From NCBI GenBank assembly GCA_051872765.1, contig JBJEED010000091.1, forward strand, positions 17,878 through 81,877: a DNA stretch of 64,000 bases, read 5' to 3'. Origin of the DNA: Bacilli bacterium (GTDB lineage Bacteria; Bacillota_I; Bacilli_A; RF39; UBA660). This document shows, one piece after another, positions 1 to 64,000 of the stretch. The position numbers and the translations under genes were made by a program. Under the pieces are notes generated by a model. The model searched no databases and was not told the DNA's origin. It saw only the letters and a program-made list of their open reading frames with translations. Position 1 is the stretch's first letter; every line of letters begins with the position of its first letter.

Positions 1-238
1 TCATATCCACCTGAATTAATTTTCAAATTTTTACATTGTGGTAATTTATCATAGTCTACTAACAATTCACTTTTATTTTCAGAATAGATTTTTTGCAAAT
101 CTTCACTTTCAGGCTTACACAGTATATTAGAAACATAATTTTTCTTAGTTTCAGTTTCTTTATTTTCTAAAGTAAAACGCTTAGTACATCCACATAACAT
201 TAACAACGCTAATGTTATTATTAATATCTTTTTTTTCA
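1..238 (-). CDS. Partial ORF (N-terminal part) of a putative lipoprotein; starts at ATG 236-238 on the minus strand
   Basis: Translation MKKKILIITLALLMLCGC... gives a signal peptide plus an L-x-G-C lipobox. The ORF runs out of the window. Confidence 0.4.
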
Positions 239-598
239 TTAATTTTCTCCTTTTAAACACTTAATTATTTCATTATTTATTTCTTGATAAGAAATATCTA
301 ATATTGGTTTCCTTAATATTATAACATAATCATTAGAGGAATTAAAATTATTTTTCATTAGAATATCCTTAATTCTTCTTTTATATAGATTTCTTATATT
401 AGCTTTACCAATTTTTTTACTAACACTAATGCAATATCTATTATACTTCAAATTATTGTTAACTAAATAAATAATAAAATATTTGTTAACTATTTTTTTC
501 GAGTTTTTTATTATTTTTTGAATTTCTTCATTCTTTTTGATTATATACTTTTTATTCATTATAATCACATCCTTTAATATATACATTGTATATTTCAC
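239..598 (-). CDS. rnpA: Ribonuclease P protein component
   Basis: 119-aa basic protein immediately downstream of rpmH. This is the conserved rpmH-rnpA arrangement next to dnaA. Confidence 0.8.
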   Translation of the reverse strand: MKYTMYILKDVIIMNKKYIIKKNEEIQKIIKNSKKIVNKYFIIYLVNNNLKYNRYCISVSKKIGKANIRNLYKRRIKDILMKNNFNSSNDYVIILRKPILDISYQEINNEIIKCLKGEN

Positions 599-786
599 TT
601 GATGAAAATATTATATAAAAAAAATAATTTAAATTAAAGTGATTTATTTATTTTTATTAATTTATAATACTTTAAAATAAAAGAAGTAAGTTACTTATAA
701 AAGTAATCTTACTTCATATTAATAATTTGAAACTAAATATCTTTTAAGATTATTTTATCAAATTTGATTATTATAAATTTATAGAA

Positions 787-909
787 TTATTTAGACAATT
801 CTTTTCTTCCTTTTGCTCTTCTTGATTTTAATACGTTTGTACCTTTTCTAGCAAAAAATCCAGATGTTTTACTTTTTTTACGATTATTTGGTTGAAATGT
901 TCTTTTCAT
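787..909 (-). CDS. rpmH: 50S ribosomal protein L34 (40 aa; not in the ORF track because it is shorter than the cutoff)
   Basis: Manual translation gives [40 protein letters not shown], the canonical L34 sequence. Confidence 0.9.
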
Positions 910-1005
910 AATTAACCTCCGTTTCTCTTTGACTGAAATAGATTATATTATAAGTTTTTTTAAAAGTCAACTTATTTAGGTTTAAAAATATGCTGTTTAA
1001 ATAAA

Positions 1006-2451
1006 TTAATATTCAATTGAATCAACTAAATCATTAATTAATTCTAAATAACTATTATAGTTTGGAATATAATTATATATATTATTAATAAACTCTTTTC
1101 CAGTTATTTTATTACCATTTTTTAATTCTACTATACAGTTTTCTGGAATATTATCAATTATATTATTATCTAAAATATATTTCTTTATAGTTATACTAGT
1201 TCCATTTTTCAAGTTAACTATTTTATTAGCATATTCATCACTTATTATATATTCTGATATTATTTTATCTTTTTGATTAGTTTCTTTTTTTTCATAGTTA
1301 TCCATAATAGATAATAAATAATCCATTATTAATTTAATTTGTCTAAATGAAAAATTCATCTTTTTATATGCAAAATATAAACTTGACGATAATAATAATA
1401 TCTTATTTATCTTATCCATACTAGGATTTAATAAATCTAAAATATCTTCAATATTTTTATAATTATTAACTAATATGTTATCGAATGTATCATAAAATAA
1501 TTTATAATATTTATCACTTGTGTCCTTTTTTATTATATTCTCATAATACTTTGCATAAGCAATATTAAAAAAATCTTCACTTTCATATCTAATTTCAATA
1601 TTATTATCTTCTTTATCAATAAAATATATCATTTCATTTTCATCATACTTTATAATAAAATCATTTCCTTGAAAACTACTTAATTCCATTACTAAATTTT
1701 CTTCAAATAAATTAAATATATCATCATTATTATATATTATAAGTATATAATTATATAAAATATTTAACATTCTTTTTTTATTTATTTTTCTTTCATTTTT
1801 ATATAAAAATTCAATATATCTTAAAAATGATTCAATATTTATATCACTTTCATTCATATATTTAGAATAATAGTGGTACAAATACTTTATATAAATATTT
1901 TTAAAAGAATATGGGGATATCTCCGTATATACTCCTATTAAATTAATTTGATATAAAAAAGGTAATGTTCGAGATTTAACTAATTTAGATATTTCTTCTG
2001 ATTTTGTAAAATAATCTATTATTTTATTTGCATCGATTACTTTAAATACTCTCATTTGAAATATAGTATTTTTAAGTTTTTTATTTAATTTTATTGAAAA
2101 ATTAATATTATTTTCAAAACAATATTTAACTAAACTATTTGCAATAAATTCATAATTATCTTCAAATACAGGAATATCTAATAAAATATTATGTTTTTTA
2201 TTTTTTTTATCATCTATATTTTCAATATAAAAATAATTGTCATATTCATTATAAATAACATAATTTTTATTGAAATCTAGTTTTAACAAATCAGTAAATA
2301 TTTTTTTAGAAATAATTGAAATATCTTTTTTATATGATCCAATTGCTATATTATAACTTAATATTTTATTAACAAATGATTCAAAATTATTATCTTTATA
2401 ATATTCGAACATTGTTTTTAAATAATTTTCAAAATTAGTTTTTAGTTCCAT
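1006..2451 (-). CDS. Hypothetical N/K/Y-rich 481-aa protein, no recognisable family
   Basis: Long uninterrupted ORF in a genome where stop codons are very frequent. It sits between rpmH and dnaA. Confidence 0.5.
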   Translation of the reverse strand: MELKTNFENYLKTMFEYYKDNNFESFVNKILSYNIAIGSYKKDISIISKKIFTDLLKLDFNKNYVIYNEYDNYFYIENIDDKKNKKHNILLDIPVFEDNYEFIANSLVKYCFENNINFSIKLNKKLKNTIFQMRVFKVIDANKIIDYFTKSEEISKLVKSRTLPFLYQINLIGVYTEISPYSFKNIYIKYLYHYYSKYMNESDINIESFLRYIEFLYKNERKINKKRMLNILYNYILIIYNNDDIFNLFEENLVMELSSFQGNDFIIKYDENEMIYFIDKEDNNIEIRYESEDFFNIAYAKYYENIIKKDTSDKYYKLFYDTFDNILVNNYKNIEDILDLLNPSMDKINKILLLSSSLYFAYKKMNFSFRQIKLIMDYLLSIMDNYEKKETNQKDKIISEYIISDEYANKIVNLKNGTSITIKKYILDNNIIDNIPENCIVELKNGNKITGKEFINNIYNYIPNYNSYLELINDLVDSIEY

Positions 2452-2761
2452 ATTAACACCTAATTAATTTTATCATAAATTAAATGTTATGTTAATTTAT
2501 TTTTTTACACTTTATGTTAACTTATTAACAATATTTCAACATTTTATGTTAACTTATCAACAAGTTATTAACATAACACTATAAAGATATGTTAAAATTT
2601 GTTAATAATGTTAGTAACTCTTTTTAGGTTAATAAATAAAAGAAAAAAATGTTTACAAATTGTTTGGAACTTGTTAATATAAATGTTAATAAATTATTTT
2701 GTTTTGACATTAAAAAAAGATGATTTATAATAATTGTGTAAGTGTGAAGAAAGGAGAAATT
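2452..2761. promoter_or_regulatory. oriC-upstream region with DnaA-box-like 9-mers and the dnaA promoter
   Basis: A 22-bp direct repeat TTATGTTAACTTAT[T/C]AACAA occurs twice (about 2511-2532 and 2546-2566). It contains TTATCAACA and TTATTAACA, variants of the DnaA box TTATCCACA. TTGACA (2704-2709) and TATAAT (2726-2731) lie ahead of dnaA. Confidence 0.5.
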
Positions 2762-4147
2762 ATGACTACAGAAGAGTTATGGAAAGAATTTTTATCACGG
2801 ATAAGTAAACGAGTTTCTCCAATTACATATAATTGTCTTTTTAAAGATTTAAAATTGCATTCTTATAAAAACAGTAAATTTACTATAATAGTTCCTGATA
2901 GTAATAATAATGAATTGTATATACAAAATTTAAAAGATTCTTACAACATAATAGTTGAAGATATTGCTAATGATTTAACTAACGATACTTGTGAGATAGA
3001 ATATATACTACAAAAAGATATAAAAAAATTAGATGAAGAAGAAGAAAAACAAGAAAGTAATAATGATCAAATAGAAAATATTACTAATTATAAATATAAA
3101 AGTAATTTTAATCCTAAGTACACTTTTGATACTTTTGTAGTGGGTGAATCAAATAAATTAGCATATGGAACTGCTTTATCTGTTGCACAAAATCCAGGAA
3201 AATTATATAATCCATATTTTATTTATGCTAAAAGTGGTCTTGGAAAAACACATTTAATGCATGCAATAGGTAATTACATAGTTACACATTCAGATAAGAG
3301 AGTTTTATATATAAGTTCTGAACAATTCATTAACGACTATGTTTCTATAGTAAATACTAGAAATAAAAATAATAACAATATTACTTATTTAGAGGCTTTT
3401 AGAGAAAAATATAGAAATGTTGATGTACTAATGATTGATGATATACAATTTTTAGAAAAAGCTACCAAAACACAAATTGAATTTACAAATACTTTTAATA
3501 CATTATATGATAATGAAAAACAAATTATAATTGCATCAGATACTTCTATTAATGATTATAAATATTTAGAAGATAGATTAAAAACTAGATTTGGTTGGGG
3601 GTTAACGGAATCGATAAATCCTCCGGAATTTGAATTAAAAAAGAATATAATAAGAAAAAAAGTTATGCTTAATGATTTTCCACAACTAAATGAAGATGTA
3701 GTTGAATATATTGCTAATAATTGTGGAAGTGATATTAGAAATCTTGAAAATGCAGTAATTAGATTGGTTGCTTATAGAGTAACATTAAATATTAATGAAA
3801 TTACTTTAGAGGTAGCACAAAATGCTTTAAGAGAGTATGTAGGACAAGTAATATATAGAACTAATTCTGTTTCCAAAATTATTGATGTAGTAGCTAAATA
3901 TTATGGAATAGATTCTTCTATGATTAAAGGTAAAATGAGAAATAAAAATGTTGTTACAGCTAGATCTATTGCAATATACCTTAGTTGTTTAATGACTGAT
4001 GAAAGTCAAGAAAGAATAGGATTAGAAATGGGGGGAAGAGATCACTCGACAATAATTTATTCAAGGGATAAAATTACTGAAGAATTAAAAGTTAATTTAA
4101 AATTACAAGAAGAAATAAAAATTTTAAAAGAAAAAATTTGTGAATAA
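2762..4147 (+). CDS. dnaA: Chromosomal replication initiator DnaA (start taken at ATG 2762 after RBS AAAGGAG)
   Basis: Walker A GLGKTHL, conserved AAA+ core, C-terminal DnaA-box-binding domain. Position after rpmH. Confidence 0.95.
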   Translation: MTTEELWKEFLSRISKRVSPITYNCLFKDLKLHSYKNSKFTIIVPDSNNNELYIQNLKDSYNIIVEDIANDLTNDTCEIEYILQKDIKKLDEEEEKQESNNDQIENITNYKYKSNFNPKYTFDTFVVGESNKLAYGTALSVAQNPGKLYNPYFIYAKSGLGKTHLMHAIGNYIVTHSDKRVLYISSEQFINDYVSIVNTRNKNNNNITYLEAFREKYRNVDVLMIDDIQFLEKATKTQIEFTNTFNTLYDNEKQIIIASDTSINDYKYLEDRLKTRFGWGLTESINPPEFELKKNIIRKKVMLNDFPQLNEDVVEYIANNCGSDIRNLENAVIRLVAYRVTLNINEITLEVAQNALREYVGQVIYRTNSVSKIIDVVAKYYGIDSSMIKGKMRNKNVVTARSIAIYLSCLMTDESQERIGLEMGGRDHSTIIYSRDKITEELKVNLKLQEEIKILKEKICE

Positions 4148-4278
4148 ATCAACCAGTTATCAACAAACTAACAAATATAAAAAAATAGAAAACCCTGTTA
4201 ATAACTTAACATAAACTAGTTATCAACAATATCAACACTTAATAATAATATGATTTATATAAATAAGGAGGTAAAATT
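4148..4278. promoter_or_regulatory. dnaA-dnaN intergenic oriC segment with DnaA boxes
   Basis: TTATCAACA at about 4160-4168 and 4222-4230, plus TATCAACAC at 4232-4240, in AT-rich spacer. This is the typical Firmicute oriC/DUE location. Confidence 0.6.
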
Positions 4279-5397
4279 ATGAAATTAATAATTGAAAAAA
4301 ATATTTTAATGGAAGGATTAAATGCAGTAAGTAGAGCTTTATCTACAAGAAATATAATACCTGTATTAAATTGTATCAAATTTGATTTACAAAATAATGG
4401 ATTATATTTAACAGCAACAGATAATGATATAACAATTCAATATTATATTGATAAAAAAGATATAAAAAGTATTGAAGAAACAGGATGTTCTATTATTTAT
4501 GGAAAAACATTATTAGAGGTTATTAGAAAATTACCTGAAACAGATATTTTAATAGAAAATTTTGAAAATAACGAAGTATCTTTTAAAACAAATAATTCTA
4601 TATATAATTTTAATTGTTATATGGTTGAAGATTATCCAAACATTTCTTTAGAAGAAGGAAAAAATCCGATAAGTATATCAAGTAATAAATTTAAGGAAAT
4701 AATTAATAAAACAACATTTGCTTGTTCATTACAAGAAAGTAACCCTGTATTAACAGGTGTAAATGTAAAAATTCAAGGAGATTTATTTGAATGTATTGCT
4801 ACAGACTCATATAGAATTTCAAAGATTAATCTAAAATTAGATGAAATGTATATTGAAAATATAAATATCGTGATTCCAGCAAAAAATATAAATGAATTTG
4901 CAAAAATTATAAATTCTGATTCAAAAATGGAAATACATGTATTTAGTAATAAAGTTATATTTAAGTTAGATAATATTATTTTTCAATCATCATTATTGAA
5001 TGGAAATTATCCACAACTTGAAAATATTTTTCCAAATGAGTTTGAATATAAAATAAAAGTAAATTTAAAAGATTTCTACAATACTTTAGATAGGGCATCA
5101 TTATTAACTGGATCTAGTAAAAAATATATTATAGATGCAGAAATTAAAGATAATTATTTGAAATTAAAAGCATCAAGTGCAGAAATGGGTAAAGTAGAAG
5201 AAAAAATTAGTATAGAAAATTTAACTAATAATAATATATACATATCATTTAGTTCAAAATATGTGCTTGAATCATTGAAGATGTTTAGTAGTGAAGATAT
5301 ATATATATTATTAAATAGTGGTGTAAAACCATTTGTGTTAAAAGAAGTTGATAATGATAATTTTATTCAACTTGTATTTCCTATTCAAACTAATTAG
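4279..5397 (+). CDS. dnaN: DNA polymerase III beta sliding clamp
   Basis: 372 aa, beta-clamp three-domain pattern, directly after dnaA. Confidence 0.95.
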   Translation: MKLIIEKNILMEGLNAVSRALSTRNIIPVLNCIKFDLQNNGLYLTATDNDITIQYYIDKKDIKSIEETGCSIIYGKTLLEVIRKLPETDILIENFENNEVSFKTNNSIYNFNCYMVEDYPNISLEEGKNPISISSNKFKEIINKTTFACSLQESNPVLTGVNVKIQGDLFECIATDSYRISKINLKLDEMYIENINIVIPAKNINEFAKIINSDSKMEIHVFSNKVIFKLDNIIFQSSLLNGNYPQLENIFPNEFEYKIKVNLKDFYNTLDRASLLTGSSKKYIIDAEIKDNYLKLKASSAEMGKVEEKISIENLTNNNIYISFSSKYVLESLKMFSSEDIYILLNSGVKPFVLKEVDNDNFIQLVFPIQTN

Positions 5398-5505
5398 TAA
5401 TCATTTAGTAATATTTAAAAGAAAATGTAATAGTTTATTTAAAATAATTAATAAATTATTACATTTTTTATTGTGTAAAACAAATATATTGGAAAATTTT
5501 TCCTT

Positions 5506-5532
5506 TTCGACAAAAAATGACAAAATTCGACA
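5506..5532. promoter_or_regulatory. Two Spo0A-box matches (TTCGACA, which is TGTCGAA on the other strand) 20 bp apart
   Basis: Exact 7-mers at 5506-5512 and 5526-5532, about 50-80 bp upstream of the comK-like start. CG-containing 7-mers are rare in this AT-rich genome. Confidence 0.4.
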
Positions 5533-5584
5533 AACGTAATATGTTAGTATAGCAATCAATTTTAAAGAAAGGGGGTATTATACA

Positions 5585-6046
5585 ATGAAATATGAAATCA
5601 ACTCAGATACTCAAGTAATCTTACCAATTAGTAAAGAGTGTACAAAGGTCATAGAACAGGGAGACGAATATATATTAAATATAGCTTGTCATGAAATATT
5701 AGAACATAGTTGTGAATATTTTGGTAGTTCATATGAAGGTAGAAAAGAAGGAACAAAGAAAATTTTAGGTATTACACATAAGGCTCCAATAATAATTGAA
5801 GAAAGTAGACAAATAATATTTTTTCCAACAACTTCACCAGATAATATTAACTGCGTATGGATTAATTTAGAAAAAATTGAAAAGTATTTTAAAACAGATA
5901 CTAGAAAATCAGCAATTATTTTTAAAGACGGAACAACATTAGAATTTAATATATCTTATGGATCTTTAACAAATCAAATAATGAGAGCAACAAGATTAAA
6001 ATATGTTTTAAATGAAAGATTAATAAAAAAAGAAGATAATAAATAA
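5585..6046 (+). CDS. comK: ComK-family competence transcription factor homolog
   Basis: 153 aa; CEYFGSSYEGRKEGT...ITHKAPIII...QIIFFPT...ISYGSL aligns block by block with B. subtilis ComK (CRFFGSSYAGRKAGT...ISHKPPIMV...QIFLFPT...ISYNSF). Confidence 0.8.
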   Translation: MKYEINSDTQVILPISKECTKVIEQGDEYILNIACHEILEHSCEYFGSSYEGRKEGTKKILGITHKAPIIIEESRQIIFFPTTSPDNINCVWINLEKIEKYFKTDTRKSAIIFKDGTTLEFNISYGSLTNQIMRATRLKYVLNERLIKKEDNK

Positions 6047-6149
6047 AATTATCTTTTTTTATAAGGAAATTTGTGGTATAATCTTATTAGTGAGTAGGAG
6101 TACTATTTAAATAAAAAATTCAAAAATTGGGGGTTAAAGAGGTTTAAAA

Positions 6150-7229
6150 ATGAATATTACAAAAATTGAACTAAATAATTTTAGAAATTACAAGAAAAAA
6201 ATTTTTGATAATTTTTCAAATTTAAATATTATTATTGGTAAAAATGGTATAGGTAAAACATCTATACTTGAAGCAATTTATTTAGGTAGTTTAGCTAAGT
6301 CTTTTAAAACTACATCTGAATTGTCCATAATTAAAACAGGAACAGATTATTTTAGAATAAAAATATATTATTTTGATGATGGACAAAAAAAGAATTTAGA
6401 GTTGTATTTAGATAAAAATGGCAAAAAATCAAAAATAAATTCAAAATTACAAAATAAATTAAGTTCTTTTATTTCTCAATATAGAATAATTTTACTTTCT
6501 CCAGATGAATTAAAATTAATTAAATCATCACCTAATATTAGAAGAAATTATTTAAATATACAAATATCACAGTTACATAAAGAATATCTTTATTATTTAA
6601 ATAATTATAACGTGCTTATTAAAAATAAAAACGATTATTTGAAAAAACTATTAACTAATAGTACATTAGATACAAGATATTTAGATATATTAGATAAAAA
6701 AATAGTAGAAGAGGGAATAAAAATATATAATTATAGAAAAAAATATATAGATTCTATAAATAAATATATTAATTCAATTTTTAAAAACTATGTAAAAAAT
6801 AATGAAATTGAATTAAATTACATATCTGACTATGAAATAAATGATAAAGATAAATTATTAAAAGAACTTAAAAGAAATAGAAGAAAAGAGATTAATATTG
6901 GTATGACTTCTTTTGGTATTCATAGGGATAATTTTGAATTTATGCATAATGGAAATAATTCTAAAGAATATAGTTCTCAAGGATTACAAAAATTAATAGT
7001 TTTAGCTATGAAATTGTCTGAAATAAAAATATTTATGGATGATTATCAAATAACTCCTATTTTATTACTTGATGATTTATTTAGTGAACTTGATGAAAAA
7101 AATAGAAATAATATTTTTAAATCATTAAATAAAGATATACAAATATTTATAACAACTACAGATTTAAAAAATATTAATAAAAATATTATAAAAAAAGCCA
7201 AAATATATGATTTAAATGAGAGGGTGTGA
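6150..7229 (+). CDS. recF: DNA replication and repair protein RecF
   Basis: N-terminal Walker [18 protein letters not shown]-like ABC ATPase, C-terminal D-loop [11 protein letters not shown]. Position dnaN-recF-gyrB. Confidence 0.9.
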
Positions 7230-7233
7230 TATT

Positions 7234-9153
7234 ATGAATGAAGAATATGGCGTAAAAGATATACAAGTTTTAGAAGGATTAGAGGCAGTAAGAAAAAGAC
7301 CTGGTATGTATATAGGAACTACTGATGTAAAAGGGTTACATCATTTAGTCTGGGAAATTGTAGATAATTCTATTGATGAGGCCTTAGCAGGTTATTGTAA
7401 TAATATTGAAATAGTAATAAATAAAGATAATTCTATAACAGTAAAAGATAATGGTCGTGGTATTCCAGTTGGTATACATCCTCAAACCGGTATTTCTACA
7501 GTAGAAACAGTTTATACAGTGCTACATGCTGGTGGAAAATTTGGCGGTGGAGGATATAAAGTATCTGGTGGACTTCATGGTGTTGGTGCATCTGTTGTTA
7601 ATGCATTATCAAAATGGGTAACTGTAACAGTATATAAGGATAGTAAAATATATGAAACAAAATTTGAGAATGGTGGAAAAACTGTTCAAAAATTAACAGA
7701 GATTGGTGAATGCGAAAAAAATAGAACTGGAACAATAGTAACATTTAAGCCAGATGCAGATATATTTGATACTGATATTTATGATTATGAAACATTAAAA
7801 ACTAGAACAAGAGAATTAGCTTTTTTAAATAAAGGATTAAGACTTACATTAAGAGATGACAGAGATGAAGAAGATACACAAGGTGATATTTTCCTATATG
7901 AAGGTGGAATAAGTGAATATGTAAAATTTATTAATCAAGGAAAAACTGTTCTTCATGATAACGTAATACATTTAGAAGGAGAAAAAGATGGAATTCTGTT
8001 TGAGGTAGCACTTCAATATAATTCTGGGTATAATGAAAATATTTATTCTTTTGTAAATAACATTAATACTCATGATGGAGGAACTCATGAAGACGGAGTT
8101 AAAAGAGCTTTAGTAAGAGTAATAAATTCATATGCAAGAAAAAATAATATATTAAAAGATAAAGACGAAAATTTAAGAGAAGATGATGTTAAAGAAGGAA
8201 TTACTATGATAGTTTCTTGTAAACATCCAAACCCTCAATTTGAAGGTCAAACAAAAGGTAGACTAGGTAATTCAGAAGTTAAGAATCTTGCAGATAGTGT
8301 TTTTGCAGAAGGATTTGAACAATTTTTACTAGAAAATCCAGAAAATGCTAAAATTATTATAAATAAAGCTATATTAGCTAGAAATGCTAGAATGGCTGCT
8401 AAAAAAGCAAGAGAAGCTACAAGAAAAAGTGATCTTACTACAACAAATTTTTTTGGTAAATTATCTGATTGTAAAAGTAAAGATCCAACAGTATCTGAAA
8501 TATTTATTGTCGAGGGAGATTCTGCCGGTGGTTCAGCAAAAAAAGGTAGAGATTCAATGACACAAGCAATATTACCTTTAAGAGGTAAAATATTAAATGT
8601 TGAAAAAGCGAGACTTGATAGAGCACTTGGGAATGAAGAAATTAAAACTATTATAACCGCGTTTGGAACAGGAATTGGTGAATATTTTGATTTAAGTAAA
8701 CTAAGATATGACAAAATAATAATTATGACCGATGCTGATGTTGATGGTGCTCACATTAGAGTATTATTATTAACATTATTTTATAGATTTTTTAAACCTA
8801 TAGTACAAGCAGGACATATTTATGCCGCTCAACCACCATTATTTAGAATTATGCATGGTAAGACAAGAAAATATGCACTAGATGAAAAAGAAAAAGATGA
8901 ATATTTAGCTTCATTACCTGAAAATGTTAGAGCTAGGGCTGAAATTGCACGTATGAAAGGTTTAGGTGAAATGGATGCTGAAGAATTAAATGAGACTACA
9001 ATGGATATTAATAAAAGAGTTTTACGTAAAATAACAGTGGATGATTGTGTATTAGCTGACTCAATATTTGAAAAATTAATGGGCGATGAAGTAGAACCAA
9101 GACGTGCATTTATAGAAGAAAACGCAGAATTTGTTAAAAATTTAGATATATAG
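7234..9153 (+). CDS. gyrB: DNA gyrase subunit B
   Basis: GHKL ATPase, [25 protein letters not shown]; start at ATG 7234. Confidence 0.97.
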
Positions 9154-9160
9154 GAGGTTT

Positions 9161-11650
9161 ATGATGGAAGAAGAGATGAAACAAGAAAATGAATTTAGTG
9201 GAAGTTTTCATGAAAGAGATAGTCATGCTGTAAATAATATTGTAGATGAAGTAAAAAGTTCATTTTTAGATTATTCTATGAGTGTTATAACATCTAGAGC
9301 TATTCCTGATTTAAGAGATGGATTAAAACCTGTACACAGAAGAATTTTATGGTCAATGTATGAAGAGGGAAATACACCTGATAAACCTCATAGAAAATCT
9401 GCAACAACTGTAGGTAATGTTATGGGACATTATCATCCACATGGTGATAGTTCTATTTATGAGGCTATGGTTCGTTTAGCTCAAGATTTTAATCAAAGAT
9501 ATATGTTAGTAGATGGACATGGAAACTTTGGTAATATAGAAGGAGATGGAGCAGCAGCTTATCGTTATACAGAAGCAAGACTTGCTAAGATATCATTAGA
9601 ATTATTAAGAGATATTAATAAAGATACAGTTGATATGGACGATAACTTTGATGTTACTAGAAAAGAACCTAAAGTTTTACCATCTAGATTTCCAAATATA
9701 TTAGTAAATGGTTCTTTAGGTATAGCAGTTGGTATGGCAACAAACATACCACCTCATAATTTAGGTGAAGTAATTGATGGATGCATAGCATATATCGATA
9801 ATCCTGATATTGATACTTTAGGTTTAATGCAATATATAAAAGGTCCAGATTTTCCCACAGGAGGAATTATTCTTGGAAACTCCGGTATAAAGAAAGCATA
9901 TGACACGGGAAGAGGTAGTATTACTATTAGGAGCAAGGCTAGTATTGAAGAAATACATGGTCATAATTGTATAGTAATTACCGAAGTACCTTATGGTGTT
10001 AATACTTTAGAATTAAAAAATAAAGTAGCTGAATTAGTCCATAATAAAATAATAGATGGAATAACAGATTACCATACTGACTTAAAAGATGGAATTAAGA
10101 TTACAATTACTCTAAAAAAAGACGCAAATCCTCAAGTAGTATTAAATAATTTATATAAACATACATCTTTTCAAATTAATTATGGAATAATATTCTTAAT
10201 GTTAGATGGTCTTACTCCAAAAACATTAGGTTTAAAAGACATAATTTCTAAGTATATTGATCATCAAAAAGTGGTTATTATAAGAAGAACAAAATTCGAT
10301 TTAGCAAAAGATGAGAGAAGAGTACATATTTTAAATGGATATAAAATAGCTCAAGATAATATTGATGAGGTAATTAAAATTATTAAATCTGCTAAAACAG
10401 ATGAAATAGCTAAAACTAATTTAATGAATCGATTTGGTTTAGATACTATACAAGCTGAAGCAATATTGGAATTAAAACTAAGACGTTTAACTGGATTAGA
10501 AAGAGATAAAATAGAAGCAGAATTAGCAGAATTATTAAAAGAAATAGAAGAATTAAAATCTATTTTACAATCAGAACAAAAAGTTTTAGATATTATTAAA
10601 AAAGAAATGCTTGAAATTAGAAACAAATATAGTGATGATAGAAGAACTACAATAGATATGACAGCAGTAGAATACATAGAAGATGAAGCATTAATTCCTC
10701 AGGAAGAAGTAATGATTACTTTAACAAATAAAAATTATATTAAGAGAATTGCCAAAAATACTTATAAGTCTCAAAATCGTGGAGGTGTTGGCATAAAGGG
10801 TATAACAACAACAGAAGAGGATTTTGTTGAACATTTAATTTCTGTTAATACACATGATTATATTTTATTCTTCAGTAATAAAGGTAAAGTTTATAGACTA
10901 AAAGGTTATAATGTACCAGAATATTCAAGAGCAGGTAAAGGATTACCAATTATCAATCTATTACAATTAGAAAAAGATGAAAGAATTAATGCTATGGTTA
11001 AGGTAAATAACGAAGATATAAACAAATGTTTGCTTTTGAGTACTAAAAATGGTTTGGTTAAAAGAACAAAATATGAAGACTATATTAATATAAGACAAAC
11101 AGGTAAAATAGCAATTACATTAAAAGATGATGATGAATTAATTTCTGCTAAAGTAACTGAAGGAGATAGTCAAATTCTAATGTGTTCATCAAATGGTAGA
11201 ATGGTTAGATTTAATGAAAATGAAATTAGAATTATGGGTAGGACAGCTTCTGGAGTTAGAGGCATAAACTTGAATGGTGATATTTGTGTTGGTACAGAAA
11301 TATCTAAACCAGGAAATCTATTATTAGTAGTAACTGAAAATGGATATGGTAAAAAAACTGAAATAGAAGAATATAGAGAAACAAAGCGTGGCAGTAAAGG
11401 TGTAAAGACAATAAATTTATCTGAAAAAAATGGTAAAGTAGTAGGTTTCAAGTCAACTCAAAACGATAAAGACGTAATGATTATTACAAAGAATGGTATA
11501 ATAATTAGAATGGATGTTAATTCTATTTCACAAATGGGAAGAGTAACAAAAGGAGTTAAATTAATTAATCTTAAAGATAATAATAAAGTTGCTTCTATTT
11601 CAATTGTTGATAAAGAGATAGTAGAAGAAGTTGAAGAAAATGCAGAATAG
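9161..11650 (+). CDS. gyrA: DNA gyrase subunit A
   Basis: Active-site Tyr region AAYRYTEARL, QRDR HPHGDSSIYEAMV, C-terminal beta-pinwheel repeats. Confidence 0.97.
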   Translation: MMEEEMKQENEFSGSFHERDSHAVNNIVDEVKSSFLDYSMSVITSRAIPDLRDGLKPVHRRILWSMYEEGNTPDKPHRKSATTVGNVMGHYHPHGDSSIYEAMVRLAQDFNQRYMLVDGHGNFGNIEGDGAAAYRYTEARLAKISLELLRDINKDTVDMDDNFDVTRKEPKVLPSRFPNILVNGSLGIAVGMATNIPPHNLGEVIDGCIAYIDNPDIDTLGLMQYIKGPDFPTGGIILGNSGIKKAYDTGRGSITIRSKASIEEIHGHNCIVITEVPYGVNTLELKNKVAELVHNKIIDGITDYHTDLKDGIKITITLKKDANPQVVLNNLYKHTSFQINYGIIFLMLDGLTPKTLGLKDIISKYIDHQKVVIIRRTKFDLAKDERRVHILNGYKIAQDNIDEVIKIIKSAKTDEIAKTNLMNRFGLDTIQAEAILELKLRRLTGLERDKIEAELAELLKEIEELKSILQSEQKVLDIIKKEMLEIRNKYSDDRRTTIDMTAVEYIEDEALIPQEEVMITLTNKNYIKRIAKNTYKSQNRGGVGIKGITTTEEDFVEHLISVNTHDYILFFSNKGKVYRLKGYNVPEYSRAGKGLPIINLLQLEKDERINAMVKVNNEDINKCLLLSTKNGLVKRTKYEDYINIRQTGKIAITLKDDDELISAKVTEGDSQILMCSSNGRMVRFNENEIRIMGRTASGVRGINLNGDICVGTEISKPGNLLLVVTENGYGKKTEIEEYRETKRGSKGVKTINLSEKNGKVVGFKSTQNDKDVMIITKNGIIIRMDVNSISQMGRVTKGVKLINLKDNNKVASISIVDKEIVEEVEENAE

Positions 11651-11942
11651 CATTTTCTTTTTTATATCATAATGTTTTATAAAGATATTTATTATATATA
11701 TTTTATATATATTTGCAAATATATGGTGTAAAATAAACAATTATATAAATGAATCTATATATGTATATATTGGGTAGTTATTTTAGATATATTAATTTTC
11801 TAATTAAGCTACAATAATGATATTTAAATAATACAAGATTAATAATCAAATATAAATAATTATAGTATTGTATCAATGTATTGAGTATTATTAACTTAAC
11901 TAATTTTTAATAACACATATTTTAAAATTAATTAATAAATTG

Positions 11943-12398
11943 CAAAAATTATTTCCCGGGAAATAATTTTTGATAATATTTAGATAAAGTCTAAGCTATG
12001 TTTCACATGAAACATAGCTATTTTAATAATATTAAAATTAAATATGTGTTAGTATATATATTAATTTAAAATATTATAATAATATAATTTCATATTTTAA
12101 TGTTTCACATGAAACATTATATAAATTAACTTTTTTTAATAATTATATAAATTATTTCCCGGGAAATAATTTTTGCATAATATTTAAATAAAGTCTAAGA
12201 TATGTTTCACATGAAACATATATAAATATTTACTTAAATAACTATTAAAATATTAGTTATAAATAAAAATAAGTATGATTGAAAAGTAATATGTAATATT
12301 TTATAAATAAAATACATATTTAAGTTTCATGTGAAACATAAAACTTAAATAGAAAAAAATAAAATTGTTTATCAATTAATATGTTTCATGTGAAACAT
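11943..12398. repeat. Cluster of five parS-like 16-bp sites (TGTTTCACATGAAACA) and two CCCGGG-centred perfect palindromes
   Basis: 18-mer ATGTTTCACATGAAACAT at 11998-12015, 12100-12117 and 12202-12219; inverted copies at 12322-12339 and 12381-12398. Perfect palindromes CAAAAATTATTTCCCGGGAAATAATTTTTG (11943-11972) and AAATTATTTCCCGGGAAATAATTT (12149-12172). An approximately 75-bp unit spanning palindrome to parS is duplicated. Confidence 0.6.
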
Positions 12399-12452
12399 AT
12401 ATTTTAAAAAAAATAATGATTGATTTTTTTTAAAATATAGTGTAATATATAT

Positions 12453-12525
12453 GCGTGCAACGAAAATGGTTTGAACCAGGTCAGAATCGGAAGATAGCAG
12501 CCTTAAAAAGCAAATTCGTGTGCAC
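12453..12525 (+). ncRNA. ffs: Small SRP RNA (4.5S/ffs-like)
   Basis: Conserved domain IV ACCAGGTCAGAATCGGAAGATAGCAGCC (E. coli 4.5S has ACCAGGUCAGGUCCGGAAGGAAGCAGCC). The 5' and 3' ends pair (GTGCAACGAA / TTCGTGTGCAC). Followed by a T-run. Lies next to tadA and dnaX as in Bacillus. Confidence 0.6.
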
Positions 12526-12545
12526 TTTTTTTATTAGGAGATATT

Positions 12546-12953
12546 ATGAATGAAATATTTATAAATAAATTAATTAAATTAAATCAAAAGGCATTAAAAA
12601 ATAATGATGTTCCTGTATCTTGTTTAATAAGTAAAAATAATGAAATAGTTTCTTATGCATATAATAAAAAAATAAAAAATAATGATCCTTTTGCGCACGC
12701 AGAAATATTAGCTATAAGAAAAGCAGCAAAAAAATTAAAAACATATAATTTAAGTGATTGTGAAATATATGTATCTTTATATCCTTGTAAAATGTGTCAA
12801 GAAGTAATAAACGAAGCAAGAATAAAAAAAGTGTATTATGTTTTAAATAAAAATAAAGATATAGTAAACACTACAAAATATATTAAAATAAAAACAGATC
12901 AAGAAATAAAATTCAGTAAAGAGTTAAGTGAATTTTTTCATGATAAAAGATAG
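12546..12953 (+). CDS. tadA: tRNA-specific adenosine deaminase
   Basis: CDA zinc motifs HAE (HAEILAIRKA) and PCxxC (PCKMC); 135 aa. Confidence 0.85.
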   Translation: MNEIFINKLIKLNQKALKNNDVPVSCLISKNNEIVSYAYNKKIKNNDPFAHAEILAIRKAAKKLKTYNLSDCEIYVSLYPCKMCQEVINEARIKKVYYVLNKNKDIVNTTKYIKIKTDQEIKFSKELSEFFHDKR

Positions 12954-12995
12954 TTAATTTATTATTAATTTGGTATAATTAATTTGGAGGAAATT

Positions 12996-14612
12996 ATGAC
13001 ATATATATCACTTTATCGAAAATATAGACCAAAAAAGTTTTCAGAAGTAGTTGGTCAAGATGTAATAATTAAAATTATTAAAAATAGCATTAAAAATAAT
13101 AAAATAAATCATGCTTACATATTTAGTGGTCCAAGAGGTACTGGAAAGACAACAATCGCAAAAATATTTGCTCGAGCTGTAAATTGTTTGAATTTTAAAG
13201 ATGATATTTGTGAAAAATGTGATAATTGTAAAAATGAAAATAATAATGAAATAGATATAATTGAAATTGATGCTGCTAGTAATAATGGAGTTGATGAAAT
13301 AAGAGAAATAAGAAATAGTGTAAAATATTTACCATCAAGTCTAAAATATAAAGTATATATAGTTGATGAGGTACATATGTTATCTTCAAGTGCATTTAAT
13401 GCACTATTGAAAACTCTTGAGGAACCACCAAGCCATGTAATATTTATATTAGCAACAACTGAATTTAATAAGATTCCCGCCACTGTGGTTTCAAGGTGTC
13501 AAAAGTTTGATTTTAAAAAAATTAATAATAAAACAATTATAGAAAGATTAAAATATATTTTAAAAGAAGAACATAAAAATGTAAGTGAAGATGTATTAAA
13601 TTTAATAGCTAAATTAAGTGATGGAGGATTAAGAGATTCAATTAATTTATTAGATCAAATTCTTTCAATTAATGAAGAAAATGTTACTACTGATCAGGTA
13701 TATAATTTAATTGGAGAATTGAGTGATATAGAAATTTCTAAATTATTAGAAACAATAACAAATGGAAATGTTAAAGAACTTTTAAATAGTGTTAATAAAT
13801 ATATAGATGAAGGAAAAAATTTAATTAGTATTGTTAATAAATTAGAAATATTAATAAGAAATATATTAATATATAATTCAACAGATAATTATTTTGATGC
13901 TGAATATGAAAATATTTTATCTAAATTTAATAAAATTGATATAAATAAAATATTTGAATTATCTAAAAATTTATTTGAATTAAATAATGAGTTAAAAAAA
14001 ACCAATAATCAAAAGATATTAATTGAAATATATTTTATTAAAACTACTTTATTATTTACAAATCAGTCAAATTATAAAACAAATGTTTGCCAAAATAGTG
14101 AAAATTTCACTAAAGATACTAATAGTAATGATGAATCTAATAACTATTCTTTATCCGACAATGATAAAAAAATAAATATTAATAATGCTTTGTCTGGTGC
14201 AAGTAAAGAACTAAAAAAAGATTTTATTAGTAAATTTAAAATTGTTGAAGAATATGTATCAAGTAAAGATTATAATTCAATTAGTAATTTATTACTTAAA
14301 TCAACTCCAGAGGTAGTATCAGATAAAAATATATTATTTACTTTTAAAAATAATTTTGAGGTAGTATTATTTGATAAAAATATAGAAGATATTCAAAAAT
14401 TTATAAATATGTTGTATAATAAAAAATATGTAGTTGTTGCAGTTAGTTCTGAACAATGGATTGATATCAGAGATGAATATATTAAAAATATAAGATCAGG
14501 CGTTAAATATCAATATATTGAAGAACAACCTAAACAAAAAAAAACTACAAAAAACACAGTGTTACAAGATAGTGTAGAAGATATATTTGGGAATGATTAC
14601 ACTACAATTTAG
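12996..14612 (+). CDS. dnaX: DNA polymerase III subunit tau/gamma
   Basis: Walker A GPRGTGKTT, zinc module CEKCDNC, clamp-loader AAA+ domain. Start taken at ATG 12996 after RBS GGAGG. Confidence 0.9.
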   Translation: MTYISLYRKYRPKKFSEVVGQDVIIKIIKNSIKNNKINHAYIFSGPRGTGKTTIAKIFARAVNCLNFKDDICEKCDNCKNENNNEIDIIEIDAASNNGVDEIREIRNSVKYLPSSLKYKVYIVDEVHMLSSSAFNALLKTLEEPPSHVIFILATTEFNKIPATVVSRCQKFDFKKINNKTIIERLKYILKEEHKNVSEDVLNLIAKLSDGGLRDSINLLDQILSINEENVTTDQVYNLIGELSDIEISKLLETITNGNVKELLNSVNKYIDEGKNLISIVNKLEILIRNILIYNSTDNYFDAEYENILSKFNKIDINKIFELSKNLFELNNELKKTNNQKILIEIYFIKTTLLFTNQSNYKTNVCQNSENFTKDTNSNDESNNYSLSDNDKKININNALSGASKELKKDFISKFKIVEEYVSSKDYNSISNLLLKSTPEVVSDKNILFTFKNNFEVVLFDKNIEDIQKFINMLYNKKYVVVAVSSEQWIDIRDEYIKNIRSGVKYQYIEEQPKQKKTTKNTVLQDSVEDIFGNDYTTI

Positions 14613-14623
14613 GAGGAAAAAAT

Positions 14624-14917
14624 ATGAATATACAAGCAATGATGGCTCAAGCAAGAAAGTTACAAACACAATTAGAAAAAACTACAAAAGAAATAGATGA
14701 AACAATATACAAATATGAGAATGAAAATATATTGGTAGAAGCTTATGGTAGTAACAAAATTAAAAAAATAAATATTAAAAATAGTGATGTATTAGAAGAT
14801 TCCGAAATGTTAGAAGATATTTTATTAGTAGCTGTTAATGATGTTTTAAAGCAAATTATAGATGATAAAAATAAAAAATTAGGTAAATACACTAATGGTC
14901 TTGGAGGATTATTCTAA
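14624..14917 (+). CDS. ybaB: Nucleoid-associated protein YbaB/EbfC
   Basis: 97 aa; conserved dnaX-ybaB-recR position; typical MAQARKLQ N-terminus. Confidence 0.85.
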   Translation: MNIQAMMAQARKLQTQLEKTTKEIDETIYKYENENILVEAYGSNKIKKINIKNSDVLEDSEMLEDILLVAVNDVLKQIIDDKNKKLGKYTNGLGGLF

Positions 14918-14920
14918 AAA

Positions 14921-15517
14921 ATGCCATTACCAAAAAGTTTTACACAATTAATTAATAATTTATCAATATTACCTGGTGTTGGTGAAAAAACTGCAGAAAG
15001 GTATGCATATGCTTTATATCAAAAAGATAAAGATGAAGTGGAAAATTTAGCAGATTCTTTAATTAATTTTAAAAAAACAATTAGAAATTGTGAAATTTGT
15101 GGATGTTTGAGTGACGAAAATATATGTGATATATGTTCTGATGAAAGTAGAGATAGAACAACTATATGTATAGTTGAAGATTCTAAGAGTGTATTTTTTA
15201 TAGAAAAAACAAAAAAATATAATGGTTGTTTTCATGTACTTAATGGTTTGATATCTCCAATTGACGGTATTAATCCAGAAGATCTTAACATACATACATT
15301 GTTAAATAGAATAGAAAATGAAGTAAAAGAAGTAATTTTTGCTTTAAATCCTTCTATTGAAGGAGAAGTGACTTCTTTATATATACAAAAATTATTGGAA
15401 AAGTATAATTTGAAAATTTCAAGATTATCATATGGAATACCTATGGGTGGTGAGATAGAATATCTTGATCCATTAATGATTTCAAAAGCATTAGAAGATA
15501 GAAAAGTAATATCATAA
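14921..15517 (+). CDS. recR: Recombination protein RecR
   Basis: HhH region, C4 zinc finger CEICGC...CDIC, Toprim domain. Confidence 0.95.
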   Translation: MPLPKSFTQLINNLSILPGVGEKTAERYAYALYQKDKDEVENLADSLINFKKTIRNCEICGCLSDENICDICSDESRDRTTICIVEDSKSVFFIEKTKKYNGCFHVLNGLISPIDGINPEDLNIHTLLNRIENEVKEVIFALNPSIEGEVTSLYIQKLLEKYNLKISRLSYGIPMGGEIEYLDPLMISKALEDRKVIS

Positions 15518-15518
15518 A

Positions 15519-15550
15519 AAACTCTCTCATATTTTTTTATGAGGGAGTTT
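15519..15550 (+). terminator. Rho-independent terminator after recR
   Basis: Stem AACTCTCTCAT/ATGAGGGAGTT with a T-rich loop. Confidence 0.45.
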
Positions 15551-15551
15551 T

Positions 15552-15722
15552 ATGTATATAATAAAAAAATTAGTATGTACTTTATGTTTACTATATTCTT
15601 TAAATTTAATATTAAGTTCTGTTGGTAAGATAGTACCAATAAATATTTATACGATAATAATAGTATATCTTTTTGACTTTTTTGGAATATTGGCTATAAT
15701 ATATTTGAAATACTTTAATTAA
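15552..15722 (+). CDS. bofA: BofA-like small membrane protein (sigma-K processing regulator family); 56 aa, below the ORF-track cutoff
   Basis: Manual translation MYIIKKLVCTLCLLYSLNLILSSVGKIVPINIYTIIIVYLFDFFGILAIIYLKYFN. The VPIN...GI.AL.VIK.F region matches the B. subtilis BofA C-terminus (GIHVPINLVTTAISGILGIPGIAALVVIKQF). bofA follows recR in Bacillus. Confidence 0.5.
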   Translation: MYIIKKLVCTLCLLYSLNLILSSVGKIVPINIYTIIIVYLFDFFGILAIIYLKYFN

Positions 15723-15746
15723 TATTATTAATTATTTGGAGGAATT

Positions 15747-16535
15747 GTGAATAATTTATACCACTATTTTGAAAAAATATATGAAAAAGGAAAACTATCA
15801 CATGCATTTCTAATAGGAAATGTATCTTTAAGTGAAATAAAGCCAGTACTATTAAAAATATTTAATGATTTTATATTAAAAAGTAAAAATAATGTAGATA
15901 GTAATCCTAATATATACTTTTTAGAAGAAAAAAATGGTATAATAAAAAAAGATGATATAAGGAATTTATTAAAAAATTTAACAACTACGTCACAATTTGA
16001 TGGATCAAAAATCTATGTAATAGATAAATGTGAAAATTTGAATGATTTTTCATATAATGCCTTATTAAAAACATTAGAAGAACCTGCTGAAAATATTTAT
16101 GCATTTTTATTAACAACAAATATAGATGCGGTTAAAACCACTATTGCTAGCAGATGTCAAAAAATATTTATTTCTTCTTATATTGATATTAAATATGAAG
16201 ATAGTTGCATAGATATTGCAAATTCTTTAATTGAAAGTATAGAAAAAATTGGAGTAGACTCTATAACGTCGTCTTCTAAAATATATAAGTTAATTGAAGA
16301 TAGAGATTCACTAGTTAATATTTTAAAATATATGTTAAATAAATATATGGAAGCATTAAATGATATAGTTAATAGTGATTCTATAAGTAATTATTTACTA
16401 GAAAATAATGATATTAATAGTTTAATAAGCAAAATATTAGTTATTAATGATAGTATAAATAGAATAGAGTTTAATTTAAATAAAAATATGTGTATAGATA
16501 GATTAATTATAGAAATGGGAAGATGTAATATATGA
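15747..16535 (+). CDS. holB: DNA polymerase III delta' subunit (GTG start)
   Basis: AAA+ clamp-loader-like with degenerate Walker A (HAFLIGN); position upstream of yaaT. Confidence 0.75.
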   Translation: MNNLYHYFEKIYEKGKLSHAFLIGNVSLSEIKPVLLKIFNDFILKSKNNVDSNPNIYFLEEKNGIIKKDDIRNLLKNLTTTSQFDGSKIYVIDKCENLNDFSYNALLKTLEEPAENIYAFLLTTNIDAVKTTIASRCQKIFISSYIDIKYEDSCIDIANSLIESIEKIGVDSITSSSKIYKLIEDRDSLVNILKYMLNKYMEALNDIVNSDSISNYLLENNDINSLISKILVINDSINRIEFNLNKNMCIDRLIIEMGRCNI

Positions 16536-17338
16536 AAACAATTGGAGTAGAATTTAAAAAAGGTGGAAAACAATATACATTTTATGATAATGATTTAGAA
16601 TTATCCATAAGTGATAATGTTATAGTAGAAACTGAAAGAGGATTACAGTTTGGTACAGTAGCATCTATATATGTCAAGGATGATAATAAAGAACACAGTA
16701 AAGTGGTTAAAAAAGCTGATAGTGATGATGAAAAGCAGCATTTAAATAACATTAAGAGTGCTTTAAAAGCAATAGATAAAGCACAATCTTTAGCAAACAA
16801 ATTAGAACTTGATATGAAATTTTTAGATGCATATTATACTTTTGATAAGAAACAATTGGTATTTCAATTTTTAGCTGATAATAGAATTGATTTTAGAGAA
16901 TTAGCAAAATCATTAGCTTCAATATATAAAACAAGAATAGAGTTAAGACAAGTAGGTGTAAGAGATAAAGCAAAGGAAATATCTGGAATAGGCCCATGTG
17001 GAAGAAAATTATGTTGTTCATCATTCTTGAATGATTTAGATTCAGTTGGAATAGCACAAGTAAAGAATCAAAATATAGCATTAAATCCACAAAAGATAAA
17101 TGGTTTGTGTGGTAGACTTCTTTGTTGTTTAAAATATGAGGATGATTTATATACAGAGTATAGAAAATATTTACCAGAAGTTGGAGATAAAGTTAAAGTA
17201 AATGGAGAAGATGCTACAGTTATATCTTTAGATATTCCTAGAAGAAAATATATAGCATTGATGGAAAACGATAATACGAAAGTAGAAGTGGATGTATCAA
17301 AAAAGAATGAAAAACGAGAAAAAAGAAGTAATAAATGA
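16532..17338 (+). CDS. ricT: PSP1-domain stage 0 sporulation protein YaaT/RicT
   Basis: PSP1 C-terminal domain with conserved Cys pairs (CGRKLCC...CGRLLCC); follows holB as in Bacillus. Confidence 0.85.
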   Translation: MKTIGVEFKKGGKQYTFYDNDLELSISDNVIVETERGLQFGTVASIYVKDDNKEHSKVVKKADSDDEKQHLNNIKSALKAIDKAQSLANKLELDMKFLDAYYTFDKKQLVFQFLADNRIDFRELAKSLASIYKTRIELRQVGVRDKAKEISGIGPCGRKLCCSSFLNDLDSVGIAQVKNQNIALNPQKINGLCGRLLCCLKYEDDLYTEYRKYLPEVGDKVKVNGEDATVISLDIPRRKYIALMENDNTKVEVDVSKKNEKREKRSNK

Positions 17339-18044
17339 TTTAGTATACTATGATAATTTAAAAATAATACAAAACTCTGATTATTTTAATTTTAGTTTAG
17401 ATAGTGTATTATTACCAAATTTTGCCATAATTACTCCAAATACCAGAAATATTTTAGATTTATGTACTGGAAATGCACCTATACCCTTAATTTTTTCAAA
17501 AAAAACAAAGGCTAATATAATAGGTATAGAATTACAAAAAGAAATATATGATCTTGCTATTAGGTCAGTGTCTATAAATAATTTAGAAAGCCAAATTAGA
17601 ATAATAAATATGGATGCAAATGAAGTAATAAATAAATATGAGACTGATACTTTCGATTTAATAACATGTAATCCTCCATATTTTAAATATAATAAAAATA
17701 GTATAATAAATGATAATTATATAAAAACATTAGCAAGACATGAGGTTTCATTTAAATTAGATGATTTATTTAAAATATCTAAAAAATTATTAAAAAATGG
17801 TGGTTCAGTTTGTTTAATTCATAGAACAGATCGATTAATGGATATAATTATTAGTATGAAAAAAAATAACATTGAACCAAAAAGAATTAGATTTATATAT
17901 CCAAAAGTTGGTGCTGAATCTAATTTAGTATTAATAGACGGACATAAAAATGGTAAAAGTGGATTAAAAATATTACCACCATTATATGTACATAATGACA
18001 ATAGTGAATATACAGAAGAAATACTTAAAATGTTTGGAAAATAA
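17292..18044 (+). CDS. SAM-dependent methyltransferase, YabB/TrmN6 family (tRNA m6A37); the true start may be ATG 17307
   Basis: NPPY motif (ITCNPPYF), Rossmann fold. Overlaps the yaaT 3' end by 32-47 nt. Confidence 0.7.
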   Translation: MYQKRMKNEKKEVINDLVYYDNLKIIQNSDYFNFSLDSVLLPNFAIITPNTRNILDLCTGNAPIPLIFSKKTKANIIGIELQKEIYDLAIRSVSINNLESQIRIINMDANEVINKYETDTFDLITCNPPYFKYNKNSIINDNYIKTLARHEVSFKLDDLFKISKKLLKNGGSVCLIHRTDRLMDIIISMKKNNIEPKRIRFIYPKVGAESNLVLIDGHKNGKSGLKILPPLYVHNDNSEYTEEILKMFGK

Positions 18045-18077
18045 AGAAAGGATATAAAAATATATTGTGGGTAAAAT

Positions 18078-18908
18078 ATGATACAAAGAAGTTATGAAAA
18101 AAGTAAATTTGGAAATTTATATTTAGTTCCAACTCCTATTGGTAATTTAGATGATATCACAATAAGGGCAAAAAATATCTTAAATGAATGCGATATAGTA
18201 TATGCTGAGGATAGTAGAGAAACATTAAAATTATTAAAAATGTTAAATATAAATAAGAAAGTAGAAAGTTGTCACAAATATAGTGAGATGACTCATAAAG
18301 ATAAAATAATTTCTATATTAAAAGATGGAAAAAATATAGCATATGTTACAGATAGAGGAACACCATTAATTAGTGATCCTGGAAATGTTATAGTAGACTA
18401 TGCTATTGAAAATAATATTAATGTTATTGCTTTACCTGGCCCAAATGCTTTATTACCTGCAATTAATATGTCTGGAATAAGTAATCAAAGATTCTTATTT
18501 TATGGTTTTTTGAACAAGAAAAAAACATATGCAAAAAAAGAATTAATTGATTTAAAAGAAATCAAACATACATTAATTTTTTATGAGGCTCCTCATAGAA
18601 TTAAAGATACTCTATCTTTGATGTTAGAAGTATTAGGTAATAGAAAAATAGCCTTAGTTAGAGAAATATCTAAATTATATGAAGAAGTAATAAGAGATAA
18701 TATAGAAAATGTTATTAAATTGTGTGATAATATAAAAGGAGAAATTGTTATTATTGTTCAAGGGTCAACAAATAGTGAAGATAATAATAATTATGAAGAA
18801 ATGATAAATAACTTAATTTCTTCTGGTTATACAAAAAGAGATGCTATTAGGGAAATAGCTGAAAGATATAATATTAGTAAAAATAAATTATATAATGAAT
18901 TTAAATAG
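18078..18908 (+). CDS. rsmI: 16S rRNA (cytidine1402-2'-O)-methyltransferase
   Basis: Tetrapyrrole-methylase fold, YabC position. Confidence 0.9.
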   Translation: MIQRSYEKSKFGNLYLVPTPIGNLDDITIRAKNILNECDIVYAEDSRETLKLLKMLNINKKVESCHKYSEMTHKDKIISILKDGKNIAYVTDRGTPLISDPGNVIVDYAIENNINVIALPGPNALLPAINMSGISNQRFLFYGFLNKKKTYAKKELIDLKEIKHTLIFYEAPHRIKDTLSLMLEVLGNRKIALVREISKLYEEVIRDNIENVIKLCDNIKGEIVIIVQGSTNSEDNNNYEEMINNLISSGYTKRDAIREIAERYNISKNKLYNEFK

Positions 18909-18941
18909 TGATAAGAATATAAAGGAAAAAGGGTGTATTAT

Positions 18942-19508
18942 ATGAAGTTAATAGTAGGTTTGGGTAATCCTGGTAATAATTATACTAATACTAGACATAA
19001 TTGTGGATTTAGAGCAATTGATTTTTATGCTAAAAAGAATTCATTAACTTTTAAAAATAAATATAATGGTGAATATTGTGAAAATATTATTAATGGTGAA
19101 AAAATAATACTATTAAAGCCTCAAACTTTTATGAATTTATCTGGTGAATGTGTTGTTAAATTTTTTAATTATTATAATTTGGAACTTAAGGATGTACTAA
19201 TAATATATGATGAAGTAGATTTAGAAGTAGGTAGTTTTAAAATTAAAAGAGGTGGTAGAGATAATGGCCACAATGGAATAAAAAATATAATTAATCAATT
19301 AAAAAGTGAAGATGTTTATAGATTAAAAATAGGTATATCTAAAAATAAAAATATACCTAGGATGGATTATGTGCTTGGAAAATTTAGTGATGAAGATAAT
19401 AAAAAATTAAATAAATTATTTGATATAACTTCAAAAATAATTGAAGATTTTTCTTACATGACAATAGACGAACTTATGCAAAAATATAATGGTAATTCAA
19501 ATGAATAA
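18942..19508 (+). CDS. pth: Peptidyl-tRNA hydrolase
   Basis: MKLIVGLGNPG...TRHNCGF...GHNG motifs; start taken at ATG 18942. Confidence 0.9.
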   Translation: MKLIVGLGNPGNNYTNTRHNCGFRAIDFYAKKNSLTFKNKYNGEYCENIINGEKIILLKPQTFMNLSGECVVKFFNYYNLELKDVLIIYDEVDLEVGSFKIKRGGRDNGHNGIKNIINQLKSEDVYRLKIGISKNKNIPRMDYVLGKFSDEDNKKLNKLFDITSKIIEDFSYMTIDELMQKYNGNSNE

Positions 19509-22500
19509 ATATTTATGTTTAGAATTATTTGATTTTGATATTTATAAATATAAAAAAATATCAATAAATAAAAATGAAATATATAATCAATTATTGTTAT
19601 ATATCTTTTTTAAATCTAATAAAGATATGTTATTAGTTATACCAACTTTAAATGAGGCTACTGATGTATATAATTCATTAAAAAATTATATTGATAATGT
19701 ATATTTATTTCCTGAAGATGATATTATAACTAAAAAAGCAATAGCATCTTCTCCTGAACTTTTATTTATGAGAGCAAATCTTTTAAATAGGCTGAATGAT
19801 GAAAATAATAAAATAATAATAGTTCACTTAAATAGTTTCATTAAAAAATTACCTAGTAAGAGTGTATTTAAAAATAATAAAATAAAATTAAATATTGGTG
19901 ATAAGATAAATAGAGATGAATTAATCAATAAACTAAATATGAATGGTTATAAAAGAGAAAGTGCTGTATATGATGTATCAGATTACGCAGTCAGAGGTTT
20001 TGTAATTGATGTATTTCCAATAGAAGAAAAAAATCCAATACGAATAGAATTTTTTGATAATGAGATAGAAAATATAAGATATTTTGATCCTTTAACTCAA
20101 AAATCAATTGAAAATATAAATAGTATTGATATAGGTATTATAAAAGATGATTTTGCAGATAACACTTCATCTATTAGAGAGTATTTAAATGATAGTATTA
20201 CTATATTTAGTGATTATAATCAACTTATTGAACAAGAAAAAATGAATTTACCGCAAATTAAATATTTGAATCTTGAGAAAGAATTATTTAAAGTTAAGGA
20301 TTTAATAAATGAAGATGATATTTTTATTGATACAATTAATAATAAAAATTTTGATTTAAATATAGAGGCAAAAAGTATTGATAAATATGATTATAATAAA
20401 GAAAAATTTGTTATGGATATTAAAAATAATAATGGTTTTTTATGTACTACAAATAAATTGTTAATTAATGAAATTAAAAATATTGATAAATCTATCAAAA
20501 TATTAGATTATACACTTAATAATGGATTTGTGTATAAAAATTCTTATTATTTTTCAGAATTTGATTTATATAATGGATATTCAAATAAAAATAAAGTAAA
20601 AGAAACGACATATGGAAATAAAATAATGTCAATAGATAGTATAAATATTGGAGATTATGTTGTACACAGAAAGTCAGGAATAGGAATATATAAGGGTATT
20701 ACTACTATTGAAAAAAATGGTATGAAAATGGATTATTTATTAATTCAATATAAAGGTAATGATAAACTATATTTACCAGTAGAAGATATATCTAAATTAT
20801 ATAAGTATTCTTCTAAAGAAGGAGTAAAGCCTACAATTAATAAATTAAATAGTGTTGAATGGACAAAAACTAAACTTAGAATAAAAGATCGTATTAAGAA
20901 TATAACAGGAGAATTACTTAAAATATATAAAGAAAGAAATAAAGCAACAATTAAACCTTTTGAAAAAGATGATGAAAGTCAAATGATATTTGAATCTGAA
21001 TTTGAATATGATGAAACTGTTGATCAATTAAAAGCAATAGAAGAGATTAAAAGAGATCTTGAAAAACCAAGGCCAATGGAAAGATTACTATGTGGTGATG
21101 TTGGCTATGGAAAAACTGAAGTTGTATTTAGAGCAATGTATAAAGCAGTAATTAATGGTAAACAAGTAGCATATCTATGTCCGACAACTCTTTTGTCACA
21201 TCAACAATATGATTCTGCTATAAAAAGATTTAAGAATTATGGTATAAATATAGATTTGATAAATAGACATTTTACTAACAAACAAATTCAATTAAAATTA
21301 AATAGGTTAAAAGAAGGTAAGATAGATATAATATTTGGTACTCATAGACTTTTAAGTAATGATGTTGAGTTTAAAGATTTAGGACTTTTAGTAATTGACG
21401 AAGAACATAGATTTGGAGTTGAGCAAAAAGAGAAAATGAAAAAAATTAAGTCTAATGTCCATGTATTATCAATTTCTGCAACTCCTATACCAAGATCTTT
21501 ACAAATGTCTTTAGTGGGCATTAGAGATTTATCGTTGATTGAAAGTGCACCTAAAAATAGATTTCCAGTTCAAACATATGTTATAGAATATAATGAAATG
21601 CTATTAAGAGAAGTAATATTAAAAGAAATGTCTAGAAATGGTCAATCATTTATTTTATATAACAATATCACTAATATGGAAAATCTTGTAAATAAATATA
21701 AAAAACTTATACCAGAAGCTAGAATCTGTTATGCACATGGAAAAATGACTAAAAACCAAATGCAAGATATTATATATGATTTTACTAATAAGAAATACGA
21801 TGTTCTTGTAAGTACAACTATTATTGAAAATGGTATTGATATACCAAATGCAAATACTATTGTTGTAATTGATAGTGATAGATTTGGTTTAAGTCAATTA
21901 TATCAAATTAGGGGTCGTGTAGGTAGGAGTGATAAGATTGCTTATGCTTATTTAATGTATAAAAAAGTTCTTACAGGTACTGCTTTAAAGAGGCTTGAAG
22001 CAATCAAAGAATTTACTGAACTTGGAAGTGGTTATAAAATATCTATGCGTGATTTAGCAATAAGGGGTGCTGGTGATATTCTTGGTAAAGAACAGGCTGG
22101 GTTTATTGATTCAGTTGGAGTAAATATGTATTTAGATTTAATCAATGAAGAGGTAAATGGTATAGATTTAGATAGTGAGGAAGATAAAGAAGCAATTCCA
22201 ATTAATGTAGAAACTCATATTGGTAGTGAGTATACAGATGAGAGTAACATAGTTATAGAATTACATAAAAAAATTAATGGTATAACTAATAAAAAAGAAC
22301 TAAATGAAGTTTTATCTGAAATAAGAGATAGATTTGGAATGACAAATCATTCTCTAGAAATATACGCTCATGAAAAATATCTAGAAAAATTAATTATGAT
22401 TACTATGGTAAAAGTATTAATTAATGATAATTTAAAAGTTGTATTAAAATTAAAAAGAGAAGTATATGAACAATTAAATATAGAAAATTTATTTTATGAA

Positions 22501-22647
22501 ACAACTAAAATAAGTAATAAGTTTAATTTTCAGTATAAAAATGATTCAATATTAATTACTTTACTTAAGGCTAGTTTACAAAAAAATTATATATATTATT
22601 TAGAAGAATTATTAGAACTTATTTATAATATGAAATTTAAAGTATAA
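19489..22647 (+). CDS. mfd: Transcription-repair coupling factor
   Basis: SF2 helicase motifs GDVGYGKTEV and DEEHRFG, TRG motif, pth-mfd-spoVT order. Confidence 0.9.
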   Translation: MVIQMNKYLCLELFDFDIYKYKKISINKNEIYNQLLLYIFFKSNKDMLLVIPTLNEATDVYNSLKNYIDNVYLFPEDDIITKKAIASSPELLFMRANLLNRLNDENNKIIIVHLNSFIKKLPSKSVFKNNKIKLNIGDKINRDELINKLNMNGYKRESAVYDVSDYAVRGFVIDVFPIEEKNPIRIEFFDNEIENIRYFDPLTQKSIENINSIDIGIIKDDFADNTSSIREYLNDSITIFSDYNQLIEQEKMNLPQIKYLNLEKELFKVKDLINEDDIFIDTINNKNFDLNIEAKSIDKYDYNKEKFVMDIKNNNGFLCTTNKLLINEIKNIDKSIKILDYTLNNGFVYKNSYYFSEFDLYNGYSNKNKVKETTYGNKIMSIDSINIGDYVVHRKSGIGIYKGITTIEKNGMKMDYLLIQYKGNDKLYLPVEDISKLYKYSSKEGVKPTINKLNSVEWTKTKLRIKDRIKNITGELLKIYKERNKATIKPFEKDDESQMIFESEFEYDETVDQLKAIEEIKRDLEKPRPMERLLCGDVGYGKTEVVFRAMYKAVINGKQVAYLCPTTLLSHQQYDSAIKRFKNYGINIDLINRHFTNKQIQLKLNRLKEGKIDIIFGTHRLLSNDVEFKDLGLLVIDEEHRFGVEQKEKMKKIKSNVHVLSISATPIPRSLQMSLVGIRDLSLIESAPKNRFPVQTYVIEYNEMLLREVILKEMSRNGQSFILYNNITNMENLVNKYKKLIPEARICYAHGKMTKNQMQDIIYDFTNKKYDVLVSTTIIENGIDIPNANTIVVIDSDRFGLSQLYQIRGRVGRSDKIAYAYLMYKKVLTGTALKRLEAIKEFTELGSGYKISMRDLAIRGAGDILGKEQAGFIDSVGVNMYLDLINEEVNGIDLDSEEDKEAIPINVETHIGSEYTDESNIVIELHKKINGITNKKELNEVLSEIRDRFGMTNHSLEIYAHEKYLEKLIMITMVKVLINDNLKVVLKLKREVYEQLNIENLFYETTKISNKFNFQYKNDSILITLLKASLQKNYIYYLEELLELIYNMKFKV

Positions 22648-22686
22648 AAAATAATAAAATATTCACACTATAAATAGGGTGAATAA

Positions 22687-23184
22687 ATGAAGAATACTGG
22701 TATAGTAAGAAAGATAGATGAGCTTGGAAGAATTGTACTTCCAAAAGAATTAAGAAAAAGCTTAAATATTGCGACTGGAGATGACTTTCAAATCACATTG
22801 GATGATGAAAAAATAATTTTAGAGCGATACTCTAAATTAAAAAACTACAATGATGAGTTAATTAAAATAACTAATTGTTTCTCATCTATACTTAATTATA
22901 AAATATATATAGTTGTAAACAATAAAGCACTTGGAATTAATGATGAAGTAAACTCTGGTGTTATGAAAATTATACAAGAGAGAAAGTTTTTTGTAAATGA
23001 TCATGAAGAAAGATTAAACATTTTAATGAATACAATTGATGAAGGAAAGTCAGTTATACAACCTATTGTTATAGATAGTGATTTACTTGGAGCAATAATA
23101 ATAGTTGGAAAAGATAAAATAGAGAACATAGTTAATACTTCTAAAATTATTAATAATATAATAAAATCAAATATATTAAATTAG
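22687..23184 (+). CDS. spoVT: Stage V sporulation protein T (AbrB-family regulator with GAF-like C-terminus)
   Basis: N-terminus MKNTGIVRKIDELGRIVLPKELRKSLNI is a SpoVT/AbrB swapped-hairpin; it follows mfd. Confidence 0.85.
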   Translation: MKNTGIVRKIDELGRIVLPKELRKSLNIATGDDFQITLDDEKIILERYSKLKNYNDELIKITNCFSSILNYKIYIVVNNKALGINDEVNSGVMKIIQERKFFVNDHEERLNILMNTIDEGKSVIQPIVIDSDLLGAIIIVGKDKIENIVNTSKIINNIIKSNILN

Positions 23185-23285
23185 AATAACATTCGTTTAT
23201 TCTTTTTTATTATCAAAATAAATAATTGAAAAAAATATTAGATTAATGTATATTATAAAAAGATTGCTTAAAAGGAGGTATATGA

Positions 23286-24029
23286 ATGATAGATAGTCAT
23301 GCACATATATTAAGTGAATATTATGAAGATATAGATTCATTAATTAAAGAACTTAAAAGTAAAAAAATATCAAAAGTTATTAATTGCGCTAGTGGTTTTA
23401 AAGATATAGATGAAATATTAAATTTATCAAAAAAATATAATGGATTTTTATATCCAGCGATAGGAATTCATCCAGAAAATGTAAATGATTTAGATAATAT
23501 AGAAAAATTAGAAGATTTAATTAAAAATAATGAAATAATAGCAATAGGGGAAATTGGTCTTGATTATTATTGGACTAAAGATAATAAAGAATTACAAAAA
23601 GAATTATTTATCAAGCAACTAGATTTAGCAGAAAAGTATAATTTACCTATAATTGTTCATATTAGAGATAGTATAGGTGATTGTTATGATATATTAAAGA
23701 CAAGAAAGTTAAAAGGAATCATTCATTGTTATAGTGGAAGTTATGAAATGGCAATTAATTTTATAAAGTTAGGATATAAATTAGGCATTGGTGGTGTATT
23801 AACATTTAAAAATTCCAAGTTAGGAGAATTAATAGAAAAAATAGGGATAAATGATTTAGTATTAGAAACTGATAGTCCATACTTATCTCCAGAACCTTTT
23901 AGAGGTAAACAAAATAATCCTTATAATGTCTATTATGTTTTAAATAAGCTTTCTCTAATAACTGGGATTGATAATAAAAAAATATTAGAAGTGACTAATA
24001 ATAATATTACTTCAATTTTTGACATTTAA
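23286..24029 (+). CDS. tatD: TatD-family metal-dependent DNase
   Basis: MIDSHAHI start, TIM-barrel hydrolase motifs (GEIGLDY, HCYSG). Confidence 0.9.
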   Translation: MIDSHAHILSEYYEDIDSLIKELKSKKISKVINCASGFKDIDEILNLSKKYNGFLYPAIGIHPENVNDLDNIEKLEDLIKNNEIIAIGEIGLDYYWTKDNKELQKELFIKQLDLAEKYNLPIIVHIRDSIGDCYDILKTRKLKGIIHCYSGSYEMAINFIKLGYKLGIGGVLTFKNSKLGELIEKIGINDLVLETDSPYLSPEPFRGKQNNPYNVYYVLNKLSLITGIDNKKILEVTNNNITSIFDI

Positions 24030-24068
24030 AAGTACTTATTATATAATCTCATTAGGAGATGTATTGTA

Positions 24069-24626
24069 GTGAAGGAATATATAAGAACAAAAATATTTCA
24101 AACTGTTCAAACAATTGTCGTTATAGTGATTGTTTTTTTTACTTTTACAACTTCATCTATTGATACAACTAGTTTAGCTGTTGCATTTAATTTTAACTTA
24201 TCTAATTATGTAGATAAAGATAAAATTGAGAAAACTCAATTAGAGTTATATAAAGAAGGGCTTTATAATCCATTATTCTCTTTTACCGGAGATTTAACTG
24301 GTTATGTAGGAGACTGTCCATTATGTTCTGGATATCTTGCTTGTCCTCCTAATACAAATGTATTAAAAGAAGGGATATATTATAATGATGCAACATATGG
24401 AAATGTAAGAATAGTTGCTAGTAGTAAAAATTATCCTTGTGGAACTATATTAGAATTTGAAGTTGGAAAAATATCTAACGAACCAATTATAGCAATAGTG
24501 TTAGATAGAGGTGTTGGTGGTAATGATATAGACTTATTAACGGATTCACAAGATTATGCAATTAAAACAATAGGGAGAGTAAAAAATCAGGAATTTAAAG
24601 TACTTAGAGAAGGATGGAAGAGATGA
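24069..24626 (+). CDS. YabE-like membrane-anchored 3D-domain protein (GTG start)
   Basis: N-terminal TM; C-terminal 3D domain with conserved Asp residues (GNVRIVASS...LDRGVGGNDIDLLT); lies between tatD and ksgA as yabE does in Bacillus. Confidence 0.7.
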   Translation: MKEYIRTKIFQTVQTIVVIVIVFFTFTTSSIDTTSLAVAFNFNLSNYVDKDKIEKTQLELYKEGLYNPLFSFTGDLTGYVGDCPLCSGYLACPPNTNVLKEGIYYNDATYGNVRIVASSKNYPCGTILEFEVGKISNEPIIAIVLDRGVGGNDIDLLTDSQDYAIKTIGRVKNQEFKVLREGWKR

Positions 24627-25402
24627 AGAGTTTTAATTATAAAAAATCATTAGGACAAAATTTCTTAAAAGATAAAAATATTATTAAAAAAATATCTGAT
24701 AATATTAATCCTAATGAGAATGATTTAATTGTTGAAATTGGTCCAGGAGCAGGTGCATTAACGAAAGAACTTGTAAAAAAGGATTGTGATATCATATGTT
24801 TTGAAATAGATGAACGTTTAAAAGAAATATTAGAATCAATTGATTCAGATAGAATTAATATATTCTTTAAAGATTTTTTGAAAGTAAATTTAAGTGAATA
24901 TGTAGATACAAAAAAATACAATCATATTTATTTTGTAGGAAACTTACCTTATTATATAACAACGGCAATTATAAATAAGATAATTAGTGAATCTGATCCT
25001 TATGAAATAATTATAATGGTTCAAAAAGAAGTAGGAGAAAGATTTTCTTCAAGTCCAAATTCAAAAAACTATAACTCATTGTCAGTTTTCTTACAATATA
25101 ATTTTGATATAAAAAAAATAGTAAATGTTCCTAAGCAAAGTTTTACACCGGTACCTAAAGTAGATAGCATGGTTATAAAATTAAAAAAGAATAAAAAGTA
25201 TATAGTTAATGATGAAGAATATTTTTATAAATTTGTAAAGGATGCATTTACTCAAAAAAGAAAAAATTTAAGAAATAATCTCAAGAATTATGATTTAAAT
25301 AAGCTGGATATTATATTAAAATCTATTGGTAAAGATTTATCATATAGAGCAGAGGCTATATCTGTTGATGAGTTTGTTAAAATAGTAAATGAATTGAAAT
25401 AA
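24614..25402 (+). CDS. rsmA: 16S rRNA (adenine1518/1519-N6) dimethyltransferase
   Basis: GQNFL, EIGPGAG SAM motif, NLPY. Confidence 0.9.
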   Translation: MEEMKSFNYKKSLGQNFLKDKNIIKKISDNINPNENDLIVEIGPGAGALTKELVKKDCDIICFEIDERLKEILESIDSDRINIFFKDFLKVNLSEYVDTKKYNHIYFVGNLPYYITTAIINKIISESDPYEIIIMVQKEVGERFSSSPNSKNYNSLSVFLQYNFDIKKIVNVPKQSFTPVPKVDSMVIKLKKNKKYIVNDEEYFYKFVKDAFTQKRKNLRNNLKNYDLNKLDIILKSIGKDLSYRAEAISVDEFVKIVNELK

Positions 25403-25527
25403 ATCAATTCTTTTTTTATGTAAATGCATAAAAAATCTAATAATAAAAAAGTAAATGATTTTAAAATTCAATATTGTATTTTAATTTAAAATTTTGTATA
25501 CTAATATAGAGAATACTATAAAGGGAA

Positions 25528-27423
25528 GTGGTTTATGTGATAGACTCATATTTTGCAAGTATTGGATTTACATTAAGTGGTTTATTATTTATGCTTACAG
25601 TATTTGTAATGTTTGTATCAAAAAAGAAAGAAAATAATGAAGAAAGTCGAATATTTTTTTATCTATTAATAATTACAATATTACTATTATTTTTAGAGTT
25701 TGCAACTAGTTATACAATTTCCAAAATAGATGAGTTAACATTATTAAATACTATTTTAGGCAGATTATATATCGTTCTTATATATCTTTGGGCAGGAGGA
25801 TTTTTATTATATATTACAACCTTACTACTTAATAATGAAGAAAAATATAAAAATAAAAATAAGAAAAAGTTTTTTACTATTTATATAATCGTATCTATTA
25901 TTGTAGCAATTCTTATGTCTATTATATTTAAAGTAGAGTATTCTAATGGTATGAATGGAACACCTTATGTTATAGGTGGAACAGCTATCACTATATTAAA
26001 TATATTAATTATTTTTGGAGGATTTTTATTAATAACAATTTTATCAAGTTATAAAAATATTATAAAGAATATTTGGATGACTCCTATTTATATAATAATA
26101 TTGGCTTTTATATTGATTACTTTACTTCAAACATTCTTTAATTATCAAATAAATGATACAGTATTATTTTTCTCGCTAATAATTGAAACTTTATATTTTA
26201 CAATTGAAAGTCAAGATAATAAATTATTAGAAGAATATAAAAAATCAAAAGAAGATGCAGAAATAGCTAATAAAGCAAAAACAGAGTTTTTGATTAATAT
26301 GTCACATGAAATCAGAACCCCAATGAATACAATTTTAGGATTTAGTGAATCTTTATTAAAAGATCCTGTACTTGTTGAAGAGACAGTTAAGAATGATTTA
26401 AAAAGTATTAATTCTGCAAGTTCAACTTTAATGGACTTAATTAACAATATATTAGATATATCAAGACTTGAAGCTGGTGAAGAAGTATTAAATGATTCTG
26501 AGTATAATTTAGAGACATTAATATTTGAAATTAATAGTTTAATTCCAGCAAAGATAGAAAAAGAAGAATTAAAATTTACTATTGAAATTAATGAAAGTAT
26601 ACCTAAAGGTTATTATGGTGATGCTTACAAATTAATTAAGATTTTATGCTATGTATTAAGAAATGCAATTGATTATACCAATTATGGAGAAATTAAACTT
26701 AATGTTGATGGTAAAAAAGTAGATGCACAAAACTTTGAATTTTGTTTCTTAGTTTCAAATACAGGTCATGCAATGACTCAAGAAAGTTTCAATATGGATT
26801 TTGCGGATTATGTAAAAATTGAAAATGCATCACAAAAAAATAATGTAAAAACTATTAATCTTGGGTTAATTATAGCAAAACAATTAACTGAGTTAATGGG
26901 CGGTGAAATTGAATTTGTTAATGAAAGAGGACATGGAACTAGATACTTTATTAGAATAAAGCAAAAAATAACTAATGAAGAAAAAATAGGAAATATATTT
27001 GAAAGTAATGCTGGACATGTTTCTAGTAGTAGAGATATATTAAATTGTGAAGGTAAGAAAGTTTTAATAGTTGATGATAGTGAAATAAATTTAAAACTAG
27101 CATCAAGGTATATGAGTCAATTTAATTTTACTGTTACTACTGCGACAAATGGAAAAGATTGTGTTGAATATATTAAAAATAATAATTATGATATAGTATT
27201 TATAGATCATATGATGCCAGATATGGATGGTGTTCAAACTGTTAAAGCTATGGAAGCAACTGGTAAAAAATTGCCACCAATAATTGCTCTAACAGCAAAT
27301 GGATATAAAGGTCTAAAAGAAAGATTTGTTTCAGAAGGTTTCACAGATTATCTTCAAAAACCACTTAATTTTAGAGATTTAAATAAATTAATCAATAGAA
27401 TATTTGGTCAAAATGGTAATTAG
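25528..27423 (+). CDS. Orphan hybrid sensor histidine kinase (polytopic N-term, HisKA, HATPase_c, C-terminal receiver)
   Basis: H-box [16 protein letters not shown]-box GLGLIIAKQ, receiver [12 protein letters not shown]...[14 protein letters not shown]. Confidence 0.8.
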
Positions 27424-27441
27424 GAAGGGAGTGAAATTAAG

Positions 27442-29283
27442 ATGACATTTGAATTAATATTAACTGAAGGTACAGTTGCATTTATACTATTATTATTAAT
27501 GATGTATTTTAAAAAACAAACCTTCAAAAACTTAAAGACATTTATGTTTAAATTATTATTAATATTTAGTTTATCCTTTTCTGCTTTTGAAATAATATCT
27601 GTATTATTGTTAGATGTAATAGATTCTAATTTAATAAATACTATTATATGGAAATTTCACTTTGTGATTAGCATGTTATTTAATTTAGTATTCTGCTATT
27701 ACATATTAAGTGCTTTATCTGAAGAAGAGAAAAAATCTTTTAAAGAACTTTTTACAGCTAGTTTAATATCTAAAATTGTATCTGTAATAATATTTATTAT
27801 CATAATAGGATATATTGTTTTGCCAATAGATAATATAAATCCAGAAACATTAAATTTTATTCCAAACTATAGTATATATTTTTATATAGCATGTGTATTA
27901 ATCGCATTAATTGTAACAATGATTACTTTGTCAAAAACAAAGAAAAAGATTTCTAAAAATAAAAAGCCTTATTATATTTATGCTACTATTATTCCTTTAG
28001 TTTTTATACCATTGCAAATAATATTTACTCAGGTTTCATTTTTACCTTTTGCATTAATATTACAATTATATGATTTATATTTCTTCATTGAAAATCCAGA
28101 TTTAGAAATCTTAGAAGAAATAACAACAGCACAAGGAGATATTGAACAATCTAATCAAACAAAAACAGATTTCTTATCTAATATGACATCTGAAATAAAA
28201 GTTCCAATGAATCTAATTGTTAGTTTATGTGATGAATTGACTAGTATGCCAGTATTTAATGAGAAACTTGTTAGAGAAGATATTTCACAAATATATACAT
28301 CAGGTAATAGTTTATTAGACATAGTAAATAATATATTAGATATATCTAAAATTGAAACAGGTAAAGGAACGCTTCAAGAAAGAGATTATAAAGTTAATAA
28401 TTTGTTAACTGATGTAATTAATATTGCTAAATCAAAAATTGGTGCTAAACAAGTAAAATTAATGGTCAATGTTGATCAAAATATATCATCTGTATTAAAT
28501 GGTGACTATTCTAAACTTTATCAGGCTTTGACAAATATAGTCACAAATGCTGCTAAATTCACGGATGTTGGTAAAATTACTTTTACATTAACTAGTACAA
28601 AAGCATCAAATGTCGAGAATCTATTATTTAAAATCAGTGATACTGGTTCAGGTATTAAAGAAGAAGAACAGGCAATGTTATTTCAAAAAGGTGTTAGACT
28701 TGCAAATGCTAAGCAAAGTGAGATTGAAGGTAGTGGTTTAGGACTAGCTATAACAAAAGAATATATTGAACTTTTGGGTGGTAAAATATGGTTTGATAGT
28801 CAATACAGAGTTGGTACTACTTTTTATATTGAAGTTCCACAAAAAATAGTTGATTCAACACCAGTAGGTGCAGCAAAAGAGAAAAAACAAACTACTGAAA
28901 AGCTTGATTGTTCTAAGTATACAGTGCTTATTGTAGATGATAATAACTTAAATATTAAAGTTGCAAAAAGACTTCTTGAAACTTACAAGTTTAAAGTTGA
29001 AAGTGTTACTTCTGGTAAAGATTGTGTTTATAAAATAAAGGAAGGAACACATTACGATGCAATATTCATGGATCATATGATGCCTGAGATGGATGGTATT
29101 GAAACATTACATGTACTTAAGAAATTAAATGGTTATGAATTACCTCCTATTATTGCATTAACTGCAAATGCAGTTGCAGGTATGAGAGAAATGTATCTAA
29201 GTGAAGGGTTTGATGAATATTTATCAAAACCAATAAATACTACTGACTTAGATAGAATAATTAATGAATTATTTAACAAATAA
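27442..29283 (+). CDS. Second orphan hybrid sensor histidine kinase, paralogous to the upstream gene
   Basis: Same architecture; receiver VLIVDDNNLNIKVA...AIFMDHMMPEMDG. Confidence 0.8.
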   Translation: MTFELILTEGTVAFILLLLMMYFKKQTFKNLKTFMFKLLLIFSLSFSAFEIISVLLLDVIDSNLINTIIWKFHFVISMLFNLVFCYYILSALSEEEKKSFKELFTASLISKIVSVIIFIIIIGYIVLPIDNINPETLNFIPNYSIYFYIACVLIALIVTMITLSKTKKKISKNKKPYYIYATIIPLVFIPLQIIFTQVSFLPFALILQLYDLYFFIENPDLEILEEITTAQGDIEQSNQTKTDFLSNMTSEIKVPMNLIVSLCDELTSMPVFNEKLVREDISQIYTSGNSLLDIVNNILDISKIETGKGTLQERDYKVNNLLTDVINIAKSKIGAKQVKLMVNVDQNISSVLNGDYSKLYQALTNIVTNAAKFTDVGKITFTLTSTKASNVENLLFKISDTGSGIKEEEQAMLFQKGVRLANAKQSEIEGSGLGLAITKEYIELLGGKIWFDSQYRVGTTFYIEVPQKIVDSTPVGAAKEKKQTTEKLDCSKYTVLIVDDNNLNIKVAKRLLETYKFKVESVTSGKDCVYKIKEGTHYDAIFMDHMMPEMDGIETLHVLKKLNGYELPPIIALTANAVAGMREMYLSEGFDEYLSKPINTTDLDRIINELFNK

Positions 29284-29285
29284 TA

Positions 29286-29330
29286 TATACCTTTAGAGTA
29301 TTAAATTATACTTTAAAGGTATTTTTATTT
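29286..29330 (+). terminator. Rho-independent terminator after the histidine-kinase pair
   Basis: ATACCTTTAGAGTAT / ATACTTTAAAGGTAT stem followed by a T-run. Confidence 0.55.
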
Positions 29331-29392
29331 ATTAATTACGATATTTAAAATAATTATAGTATTATTTTAAATTTTGATAAATATATTTTAAT

Positions 29393-30142
29393 ATGAATAG
29401 TAAATTTAAAGTTGGTGACTATGTCACAAGAAAAAAATATAATAATGATATCGTATTCAAAATTAAAAGCATAAATAGAGATGTGATTATTTTAAGTGGC
29501 GTAGATGTTAGATTATATGCAGATGCATATGCTAATGATTTAGTATTAACATCAATTAGTAAAAAAAAAGAAGAGATAAGCACACTTAGAAGTTTAGATG
29601 TGGATAAATATTTTTATATTCCTGGTAAAGTACTTCATATAGATGCAGATAAGAATTATTTGGAAAAATGTAAAGAATATTATGAAACACAAAAAGTAAA
29701 GTATTATGGTTATATATTTAAAGAAAAAGATTTTAAAGAAAAAGTAAATAATCTTATTCAAAAACATAAGCCTGAAATTGTTGTTATAACTGGTCATGAT
29801 GCATATTATAAAAATAATAAATATAAGAATAGTAAATATTTTATTGATGCTGTTAAACAAATTCGAGATAAATATCCAAATGTAATTATAATAGCGGGAG
29901 CTTGTCAAAGTGATTATGAGGGACTTATAAAAGCAGGTTCAACATTCGCATCAAGTCCATCACATATTAATATTCATGCTTTAGATCCAGCTATAATTGC
30001 TTCATATATAGCACTAACTAGTAAAGATAAAACTATTGATTTAATAGAAATGTTATCAAAGACAAAGTATGGTAGTGAGGGAATAGGTGGATTTGTGATT
30101 AATGGTACTATGAAGATGGGATATCCAAGAAAAAAGGAATAA
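29393..30142 (+). CDS. yabG: Sporulation-specific protease YabG
   Basis: N-terminus MNSKFKVGDYVTRKKYNNDIVFKIKSI resembles YabG; yabG-veg order. Confidence 0.8.
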   Translation: MNSKFKVGDYVTRKKYNNDIVFKIKSINRDVIILSGVDVRLYADAYANDLVLTSISKKKEEISTLRSLDVDKYFYIPGKVLHIDADKNYLEKCKEYYETQKVKYYGYIFKEKDFKEKVNNLIQKHKPEIVVITGHDAYYKNNKYKNSKYFIDAVKQIRDKYPNVIIIAGACQSDYEGLIKAGSTFASSPSHINIHALDPAIIASYIALTSKDKTIDLIEMLSKTKYGSEGIGGFVINGTMKMGYPRKKE

Positions 30143-30180
30143 AATAATAAAAAAATAATATTCTTAAATAAGGTGATAAA

Positions 30181-30396
30181 TTGAATATTGAACAAATAAA
30201 AAATAAGTTAAAAAATTTTGGTAAATCTAAAATTAAAATAAAAGTAAATCTAGGTCGTAATAAGTATGAGTATTATGAGGGATATATAAATAAGATGCAT
30301 CCTAATATTTTTGTTGTTGAAACTAATAAAGGAATAAAATCTTTTTCTTATTCTGATGTAGTTATTAAAAATGTAATATTAACTAAATTTAATTAA
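30181..30396 (+). CDS. veg: Veg (biofilm-stimulating small protein), TTG start
   Basis: 71 aa; NLGRNKYEYYEGYINKMHPNIFVVE...FSYSDVV matches the Veg consensus. Confidence 0.85.
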   Translation: MNIEQIKNKLKNFGKSKIKIKVNLGRNKYEYYEGYINKMHPNIFVVETNKGIKSFSYSDVVIKNVILTKFN

Positions 30397-30668
30397 AATC
30401 AGTTTAAGATATTATTTACTTTATATATAAATATAATGTATTAATATTTGTATGCTTAGAAATAAAACTTAAAATAATAGTAAAACTAATTAGTAATTGT
30501 TGTTAATAATCTTATAATTATTTTTATATTGTCTTTGATTAATAAGATAAAAAATGCTTAAACTTCAATATTTAAATCGTTGACTGCTGATATATTATGA
30601 TGTATAATTTATGTATAGTAGTCTATATTTATAAGTTATTATAAATTTAAATAGAAAGGATCGAAGAA

Positions 30669-31232
30669 ATGAAAAAGCAAAGAAACACACAAATGCTGGT
30701 TATTGCAGTCTTAGCAATTGCGGTATTGACAATGTCAGTAGGTTTTGCGGCATTTACTCAAAGATTAGATATTAATAGTAATACTACAGTTGGTGTGTCA
30801 ACTTGGAATGTTAAATTTTTAACTGATAGTTTCACAGTAACTGATGGAAGCGTTAATGTAGATAGTGGTAACATAGTAATTACAGGTACATCTGTCACAT
30901 ATGAGGTTAAGTTATCTAAGCCTGGAGATTTTTATGAATTTACTATTAATGTTAAAAATTCAGGTACATTTAATGCTAACTTAGTTGGAATTACTTTAAG
31001 TTCTTTAACTGAGGCACAATCTAAATATTTAACTCACAAATTAACATATGATGGTGTAGAGTATACTCAAACAACATCTGGATTATCAAAAACATTAAAT
31101 GCAACTGATGGTGTTGCTAGTGTTAAAGTTCGTGTGGAATATGTTGCACCAGAAGATCCAAATGATTTACCACAGGAAGAAGTTCGTATACCTTTAACTG
31201 CATCTCTTTCATATGAACAAAAACCTGATTAG
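30669..31232 (+). CDS. TasA/camelysin-like secreted protein with SipW-cognate signal peptide
   Basis: N-terminus ...LTMSVGFAAFTQ matches the SipW-cognate class (TasA ...GGGTWAAFND); KLSKPGDFYEFTINVKNSG parallels TasA NLKPGD...FQFENNGS. A TTGACT-17-TATAAT promoter lies at about 30580-30608. Confidence 0.6.
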   Translation: MKKQRNTQMLVIAVLAIAVLTMSVGFAAFTQRLDINSNTTVGVSTWNVKFLTDSFTVTDGSVNVDSGNIVITGTSVTYEVKLSKPGDFYEFTINVKNSGTFNANLVGITLSSLTEAQSKYLTHKLTYDGVEYTQTTSGLSKTLNATDGVASVKVRVEYVAPEDPNDLPQEEVRIPLTASLSYEQKPD

Positions 31233-31286
31233 AATAATTTATAAAAATTATGTTTGTTAAATTGATAAATAACAAATATATAATTA

Positions 31287-32414
31287 GTGGGTAAAAATAT
31301 GAAAAAAAATATATTGACATTTTATATATGTAATATAATAATTATAGCCTTAATTGTATTATTTAATAATAAGAATTATAGTATTCTATTATGGATTTTA
31401 TTAACTATCTTTTTATTTTTTAAGTGTGGTTTTCCTAAAGATAAAAATTATTTAAAATATAATACAATTCAAATTGTAATAATTAGTATATTCTCATATT
31501 TTTTAATTACTTATAGTCTTGGTTTAATTACGGGATTTAGTAAAAATTTTTTTGATTTAAATATTAAATCGATTATTATGAATATGCTATATCCTTTTAC
31601 TTTGATTACTTGTCAAGAACTTATTCGATATATTTATGCTAAAAATTGTGTAGATGATATAAAGCCATATATTATGCTTACTTTAGTATATATTTTTTTA
31701 GAAATTTTTACTCAAGTTAATGGATATAATTTTTACAATTTTGAAATATTGTTTAAGTTTATATGTTTAGTAGTATTAAAAAGTATTTCTCATGAAATTC
31801 TATATAGTTATATTACTTATAAGATTAGTTTTATACCTACATTAATTATGAAACTAACATTTGGTTTATATATATACATTATACCTATATTTCCAAATTT
31901 AGGAGAATATTTAATGTCTCTTTTTGGAATATTATATCCGGCTTTGGTTTATGTAATGATATATAAAACTATTCAATCTTATGATAAAAGTAGTAAATAT
32001 GTGACTTCAATAAAGAAAAAATATTTGCTATATCCTGTAATTTTATTTTTATGCATAATTGCAGTACTTACATCAGGTATTGGAAAATATCAAATGATTG
32101 CAATTGGATCTGGTAGTATGGAACCAATATATAAGCGTGGTGATGCGGTAATCTTTACTAAGATAAAATCACTTGAAGAAGTGAAAATTGGTTCCATTAT
32201 AGCATTTACTAAAAATAATATACTAATAACACACAGAGTGGTAAATATTGAATATAAAAATGGTGATTATCAATTTATCACAAAAGGGGATAATAATAAA
32301 GATATTGACATTGGAACTGTTAGTGGCAGTAATGTTAAAGGAATTGTGATACATAAGATTCCTTATATTGGATATCCAACAATATGGATTAATGAAAAAC
32401 TAGGTAATATATAA
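31287..32414 (+). CDS. sipW: SipW-type (ER/archaeal-type) signal peptidase I fused to an approximately 250-aa N-terminal polytopic membrane domain
   Basis: C-terminal catalytic domain has IGSGSMEP (catalytic Ser), ITHRV (His) and KGDNN. The N-terminal half has about 7 predicted TM helices. Confidence 0.7.
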   Translation: MGKNMKKNILTFYICNIIIIALIVLFNNKNYSILLWILLTIFLFFKCGFPKDKNYLKYNTIQIVIISIFSYFLITYSLGLITGFSKNFFDLNIKSIIMNMLYPFTLITCQELIRYIYAKNCVDDIKPYIMLTLVYIFLEIFTQVNGYNFYNFEILFKFICLVVLKSISHEILYSYITYKISFIPTLIMKLTFGLYIYIIPIFPNLGEYLMSLFGILYPALVYVMIYKTIQSYDKSSKYVTSIKKKYLLYPVILFLCIIAVLTSGIGKYQMIAIGSGSMEPIYKRGDAVIFTKIKSLEEVKIGSIIAFTKNNILITHRVVNIEYKNGDYQFITKGDNNKDIDIGTVSGSNVKGIVIHKIPYIGYPTIWINEKLGNI

Positions 32415-32436
32415 AAAGAATAAGTGTGGTGATAAT

Positions 32437-33522
32437 ATGAAAAATGATGATAATTCTTTGTTTATGAGAAAAATTTATTATTTACTCATTGTTTTTTCAA
32501 TTATCATTTTAAGTATATGCTCTTATTTTTATATAAGAATGGGATTAGATAATAAGGTAAAAAATGTTTTAGATTACGAAAGTAGTAGTGATATAAATTA
32601 TAAAGTATATTTAAAGAAAAATAACTTTTTTAATGAAGAATATTTAACTATGAATAAAACTTATATTGCAAGTTTAATTGATCATTTAGATGTTATTTTT
32701 ACATATAATCTTAAATATAGTGAACTTGTATCTGGAAAGTATAATTATTATGTAAAAGCTACTATTTTAGCTGATAAAGATGCATCTAGTAATACAAATT
32801 ATTGGTCTAAATCTTATATTTTAACAGAACCAGAAACTATTGAATTTAGTAAAATTAATAATTATAATATCACCACTAGCGTAATAGTTGATTATCAGAA
32901 ATATAGTGATTTGCTTAAAGAATTTAGAAAAGAATATGGATTATCTATCACTGGTTTATTAAAATTAGAACTTATTGTTGAAAGTGAGACAAAAAGTGAG
33001 TCTATTGAAAATGTTGCTAATATAAATTCTTCTTCTGAATTAACTATTCCTCTTACTGAGCAAGCAATTGAATTATCTATTAATGCTGAAAATGATAGTA
33101 ATTCTGGAAGCATAGTAGAAGAGGTTGTATTAGATAATATTAAATATAAAATATTTTTAGTGCTTGGTACTATTTTAGGAATTTTAGCAATCATATTACT
33201 TGGAATATTTATTTACGAATTAATAATGTTATATCAAAGTAAAAGTAAATATTCGATAGAACTTAAAAAAATAATGTCTTCATATGATAGTATAATTGTA
33301 AATGTTAGTAGTATGCCTAATTTTACTAAATATAAAGTTATTAACGTACTTTCATTTGATGAGTTAATTGATGCTCATAGTGAAGTAAGAATGCCAATTA
33401 ATTATTATGAAGAGAAGCCTGGATGTAAAAGTGTTTTTGTACTTATTAATGGTGATATTGTCTGGATGTATACATTGTTAGATGAAAATTATAGAAAAAG
33501 AATTTTAAAAAAGAAGTCATAA
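32437..33522 (+). CDS. Hypothetical bitopic membrane protein in the matrix operon
   Basis: TM at the N-terminus and near residue 235; no family recognised. Confidence 0.45.
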   Translation: MKNDDNSLFMRKIYYLLIVFSIIILSICSYFYIRMGLDNKVKNVLDYESSSDINYKVYLKKNNFFNEEYLTMNKTYIASLIDHLDVIFTYNLKYSELVSGKYNYYVKATILADKDASSNTNYWSKSYILTEPETIEFSKINNYNITTSVIVDYQKYSDLLKEFRKEYGLSITGLLKLELIVESETKSESIENVANINSSSELTIPLTEQAIELSINAENDSNSGSIVEEVVLDNIKYKIFLVLGTILGILAIILLGIFIYELIMLYQSKSKYSIELKKIMSSYDSIIVNVSSMPNFTKYKVINVLSFDELIDAHSEVRMPINYYEEKPGCKSVFVLINGDIVWMYTLLDENYRKRILKKKS

Positions 33523-33560
33523 TTATTTATAATATAATAGAAAAGGAAAAGGAAAATCAA

Positions 33561-35900
33561 ATGTTAAAAAATCGAAATGTTATTATATATATATTTGTTT
33601 TACTAATTATTTCTTTTATGAGTGTAGGGTATGCATACTATGGACAATTGCTAGAGTTTTCTGGAAATATTAATTTAAAGCCAGATGGTAAATTTCGTAT
33701 AGATAATATAATACTTACGGATACTTCTAATGTTATAAGTAGTGTTCCACCAATTATTACAGATAATACAATTGAGTTTAATATAAGCTTTGGTGGTACT
33801 GAAAATGAGTATTATGCAATATATACAGCTGACTTCATAAATGAAAGTAGCTATAGTTATACATATAATTCTTTTAATTTTACGCCAATTGTTACCGCGA
33901 GTGGTGATGGAAGTGGACAATTATCTTTTGAAGTTAGTAATATTAATGATGGAGATGTAATTTCTCCTGGAGAGATTTTAACGATTACGTTAAAATTGAT
34001 TTTAGATGTAAGTGATTCTGAACAAACATATGATATAAATGCCAAGAGTGATGTTATATTGAATTATAATGAAAAAGGTTCTATTTTTACTAGTGTATCA
34101 CCATTATCTGTAGATTTAACTGGTACTAATGAATTAGCTTTAATTAATTTAGAGGTTATGAACACATATGGTAGAAATATTACTTTTAATATGAAATCTA
34201 GTAATAATAATTTTTCTTTAGTAAATAGTGATGGAACAGATTTAGGAAGTTTTACTATTTTAGCAAATAGTGTAGATGATTATCAAATATATTTGAAAAA
34301 GACAGATAATAGCGTGTTTTATGATTCTTCTGAGACTACAATATTAATATTACAATGTGGTACTTTAGGAAACTATAATACTAGTAAGATAACAGTTTCT
34401 GTTGATAAGTCAGAGTTAAGTGATACTAGTATTCCTGAAATTGGTGAAATTAGTTTTACTATAAATAATAATGAAGGACAGGCTGATCTTAATTGGAGTA
34501 GATTAGATAGTGGGGGCACTAGTATTATTGGTTATACAATATTACTTTATAATTCTACGAATGATACCTTAGTAAATACTTATAATACTAATAGTGACTT
34601 GACAAGTTATAGTATTACAGGTCTTGAAGAAGGAAGTTATTATGTTAAAATATATGGAACAGATCAAGCTGGAAATAATGGAAGTGGATATGTAAATGAT
34701 GCTACAACTAGTACAATTTATTGTCGTCAATCTTCTACTGTTGCTTTAAAATGGATATTTAATGTTACTAATAATTTAACTTATTTGACTTCTTCAGGTG
34801 CTAGTACTGCTTCATTAGGAAGTACATATACTGCAACATTATCGGTTTCAGGAAATGTAAGTTTGCCAACTTCTATTACAGTTACTATGAATGGTGTTAC
34901 ACTAGTAAATGGTACAGATTATACATATAGTAGTAGTACAGGACAAATATCTATTCCTAATGTAAATGGAGATATTACCATTACAGCTAGAGGAAGTGGC
35001 GTATGTTTAATTGAAGGAACAAAGATTAGTTTAGCTGATGGAAGTACTAAAAACATTGAAAATATAAGATATGATGATTTACTTCTTGTTTGGAGTTATG
35101 AAGAGGGGCGTATGGTATATGAATATCCTATTTGGATAGAAAAAGAACATAAAGCGCAATCTTATCAATTAACAAAATTCTCATCAGGAGATGAGTTAAA
35201 AACAATAGGATATCATGGCATATATAATATGGACCTTAATAGATTTGTTTCAGTTGATAATAGAGAAGAATTTGATGTTGGTACTAATGTTGCTATTATG
35301 AATGATGATAAAACAGGTTTTATATCTACTAGTGTAGTTAGTATAGAATATGTGTATGAAGAAGTAAATTATTATCATGTGGTTTCAACTAGATATTATA
35401 ATATAATTGCTAATAATATTTTAACAACTGATGGAACAGTAATATTATCTAATTTATATGGATTTGATGATAACATTATGTGGTTAAATAGAAATCAAGT
35501 AATTAATGATAAAAATAATCTTTATGATTATATAGAATTTAATGATATAATGCCATATTATATGTTTTCTGGCCTTAGAGCTAGTGAAGGTAAGTATTTA
35601 GCTAATTTAGGTTTTTTGAGTAAAGAAACATTTAAATATTATTTACTTCAAAATCAAATGAATAAAGAAATGTTGTTACCGCCAACTGTAAATAAAAATG
35701 GTATAAGACAATGGGTTGTAAAAACAAGTTTAGGATATGAAAGATTAATAGATGAGGGAAGTTATTTTTATTTAGATAATTCAAATACTTTAGGTAAAAA
35801 GATTTTATATTGGTATGATATGTCTACAGGAGTAAAATACAAACCTAATGAAAGAGTTAAAATATGGTATGGTACTTATTTTGAGGCTATATATGAATAA
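33561..35900 (+). CDS. Large secreted protein: SipW-cognate signal/TasA-like N-terminus, Fn3 domain, internal Hint (intein-like) domain
   Basis: N-terminus ...FMSVGYAYYGQ...NLKPDG; Fn3-like LNWSRLDSGGTSIIGYTILLYN...YYVKIYGTD; Hint block A CLIEGTKISLADGSTKNIENI...DLLLV at residue 482 and block F-like YYNIIANNILTTDG (about nt 35004-35435). Confidence 0.6.
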   Translation: MLKNRNVIIYIFVLLIISFMSVGYAYYGQLLEFSGNINLKPDGKFRIDNIILTDTSNVISSVPPIITDNTIEFNISFGGTENEYYAIYTADFINESSYSYTYNSFNFTPIVTASGDGSGQLSFEVSNINDGDVISPGEILTITLKLILDVSDSEQTYDINAKSDVILNYNEKGSIFTSVSPLSVDLTGTNELALINLEVMNTYGRNITFNMKSSNNNFSLVNSDGTDLGSFTILANSVDDYQIYLKKTDNSVFYDSSETTILILQCGTLGNYNTSKITVSVDKSELSDTSIPEIGEISFTINNNEGQADLNWSRLDSGGTSIIGYTILLYNSTNDTLVNTYNTNSDLTSYSITGLEEGSYYVKIYGTDQAGNNGSGYVNDATTSTIYCRQSSTVALKWIFNVTNNLTYLTSSGASTASLGSTYTATLSVSGNVSLPTSITVTMNGVTLVNGTDYTYSSSTGQISIPNVNGDITITARGSGVCLIEGTKISLADGSTKNIENIRYDDLLLVWSYEEGRMVYEYPIWIEKEHKAQSYQLTKFSSGDELKTIGYHGIYNMDLNRFVSVDNREEFDVGTNVAIMNDDKTGFISTSVVSIEYVYEEVNYYHVVSTRYYNIIANNILTTDGTVILSNLYGFDDNIMWLNRNQVINDKNNLYDYIEFNDIMPYYMFSGLRASEGKYLANLGFLSKETFKYYLLQNQMNKEMLLPPTVNKNGIRQWVVKTSLGYERLIDEGSYFYLDNSNTLGKKILYWYDMSTGVKYKPNERVKIWYGTYFEAIYE

Positions 35901-36034
35901 AAAGAGTATAAAAGTATTATATTCTATTGTGATTTAATCTAATAAAAAGTCTTATATTAATTAAATTTAATTAAAAATATTGATATTGAAAAATATTTGT
36001 ATTATAATTAATATAGCAAATTAAGGAGGTACTT

Positions 36035-36313
36035 ATGAAAATTACATCAGTAAAAATTCGTAAAGTTGAGAGAGAAGGATCTCGTATGAAAGGTATTGCT
36101 TCTGTAGTAGTTGATGATGCAATTGCTATTCATGATATTAGAATTATTGAAGGCGATAATGGATTATTTATTGCTATGCCTAGTCGTAAAACACCAGTAG
36201 GTGAATATAAGGATATAGCTCATCCAATTAACCAAGAAGTAAGAACTATGTTTGAAAAAGAAATACTTGATGCATATAACAAATCAGACGAAGTTCAAGA
36301 AAACGAGGAATAA
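36035..36313 (+). CDS. spoVG: Septation protein SpoVG
   Basis: MKITSVKIRKVEREGSRMKGIASVVVDDAIAIHDIRIIEG is canonical SpoVG. Confidence 0.92.
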   Translation: MKITSVKIRKVEREGSRMKGIASVVVDDAIAIHDIRIIEGDNGLFIAMPSRKTPVGEYKDIAHPINQEVRTMFEKEILDAYNKSDEVQENEE

Positions 36314-36364
36314 TAAAAATATATATAGACTAATAATAATGAGTTTATAAGTTGTTTTTAATAT

Positions 36365-36401
36365 AGAATTGTATTTTAATATAAAACAATTCTTTTTTTA
36401 T
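36365..36401 (+). terminator. Rho-independent terminator after spoVG
   Basis: AGAATTGT / ACAATTCT stem plus T7. Confidence 0.5.
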
Positions 36402-36447
36402 GTAGTCTTTTTTTAAAAATATTTCATATTTTTAATTAGGAGGAAAT

Positions 36448-36732
36448 ATGGAAAATAAAACAGATGATTCATATAATCATATAATTAATATTACTGATAG
36501 AAAGGCAATATCATTATCAGGTATAAAAAAAATAAATAATTTTGATGATACAGAATTTTTTGTTGATACTATTATGGGACAGTTGATTATTAAAGGTGAA
36601 AATTTAGAATTATTAAAAATGGATACTTTTCAGGGTAATTTAACTATTAAAGGAAAAATAGTACTAATAAATTATTTAGAAGATAGTAAAAAATTTAAAG
36701 CTGATAATATTATGGCAAGGTTATTTAAATGA
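36448..36732 (+). CDS. yabP: Sporulation protein YabP
   Basis: 94 aa; the ITDRKAISLSGIKKINNFDD...LIIKGENLEL pattern is typical of YabP; followed by yabQ. Confidence 0.8.
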   Translation: MENKTDDSYNHIINITDRKAISLSGIKKINNFDDTEFFVDTIMGQLIIKGENLELLKMDTFQGNLTIKGKIVLINYLEDSKKFKADNIMARLFK

Positions 36733-36992
36733 TTAGTCTTAAAGAACAAATAATATCATTTGTTTTTTCATTTGTATATGGATTTATAATTTATTTTTTT
36801 TATAAAAAAAGTTATAAATATTTATATCATTCAAAAAAAATATATTGTATTTTAAATTCATTTTTATTTATTATAGATGTAATATTAATATATTTTAAAA
36901 TATTTTATTTTATTAGTGATGGTTATATAAGTATATATTTTATATTGATAACACTTATTGTTTTTCTATGTTTAAATAAAAAGTATAATTAA
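36729..36992 (+). CDS. yabQ: Spore cortex biosynthesis membrane protein YabQ
   Basis: Small multi-TM protein translationally coupled to yabP. Confidence 0.6.
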   Translation: MISLKEQIISFVFSFVYGFIIYFFYKKSYKYLYHSKKIYCILNSFLFIIDVILIYFKIFYFISDGYISIYFILITLIVFLCLNKKYN

Positions 36993-37082
36993 TTTTTTAC
37001 ATTATTTAATGTAAATATTTGTCGTTTTGCTTGTTAATAGGTATTAATAAGAATATAATTATATTATGGGAATATAAGGGTT

Positions 37083-37382
37083 GTGGATAATATGAATAAA
37101 ATAGGACAAAAAACAAAATTTAGAGTGACTTTTTTATTACTTGGTCTTATAATATCAAGTGTGTTTTTTGTATCCCAGTTTTTTTCTTATATTACTCAAA
37201 TTATGAAAACTAAACAAGAAATATATGATTTAGAACTTACATACAATGATAAACTTCATGAAGAAGAAGTATTAAATGATGAAATAAGTAAATTGGAAGA
37301 TCCTGAGTATTTGGCAAAATATGCTCGCGAAAAATATTTGTATTCGAAAAAAGATGAGATTATTATTAAAATTGAAGAATAA
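37083..37382 (+). CDS. divIC: Septum formation initiator DivIC/FtsB family
   Basis: N-terminal TM, coiled coil, C-terminal LEDPEYLAKYAREKYLY motif; yabQ-divIC order. Confidence 0.7.
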   Translation: MDNMNKIGQKTKFRVTFLLLGLIISSVFFVSQFFSYITQIMKTKQEIYDLELTYNDKLHEEEVLNDEISKLEDPEYLAKYAREKYLYSKKDEIIIKIEE

Positions 37383-37397
37383 TTAGAAAGGCTTGAT

Positions 37398-38723
37398 ATG
37401 GAAGAAGTATATGATTATATAAGAACTAAGATTGGTTTAATGCCTAATGATACAGTTGTGATTGGTGTATCTGGGGGGCCAGATTCAATGGCTCTTTTAC
37501 ATATTATGAAAGAATTTAAGAAGACATTTGGACTAAGAATAGTGTGTGCACATGTAAATCATAATGTAAGAATCGAAAGTGAGCAAGAAAGAATTGATTT
37601 AGAAAACTATTGTAAAATAAATAATATTATTTTTGAATATATTAAGATAGATAAATGGTCTATGGATAATTTTCATAATGAAGCAAGAACAATTAGATAT
37701 AATTTTTTTGAAGAATTAATTGAAAATTATGGAGCAAAATTTTTAATGACAGCTCATCATGGTGATGATTTAATTGAGACTATATTAATGAGAATAGTTA
37801 GAGGTTCTACATTAAAGGGATATAGTGGTTTTAGTAGAATTGTTAATAAAAATAATTATAAAATAGTAAGGCCACTATTAACATTAACTAAAGATGAAAT
37901 ATTAGATTTCGTTATTAAAAATAATATTAAATTTGCAATAGATAGTTCAAATAATGAAGATCATTATACTAGAAACAGATATAGGCATGTTGTTTTACCA
38001 TTTTTAAAAAATGAAGAAGCTAATGTTCATAAGAAATTTTTAAAATTTAGTGAAACATTATTGGAAAGTAGCAATTACATTGATATAGAAACTGATAAAG
38101 TTATAAATAAAGTATTTCAAAATGGACAATTAAATTTGAATAAATTTTTAGAATTAAATCATGTGATTCAAACTAAAATAATCTATAATATATTAGAAAA
38201 AATATATGGTGATGATTTATTGATTATTGGCGATGTACATGTAGAATTAATATTTAATTTAATTAAATCTAAAAAATCAAATAGTTGTGTATATCTTCCA
38301 AATGGTGTAGTAGTAATAAAGTCTTATAATGAAATTAGTTTTGACTATATTGACAATGAATATGAAGATTATTGTTATAAAATTGATAATTTAGTAAATT
38401 TACCTAATGGTAAAATAATTGAAGTAGTATCTTCAAGTAATGATACTACAAATAATACGATTAGATTAAATAGCAAAGATATAAAATTACCTTTATATGT
38501 GAGAAATAGACATAATGGTGATAAAATGGTAGTGAAAGGTTTAAATGGCTCTAAGAAAATAAATGATATATTTATTGATGAAAAAATAAAAAAATCATTA
38601 AGAGATATATGGCCAATTGTGTTAGATAATGAAGACAATGTTGTATGGTTACCTGGTCTAAAAAAATCTAGCCTTGACAAGGAAATAACAGAAGAGTATG
38701 ATATTATATTGAGATATTATTAG
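37398..38723 (+). CDS. tilS: tRNA(Ile)-lysidine synthetase
   Basis: PP-loop GVSGGPDSMALLH; about 440 aa; upstream of ftsH. Confidence 0.9.
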   Translation: MEEVYDYIRTKIGLMPNDTVVIGVSGGPDSMALLHIMKEFKKTFGLRIVCAHVNHNVRIESEQERIDLENYCKINNIIFEYIKIDKWSMDNFHNEARTIRYNFFEELIENYGAKFLMTAHHGDDLIETILMRIVRGSTLKGYSGFSRIVNKNNYKIVRPLLTLTKDEILDFVIKNNIKFAIDSSNNEDHYTRNRYRHVVLPFLKNEEANVHKKFLKFSETLLESSNYIDIETDKVINKVFQNGQLNLNKFLELNHVIQTKIIYNILEKIYGDDLLIIGDVHVELIFNLIKSKKSNSCVYLPNGVVVIKSYNEISFDYIDNEYEDYCYKIDNLVNLPNGKIIEVVSSSNDTTNNTIRLNSKDIKLPLYVRNRHNGDKMVVKGLNGSKKINDIFIDEKIKKSLRDIWPIVLDNEDNVVWLPGLKKSSLDKEITEEYDIILRYY

Positions 38724-38738
38724 AGAAAGGAAAACGCA

Positions 38739-40649
38739 ATGAATATTAAAAAAACAAAAAATAGTATGAATTTTATGCCATATATATTATTGGCAATGGT
38801 AGTAATAGGATCTTATTTATTTTTAAACACAATGGGTACAAAAATAAATGAGTTAAATTATACTGAATTAACTACACAAATAAATGAGGGAAATGTTACT
38901 GAAATATCAGTCACACCAAAAAGCGCATCAGGAGTATATATTATTACTGGTAAACTTGAAGGTTATGGGAAAGGAGAAACTTTTAGTGTTACTGTACCAT
39001 ACACTGACACAGTTATATCTTCTTTATATGAAGCAGCTGACAATAAAAATTTAACAATAAAGACAAATACTAATCCAGAAAATAGTACTTGGTTAAATGT
39101 ATTAATTAATGTTGTGCCAATTGTTATATTTGGAATATTAATATATATAATGTTTGTTAAACTTGGAAATAATGGTAAGAGTTCTTTTGATTTTGGAAAG
39201 AGTAGAGCTAAATTAGCTGAAGAGGGAGGAACTAAAACATTTAAAGATGTTGCTGGTTTAAAAGAAGAAAAGGAAGAAGTTCAGGAGTTAATTGATTTTC
39301 TTAAAAATCCAAAGAAATTTACTAAAATGGGAGCAAGAATTCCAAAAGGAGTTTTATTGGTTGGTCCTCCTGGTACAGGTAAAACATTATTAGCTAAAGC
39401 TGTTGCAGGTGAAGCAAAAGTACCATTCTTTTATATTAGTGGTTCTGATTTTGTAGAATTATTTGTAGGTGTTGGTGCTAGTCGTGTAAGAGATATGTTT
39501 AAACAAGCAAAACAAACAGCACCTTGTTTAATATTTATAGATGAAATAGATGCTGTAGGTCGTCAAAGAGGTACTGGGCTTGGCGGAGGTCATGATGAAA
39601 GAGAACAAACTTTAAATCAACTTTTAACCGAAATGGATGGATTTGGAGAGAATGAGGGTATTATCATTATGGCAGCAACGAATAGACCTGATGTATTAGA
39701 TCCTGCTTTATTAAGACCTGGAAGATTTGATAGACAAGTTACTGTAAGTAGACCAGATGTCAAAGAAAGAGAAGAAATATTAAAAGTTCATGCTAAAAAT
39801 AAGATATTAGCAAGTTCTGTTAAATTAAAACATATTGCTGAGAGAACACCTGGCTTTTCAGGAGCAGATTTAGAAAACTTATTAAATGAAGCAGCTTTAT
39901 TAGCAGTTAGACGTAATAAGACTGAAATAACTATGGATGAGATAGATGAAGCAGGAGATAGAGTATTAATGGGTCCTGCTAAAACTAGTAGAAAAGTAAC
40001 AGACTATGAGAAAGAAATAGTGGCATATCATGAAGCAGGTCATGCTGTATCTGGTATAGTTCTTCCAAATGGTGAAGAAGTTCATAAAATAACAATTATT
40101 CCTCGTGGTATGGCAGGTGGATATACACAAATGTTACCAAAAGAGGAAAGAACATTAGTATATACTAAAAAAGAATTAGAAGAGCAAATTATAACATTAT
40201 TATCTGGTCGTGCAAGTGAAGAAACTTATATGAGTGAAATATCAACAGGTGCTAGTGATGACTTAAAAAGAGCAACTAAAATTGCTAGAAGTATGGTTAC
40301 TGAATATGGTATGAGCTCACTTGGTCCAATGCAATTTGAGCATAGAAATGAAAGTGTCTTTTTAGGAAGAGACTACAATCAAACTAAAAATTTCTCAGAT
40401 CAAGTTGCACTACAAATAGATCAAGAAGTTAAAAAAATAATAGATGAATGTTATAGTCAAGCTAAAAAAATAGTTGTTAAAGAGAAAAAACTTATTAAAG
40501 TACTTGCTGATACATTAATTACAAAAGAAACTTTAACTAAAGAAGAGATTGAAGAAATTGTTGAAGCAAATAGTAATTATACTTTTGATAAAGACGAGAA
40601 AGAAGAAAAGACTTCTAAAAAAGAAAAAAAGCAAATTGATGAAGAATAA
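38739..40649 (+). CDS. ftsH: ATP-dependent zinc metalloprotease FtsH
   Basis: Walker [12 protein letters not shown], zinc HEAGH motif. Confidence 0.97.
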
Positions 40650-40666
40650 AATTTAAAATAAATTTT

Positions 40667-40702
40667 GTATACCCATATTTTTATAAATATGGGTATTTTT
40701 AT
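40667..40702 (+). terminator. Rho-independent terminator after ftsH
   Basis: ATACCCATATTT / AAATATGGGTAT stem plus T-run. Confidence 0.6.
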
Positions 40703-40805
40703 AATAAAATATAAAATAATTTTTACACAAATGTCTGCTAAATTACAATTAATATTAACCATGCATTTATAATTGTGCTATAATACACATGAAAAGAGGT
40801 GCAGT

Positions 40806-41351
40806 ATGATTTTATTTATTGATACTCATGCAGATTTAATTACAATCGCATTAAAAAATAATGATAATTTATATATTAAAACTCAAGAAAGTGAATATAG
40901 TCATTCAATATATACTATGCCAATGATAGAAAGCATATTTAAGGAAAATAATTTGGATGTTCATGATTTAAATAAAATAATAGTAGTTAATGGTCCTGGA
41001 AGTTTTACTGGTATTAGAATAGGTTTATCTATCGCTAAAACATTAGCATATGCTCTTAAAATTGATATTAATACTATATCTAGTTTAACAGCTTATTTAA
41101 TTAGTAGTAATATAAAGGGTACTAAAAAGGCCGTTATTGAAGATAATAAAGGATTTTATATTAGTGTATTTGATGAGAATAATAACCCTGTTACTGATGA
41201 ATTTTATAGTGATGAGGATACTTTAGAATATCCACTTGTAGATAAAAAAATAGATGTTAATAAAGTAATAGACTATTGTAGTAACATGAAAAGTGAAAAT
41301 CCACATCATATAAAAGCTAACTATATAAAGAAAATTGAGGTGGAAAAATAA
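40806..41351 (+). CDS. tsaB: tRNA t6A37 biosynthesis protein TsaB (YeaZ); start taken at ATG 40806
   Basis: MILFIDTHADL...NGPGSFTGIRIG matches the YeaZ N-terminal domain. Confidence 0.8.
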   Translation: MILFIDTHADLITIALKNNDNLYIKTQESEYSHSIYTMPMIESIFKENNLDVHDLNKIIVVNGPGSFTGIRIGLSIAKTLAYALKIDINTISSLTAYLISSNIKGTKKAVIEDNKGFYISVFDENNNPVTDEFYSDEDTLEYPLVDKKIDVNKVIDYCSNMKSENPHHIKANYIKKIEVEK

Positions 41352-41683
41352 TGATTCAAAAGGAAATAATAAGTGATACAGATAGCGTGTATAACTATAT
41401 GCAAGGACAAACTGTTCTTGGGTATTTAGAAATAAGATTAGTGGATGGCGTTATAGATATTATGAATTTATATGTGAGTGAAGATGAAAGAAAAAAAGGA
41501 ATAGCAACCTCACTTATGAATGAAATGATTGAAAAAGAAGACTATAATAGAATAATGCTTGAAGTAAATGAAAATAATAATGAGGCTATTAGATTATATA
41601 CTAAACTTGGATTTAAAGAGATAAGTTTAAGAGAACGTTACTATAATGAAGATACAGCAATAATAATGGAGAAGGTGAAGTAA
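41351..41683 (+). CDS. rimI: GNAT acetyltransferase (RimI-like), short
   Basis: Motif A RKKGIATSLM; lies between tsaB and tsaD as rimI does in Firmicutes. Confidence 0.65.
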   Translation: MIQKEIISDTDSVYNYMQGQTVLGYLEIRLVDGVIDIMNLYVSEDERKKGIATSLMNEMIEKEDYNRIMLEVNENNNEAIRLYTKLGFKEISLRERYYNEDTAIIMEKVK

Positions 41684-42684
41684 TGAAAGATGTATATATT
41701 TTAGCAGTTGAATCTTCGTGTGATGAGACTAGCGTTAGTATAATCAAAAATGGTTTTGAAGATATTGCTACTATAATCAATTCTCAAATAGACGTTCATA
41801 CTAAATATGGTGGAGTTGTTCCAGAAGTAGCAAGTAGGCTTCACCTTGAGAATATTACTATGGTGATTGATGAGTGTCTAAATAAAGCAAACATGAAATT
41901 AGAGGATATTGATGCATTTGCCTGTACTTATGCTCCGGGATTACTTGGAAGCTTACTCGTAGGAGTTGAAGCAACTAAAGCATTAGCTTTTGTATATAAA
42001 AAACCTTTTATTGCAACTAATCATATGATGGGACATATATATGCTAATATGATTGGTAATAAATTAGAATATCCATTACTTTCGTTAATTGTATCTGGAG
42101 GACACACTGATTTAATTTTAATGCAAAGTGAAAATGAATTTAAATATTTAGGTCAAACATTAGACGATGCGATTGGGGAAGCTTATGATAAAGTTGCAAG
42201 AATATTAAATCTTCCATATCCAGGTGGCCCAAATGTAGAAAAATATGCTTTAGAGGGACAACCTACATATAAAATGCCACAAATACTTAATGATGAATCT
42301 TTTAATTTTAGTTTTAGTGGTATTAAAAGTCATGTTAATAATTTAGTTCATAATGAAAAACAAAGAGGAAATGAAATAAGACAATATGATATTGCTAGAT
42401 CTTTTCAAGATTGTGTAACATCACATTTAGTTGATAAAACTAAAAAAGCACTTCTTAAATATAATTTAAAAACATTTTTAATTAGTGGTGGAGTTGCAGC
42501 TAATAATCATATTAGAGAGGCTTTAAAAGAAATGTGTGATAGTATTGGAGTAACTATGCATATGCCTCCTAAAAAGTATTGTACTGATAATGCTGCAATG
42601 ATAGGCGCAGCTGCTTATGTACTTTATAAAAATAAACAATTTGCTCCTTTGTCAACAAATGCTCAAAGTCATGTTAATTTATAA
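41683..42684 (+). CDS. tsaD: tRNA N6-adenosine threonylcarbamoyltransferase TsaD (Gcp/Kae1)
   Basis: ILAVESSCDETSV and HMMGH metal-binding motifs. Confidence 0.95.
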   Translation: MKDVYILAVESSCDETSVSIIKNGFEDIATIINSQIDVHTKYGGVVPEVASRLHLENITMVIDECLNKANMKLEDIDAFACTYAPGLLGSLLVGVEATKALAFVYKKPFIATNHMMGHIYANMIGNKLEYPLLSLIVSGGHTDLILMQSENEFKYLGQTLDDAIGEAYDKVARILNLPYPGGPNVEKYALEGQPTYKMPQILNDESFNFSFSGIKSHVNNLVHNEKQRGNEIRQYDIARSFQDCVTSHLVDKTKKALLKYNLKTFLISGGVAANNHIREALKEMCDSIGVTMHMPPKKYCTDNAAMIGAAAYVLYKNKQFAPLSTNAQSHVNL

Positions 42685-42688
42685 TAAA

Positions 42689-42713
42689 AAAATTATGATT
42701 TTAACTCATAATT
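42689..42713. terminator. Bidirectional hairpin terminator between the convergent tsaD and GT2 genes
   Basis: AAATTATGA / TCATAATTT stem with T/A runs on either side. Confidence 0.5.
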
Positions 42714-42717
42714 TTTT

Positions 42718-43572
42718 TTATAGCATATCTTCATCAAATCCATATTTATCTTTTATTATATAATTTGGTTCACTTCGATTAATATTTATTATTACATTTC
42801 TATTTAAAATTGCTGTGTAAGTTAAATTAACTCCACTTAATAGTAATAGTAAGAAAATTAATATTATTGTAAAAGTAGTCTTAGTAGCAATAATTGTAGT
42901 TATTAGAAAAATTATAGAAACTATAATTAGTGATATACCAATTAACATACAAATCAATATTGATTTTAAATTATTAGGTATTTCTATTTCATATTTATTT
43001 ACAGTATTAGTTTTAATTTTTTCATAATATACATTAAATCCTAATTTATTAAAAGTGTCATTACAAATAGCATTTTCTTTTGAAAAATTAATTATTGCTT
43101 TAATCATCTTTTTATTAAATATTCTACAATTAGTTTTATCATTAATGACATCAACTTTTAATAATTTTTTTAAAATATTAGTCCATATCTTTTGAAAAAT
43201 GTTTGGCTCTTTCATTTTTTTACATAAACAAATACTATCGTATTCTTCTTCATTCATACACATTATTAATTTTTTTATATAATTTGTTGAATATGTAAAA
43301 TCATAAACGCAGGCATAATCACATTGTGAATAGTTTAATGCAGCAACAATAGCGTTGTTATCATTGTATTTTTTAGATAATGATATTACCTTAATATTAT
43401 CTTCATCTTTCATTTGTATTTTTTTTAGTTCTTCAAATGTATTATCAGTAGAACCATTATCAACTAATATAATTTTATATTTTAAACCTTTTAATTCAAC
43501 TAATAGTTTTTCATAACATGCATTTATATTATTTTCTTTATTGTGTGCGAGTATAATTATATCTGTTTTCAT
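42718..43572 (-). CDS. Family-2 glycosyltransferase with two C-terminal TM helices (GtrB/CsbB-like polyprenyl-phosphate glycosyltransferase)
   Basis: GT-A N-terminus IILAHNKENNI...IILVDNGSTDNT; hydrophobic C-terminal 60 aa. Confidence 0.7.
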   Translation of the reverse strand: MKTDIIILAHNKENNINACYEKLLVELKGLKYKIILVDNGSTDNTFEELKKIQMKDEDNIKVISLSKKYNDNNAIVAALNYSQCDYACVYDFTYSTNYIKKLIMCMNEEEYDSICLCKKMKEPNIFQKIWTNILKKLLKVDVINDKTNCRIFNKKMIKAIINFSKENAICNDTFNKLGFNVYYEKIKTNTVNKYEIEIPNNLKSILICMLIGISLIIVSIIFLITTIIATKTTFTIILIFLLLLLSGVNLTYTAILNRNVIININRSEPNYIIKDKYGFDEDML

Positions 43573-43580
43573 GTAATCTC

Positions 43581-44069
43581 CTAGTATCCAAAAGTACCAT
43601 TTAAACTATCATCATTGTCAATTAGTTCTTGTACCATTATTGTTCTATATTTGTCTTTAGTATCTCTAAATACCATTTTAGTAATTCCACTATTAATTAT
43701 TGCTCTTTTGCACATTGCACATGGCATAGAGTTTTTTACATATTCATTTGTTTTAGCATCAACGCCTACTTCATATAAAGTTGCACCAATCATATCTTTT
43801 CTTGATGCTGATATAATTGCGTTTTGTTCAGCATGAACACTTCTACAAAGCTCATATCTTTCTCCTCTTGGAACATTTAGTTCTTCTCTAATACATTTTC
43901 CAAGATCAATACAATTCTTTCTACCCCTTGGAGCACCATTATATCCAGTTGATATTATTTCATCATCCTTAACTATAACTGCTCCCCATTTTCTTCTAAT
44001 ACATGTAGATCTTTCTAATGCTGCTTCTGCTATATCTAAATAATAATTATCTTTATCCACTCTTATCAT
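43581..44069 (-). CDS. comEB: dCMP deaminase (ComEB-like)
   Basis: Zinc motifs HAEQNAI and PCAMCKRAI; 162 aa. Confidence 0.8.
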   Translation of the reverse strand: MIRVDKDNYYLDIAEAALERSTCIRRKWGAVIVKDDEIISTGYNGAPRGRKNCIDLGKCIREELNVPRGERYELCRSVHAEQNAIISASRKDMIGATLYEVGVDAKTNEYVKNSMPCAMCKRAIINSGITKMVFRDTKDKYRTIMVQELIDNDDSLNGTFGY

Positions 44070-44163
44070 ACTTCATAACCTCTATTTTTTTAATTTTATC
44101 ATAATATATTAAATAATAAAACATTTTTGTCATTAAAAAAGTATTTAAGTAATAAAATTTTAT

Positions 44164-46692
44164 ATGAATACTAATAAGATAAATGGTTTAAATGAAGAAG
44201 AAGTTATTAAAAATAGAAAAGCTTTTGGTGATAATAAATTAACTAATAAAAAAAAAGTAACTATTTTTAGTTTGATATTAGAATCATTAAATGATCCGAT
44301 TGTTAAAATATTATTAATTGCTCTTGCAGTTAAAGTATTGCTTATATTTAATAAAAATGATTTATTTGAGACTCTAGGTATTGCAATAGCTGTATTTTTA
44401 GCATCTTTTATATCAGTTATATCAGAATATGGTAGTGAAAAGGCATTTGAAAGACTAAATGAAGAGAATAATATGATAGATGTAAAAGTAATAAGAAATA
44501 ACAAAAGGAAAATAATAAGTATTGATGATGTTGTAGTAGGTGATATAGTATTAATAGAAAGTGGAGATAAAATACCTGCTGATGGAATAATAATTGATGG
44601 AGAATTATATGTAGATGAGAGTAGTTTAACAGGTGAGTCAAAAGAAAAATATAAAGCATATAATGATGTTGTGTATAGAGGAAGCGTAGTTACTTCTAAG
44701 CATGCAATTATTAAAATAAATAATGTAGGAGATAAAACTTTTTATGGTAAAGTGGCATCAGAAATACAAGAAGAAAAAATTGAAAGTCCACTTAAATTAA
44801 GACTTAGAAATTTGGCAAAAATAATTAGTATATTTGGTTATATTTCAGCAATATTGGTATTTGTTTCTTACTTATTAAATGCAGTTATAATACCTAATGA
44901 TTATAGCAATATTTTATCTCATATATTATATGCACTTACTCTTAGTGTAGCTGTAGTTGTAATGGCAGTACCTGAGGGGTTACCTATGATGATTACACTA
45001 GTATTGTCATCTAATATGAAAAGGCTTTTAAAGAGAAATGTATTAGTTAGAAAATTAGTTGGTATAGAAACATCAGGTTCATTAAATATTTTATTTACAG
45101 ATAAAACAGGTACTCTTACTGAAGGTAAATTAAAAGTAATAGAATTTCTAGATGCATCACTAAATAAAGTTAATTATTTGAATGATATATATTATCAGTC
45201 ATTAGTTTATAATAATGATTCTTTTTATATTAATAACGAAGTAACAGGTAGTAATACTACAGATAGAGCTATTTTAGAATATTGTAAAACTGATAGTAAA
45301 GATAAATACAAAATACTTAAAAAAGAAGAATTTAGTAGTGAAATTAAATATTCTAGTGTAACCACTAATTATAATAATAAGACTACTTTTTATAAAGGTG
45401 CATATGAACTCATAGTTGATAAGTGTAGCATGTATTTGAATTCTAATATGGAAGAAAAAGTATTACTTGAAAAAGAAAAAATTTTAGAATTTATAAAATC
45501 TAGAACATCTAATGGTCAAAGAGTTATTGCTCTTGCATATTCAAACAGTAATAAGTTTGATAAATTAGTTTTAACAGGTTTTATATTTTTAAAGGATAAC
45601 ATCAGAAAAGAAGCATATGATGCGATTAATGATATAAAATCTTCTGGTATTAATGTTGTTATGATTACTGGTGATGCGAAAGATACTGCATGTAGTATTG
45701 CTAAAGAGTTAAAAATAATAAATAATAAAAATGATATTGTTATTACTAGTGAAGAATTTAATAAAATGAGTGATAATGAAGTATTAAGTAAACTTAATAA
45801 TATAAAAGTGTTATGTAGAAGTCTTCCACAGGATAAAAATAGACTAGTTAAATTAGCTCAAATGAAAGGATTAATTGTTGGTATGACAGGAGATGGAATA
45901 AACGATGCTCCTGCGCTTAGACATGCTGATGTAGGTTTCGCTATGGGAAGCGGTAGTGAAGTTGCAAAAGAAACAAGTGATATAATAATATTAGATAATA
46001 ATATTTCTTCTATTTCATGGGCTATATTATATGGAAGAACAATATTTAAAAATATAAGAAAATTTGTTACATTTCAATTGAGTGTAAATTTGTGTGCTGT
46101 TTTATTAAGTATAATAGGACCATTTATAGGAGTATTATCTCCAATAACTGTTATACAAGTATTATGGGTTAATATGGTAATGGACACATTCTCTGGACTT
46201 GCATTTTCATTTGAACCAGCATTAAAAGAATATATGAAAGAACCTCCAAAACCAAAAGATGAAAAGATAATAAATTCATATATGTTAAATCAAATAATTG
46301 TAGATGGTATCTATGGCACATTTCTTTGTATTTTCTTTTTGAAATCAACTTTTACTAAGGCTATATATAGTTTTGATGTAACTGATAAGTATTTGCTTAC
46401 TGCTTTTTTTGGACTATTTATATTTCTTGATATATTTTTAGCTTTTAATTCAAGAACTCATAGATTAAATATATTATCAAATTTATTAAAAAATAAAATA
46501 TTTTTAATCATGTTTACTTTTATTACAATAGTACAAATAATACTTATATATTATGGAGGGGAATTATTTAGAACTACAGGTCTTACATTGATAGAATTTG
46601 AAATAATGATATTATTTGCTTTTTCTATAGTTATTGTAGATATAATAAGAAAAATTGTATTGAAAAAAAAGAACATAGAAAGAAGCTTTTAA
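44164..46692 (+). CDS. P-type ATPase, calcium-transporting (P2A/YloB-like)
   Basis: DKTGTLT phosphorylation motif, TGDGINDAPAL, PEGLP in TM4, about 10 TM. Confidence 0.9.
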   Translation: MNTNKINGLNEEEVIKNRKAFGDNKLTNKKKVTIFSLILESLNDPIVKILLIALAVKVLLIFNKNDLFETLGIAIAVFLASFISVISEYGSEKAFERLNEENNMIDVKVIRNNKRKIISIDDVVVGDIVLIESGDKIPADGIIIDGELYVDESSLTGESKEKYKAYNDVVYRGSVVTSKHAIIKINNVGDKTFYGKVASEIQEEKIESPLKLRLRNLAKIISIFGYISAILVFVSYLLNAVIIPNDYSNILSHILYALTLSVAVVVMAVPEGLPMMITLVLSSNMKRLLKRNVLVRKLVGIETSGSLNILFTDKTGTLTEGKLKVIEFLDASLNKVNYLNDIYYQSLVYNNDSFYINNEVTGSNTTDRAILEYCKTDSKDKYKILKKEEFSSEIKYSSVTTNYNNKTTFYKGAYELIVDKCSMYLNSNMEEKVLLEKEKILEFIKSRTSNGQRVIALAYSNSNKFDKLVLTGFIFLKDNIRKEAYDAINDIKSSGINVVMITGDAKDTACSIAKELKIINNKNDIVITSEEFNKMSDNEVLSKLNNIKVLCRSLPQDKNRLVKLAQMKGLIVGMTGDGINDAPALRHADVGFAMGSGSEVAKETSDIIILDNNISSISWAILYGRTIFKNIRKFVTFQLSVNLCAVLLSIIGPFIGVLSPITVIQVLWVNMVMDTFSGLAFSFEPALKEYMKEPPKPKDEKIINSYMLNQIIVDGIYGTFLCIFFLKSTFTKAIYSFDVTDKYLLTAFFGLFIFLDIFLAFNSRTHRLNILSNLLKNKIFLIMFTFITIVQIILIYYGGELFRTTGLTLIEFEIMILFAFSIVIVDIIRKIVLKKKNIERSF

Positions 46693-46696
46693 TATA

Positions 46697-48448
46697 TTAA
46701 TTTCTATTATATTTTAATGCTCTTTTATATTCATCTCTCATAAGTAGAAGTTCCATACTTCTTAAATTAAAATATTCTACTAGTCTTTCAAATTGTTCAA
46801 AATCAAAATCAAAATCTTTATCTTTGAATATAAATTTATGTGCTAAATATTGTTCATATAAATCAGGATATTTTCTAAGTGGGTCGCAAGATTGCGTATA
46901 TGTGTAAATTCCCATACCACTATGGTATAAAGGAGAAGTTGAGTATCTACTATCTAAATATAATTCACTTACTATATCTTTAATATATTGATAGTTTCCA
47001 ATACCACATTCATCTAATAATTCACTTATATATTCACCATCTTGATATCTATAAATATATGGAATATTATTTTCATTACAATATTTACCGAATAAAGTAT
47101 TATATAAAACCATAAATTCTCTTATAATCATATCGCCTTTAAAACTAATATTTTTGTAGTTTACACTTTTTGATTTTTCTTTTTTATCCCAGTATCTACT
47201 TTTTTTAATATCATTATATTCAAGTGCTTTAGATAGCATAAATAATTCTTCTAGTTGTCTTTTTAGTTCACTTTTATCACTACTATTCATAATTTCTTCG
47301 TTTTGTAAATATGAAAGGTTTCTACTAACTATAATAGTGTTCTTTTTAATATAATAATCTAATATCTCACCACTATCATTCATTACTACATATAATGATA
47401 TTGTATCTCTAGATTTACCTTTATCAAGTGATAGTGCATTTTCATATTCATGTGGTAGTATTCTCGTATTACCATATCTATATATACATTTAAAGTTATT
47501 TTTAGCATTAAGATCAACATCACTAAAAGGATCAATGTGTTTTCCTGCATCAGCAATATGTATGCCCACTATATATTTATTTCCATCTTTTTTAATGCTC
47601 AAGCCATCGTCTCTTAGTTTAGTATTATCACCATCTATAGTAAATATCTTCTCGTTTATACCTTTAGCTTTAGGTTCTAGTATAATTCCACTTTCAGGTA
47701 TCTTTTTTATTAAATTGTATTTATCTAGTATTTCACTTGGGGTTAAAGAAAATTTATTTCCATTTAATAAAGATACTATTTCTTTTGCAAATGGATTATC
47801 TTCTAAACCAATTAAATAGCTTTTATATTTATCATGTTCTATATCAGGATTATCTAATATTCTAAGTAATGTTAAGTAGTAGTATATATTCTCATTATTA
47901 TTATTTATAGATGAGATAGTTTTTTTAAAAACAAAATCAAATAAATCTGTTTTTTCTATTGATATAACATTTTTATATTCATTTATAAATTTTTTAATAA
48001 TATTAGGATTTTCATTTTTATTTATAAGAATTTTTATAAATTTAACAAAACCTTCTGTATACATTTGTTTATCTAAAATTATACTTTCTAATCTTTCCAC
48101 ATTATCTATAAGAGATTGATTATTATATTTATTTGCATAAGACATTATGGATAATTTAGCTTTTTTAATTCGTTCCTTATTAACTATTATTTCTTTTTCG
48201 GTAAATGTTCTATTATTGCATAGTACATAAATCATATTAACACATTTAGTAATGCATTCATCTATATATTCATCTTCACCATTTGATAATTTATATATGT
48301 AATCATTTAAAATATCAAATGATATTTTAATAATTTTATTGATTGTAATATTTTTATGTTCATTAAGCTTTCCAAAAAGTTTATCTACACTTTTTGAATC
48401 AATTTTATCATGTAATATAAATCTTTTAATAACTGCTTTAGTGTCCAT
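46697..48448 (-). CDS. Divergent RNB-domain (RNase II/R family) protein without cold-shock or S1 domains
   Basis: IDGDNTKLRDDGLS resembles RNB motif I (IDGEDARDFDDA); YTYTQSCDPLRKYPDLYEQYLAHKF resembles RNase R YTHFTSPIRRYPDL...H. The N-terminal 270 aa match no known family. Confidence 0.6.
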   Translation of the reverse strand: MDTKAVIKRFILHDKIDSKSVDKLFGKLNEHKNITINKIIKISFDILNDYIYKLSNGEDEYIDECITKCVNMIYVLCNNRTFTEKEIIVNKERIKKAKLSIMSYANKYNNQSLIDNVERLESIILDKQMYTEGFVKFIKILINKNENPNIIKKFINEYKNVISIEKTDLFDFVFKKTISSINNNNENIYYYLTLLRILDNPDIEHDKYKSYLIGLEDNPFAKEIVSLLNGNKFSLTPSEILDKYNLIKKIPESGIILEPKAKGINEKIFTIDGDNTKLRDDGLSIKKDGNKYIVGIHIADAGKHIDPFSDVDLNAKNNFKCIYRYGNTRILPHEYENALSLDKGKSRDTISLYVVMNDSGEILDYYIKKNTIIVSRNLSYLQNEEIMNSSDKSELKRQLEELFMLSKALEYNDIKKSRYWDKKEKSKSVNYKNISFKGDMIIREFMVLYNTLFGKYCNENNIPYIYRYQDGEYISELLDECGIGNYQYIKDIVSELYLDSRYSTSPLYHSGMGIYTYTQSCDPLRKYPDLYEQYLAHKFIFKDKDFDFDFEQFERLVEYFNLRSMELLLMRDEYKRALKYNRN

Positions 48449-48530
48449 AATAATCTCCAGACTTATGTTATCATATTACAATTTAATTTTACAAGTAAAT
48501 ATGATATAATTTTTTTATAAAGGAGCAGTT

Positions 48531-49019
48531 ATGTATAAATATAAAAAGAATATTATAAGAGTTTTAACTTGTATTTATGTAATTTTATCAATAATAGAAT
48601 TTATTAAATATTTTTTTGTGAATAGTAATTTATTTGGTTTAATATATTTAATTATAAATATATTTATTATATTTTTATTAGTACCGGTAGCTTATAATTA
48701 CAATAAATACTATTCTATACCTAGAATTAGTAAGTTAATAATGGTAATAATATTGGGTATATTTAGTAGTTATATATTGAATAATATTGTAATTAATAAT
48801 ATGAGCTATACTGATGCTTCTATTATATATAATAATAAAATTTTTATAACAAAAAATATATTAAAAGTGATAGTTTACTTTGCACTAACTATATTTACAA
48901 TATTTGAATTTAAACTAGATAAATTAATAAAGAATATAACGGATAATAACAAAACGATTAATAAAAGTACTAAACGAAAAAAAATCAAACATAGACAAAA
49001 TAAAAAGAAAATGGTATAA
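48531..49019 (+). CDS. Hypothetical small polytopic membrane protein
   Basis: Four hydrophobic segments, basic C-terminal tail. Confidence 0.4.
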   Translation: MYKYKKNIIRVLTCIYVILSIIEFIKYFFVNSNLFGLIYLIINIFIIFLLVPVAYNYNKYYSIPRISKLIMVIILGIFSSYILNNIVINNMSYTDASIIYNNKIFITKNILKVIVYFALTIFTIFEFKLDKLIKNITDNNKTINKSTKRKKIKHRQNKKKMV

Positions 49020-49035
49020 TATGAAAAAATTTAAG

Positions 49036-49052
49036 TTTTTTTTTGGGGGGGG
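49036..49052 (+). repeat. Homopolymeric tract T9 followed by G8 at the start of an ORFan gene
   Basis: T-run 49036-49044 and G-run 49045-49052. A G8 run is highly atypical for this genome. The tract sits 4 nt upstream of ATG 49057 and inside the frame opened by ATG 49021. Confidence 0.8.
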
Positions 49053-49056
49053 TAAA

Positions 49057-49713
49057 ATGAAAATTGTTGTAATTGAAAGCAAAAAAGATTTAGACAGTAT
49101 AAGAAATATTGATGATGATAGAATATTATTATTTTTTGTAAAAGATATTAAATTTGATGGGGAATTTGAACCTATTAATAAAGAAAATTGTGAGATAATT
49201 ATATTTGGAAATAATTGTACTTTAGAAAATATTGTTATAAATAAACCTAATACTAATGATATTGGTTTGTTTTCAAAAGTTAAAAGTATGAATGTTAGAG
49301 ATCTAAAAATATTAAATTCACATATTAAATCTGGTGAGGTTTGTGGTTCATTAGTAGGAAGAGTAGATAATTCAATTAAGGCAAAAAATGTTACTGTTTA
49401 TGCTAATATTGATTCTGATAGTATCATTGGAGGAATTGTAGGTTCTACAAGAACAGCGAATATTTCAAATTGTAGTATTAGTGGTAATTTTTCAGCAAGA
49501 GGTATAATAGGGGGGTTAATTGGTATATGTAATTCTTTTGAAGGAAATAAAAATAACATAGATTCATTTTCTTTTAATACTGATCCAAACTATACCACAT
49601 GTACTATACATTTGGATGTAGGTTATTTAAGTGAAAGAGAAGAAAAAAATCTAACAATGAAATTAATACCTTTAATGAAAGATACAACTTTATCGGAGTA
49701 TTACATAAAGTAA
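49057..49713 (+). CDS. Hypothetical protein with Gly-rich GGIVG/GGLIG repeats; the alternative start ATG 49021 reads through the T9G8 tract
   Basis: ORF of 218-230 aa; an internal G6 run lies at 49510-49515. Confidence 0.5.
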   Translation: MKIVVIESKKDLDSIRNIDDDRILLFFVKDIKFDGEFEPINKENCEIIIFGNNCTLENIVINKPNTNDIGLFSKVKSMNVRDLKILNSHIKSGEVCGSLVGRVDNSIKAKNVTVYANIDSDSIIGGIVGSTRTANISNCSISGNFSARGIIGGLIGICNSFEGNKNNIDSFSFNTDPNYTTCTIHLDVGYLSEREEKNLTMKLIPLMKDTTLSEYYIK

Positions 49714-49885
49714 TACTCTCTTTTAATTGGCTATAAAATATTAGTATTTTTTATAAAAGTATTGATTCTTTATAAAAAAAATGTATAATAATATCTCGAA
49801 ATATCAATTAAAATAATAGGTTAGTTGACAAAAGGCATATTTTATGGTATAATATGCACAATTAACAAAAGGGGGAAAGGTTGTT

Positions 49886-51145
49886 ATGAATGAAAGTTTA
49901 TTATTAAATATGAGAAAGTTCAAAAATGAACTAAAAAATGAAAGATTAATTTTAGTTGAGCAATATAATCAAGCTACTACTGTTGCTGAGAAGAATGAGA
50001 TTGTTGATAGAGTAGAAGTACTAGATGCTATTTTTAGAGAAGTGGTTGCTGCTATTGTTGCTAAAGATGAAAGTAAATTAGAAGAATTAGCTGAAAAATA
50101 TGGTGTTAAATACGATAAAGACGAAAAAGAAACTAATTCTAAATTACCAGAAGAAAAGGTAAATGATAAAAAATCATTTTTTAAACAATTACCAATATGT
50201 TTACTAGCTGGTATTGCAGGTGGATTACTTGGACGTTGCGCTTATGACTTATTAAATGCTAATACTGCTATTGAAGAAGATATGGATGAAGATTTAACTT
50301 CTGATAAAAAAGTTAGTAAAAATGAAAAACCATTTGAAGTATATGGTGAGTTTAATGATTCTTCAAATGAAAAACAAATTCAAAATAGAGCAGTTTGGTT
50401 CTATGATAATTATGTTTCTAAAAATTCAGGTGTTAATCAAATCAGTACAAATGATCTTATGAATGTAATTAGAATGACAAATGGAGAATTTAAATTAGAT
50501 GATAGTGGAAATATTACTTATAATGCCATGGATATTATAGATGCTGCAAATGATATTCACACTATTGCAAATTATGCTTCATTTTCTCAAAATAAAAATA
50601 ATTTAACATTTGTGCCATATGCTCCATTATTTGAAGATGGGTCATTAGCACAACAAGGCGCTACTATATTGGATGATGCATATAAAAAAGTAGTAGATGC
50701 AATTAAAGCTGATGATGTAGAAGCATTTAAAGAAGCAGCAAAGCAATGGGGAATTGCAGTTGTAAATATTTTTGAACAAAATGATTTTACTGGTAAATAT
50801 CCAAGTGTATTTCAAATGGAGCCAGCTCAAGCATATCAATTATATCAAGTGATGTATGCTACATATGGAACAACAATTTTTGAATATGGACAATCAAGAA
50901 ATGTAAATATTTGTATTCCATATTGTACTGATTATAATAGTTCAGAATTAGTAGAAACTCCATTATCTGAAATTATTTATCAGTTAAATGAAGTTCCAAC
51001 AGATTGGGTTGCTAAGAGAAGTGGACATGAAAGTGAATATGCAGAAAATAACTTGTCATTACCAGAAGAGTTGTATTTAGCATCTAAGAATTATTATGAT
51101 AGTAAATATGAGTTAGAGATTGGTAAAAGTAGAGTTTTAAAATAA
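49886..51145 (+). CDS. Hypothetical protein with a central TM segment; composition richer in Ala/Val/Gly than its neighbours
   Basis: Preceded by a perfect sigma-A promoter, TTGACA-17-TATAAT (about 49826-49854), and a strong RBS AAAGGGGGAAAGG. Confidence 0.5.
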   Translation: MNESLLLNMRKFKNELKNERLILVEQYNQATTVAEKNEIVDRVEVLDAIFREVVAAIVAKDESKLEELAEKYGVKYDKDEKETNSKLPEEKVNDKKSFFKQLPICLLAGIAGGLLGRCAYDLLNANTAIEEDMDEDLTSDKKVSKNEKPFEVYGEFNDSSNEKQIQNRAVWFYDNYVSKNSGVNQISTNDLMNVIRMTNGEFKLDDSGNITYNAMDIIDAANDIHTIANYASFSQNKNNLTFVPYAPLFEDGSLAQQGATILDDAYKKVVDAIKADDVEAFKEAAKQWGIAVVNIFEQNDFTGKYPSVFQMEPAQAYQLYQVMYATYGTTIFEYGQSRNVNICIPYCTDYNSSELVETPLSEIIYQLNEVPTDWVAKRSGHESEYAENNLSLPEELYLASKNYYDSKYELEIGKSRVLK

Positions 51146-51167
51146 TATATTAAAGGGGGATATTAAA

Positions 51168-52562
51168 ATGTATAGTAATAAAAGAAATGGTTTTAGTATT
51201 TTAGATATTCTTGTTAAAATTATATTCATTGCGTTGTTTATATTTATTCTAATATGGTTATTTAAAAAGAATGTGCCAAATATGACTGCATTTTATAGTA
51301 ATGTGTTTAGAGAAAATATAAAGTATATGCAAGAAGCAGGTGAAAGTTATTTTACTGATGATAAAATGCCTCAAAATGTTGGTGATACAGTTAAAATTAC
51401 TTTAGCTGAAATGTTTGAAAAGAAATTAATATTACCATTTGTAGATGAAGATGGAAATTCTTGTAATCAATATGAATCTTATGTAAGTATTACTAAAGAA
51501 GTTGATGAAAGTTATTCTTTAAAAACAAACTTAGTATGTAATAAAGAACAGGATTATACAATTAAAGTACTTGGATGCCATAACTATTGTAAAGATAGTG
51601 AATGCTCTAAAACTTGTAGTATTGAAAAAATAACATCTTATCAATATAAAAAATTAGCAACTTCAACTAAGACTGTATATAGTTGTCCAAGTGGCTATAA
51701 ATTAGATGGTAAGTATTGTATTAAAACAATACTTGCTGATACAACATCAGCGAAAGTAACAACTGTTTCTACAACTAAAGTAGAAGTGCCTGCTATTGTA
51801 AAAAAAGTTGAGGGAGAAAAGACACTTTTAAATACTATTAAGACTAGTGTTCGTGAGTATGTAGATAGAATTGAAACAACAACACCAGGTCAAACTACTA
51901 CAACAACTATTCCATATACTTGTACAAAAGAACAAACTACTAGACAATGTTCAACAACTTATACACAAAATGCATATTCTTGTAATTGTACTACTCATGT
52001 AGGTCCAACAGGAAAACCAAGTACTACTTGTAGCACATGTTATGAAACTGTACCAGTTGAAACTTGTAAGGATGTAACTTCTACATATCAAGATACATGC
52101 TATAAGAGTGTGACATCTACTACTCCAGATGTAACTACTTATTCTTGTCCAGTTGATACAATTGAAGAAGGATCTGGAGAAAACTTAAAATGTTATAAGG
52201 TTGTTAAAAAATATAGTTGTCCAGCAGAAGCAAATTTAAAAGAGGGAAGTGGATCTAGTCTTAAATGTTATAAAGTCAAGGAAGGATCAGTTACATATAC
52301 TTGTCCTGATAGTACTTATACATTAAGTGCAGATAAGTGTTATAAGTATATTAATGAAGAAAGTACACAATATATTTGTAAAGATGGTTATAAATTAGAA
52401 GGAACTTTATGTAAGAAATATACTACTGAAAAAATTAAAGCAAATTCCAAGAAAGTAACTACTAAATATTATAAATATCAATGGAGTACTAAGACATCAA
52501 TTCCAGGATGGACTAAGACTGGTAAAACTAAAACTATAAATGGAAAAGAGATTTGTAAATAA
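51168..52562 (+). CDS. Cys-rich secreted/surface protein with a type IV pilin-like N-terminus
   Basis: N-terminus MYSNKRNGFSILDILVKIIFIALFIF resembles a class III (prepilin) signal, with Asp at +5. More than 30 Cys occur in recurring C-x(10-14)-C-Y-K units (CPSGYKLDGKYC, CPVDTIEEGSGENLKCYKV, CPAEANLKEGSGSSLKCYKV, and others). Confidence 0.5.
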   Translation: MYSNKRNGFSILDILVKIIFIALFIFILIWLFKKNVPNMTAFYSNVFRENIKYMQEAGESYFTDDKMPQNVGDTVKITLAEMFEKKLILPFVDEDGNSCNQYESYVSITKEVDESYSLKTNLVCNKEQDYTIKVLGCHNYCKDSECSKTCSIEKITSYQYKKLATSTKTVYSCPSGYKLDGKYCIKTILADTTSAKVTTVSTTKVEVPAIVKKVEGEKTLLNTIKTSVREYVDRIETTTPGQTTTTTIPYTCTKEQTTRQCSTTYTQNAYSCNCTTHVGPTGKPSTTCSTCYETVPVETCKDVTSTYQDTCYKSVTSTTPDVTTYSCPVDTIEEGSGENLKCYKVVKKYSCPAEANLKEGSGSSLKCYKVKEGSVTYTCPDSTYTLSADKCYKYINEESTQYICKDGYKLEGTLCKKYTTEKIKANSKKVTTKYYKYQWSTKTSIPGWTKTGKTKTINGKEICK

Positions 52563-52624
52563 ATCTCTCTTTTTTTTTCATTTTGTTGTATAATATTAAG
52601 TAGATTTTTAAATTGAGGTGTATT

Positions 52625-53071
52625 ATGAAAAAAAATAAAAATATAATTATTATTATTAGTATACTATTTGGATTTGTATTATTTTTTATATTGTCATTTA
52701 TGATATCTGGTAATACTAGTGAACCACTAAAAGAAAATGTAAATATTGATGAATGGTATAGTGAAACTCAAAAGGATGAATATGTCATTACTGTAATCGG
52801 ACAAACTACTTGTCCAAACTGTAAAGCTTATAAACCTATTATTTCAAGTTTATCTACTAAATATAAACTTAACTTATATTTCTTTGAAAGTGATATGTTA
52901 GAAGAAGAAGAATATAATAAATTAATTAGTTCATATGAGGAATTTGACCATGAATATGTTCCATTTACGGCTATTACTAAAAATGGTAAAGTATTAACTA
53001 CGACTGTTGGGAAAAAAGAGAAAAATGAACTAATTGAATTTTTAAAAGAATATGGAGTTATTAAAAACTAG
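52625..53071 (+). CDS. Membrane-anchored thioredoxin-fold thiol-disulfide oxidoreductase (CPNC active site)
   Basis: N-terminal TM, then VITVIGQTTCPNCKAY, a Trx-like CxxC context. Start taken at ATG 52625. Confidence 0.6.
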   Translation: MKKNKNIIIIISILFGFVLFFILSFMISGNTSEPLKENVNIDEWYSETQKDEYVITVIGQTTCPNCKAYKPIISSLSTKYKLNLYFFESDMLEEEEYNKLISSYEEFDHEYVPFTAITKNGKVLTTTVGKKEKNELIEFLKEYGVIKN

Positions 53072-53157
53072 TAATCTAGTTTTTTTTAATGTATAATTTA
53101 AGTTGTAAGTAATTATTTTTATTACTTAGGAAAGCGAGGTATTAAAAATCGTATATT

Positions 53158-54261
53158 ATGAAAAAATTATTATCGTATTCAATAATTATTTGTTTTATAT
53201 TAATATTTGTTAAATACAGATATAGTGATTATGATATTAAATATGAAATTGGTGATTATAAAATAAGAACTAGTTATAGTGATAAAAGATTATATTATGA
53301 AATTACTGATGGTAATAAAACATATAATTTTGATGTATATATGAGAAGAAGTCTAAGTAAAAAAAATATTACAAATATTAAAACTATTGAGGGAGATAAT
53401 TTTAATTGTATATATCCTGTAGTAAAAGATATAGAAACTTATCCTTTATGTTATATAGGGGATGAGTTTACTGATTATAATTTAATTGATTCAGAATTAC
53501 TTGAGTCGTATAAAAAAGAAACAATTAACATTGAAAAATCCGAAAAAGATTTTATTTATTATAATAATTTAGATAATAGTGAGTATATTGCTTTATGGAA
53601 TTATAAAGGTTATATAGTAATGAATGGAAAAACTTATAATAATATTGATTTATTCAAAAAAGATAAATATGATAATACTCTTTCTTATTTAATAAAAGAT
53701 ACTTTGTATATAGCTGATTATGATCAAGAGCATGAATATAATAAATTAATAACTTTGAATTTAAAAACACTTAAAAAATCAGAAATTATTCTTAATAAAA
53801 AGATAGATTTTGATTCATATTTTGTGGGTCATATTAATAAAAAATTATACATATATGATAATAAAAATAGTATATTATATGAAATAGATATTAGAAATGG
53901 AGAAACTGAAATAAAAGGAAATAATGAAATTGGTTTTGTGAAATATAATAATGGTAAGTTTATTGTATGTAGTAAATCTGAATATAAAATAAACAAAATA
54001 AAATATGATATAAATGAATCAATATACATATATACGAACAATAATGGTTTATTTAAAACAATAAAAGAAAATAGTAAGTTAATACAGAAAATTACAAATG
54101 ATGATGTAAAACTTATTAAAGAAAATAATAATAAAATATATTATTTAGATGTAGATAGTTTTTATATGTATACTCCTAATAATGGAAATGAATTAATATT
54201 TTATAATTATGAATTATCTTTTAATAATGAAAATACAATATTCGTATATTTAAATAACTAA
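53158..54261 (+). CDS. Hypothetical N-terminally anchored, beta-rich N/Y/K-rich protein
   Basis: Signal/TM at the N-terminus; no family recognised. Confidence 0.4.
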   Translation: MKKLLSYSIIICFILIFVKYRYSDYDIKYEIGDYKIRTSYSDKRLYYEITDGNKTYNFDVYMRRSLSKKNITNIKTIEGDNFNCIYPVVKDIETYPLCYIGDEFTDYNLIDSELLESYKKETINIEKSEKDFIYYNNLDNSEYIALWNYKGYIVMNGKTYNNIDLFKKDKYDNTLSYLIKDTLYIADYDQEHEYNKLITLNLKTLKKSEIILNKKIDFDSYFVGHINKKLYIYDNKNSILYEIDIRNGETEIKGNNEIGFVKYNNGKFIVCSKSEYKINKIKYDINESIYIYTNNNGLFKTIKENSKLIQKITNDDVKLIKENNNKIYYLDVDSFYMYTPNNGNELIFYNYELSFNNENTIFVYLNN

Positions 54262-54289
54262 ATTTAAAAAAATACATATAATACTTTAG

Positions 54290-54547
54290 GTGATTAAAGT
54301 GTTAGATTATGAAATTAAAAATAGTATAGAAAGTCCTTTTTATAGTATATATGAAATTAAAAAAGGAGATACATTATATAAGATATCTAAAGAATATAAT
54401 GTAAATACTAAGTTACTTGCTGAATTAAATGGTCTTGATTTAGATGATTATATTTATCCAGGTCAAGGTCTATTGGTTCCTAAAAAAGATGTAAGTTATT
54501 ATATTACTAAAGATGGGGATACGATTTTTGTGGGGAATAATGAGTAA
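54290..54547 (+). pseudogene. 5' portion of a split tandem-LysM gene: intact LysM1, with LysM2 interrupted after ...YYITKDGDT by the recombinase element
   Basis: LysM1 is YEIKKGDTLYKISKEYNVNTKLLAELNGLDLDDYIYPGQGLLVP. The ORF then reaches the start of a second LysM (VSYYITKDGDT) and diverges into element sequence (IFVGNNE*). Confidence 0.6.
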
Positions 54548-54599
54548 AATTATTGATTTATTTAGAAAAAAGTTTATAATATAAAGCAAGATAGGGGAT

Positions 54600-54980
54600 T
54601 TGCTAATGGAAGAGGATGAAAAAATTAGTCTTGAAATGTCTAATAACTTGAACTATGCTTTATCAAATTTAAAACAAGCTATAGAAGAGATAAATGTTTT
54701 AGAAGATAAGACATACTTTGAATTGACTAAACAACAAATAATTGATTATTTAAATTATGTTTATGCAAACATAAAGGACTGGAAAAAGAGTTATGAAACA
54801 AAAAATTATAAAATAATTACAGATAAATATAAAGAAATAGAATCTATTATTTCACAATTAGAATTTTGTTTAGTTGAATTTGATAATAAGTTTCATATAG
54901 AAGGCATATCATATTCTATATTCCAAATTGGCAAAATTATATCTAATTTAGAGAAAGAGAGTGATAAAAATGGCAGATGA
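54600..54980 (+). CDS. Hypothetical helical protein (cargo of the element)
   Basis: 126-aa ORF, no family recognised. Confidence 0.4.
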   Translation: MLMEEDEKISLEMSNNLNYALSNLKQAIEEINVLEDKTYFELTKQQIIDYLNYVYANIKDWKKSYETKNYKIITDKYKEIESIISQLEFCLVEFDNKFHIEGISYSIFQIGKIISNLEKESDKNGR

Positions 54981-55521
54981 TAAACCAATAATAAAAGCAA
55001 CTACTCCAAATAGTAGTAAATATGATGCTAAAATAGATGTGTACACATCAGATCCTAAAGGTCCTCATGAATCAATTCATATAGCAGTCGATAGCGATTC
55101 AAAGTCAGCACATATTATAGACACAACAAATGGCGGTACAGAACATACTGATGTTAAATGTTATTTAACTTCGGCTTGTATGAAATATTTTCAAGAAAAA
55201 TTTGATGATAATTGTTATGAATTAACAATACTAAGATGGTTTAGAGATAATTTTGTTTCAAAGGAAGATATACAACATTACTATGAAGTAGCACCAATTA
55301 TTGTTGAAACAATTAATAAAGAAGAAAAATCTGATATTATTTATGATTATATTTACGATAATATAGTAGATTATTGTGTTGAACAAATTGAACAAGGAAA
55401 CTATGAGGCAGCATATAACAGATATAAAAATAGTGTTTTAGTATTAGAAGAACAATTTGCAAAACCAGCATTAACAGATAGATTTATAAAAACTTTAAAA
55501 TTAAAAACTAATAATCAGTAA
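54961..55521 (+). CDS. Hypothetical protein (cargo of the element)
   Basis: 186-aa ORF, followed by the hairpin AATCATCCT...AGGATGATT. Confidence 0.4.
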   Translation: MIKMADDKPIIKATTPNSSKYDAKIDVYTSDPKGPHESIHIAVDSDSKSAHIIDTTNGGTEHTDVKCYLTSACMKYFQEKFDDNCYELTILRWFRDNFVSKEDIQHYYEVAPIIVETINKEEKSDIIYDYIYDNIVDYCVEQIEQGNYEAAYNRYKNSVLVLEEQFAKPALTDRFIKTLKLKTNNQ

Positions 55522-55946
55522 AAATTAATCATCCTATAAAATTTAGTGAAAACTAGAAATTAGGATGATTTTTTGTGCTATAAATTATAGTTAATATTAG
55601 ACTTATCCTATATAGCATCCTACTTTGTAGGATGAATTTCGTAAGTACGAAATAAGCATGGTGCATATACAAGCCCTTATTTCATAAGGAAAAGTGAGTA
55701 TATATGCACCATTTTCTTATCCTGCTATTCGATATTTTAATAGATTCTTAACTATTTTAGAATGATAGACAAAACTTTCCATTGTAAATGACTTGATTCT
55801 TATATTTTAAGAGAGGTATCATACATGCAAAAGGAGATGATGTTTATGAATATGAAGGAGGACTATGATATTAAGTAATATTATTAGGTATGTCTATAAC
55901 ACACCTAATAATATTACTAAAACAAAATTTAAAGCCATAGAATTTA

Positions 55947-56144
55947 TTGGGGGTATTAAACTCTATGGTTAAATACAAAGTTAATTTGAAATTTAAAGAA
56001 AATGGAAAATCTTTAAATGAAACAATAACTAATGTATTAAAAATTGAACTAGAAAAAAGAACAAATACGACTTGTAATATTTTAAAAAAGGAGTTACCAT
56101 TCAAGCATACTCATTATTCCCAAATGGAAGGGAGTAGGAATTGA
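55947..56144 (+). CDS. Small ORF immediately upstream of, and overlapping, the recombinase start; possible ribbon-helix-helix-like or recombination directionality factor
   Basis: KYKVNLKF...SLNETITNVLKIELEKR has a beta-strand then helix pattern; speculative. Confidence 0.2.
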   Translation: MGVLNSMVKYKVNLKFKENGKSLNETITNVLKIELEKRTNTTCNILKKELPFKHTHYSQMEGSRN

Positions 56145-57709
56145 TGATAGGGAATAGTAGTTTTAAAGCAGGAATATATATAAGATTATCAAGAGATGAT
56201 GGAAATATTGAATCTGATAGTATTGTTAGTCAAAGAAGTTTACTTAATCAGTATGTTAAAGAAAATAACTACAATATAATAGATGAATATGTTGATGATG
56301 GATTTACTGGAACTAATTTTGAAAGACCATCATTTAAAAGAATGATTAGTGACATTGAAATTGGCAAAATTAATATGATTATTACTAAAGATATGTCTAG
56401 ATTAGGTAGAGATTATATAGGTACAGGAGAACTCATTGAAAAGTATTTTCCAAATAAAAATGTTAGGTATATTGCTATTAACGATGGTATTGATACATTT
56501 ATAGATAATACAAATAATGATATAGCACCTTTTAAAGCTATAATGAATGATATGTATGCTAAAGATATTTCTAAAAAAGTTAAAACAAGTTTGCATTCTA
56601 GAATGAAAGAAGGATTGTATGTATCTGGTAGATGCCCATTTGGTTATATGAAAGATCCAAATAATAAAAATCATTTAGTCATAAATGAAGAACAAGCAGA
56701 AGTAGTTAAATTAATATTTGATTTGGCGCTTAAAGGTAATACTTACCACTATATTGCTCAAGAATTAACTAAAAGAAAAATTAAAACACCAGCATCCTAT
56801 TATAACTATGTTTGGAATACTAAGTGTATAAATACAAATTGTATTTCACAAGAATATGGTGTATGGGTTGATACAACAATTAAATCAATTTTAACTAATA
56901 GAATTTATGTAGGTGATGTAGTGCAAGGTAAAACTAAAAAGATTAATTATAAACTTAAAAAGACGGTTAAAAATAATCCAAATGATTACATTGTAGTTGA
57001 AAATATACATGAACCAATAATTGATAGAGATACATTTAATTATGTTCAAACTTTATTACCTAAAAATGTTAAAAGACCAGAAAAGAAACGATTTTATTTA
57101 TTAGATGGACTTTTATATTGCGGAGATTGTAAACATCGTATAACTATTAGATATCAAACTAAAACTGACAGAAGTTATACAACTTGTGATTATTATAGAA
57201 CATATTCAAAATATCATGTTTGTACAACTCATACAAATAATTATGAAGTATTAGAAAGTGTAATTTTAGAAAACATAAAAGAAATATGTAAAAGGTATTT
57301 AGATAAAAATAAAATAAAAGATTCTATTGGCAATATAAAATTTGAAGATAATACTTTAAAAATAAAAAAACAAATAGAAAGTTTAGAAATAGCTAATAAT
57401 AAATTAATAGAAAGTCTAGATAAGACTTATATGGATAGGTTAAAAGGAATTATTGATGAGGAACAATACATAAGAATAAGTGAAAATCTAAAACAAGAAA
57501 TAGCTAATAATAAATTAAGTATTGATAGTCTTAAAAATGAACAAATAAATGAAAATAAAGTAGATAATAAACAAATAGAAAAATATATAAATGAATTTTT
57601 ATCATTAGAAAATTCAACTAGAGAATTAATAATTAATTTAGTAGAAAAGATTTATATCTATCAAGATAAAACGATAGATATTATATTTACATTTAAAAAT
57701 GTTACATAA
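56141..57709 (+). CDS. Large serine recombinase (resolvase/invertase catalytic domain, recombinase domain, zinc-ribbon domain, coiled-coil)
   Basis: N-terminus GIYIRLSRDD...SIVSQRSLL (catalytic Ser), ...DDGFTGTNFERP...ITKDMSRLGRD; Cys cluster CGDC...C...C in the C-terminal half; 522 aa. Confidence 0.9.
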   Translation: MMIGNSSFKAGIYIRLSRDDGNIESDSIVSQRSLLNQYVKENNYNIIDEYVDDGFTGTNFERPSFKRMISDIEIGKINMIITKDMSRLGRDYIGTGELIEKYFPNKNVRYIAINDGIDTFIDNTNNDIAPFKAIMNDMYAKDISKKVKTSLHSRMKEGLYVSGRCPFGYMKDPNNKNHLVINEEQAEVVKLIFDLALKGNTYHYIAQELTKRKIKTPASYYNYVWNTKCINTNCISQEYGVWVDTTIKSILTNRIYVGDVVQGKTKKINYKLKKTVKNNPNDYIVVENIHEPIIDRDTFNYVQTLLPKNVKRPEKKRFYLLDGLLYCGDCKHRITIRYQTKTDRSYTTCDYYRTYSKYHVCTTHTNNYEVLESVILENIKEICKRYLDKNKIKDSIGNIKFEDNTLKIKKQIESLEIANNKLIESLDKTYMDRLKGIIDEEQYIRISENLKQEIANNKLSIDSLKNEQINENKVDNKQIEKYINEFLSLENSTRELIINLVEKIYIYQDKTIDIIFTFKNVT

Positions 57710-57837
57710 AAAATGTATCTGGGGATACATTATATAATGTTAGTAAGACATTTGGTATTAATCAGGAAGATTTAGTAAGGCAAAATAAAACAATATATTT
57801 ACTTCCAGAACAAATGATTTTTTATAAAAGAGATTAG
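57697..57837 (+). pseudogene. 3' portion of the split LysM gene (remainder of LysM2)
   Basis: The frame overlapping the last recombinase codons encodes KCYIKNVSGDTLYNVSKTFGINQEDLVRQNKTIYLLPEQMIFYKRD*. This is a LysM domain parallel to LysM1 of ORF 54290; it begins at the second TGGGGATAC copy. Confidence 0.6.
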
Positions 57838-57894
57838 AATATCTAGTCTTTTTTTTTTATAAATGATATAATTACTATAATAGGAGTTGGTTAG

Positions 57895-59502
57895 ATGATA
57901 ATAAAAAAGCCATATGCTTTTTTAATTAAGAATTTTAGGGTCATTCATGGACTTATTTTTGCTATGCTTCTTTATTTGACTTTTAAATTATTTTCTATAT
58001 ATTCTTTTTTTAGTGAATATGTATCTAACCATTATTATATAAACACTGGAACATTAGAAAGTGAATATATTAATTTTATAATGTTTATAGTAGCAAGTTT
58101 AGTTATTATAGTATCTATTATAATATTTTATCTATTATCTGTGAAAAGAAAAGAAAATAAATCTTACATGATAATAGTAATATACAATGTATTACTTATA
58201 ATTTATTTTTTTGTGATGTTTAGAGTATTTCAAGATTTAAATATAAATTCCTTGGATACTGAAACTGTCAGATTTTATAGAGATATTTCAATGATTGCAC
58301 TAATACCAGAGGCTATATTTATGTTAATTATGCTTGGTAGAACACTTGGATTTAATATAAAACAATTTGATTTTAAAAAAGATTTAGAAGAAATAAATAT
58401 AGATAGTAGTGACAATGAGGAAATAGAGCTATCTCTTGGTAATGATACATATAAATTTAAAAGATATATAAGAAAGTTATTTAGACTAGGTAAATATTTT
58501 GTTTTAGAAAATAGATTATTTGTTATATGTGTTAGCTCAGCAATAGTTTTAATACTATGCGTTACAATATTCATGAATATAAACGTTTATGGTACAAATT
58601 ATGAAGAAAATACTCAAATAGTGGCTAATACAGTATGGTATAAAGTTAATTCTAGTTATTTAACGACAACTGATATTAATAATAAAGTAATTAATAAAGG
58701 AAAAACTTATTTGATTGTAAAAGTAGAGGCTGAAAATAAATTATCAAAAACATATACTCTCTCAAGAGAAACATTTAGATTAGAATTTGAAAATGATATA
58801 TTATTTCCAATATTTACATTAAGTAACAGTTTTATTGATTTTGGTGAACTTTTTGTACCAAGAGAATTAAAGGCTAATGAAAATAGGGAATTTGTTGTAG
58901 TATATGAATTAGATACAAAAAAAATATCATCATCTTCATTTACCTTTAAAATTAAAAATTATAATGAAAAGGCATTAGGAGATATACAAGCTCCTTATAA
59001 GGATATTATATTAAAACCAAAAAATATAAATGATATACAAATAGAAGAAGAATATAATATACCATCTTCCTTAGATTTTAAGAAAACTATTTTAAATAAT
59101 TCTAAATTGGAAATAAGTGAATATAATATTAATGATACTTATATTGAAACATATGAACAATGTGAAAATGAAATATGTAAAAATATTAAGTATATAGTTG
59201 CTCCAAATAATATTGGTAAAGGAGAATTAACTATATTAAAATTAAAATCAGATCTGCAGTTAGATGATAATCTATATTTAAAAAAGTATATAAGTATTCC
59301 ATCTGAATTTTTAGAAAAATATGCATATTTAGAATATAATTATTTAGGAACGAAATATATTTCTTATTTAGAAGCAATACCAGTTAAATATAATAAAGAT
59401 AAATATTCTTATTTACAAGTGACAAAAAATATCAAATATTCAAATGATATTAAATTAATTATATTAATTAGAGGAATAAAATACACAATTAACTTGAAAT
59501 AA
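57895..59502 (+). CDS. Hypothetical membrane protein (four N-terminal TM helices plus large extracytoplasmic domain)
   Basis: 535-aa ORF; no family recognised. Confidence 0.45.
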   Translation: MIIKKPYAFLIKNFRVIHGLIFAMLLYLTFKLFSIYSFFSEYVSNHYYINTGTLESEYINFIMFIVASLVIIVSIIIFYLLSVKRKENKSYMIIVIYNVLLIIYFFVMFRVFQDLNINSLDTETVRFYRDISMIALIPEAIFMLIMLGRTLGFNIKQFDFKKDLEEINIDSSDNEEIELSLGNDTYKFKRYIRKLFRLGKYFVLENRLFVICVSSAIVLILCVTIFMNINVYGTNYEENTQIVANTVWYKVNSSYLTTTDINNKVINKGKTYLIVKVEAENKLSKTYTLSRETFRLEFENDILFPIFTLSNSFIDFGELFVPRELKANENREFVVVYELDTKKISSSSFTFKIKNYNEKALGDIQAPYKDIILKPKNINDIQIEEEYNIPSSLDFKKTILNNSKLEISEYNINDTYIETYEQCENEICKNIKYIVAPNNIGKGELTILKLKSDLQLDDNLYLKKYISIPSEFLEKYAYLEYNYLGTKYISYLEAIPVKYNKDKYSYLQVTKNIKYSNDIKLIILIRGIKYTINLK

Positions 59503-59533
59503 AGCATATAATTTGTTATAATTATATGCGTAT

Positions 59534-59607
59534 GGAGCCATAGCCAAGTGGTAAGGCACAGGTCTGCAACACCTTCATCGTCGGTTCAAATCCGACTGGC
59601 TCCTCCA
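59534..59607 (+). tRNA. tRNA-Cys (anticodon GCA)
   Basis: Acceptor stem GGAGCC/GGCTCC, D-arm AGCCAAGTGGTAAGGC, anticodon loop CTGCAAC, T-arm GGTTCAAATCC, encoded CCA. Preceded by the hairpin 59504-59529 and followed by a terminator at about 59626-59656. Confidence 0.85.
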
Positions 59608-59728
59608 ATTAATGTAATATTATATCCAATTTTATGAGTTGAATTGGTTTTTTTTTACTATAAAAAATATTTATAAATATAGACCTAAATTGCTATATAA
59701 AAGATAATAATACACAAAAAAATCATGA

Positions 59729-60643
59729 CTAACAATCATGATTTTTACATTTTTCAGAATTATATTCTATTTCTAAAGTGACATGTTCAATATCATTATC
59801 CTTTAATACTTTTTTAATATCATTTTTTAAAGTTATTATTTCTTTTTGAGTGACATCTTTATTAAGAGATACATGGGCAGTCATACAATTATTAATAGCA
59901 TCAACTGACCATACATGTATATGATGAATATCTTTAACATTATCAAATTTATCTTTTATTATCTTTTTTAAATTATCAATGTTAATATTTTTAGGAACTT
60001 TTTCCATAAATATATCAAATATTTCTTTTAAGTTTTTATAAACATGTAATAGTATAAATAATGCAATAAGTATTGATAGTATTGGATCGATAATTAATAG
60101 TCCAGTTATTTTTATTACTACACTTCCTAATAATACAGCTAACCAACCAAATACATCTTCAAGCATATGCAAATTAATTGCTTTTTCATTATGTTTAATA
60201 CCTTTAGAAGTTTTATAAGCGGCATAACCATTTATCATAACACCAAATATTGCAAATATAATCATCGCATCATGATTAACTTCTTCTGGTTGAAATAACC
60301 TAGGTATTGCATTTATTATAACAAATCCTGAACCAATTAATAGAACAACTGATGCAAGTAAAGCTCCCACTAATGAGTATCTTAAGTATCCATATGTATA
60401 TGTTTCATCTGGATTCTTTTTACTTTTTCTTTCTAATAAATACGATATTCCAATTGAAAAGGAATCTCCTAAATCGTGTATTGCATCTGAAAATATAGAA
60501 ATGCTATTTGTTAAAATTCCGCCAAAGAACTCAAGTATTGAAAATATTAAATTAAGAAAAAAAGCTGCTTTAATATTTTCTGATGCTTTATTTGCTAGTT
60601 CTTTAATATGATCATGATTTTCTTTTTTATTTTTCTTTGCCAT
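59729..60643 (-). CDS. Cation diffusion facilitator family transporter (CzcD-like)
   Basis: Six TM helices, metal-binding HD/DxxxD pairs (FSDAIHDLGDSFS), C-terminal His/Cys-rich tail. Confidence 0.85.
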   Translation of the reverse strand: MAKKNKKENHDHIKELANKASENIKAAFFLNLIFSILEFFGGILTNSISIFSDAIHDLGDSFSIGISYLLERKSKKNPDETYTYGYLRYSLVGALLASVVLLIGSGFVIINAIPRLFQPEEVNHDAMIIFAIFGVMINGYAAYKTSKGIKHNEKAINLHMLEDVFGWLAVLLGSVVIKITGLLIIDPILSILIALFILLHVYKNLKEIFDIFMEKVPKNINIDNLKKIIKDKFDNVKDIHHIHVWSVDAINNCMTAHVSLNKDVTQKEIITLKNDIKKVLKDNDIEHVTLEIEYNSEKCKNHDC

Positions 60644-60731
60644 ATTTACCTCCAGGTCAATTATATCATATATTTTGCAATATATTGAAAGAATTATATA
60701 TTTTTGATAAAATTATTTATGGTGGTTAGTA

Positions 60732-60860
60732 ATGAATATTTATGATTTATTGTTATTATGCAATATTAGAACTGAAGTAGCTTTATTAGCTTTAGTAGGT
60801 ATATGTATTATTTTTTTAATAATTATTTTAACTATTATTAAAAAAAAGAAAGAAAAGTAG
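60732..60860 (+). CDS. Possible 42-aa single-TM micro-protein upstream of the LtaS-like gene
   Basis: MNIYDLLLLCNIRTEVALLALVGICIIFLIIILTIIKKKKEK; found by manual translation, so low confidence. Confidence 0.2.
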   Translation: MNIYDLLLLCNIRTEVALLALVGICIIFLIIILTIIKKKKEK

Positions 60861-60861
60861 T

Positions 60862-62829
60862 ATGAATAAAAAAGTAGTAGTACCTATATGGTGGTTATTT
60901 TGGATTATATATTTAGAATTTATCTATAGAATATTTATAGTAGGTAATTTTTTTACAATGAATACTTTATCTGTAGTACTTTTTAGTTTTTTATGGATAA
61001 TATTTTTTTCTTTGATAACTACCTTATTTAAGGAAAGAGTAAATAGAATAATTACAATTTTAATATTATCGTTTATAATTTTAATAACATTAGCACAGAT
61101 TGTGTATTTTAATTTTTATAATTCAATATTTTCATTTTTTTCATTAACAACTGGTACTGGACAAGTAATGCAATTTTGGCAGATGATTATAGATGTTATA
61201 CTTAGAATTTGGTATATATTTGTTCTTATATTAGTTCCATATATTTTGTTTTTAATATTTAATAAAAAAATTGTATCATATAGAAGACTTAAATTATCAG
61301 GATATATTATAACATTATTAATTGGAGTTATTTCGTTAGTAGGAACGACTATTTATATAAAAATGGACAATAAGGGAATTTATTCATTAAATAGATTAAT
61401 ATATTCTACACATGCGCCAATGTTAACTATAGATAAAACTGGTTTATTTACTATGCAAGCAATAGATATATATAGATATTTATTTGGTTTTGATGAAGAA
61501 TATATCTTTCCTGTTGAAAAAGAAGAAACTGAAAAGGAAGATGTTGAAGAAGAGGTTAAAAAAATAGAATATAATAAATATGATATAGATTTTGATTTGT
61601 TAATAAGCAATGAAAAAAATGCTAAAGTAAAAAAAATACATGAGTATATGAAAAATGTAGAGCCTACTCAAAAAAATAAATATACTGGGATGTTTAAAGA
61701 TAAAAACTTAATATTTATTACAGCAGAAGCTTTTGATTCTATTGCTATTGATGAAAATATTACTCCAACGTTATATAAAATGGCAACTGAAGGAGCTAAG
61801 TTTGATAATTATTATCAACCATTATATCCTGTATCGACTTCAGATGGTGAATATTTAAATGTTATGTCACTAATTCCAAAAGAAGGTGTTTGGAGTTTTG
61901 CAAAAACAGGATCATTAGATATGAAATTTGCAATTGGAAATATGTTTAAAAATAACAATTATTTAACATTAGGTTATCATAATCATCATTATAAATATTA
62001 TGATAGGCATAAATCTCATCCTAATATAGGTCTTAAATATATGGGATGTAAGAATGGTCTTGAAAAGATTATGAATTGTAACAGATGGCCAAATAGTGAC
62101 AATGAGATGTTACAAGCAACATTACCTAGTTATATAAATAGTACAAATCCTTTTATGGTCTACTATATGACAGTTAGTGGGCATTTGAATTATAATTTTT
62201 ATGGTAATAATATGGCAAGTAGACATAAAAATGAAGTTAAAAATTTAAAATATAGTGATGCAGTTAAAGCCTATTATGCTACCCAAATAGAGTTAGATCT
62301 TGCAATGAAATATTTAATAGATGAGCTTACTGAAAAAGGTATATTGGAAGATACAGTTATAATAATTGCACCTGATCATTATCCATATGGTTTAAGTACA
62401 AAAGAGTTAAATGAGGTTAGTCTAACTGATAGAGGTGATAAATTTGAAAAATTTCATACATCTTTATTAATGTATAACCCTAAATTAAATGGAACATATA
62501 TAAATGATACAATAAGTGGATTAGATATACTTCCCACAATTTATAATTTATTTGGTATAGAATATGATTCTAGATTTTATATGGGTAAAGACATATTTAG
62601 TGAAGATGAACATATAGTGATACTTTCTGATAGAAGTTGGATTACTAGTAAGGGTAAATATAATAGTGTAACAAAAGAATTTATTAAGACTGTTGATGAA
62701 GATGTTCCAGATGATTATATTGATAATATTAACATGATGGTATCTTCAAAATTTTCGGTATCAGCATCCATATTAGATGTAAATTATTTTTCTAAGGTGA
62801 GTTTAAATGTTGAAAGTCCAAGTGTGTAA
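60862..62829 (+). CDS. LtaS-family polyglycerolphosphate/lipoteichoic acid synthase-like sulfatase-fold membrane protein
   Basis: Five N-terminal TM helices plus extracellular alkaline-phosphatase/sulfatase domain (about 655 aa). Confidence 0.75.
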   Translation: MNKKVVVPIWWLFWIIYLEFIYRIFIVGNFFTMNTLSVVLFSFLWIIFFSLITTLFKERVNRIITILILSFIILITLAQIVYFNFYNSIFSFFSLTTGTGQVMQFWQMIIDVILRIWYIFVLILVPYILFLIFNKKIVSYRRLKLSGYIITLLIGVISLVGTTIYIKMDNKGIYSLNRLIYSTHAPMLTIDKTGLFTMQAIDIYRYLFGFDEEYIFPVEKEETEKEDVEEEVKKIEYNKYDIDFDLLISNEKNAKVKKIHEYMKNVEPTQKNKYTGMFKDKNLIFITAEAFDSIAIDENITPTLYKMATEGAKFDNYYQPLYPVSTSDGEYLNVMSLIPKEGVWSFAKTGSLDMKFAIGNMFKNNNYLTLGYHNHHYKYYDRHKSHPNIGLKYMGCKNGLEKIMNCNRWPNSDNEMLQATLPSYINSTNPFMVYYMTVSGHLNYNFYGNNMASRHKNEVKNLKYSDAVKAYYATQIELDLAMKYLIDELTEKGILEDTVIIIAPDHYPYGLSTKELNEVSLTDRGDKFEKFHTSLLMYNPKLNGTYINDTISGLDILPTIYNLFGIEYDSRFYMGKDIFSEDEHIVILSDRSWITSKGKYNSVTKEFIKTVDEDVPDDYIDNINMMVSSKFSVSASILDVNYFSKVSLNVESPSV

Positions 62830-63628
62830 TTTAGATGTTAATAGCATATTAACTAGTGGAGCTTGTTTTAGATATATTATTGAAGATGATAATAGTATTA
62901 CCAATATATTAAAAGATAGAGTAATTAATATAAAACAAGATAAAGATATACTATATATTAAATCATCTAATTATGATAATTTAAAAGAAGTTATATTTGA
63001 TTATTTTGATTTAAATAGAGATTATGATGTAATAAACAAAGAATTAATTACTAATAATGATAATTTAAAAGATATAATTAATAGATGTAGTAATTATAGA
63101 ATATTAAATCAAGATTCTTTTGAGATGTGTATTAGTTATATTATAAGCCAAAATAATAATGTTAAAAGAATTAGTAAAACAATTAATGATTTAAGTAAAG
63201 AATATGGAACAAAAGTTGTATTTGAAAATAAAGAGTATTATTTATTTCCAAATTATGAGCAAATAAAAAATATTACTAATGAAGAACTAAAGCTATTTGG
63301 CGTTGGTTTTAGAGATAAGTATATTAAAAATTTTATAGATTTTTATCCTAGTATGAAAGATTTAAACAATTTATCAACAAAAGATGCTTTAGATGAACTT
63401 ATGAAAGTCAAAGGAATAGGATTAAAAGTAGCTTCATGTATATTATTATTTGGATATAAAAGATTAGATGTTTTTCCAATTGATACATGGGTAAAACAAT
63501 TTATATCTAATAATTACAATATAAAGAATAATCAAAAAGAAATAGAAAAGTTTGCTAAAGAAAATTTTGGAAAATATTCAGGTTTAGTTATACAATATAT
63601 GTTTCATAGTCAAAGGAATATTAAATAA
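62807..63628 (+). CDS. HhH-GPD DNA glycosylase (Ogg/AlkA family)
   Basis: HhH motif LMKVKGIGLKVASCILLFG and a following catalytic Asp (DVFPIDTW). Confidence 0.7.
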   Translation: MLKVQVCNLDVNSILTSGACFRYIIEDDNSITNILKDRVINIKQDKDILYIKSSNYDNLKEVIFDYFDLNRDYDVINKELITNNDNLKDIINRCSNYRILNQDSFEMCISYIISQNNNVKRISKTINDLSKEYGTKVVFENKEYYLFPNYEQIKNITNEELKLFGVGFRDKYIKNFIDFYPSMKDLNNLSTKDALDELMKVKGIGLKVASCILLFGYKRLDVFPIDTWVKQFISNNYNIKNNQKEIEKFAKENFGKYSGLVIQYMFHSQRNIK

Positions 63629-63865
63629 GTTGTAATTTTAAATAATATGTGCTATTATTTTTTATAAGAGGAATAAGTATGATAAAGAATAATATTTTTA
63701 ATTCTATTACTGGTTTTAATTATTTAATTTCTTTATCATTATTTTCCTTTTTTATTTTTAATATCATCTTATGATGATATTTTTTTATATAAAATTATTA
63801 TGAAAGGAGTTGTATATAAAAAAAGAAAATTTTGTTTAATAATTAAATATTTAAGGAGGAAATAT

Positions 63866-64000
63866 ATGAAAGAGATTATTTTAAATCATCCTATGATTAC
63901 ACATAAATTATCAATATTAAGAGATAAAAATACAGGTACAAAAAAATTTAAAGAATTAATTAGTGAAATATCAATGATCCTTTGTTATGAGGCAACAAAA
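63866..64000 (+). CDS. upp: Uracil phosphoribosyltransferase, N-terminal part (runs off the window)
   Basis: [35 protein letters not shown] matches the Upp N-terminus. Confidence 0.85.

Follow-up and report, generated by a model that had tools for sequence, protein, structure and literature searches.

A 3206-bp serine recombinase element splits a conserved two-LysM gene and belongs to a family that appears to target LysM-coding DNA in many genes

Among the elements that split sporulation genes, skin lies in sigK and is served by SpoIVCA in Bacillus subtilis and by CD1231 with its recombination directionality factor (RDF) CD1234 in Clostridioides difficile, and SPbeta lies in spsM and is served by SprA and SprB. 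Both are prophages or derived from prophages, with sizes of about 15-135 kb. Tn4451/Tn4453 and Tn5397 excise as circles; their recombinases, TnpX and TndX, use a GA core and are looser in their choice of target, and Tn4451 encodes a mobilisation protein while Tn5397 has a conjugation module. A further element, gin, is found in gerE of Bacillus cereus ATCC 10987, where it encodes the large serine recombinase (LSR) GirC and the RDF GirX (Abe et al. 2017, PMC5595907). Passages of the same article describe the LSRs of SPbeta and of C. difficile skin as constitutive, with the timing of excision provided by a small RDF (PMC5595907).

In the window examined here (the whole 64-kb stretch of DNA that was analysed), a 3206-bp LSR mobile element splits a conserved 2xLysM gene at 54515/57721 (Table 1). 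As an earlier sequence-only reading had described, the 5' ORF codes for the first LysM domain (LysM1) and the residues ...VSYYITKDGDT of the second, then runs into IFVGNNE and a stop codon, and the remainder of LysM2 (LYNVSK...FYKRD and a stop codon, 57729-57837) follows immediately 3' of the LSR gene. The 9-mer TGGGGATAC, which that reading had proposed as the shared core, is present in the same codon phase at 54514-54522 and 57720-57728, but the true core comprises GG only (54515-16 and 57721-22), and the rest of the 9-mer is a resemblance of the attP arm of the element (GGATAC) to LysM codons. Rejoining at the core does rebuild the 2xLysM ORF, although with 110 rather than the 113 aa first given: the most likely start is GTG 54299, 5 nt past the ribosome-binding site, which gives 110 aa for the intact protein and 82 aa for its truncated form, and orthologues begin with MLDYE. 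When the two halves were joined in silico at GG, the reading frame was rebuilt precisely and the resulting protein scored as two LysM domains (Pfam) and was 95% identical to P0001. More than 460 uninterrupted 2xLysM homologues of 105-113 aa were found, the closest being 95% identical. The search for an uninterrupted relative that had been suggested was also successful: genome L001 (GCA_029007115.1) is syntenic at 94% nucleotide identity and has an intact gene at the same place, the sole large difference from the collinear window being that 54527-57719 is missing. The same empty site (uninterrupted attB) is present in all of L001-L006, which are collinear at 94% nucleotide identity.

Table 1. 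Features of the split 2xLysM gene and of the inserted element (positions in the window)
Feature	Positions	Strand	Basis
2xLysM promoter: C 54258, 16-nt spacer, CATATAATA at 54275-54283	54258..54283	+	sigmaK-type bipartite motif
Ribosome-binding site AGGTGA of 2xLysM gene	54288-54293		
5' part of 2xLysM gene (GTG start, LysM1, first LysM2 residues, to GG)	54299..54516	+	orthologue starts, domain search
attL crossover dinucleotide GG, first two bases of the Gly codon of G-D-T	54515..54516	+	40 junction pairs; L115/L116/L120
Element left end, attP right arm (GGATACGATTTTTGTGGGGAATAATGAGTAA); gives tail IFVGNNE and stop of the 82-aa product	54517..54547	+	conserved in about 34 loci
Cargo ORF1, 126 aa (124 aa from ATG 54606), helical	54600..54980	+	
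Cargo ORF2, 186 aa (183 aa from ATG 54970); variable N-terminus, conserved Cys-motif C-terminal domain	54961..55521	+	
Terminator-like hairpin followed by T-run, 3' of cargo	55527..55575	+	folding; putative function
Conserved non-coding, hairpin-rich leader of core module	55576..55964	+	common to about 50-75 loci
Conserved 59-aa ORF (MVKYKVNLKFKENGKSLNE.IT.VLKIELEK...)	55965..56144	+	5' of LSR in nearly all loci
LSR, 521 aa, intact	56144..57709	+	
Element right end, attP left arm (...ACATAAAAAATGTATCT), and attR crossover GG 57721-57722	57695..57722	+	
3' part of 2xLysM gene (G-D-T-LYNVSKTFGINQEDLVRQNKTIYLLPEQMIFYKRD), stop TAG 57835-57837	57721..57837	+	

Searches of the window cargo against Pfam, NCBIfam and PHROG gave nothing above cutoff and no mobilisation function. 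No match at all was obtained for ORF1 in these three collections, and the protein is 36% identical to ORF1 of another element (L077). The C-terminal motif of ORF2 (CYLTSAC...NCYELT.LRWFRD) has a weak match to the NCBIfam model CFI_box_CTERM, under cutoff. The cargo had been regarded as fully ORFan, which does not hold for ORF2, since similar ORFs (64-78% identity) recur in six other elements (L049, L061, L077, L079 and L096/L097). The terminator-like hairpin behind the cargo was missed by a simple terminator scan because of its long loop. Further downstream, the leader of the core module (no Rfam match) has folding z-scores of -6.4 (plus strand) and -7.2 (minus strand), and contains a perfect 16-bp hairpin at 55873-55917 and a 7-8-bp hairpin at 55934-55968 that pairs across the ATG of the 59-aa ORF; hairpin structure is retained with a few compensatory changes. 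The stop codon of the 59-aa ORF overlaps the ATG of the LSR gene (ATGA), and the two are translationally coupled. The N-terminal half of this ORF bears a coding signature (entropy of 0.24/0.15/0.43 by codon position), and its 425 homologues are all 54-66 aa long and have no Pfam domain. An AF2 model (pLDDT 76) consists of an extended N-terminus and one helix (residues 17-43). We consider the protein a candidate RDF or regulator.

The LSR had been read as a 522-aa protein starting at 56141; its identity as an LSR stands, with ATG 56144 as the most likely start, and homologues measure 516-522 aa. It has the N-terminal resolvase catalytic domain with the Ser nucleophile, including the motif YIRLSRDD, and its Pfam domains are Resolvase (12-158), Recombinase (183-307) and Zn_ribbon_recom (320-380). 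The gene is under purifying selection (entropy of 0.24/0.15/0.66 by codon position). The closest solved relative is the catalytic domain of TnpX (E 2.4e-28), full-length identity to TndX is 34.5%, and the best NCBIfam models, CcrB and CcrC, score far under their cutoffs.

A survey of species-level genomes with LSRs 77-92% identical to that of the window covered at least 78 genomes, mostly of uncultured low-GC Bacilli. A LysM frame was observed 3' of the right end of the element in 70 of 78 species-level loci, 11 nt past the LSR stop codon in 56 of them and further downstream in the other 14. The elements measure 2.3-7.9 kb, have one LSR each and are, without exception, co-oriented with the target gene; tandem or composite arrays occur as well (L049 and L066). 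Any LysM repeat from the first to the fifth can be the target. Amidase_3 proteins account for 20 of 32 targets, and GH25, M23, PG_binding_1 and small LysM proteins are also hit, as is one prophage M23-LysM lysis gene that adjoins a holin-like gene. A 6.07-kb element with an identical LSR (99.7% nucleotide identity) resides in three unrelated LysM genes (L115, L116 and L120), which indicates that the family is actively mobile. Moreover, an element of 23.5% GC lies within flanks of 44-50% GC in Eubacterium sp. CAG:180. The cargo of the family is variable and often consists of defence genes (DpnII restriction-modification, RhuM, AbiEii-like, AIPR, OLD-TOPRIM and Fic). No relaxase, oriT or packaging function for transfer was identified in the elements, and Mob, relaxase and conjugation families are absent from the 25 commonest Pfam families of 105 cargo proteins, to which 41 further families add. 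On this comparative evidence, the LSR family is horizontally mobile and targets the LysM G-D-T/S motif in many genes. A full-text search of an incomplete literature collection returned no paper tying serine recombinases to LysM target sites, and this element family of uncultured gut bacteria is apparently undescribed.

According to forty distinct junction pairs, the crossover falls on GG, within the Gly codon of the LysM motif G-D-T/S. This GG is identical in all 40 pairs; about half of them show differences at positions -1 and +2, and only GG and GA are always common to attL and attR. In L115, L116 and L120, the sequence to the right of GG in attL and to the left of GG in attR is constant for the element, and the host sides vary. 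From these natural junctions we infer the GG crossover and the extent of attP, which is predicted to consist of 16-bp inverted repeats around GG (ACATAAAAAnTGTATCn, GG, nGATACanTTTTTATGg; 34 bp in total). The left-end consensus across junction pairs is nGATACaaTTTTTATGGGGAATAATGAGTAa, and the attB consensus corresponds to the LysM motif Y-x-V-x-x-G-D-T/S-L-W/Y-x-I-A.

The best explanation of the locus, to which we assign a probability of roughly 85%, is that window positions 54517-57722 are an intact, integrated small genomic island that is moved by its LSR and targets the stretch that codes for the beginning of a LysM domain. In the mechanism suggested by the junctions, the LSR would pair attP of the circular element with a LysM-coding attB and exchange strands at the Gly-codon GG, with a single insertion orientation owing to the non-palindromic GG. 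Accordingly, LSR, 59-aa ORF and cargo all run in the direction of the target gene. In the window, the LSR stop codon lies 11 nt before the crossover, and the insertion cuts the 110-aa 2xLysM protein down to the 82-aa single-LysM product. Recombination of attL with attR at GG by the same LSR, possibly assisted by the conserved 59-aa protein, would free the element as a circle of 3206 bp and leave the reading frame exactly as it was before insertion. Spread would be horizontal, between species and between LysM genes, with exchangeable cargo that is often of restriction-modification and abortive-infection type, the window copy being a two-gene cassette. In our view, excision belongs to the behaviour of the mobile element and is not a demonstrated developmental programme.

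The promoter of the 2xLysM gene bears on what the insertion may cost the host. Its C and CATATAATA are invariant in seven divergent orthologues, with a varying spacer, and the composite of CATAnnnTA, ribosome-binding site and start codon occurs once in the window. By motif similarity to the consensus of the model organism B. subtilis, we take C-N16-CATAnnnTA to be of sigmaK type. The motif is also present upstream of at least 14-17 other target genes (C at -17 in 15 of 17), and in related genomes it precedes Hydrolase_2 (CwlJ/SleB-like), collagen-repeat, GT2 and Amidase_3 genes, the last without a signal peptide. In addition, the window encodes SpoVT (MazE and SpoVT_C), the peptidase YabG, and YabP. 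Given its sigmaK-type promoter, the 2xLysM gene probably acts late in the mother cell, in the spore envelope, and stays silent during growth; it would thus offer a low-cost landing site.

The sequence-only reading had gone further and interpreted the locus as a sporulation intervening element. The split gene, the rebuildable ORF, the intact orthologues, the sporulation genes and the sigmaK-type promoter all agree with that interpretation. The element is not a dedicated partner of the 2xLysM gene, as the family enters many LysM genes, at any repeat, and even a prophage lysis gene. The element might nevertheless be kept in the germ line and excised specifically in the mother cell of a sporulating host, which would reconstitute the sigmaK-dependent 2xLysM gene just in time for its use, in the manner of skin in sigK, SPbeta in spsM and gin in gerE. 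Such timing is an addition to the genomic-island explanation and not an exclusive alternative to it, and we consider it plausible, though less likely than not. It is in line with spoVT, yabG and yabP in the host window, with the promoter motif shared among targets and CwlJ/SleB-like, collagen-repeat, GT2 and Amidase_3 genes, with the conserved ORF of RDF-like size coupled to the LSR, and with the co-orientation of all elements, by which the target promoter reads into the element; in samples containing the window strain, the assembled allele is the occupied one, which fits germ-line retention. A non-phage precedent with restriction-modification cargo is known in gin (PMC5595907). On the other hand, a comparison of 70 elements over 700 nt 5' of the LSR showed no conserved -10 element of sigmaK or sigmaE type, and although read-through from the target promoter is possible, a terminator-like hairpin separates cargo and core module. 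Some family insertions are in genes that lack the promoter motif, and one target is the prophage lysis gene; the insertions are recent and independent, given the use of any repeat, the three targets of one element and the empty site in a relative of 94% identity. TnpX and TndX, the closest recombinases that have been characterised, are not known to be under developmental control. Truncated multi-LysM proteins may, moreover, stay functional, which would weaken selection for timed excision.

Two other readings were considered. A prophage remnant or satellite, with a phage integrase as the LSR and a LysM gene of phage endolysin type, we judge very improbable. The best PHROG match of the LSR is indeed 'integrase' (E 1e-105), and two close relatives sit inside a prophage-like viral contig. 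However, these two are the only close relatives among 2.9 million viral contigs and are themselves insertions into a phage gene, deposited phage genomes match at no more than 34% identity, the elements of 2.3-7.9 kb have no phage structural, replication or lysis genes, and at least six lineages have the 2xLysM gene within a conserved cluster on the chromosome. Least probable of all is a fossil insertion, in which the element would be immobile and the LysM gene a pseudogene in the window strain. The collections searched yielded neither a circular form nor an excised or rebuilt allele for this strain, the exact rebuilt 2xLysM protein is absent from the protein collection searched, and the attP pattern gave 0 matches in viral contigs and 1 uninformative match in JGI metagenomes. 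Against a fossil stand the full-length LSR with its strong signature of purifying selection, the fit of both element ends to the family consensus, the intact 3' LysM fragment (90-95% like orthologues) and the near-identical elements in several targets.

Among the described systems, gin (PMC5595907) is, like the element of the window, a non-phage LSR element that splits a short gene; its target belongs to the sigmaK regulon, of which the 2xLysM gene is a putative member by its promoter motif. Both have a short shared core in an inverted-repeat att site and restriction-modification cargo in the family, and gin, too, is strain-variable and evidently horizontally transferred (PMC5595907). However, gin is far larger, with 31 genes, three recombinases and one dedicated target, gerE (PMC5595907), whereas the LysM elements have one LSR in 2.3-7.9 kb, use a domain motif in many genes and show no sporulation-type promoter 5' of the LSR. 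Skin and SPbeta share with the window element an LSR at one end and a precise excision that rebuilds a mother-cell gene, both the excision and the mother-cell role being predictions for the window element. They differ in having a single fixed target, while the LysM elements have many targets, enter any repeat rather than a dedicated site, lack phage genes and have their only candidate RDF co-transcribed with the LSR. The closest characterised recombinases, although distant, are those of Tn4451/Tn4453 (TnpX) and Tn5397 (TndX) of clostridia and enterococci. These elements are likewise small with exchangeable cargo, but the LysM-element core is GG instead of GA, and no mobilisation function of their own was seen among the 25 commonest cargo families. 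SCC of staphylococci (CcrA/CcrB, CcrC; target rlmH) resembles the LysM family as LSR cassettes with variable cargo, a conserved coding-sequence target and tandem or composite arrays; it integrates at the 3' end of just one gene, which is not inactivated, whereas LysM elements insert mid-domain, truncate the protein and can use many genes.

The family thus represents a serine recombinase lineage that targets a protein-domain motif and not one gene, which opens numerous sites for insertion to a single enzyme, both within each genome and among distant hosts (23-50% GC). The genes at these sites appear to be silent during growth. Little-studied gut Bacilli with small genomes carry the family in abundance. 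It moves genes of restriction-modification and abortive-infection type and is probably an important path for the exchange of defence genes among these bacteria. For genome engineering, the prediction drawn from the 40 natural junction pairs consists of a palindromic attP of 34 bp with GG as its core, a consensus for attB and the 59-aa protein as candidate accessory factor. The shared C-N16-CATAnnnTA promoter also points to a putative regulon of the late mother cell in uncultured lineages. It is conceivable, though doubtful, that these elements form the smallest and by far the most widespread sporulation-coupled class, in which a LysM-recognising lineage occupies many late mother-cell genes in hundreds of uncultured gut spore-formers and is excised in the terminally differentiated mother cell, with restoration of the genes; the targets would then, equally tentatively, be CwlC-like amidases and small LysM envelope proteins, and the elements germ-line carriers of defence genes. 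If mother-cell-timed excision were true, programmed gene reconstitution would be far commoner and simpler than the few cases in Bacillus and Clostridioides suggest.

The sequence-only reading had proposed that a small tandem-LysM (2xLysM) gene is split by an element of about 3.2 kb carrying a large serine recombinase (LSR), and this was borne out by the split frame, by intact homologues and by an empty site in a relative. The upstream ORF encodes a complete LysM domain and the start of a second one (…VSYYITKDGDT), followed by 7 unrelated residues and a stop codon, and the LysM frame picks up again 11 nt past the LSR stop codon (GDTLYNVSK…FYKRD*). Two LysM domains were scored in the joined protein by domain search, and over 460 homologues, all unbroken and 105-113 aa long, were found for it, the top match being 95% identical. 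The uninterrupted orthologue that might be expected in relatives was found as an intact 110-aa gene with the same neighbours in L001 (a syntenic relative, GCA_029007115.1) and in five further contigs. L001 and the window are collinear at 94% nucleotide identity, with the 3.2-kb insert as the sole large difference. Because of these intact homologues and the collinear empty site, the split is genuine and was caused by insertion. The gene most likely starts at a GTG codon (see table), from which the intact protein would be 110 aa long and the truncated one 82 aa.

The 2xLysM gene lies within a conserved same-strand cluster, among whose products are one thioredoxin-like protein and another whose N-terminus is prepilin-like; this neighbourhood may be a surface or envelope assembly cluster. 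Four products of the cluster (419, 464, 367 and 535 aa) have no family matches. The 464-aa protein is Cys/Thr-rich and begins with the prepilin-like signal (NKRNGFSILDILV…), and the thioredoxin-like protein adjoining it is membrane-anchored.

Features of the split 2xLysM gene, its insert and nearby regions (window coordinates)
Feature	Position	Size	Remarks
Region between yabG and spoVG	30669-35900		SipW-type signal peptidase protein (375 aa), DUF5305 protein, 779-aa protein of no family
Cluster around 2xLysM gene	48531-59502		also in L001 and the contigs L092-L095
2xLysM gene, first part	GTG 54299; ORF end 54547		
Shared 9-mer TGGGGATAC	54514-54522; 57720-57728		same codon phase
Left end		~30 bp	common to family
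Cargo	54600-55521	126 aa + 186 aa	two genes; between left end and core; variable
Right-hand core	55500-57720	~2.2 kb	common to family; leader, 59-aa ORF and LSR
Terminator-like hairpin	55527-55575		between cargo and core
Leader	55576-55964	~400 nt	conserved in ~50-75 elements of different species
Short ORF	55865-55972	35 aa	strong GGAGG RBS; crosses long hairpin; stop 4 nt past ATG of 59-aa ORF
First leader hairpin	55873-55917	16 bp	kept, with a few compensatory changes
Second leader hairpin	55934-55968		pairs over start codon of 59-aa ORF
59-aa ORF	55965-56144	59 aa	stop overlaps LSR ATG
LSR	56141/56144-57709	521/522 aa	ATG 56144 most likely start; Resolvase, Recombinase, Zn_ribbon_recom
LysM remainder, stop	57835-57837		

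The exact sequence of the window's LSR returned no record, and its homologues number in the thousands, with more than 120 clusters at 85-92% identity. The gene is under purifying selection (entropy 0.24/0.15/0.66 by codon position). In a survey of one genome per species, at least 499 relatives were found, and the best 80 of them (77-92% identity) were examined, nearly all from metagenome-assembled genomes of uncultured Bacilli, 'Tenericutes' or Erysipelotrichaceae with 23-30% GC. The LSR C-terminus is held by 78 of these 80 loci. Exactly 11 nt past the LSR stop codon, 56/78 have a GGNGAY codon pair and enter a LysM frame, and another 14 have this right end with its LysM frame up to ~1.7 kb further downstream; neither was found in the remaining 8, which lie mostly at contig ends. 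By every sequence feature that could be tested, the element is a site-specific LSR island. Full-text literature searches, with incomplete coverage, did not find serine recombinases tied to LysM target sites.

Both junctions were compared in 40 distinct loci (38 species-level loci, the window and the L007/L009 loci); the elements range from 2.3 to 7.9 kb in length, with a median of 4.4 kb among the 38. In these 40 pairs, attL and attR are invariably identical only at GG (positions 0 and 1) and GA (positions 3 and 4), and positions -1 and +2 are mismatched in about half. The reconstructed attP consensus, ACATAAAAAnTGTATCn-GG-nGATACanTTTTTATGg, is a 16-bp inverted repeat centred on the GG, and the attB consensus TAtaCnGTnaAAanaGGnGATAcntTaTggagtATtGC corresponds to the codons for Y-x-V-x-x-G-D-T-L-W-x-I-A at the start of a LysM domain. 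For the window, the predicted attB of the gene is …ACTAAAGAT GG GGATACATTATAT… and the predicted attP of the element is …ACATAAAAAATGTATCT GG GGATACGATTTTTGTGG…. We infer that crossover occurs within the GG of the Gly codon. The 9-mer at the two junctions had been read as a shared recombination site: it is indeed present at both positions in the same codon phase, but only its GG belongs to the core, and over the remaining bases the attP arm happens to resemble the LysM codons. A 6.07-kb element encoding the LSR P0130 (a database protein) occurs at 99.7% nucleotide identity in three unrelated contexts, namely a LysM gene adjoining a SpoIID/PG_binding_1 gene, a small LysM gene adjoining scpA/scpB, and an Amidase_3-LysM gene. 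At these three loci, the element side, to the left of the GG in attR and to its right in attL, is constant and the host side differs, which is independent evidence that the crossover lies in the GG.

The target is the motif rather than one particular gene. Insertions were found in LysM repeat 1, 2, 3, 4 or 5 of proteins with 2-6 repeats, and among the 32 longer 5' parts, Amidase_3 is present in 20, GH25 in 2, Peptidase_M23 in 1 and PG_binding_1 in 3, along with several small all-LysM proteins. In L061, a locus from another species, the element lies in the orthologue of the window's own 2xLysM gene. Two viral contigs (L096/L097, IMG/VR, 7905-11700) carry a 3.2-kb element with a two-gene cassette of the window's kind, inserted into the LysM-coding stretch of a gene for an M23-like endopeptidase. 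This gene adjoins a holin-like gene and belongs to a prophage that has tail genes as well as a separate endolysin. Since the element sits in a prophage gene there, phages could carry such elements between hosts. A prophage origin of the element itself was rejected: deposited phage genomes match the LSR at 34% identity or less, and the viral-contig copies are insertions into a phage gene.

All genes of the element are co-oriented with the target gene. The leader of the core folds with z-scores of -6.4 (plus strand) and -7.2 (minus strand); no Rfam match was obtained for 54200-58000 at E up to 1, and the hairpin-rich leader is therefore not a known RNA family. It could serve in translational control, as an oriT or as a packaging signal. 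The 59-aa ORF is present in nearly all elements, and its 425 homologues all have no Pfam domain. Codon-position entropy on a gapped alignment had suggested that it was non-coding, a reading dropped after repetition on 26 collinear sequences, in which the N-terminal half has a coding signature. No meaningful match was found among PDB sequences, and an AF2 model consists of an extended N-terminus and one long helix. By size and position, the product is a candidate directionality factor or regulator. The terminator scan missed the hairpin between cargo and core owing to its long loop, and a sigma-70 promoter scan gave promoter-like sites not above those in shuffles (41 vs 35 ± 6).

Cargo across the family includes DpnII-type restriction-modification, RhuM, AbiEii-like ATPases, AIPR, OLD-type nucleases, Fic, HNH, GNAT and class II aminoacyl-tRNA synthetase. 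The two cargo ORFs of the window have no match in Pfam or PADLOC; ORF1 (126 aa) gave a single marginal match in PHROGs (phrog_13401, E 0.0099) and ORF2 (186 aa) a single sub-threshold match in NCBIfam (CFI_box_CTERM). ORF2 varies at the N-terminus and is conserved in its C-terminal domain, which carries Cys motifs (CYLTSACM..FDDNCYELT.LRWFRDNFVSKEDI..YY), and its relatives in L049, L061, L077, L079 and L096/L097 are 64-78% identical. A recurrent cassette, in which a highly variable small helical protein precedes an ORF2-type protein, was observed in the window, L049, L061, L077, L079 and L097; its layout recalls that of polymorphic toxin/immunity or defence pairs.

The element family is actively and horizontally mobile. 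In Eubacterium sp. CAG:180 (L012, 7732-11577), the element has 23.5% GC and the flanks have 44-50%, and the LSR is 92% identical to that of the window, a clear case of cross-lineage transfer. Four loci (L049, 11514-13121; L066, 4030-5385; L087; L114) have an attP-like joint, the right end fused to a left end, directly past the LSR. Next come a unit of 1.3-1.7 kb that has cargo and no LSR, and then a right end of the usual kind with its LysM frame. Such loci look like tandem arrays with non-autonomous, LSR-less mini-elements. L060 (1-5850) carries two elements within 6 kb in neighbouring LysM genes, with the right end and LysM remainder of the first at ~117-415 and the second, complete element in the next gene. 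The attP junction pattern had no match in viral contigs and one 1.4-kb match in JGI metagenomes, for which a tandem array or a circle are both possible.

The host is probably a spore-former, because the window, an origin region with dnaA, dnaN, recF, gyrB, gyrA, dnaX and mfd, encodes SpoVT, YabG protease, SpoVG, YabP and DivIC. SpoIIE (PF07228) was not found at its Bacillus position. Upstream of seven divergent 2xLysM orthologues, an invariant CATATAATA precedes the RBS by 4 nt and an invariant C lies 17 nt before this motif, with a varying spacer between. The arrangement resembles (A)C-N16/17-CATAnnnTA, the sigmaK consensus of Bacillus subtilis. It also precedes 17 target genes of differing architecture; when these were aligned on CATAnnnTA, the C, which is outside the search pattern, was present at -17 in 15/17, and the composite of CATAnnnTA, RBS and start codon occurs once in the 64-kb window, at the 2xLysM gene. 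These two results, together with the invariance of the flanking C-A and the final A, led us to reject a sigmaA -10 box (TAnnnT) as the sole reading. In 1.69 Mb of fetched loci, the composite motif was counted 54 times, in 34 cases with C at -17, and the 27 distinct downstream proteins are 2xLysM orthologues, Amidase_3(-LysM) proteins, four Hydrolase_2 (CwlJ/SleB-type) proteins, and a collagen-repeat, a 3xLysM, a GT2-TPR and a Peptidase_C26 protein. CwlJ, BclA-type collagen proteins, CwlC-type amidases and coat glycosyltransferases are all made in the mother cell. No sigmaK-type motif was found upstream of yabG and yabP in the window, and a strict count finds the motif together with an in-frame start in 14/44 distinct target 5' parts. 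Judged by their promoters and products, many of the targets, not all, look like late sporulation genes. A separate observation is a 140-aa Hydrolase_2 (CwlJ/SleB-like) gene with a C-N16-CATAnnnTA promoter, often convergent to and adjoining an Amidase_3-LysM target (L007, 9353-9775; L009, 10557-10979; L041; L043; L051; L067), so that the two may be a conserved pair of genes for spore cortex or lysis functions.

The sequence-only reading went further and assigned the insert to the sporulation intervening elements, with excision timed to the mother cell during sporulation and rebuilding of the target gene. We consider such timing plausible but less likely than not. The probable spore-former host, the sigmaK-type targets, the forced co-orientation of the element with the target promoter and the coupling of a small ORF to the LSR would all suit it, and there is a precedent in gin, a non-phage element with restriction-modification cargo inserted in gerE (PMC5595907). 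However, across 70 elements the 700 nt preceding the LSR have no conserved sigmaK- or sigmaE-like -10, the terminator-like hairpin separates cargo from core, and the targets of the family also include a phage gene and genes that have no motif. The insertions are, moreover, recent and independent, and among characterised recombinases the nearest are TnpX and TndX, both transposon enzymes (E 2.4e-28 to the TnpX catalytic domain; 34.5% identity to TndX). In the samples carrying the strain (SRR30616808-851), the occupied allele was assembled in 8 contigs, and an exact look-up of the rebuilt 110-aa protein found no entry in the protein collection; under either model, both results fit an element that is stably integrated in the bulk of the population.

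Compared with sporulation intervening elements, the LysM elements are alike in architecture and in the likely nature of their targets, but the former have a dedicated target and the latter do not. Compared with Tn4451/Tn5397, the recombinase is alike, whereas those elements have a GA core and the LysM element has a GG core and a different specificity; also unlike in Tn4451/Tn5397, mobilisation genes are not among the 25 commonest cargo families of the LysM elements (105 proteins scanned). The window's insert belongs to a family of LSR elements that targets a domain motif, is widespread in uncultured gut Bacilli and lands in apparently late-sporulation LysM genes.
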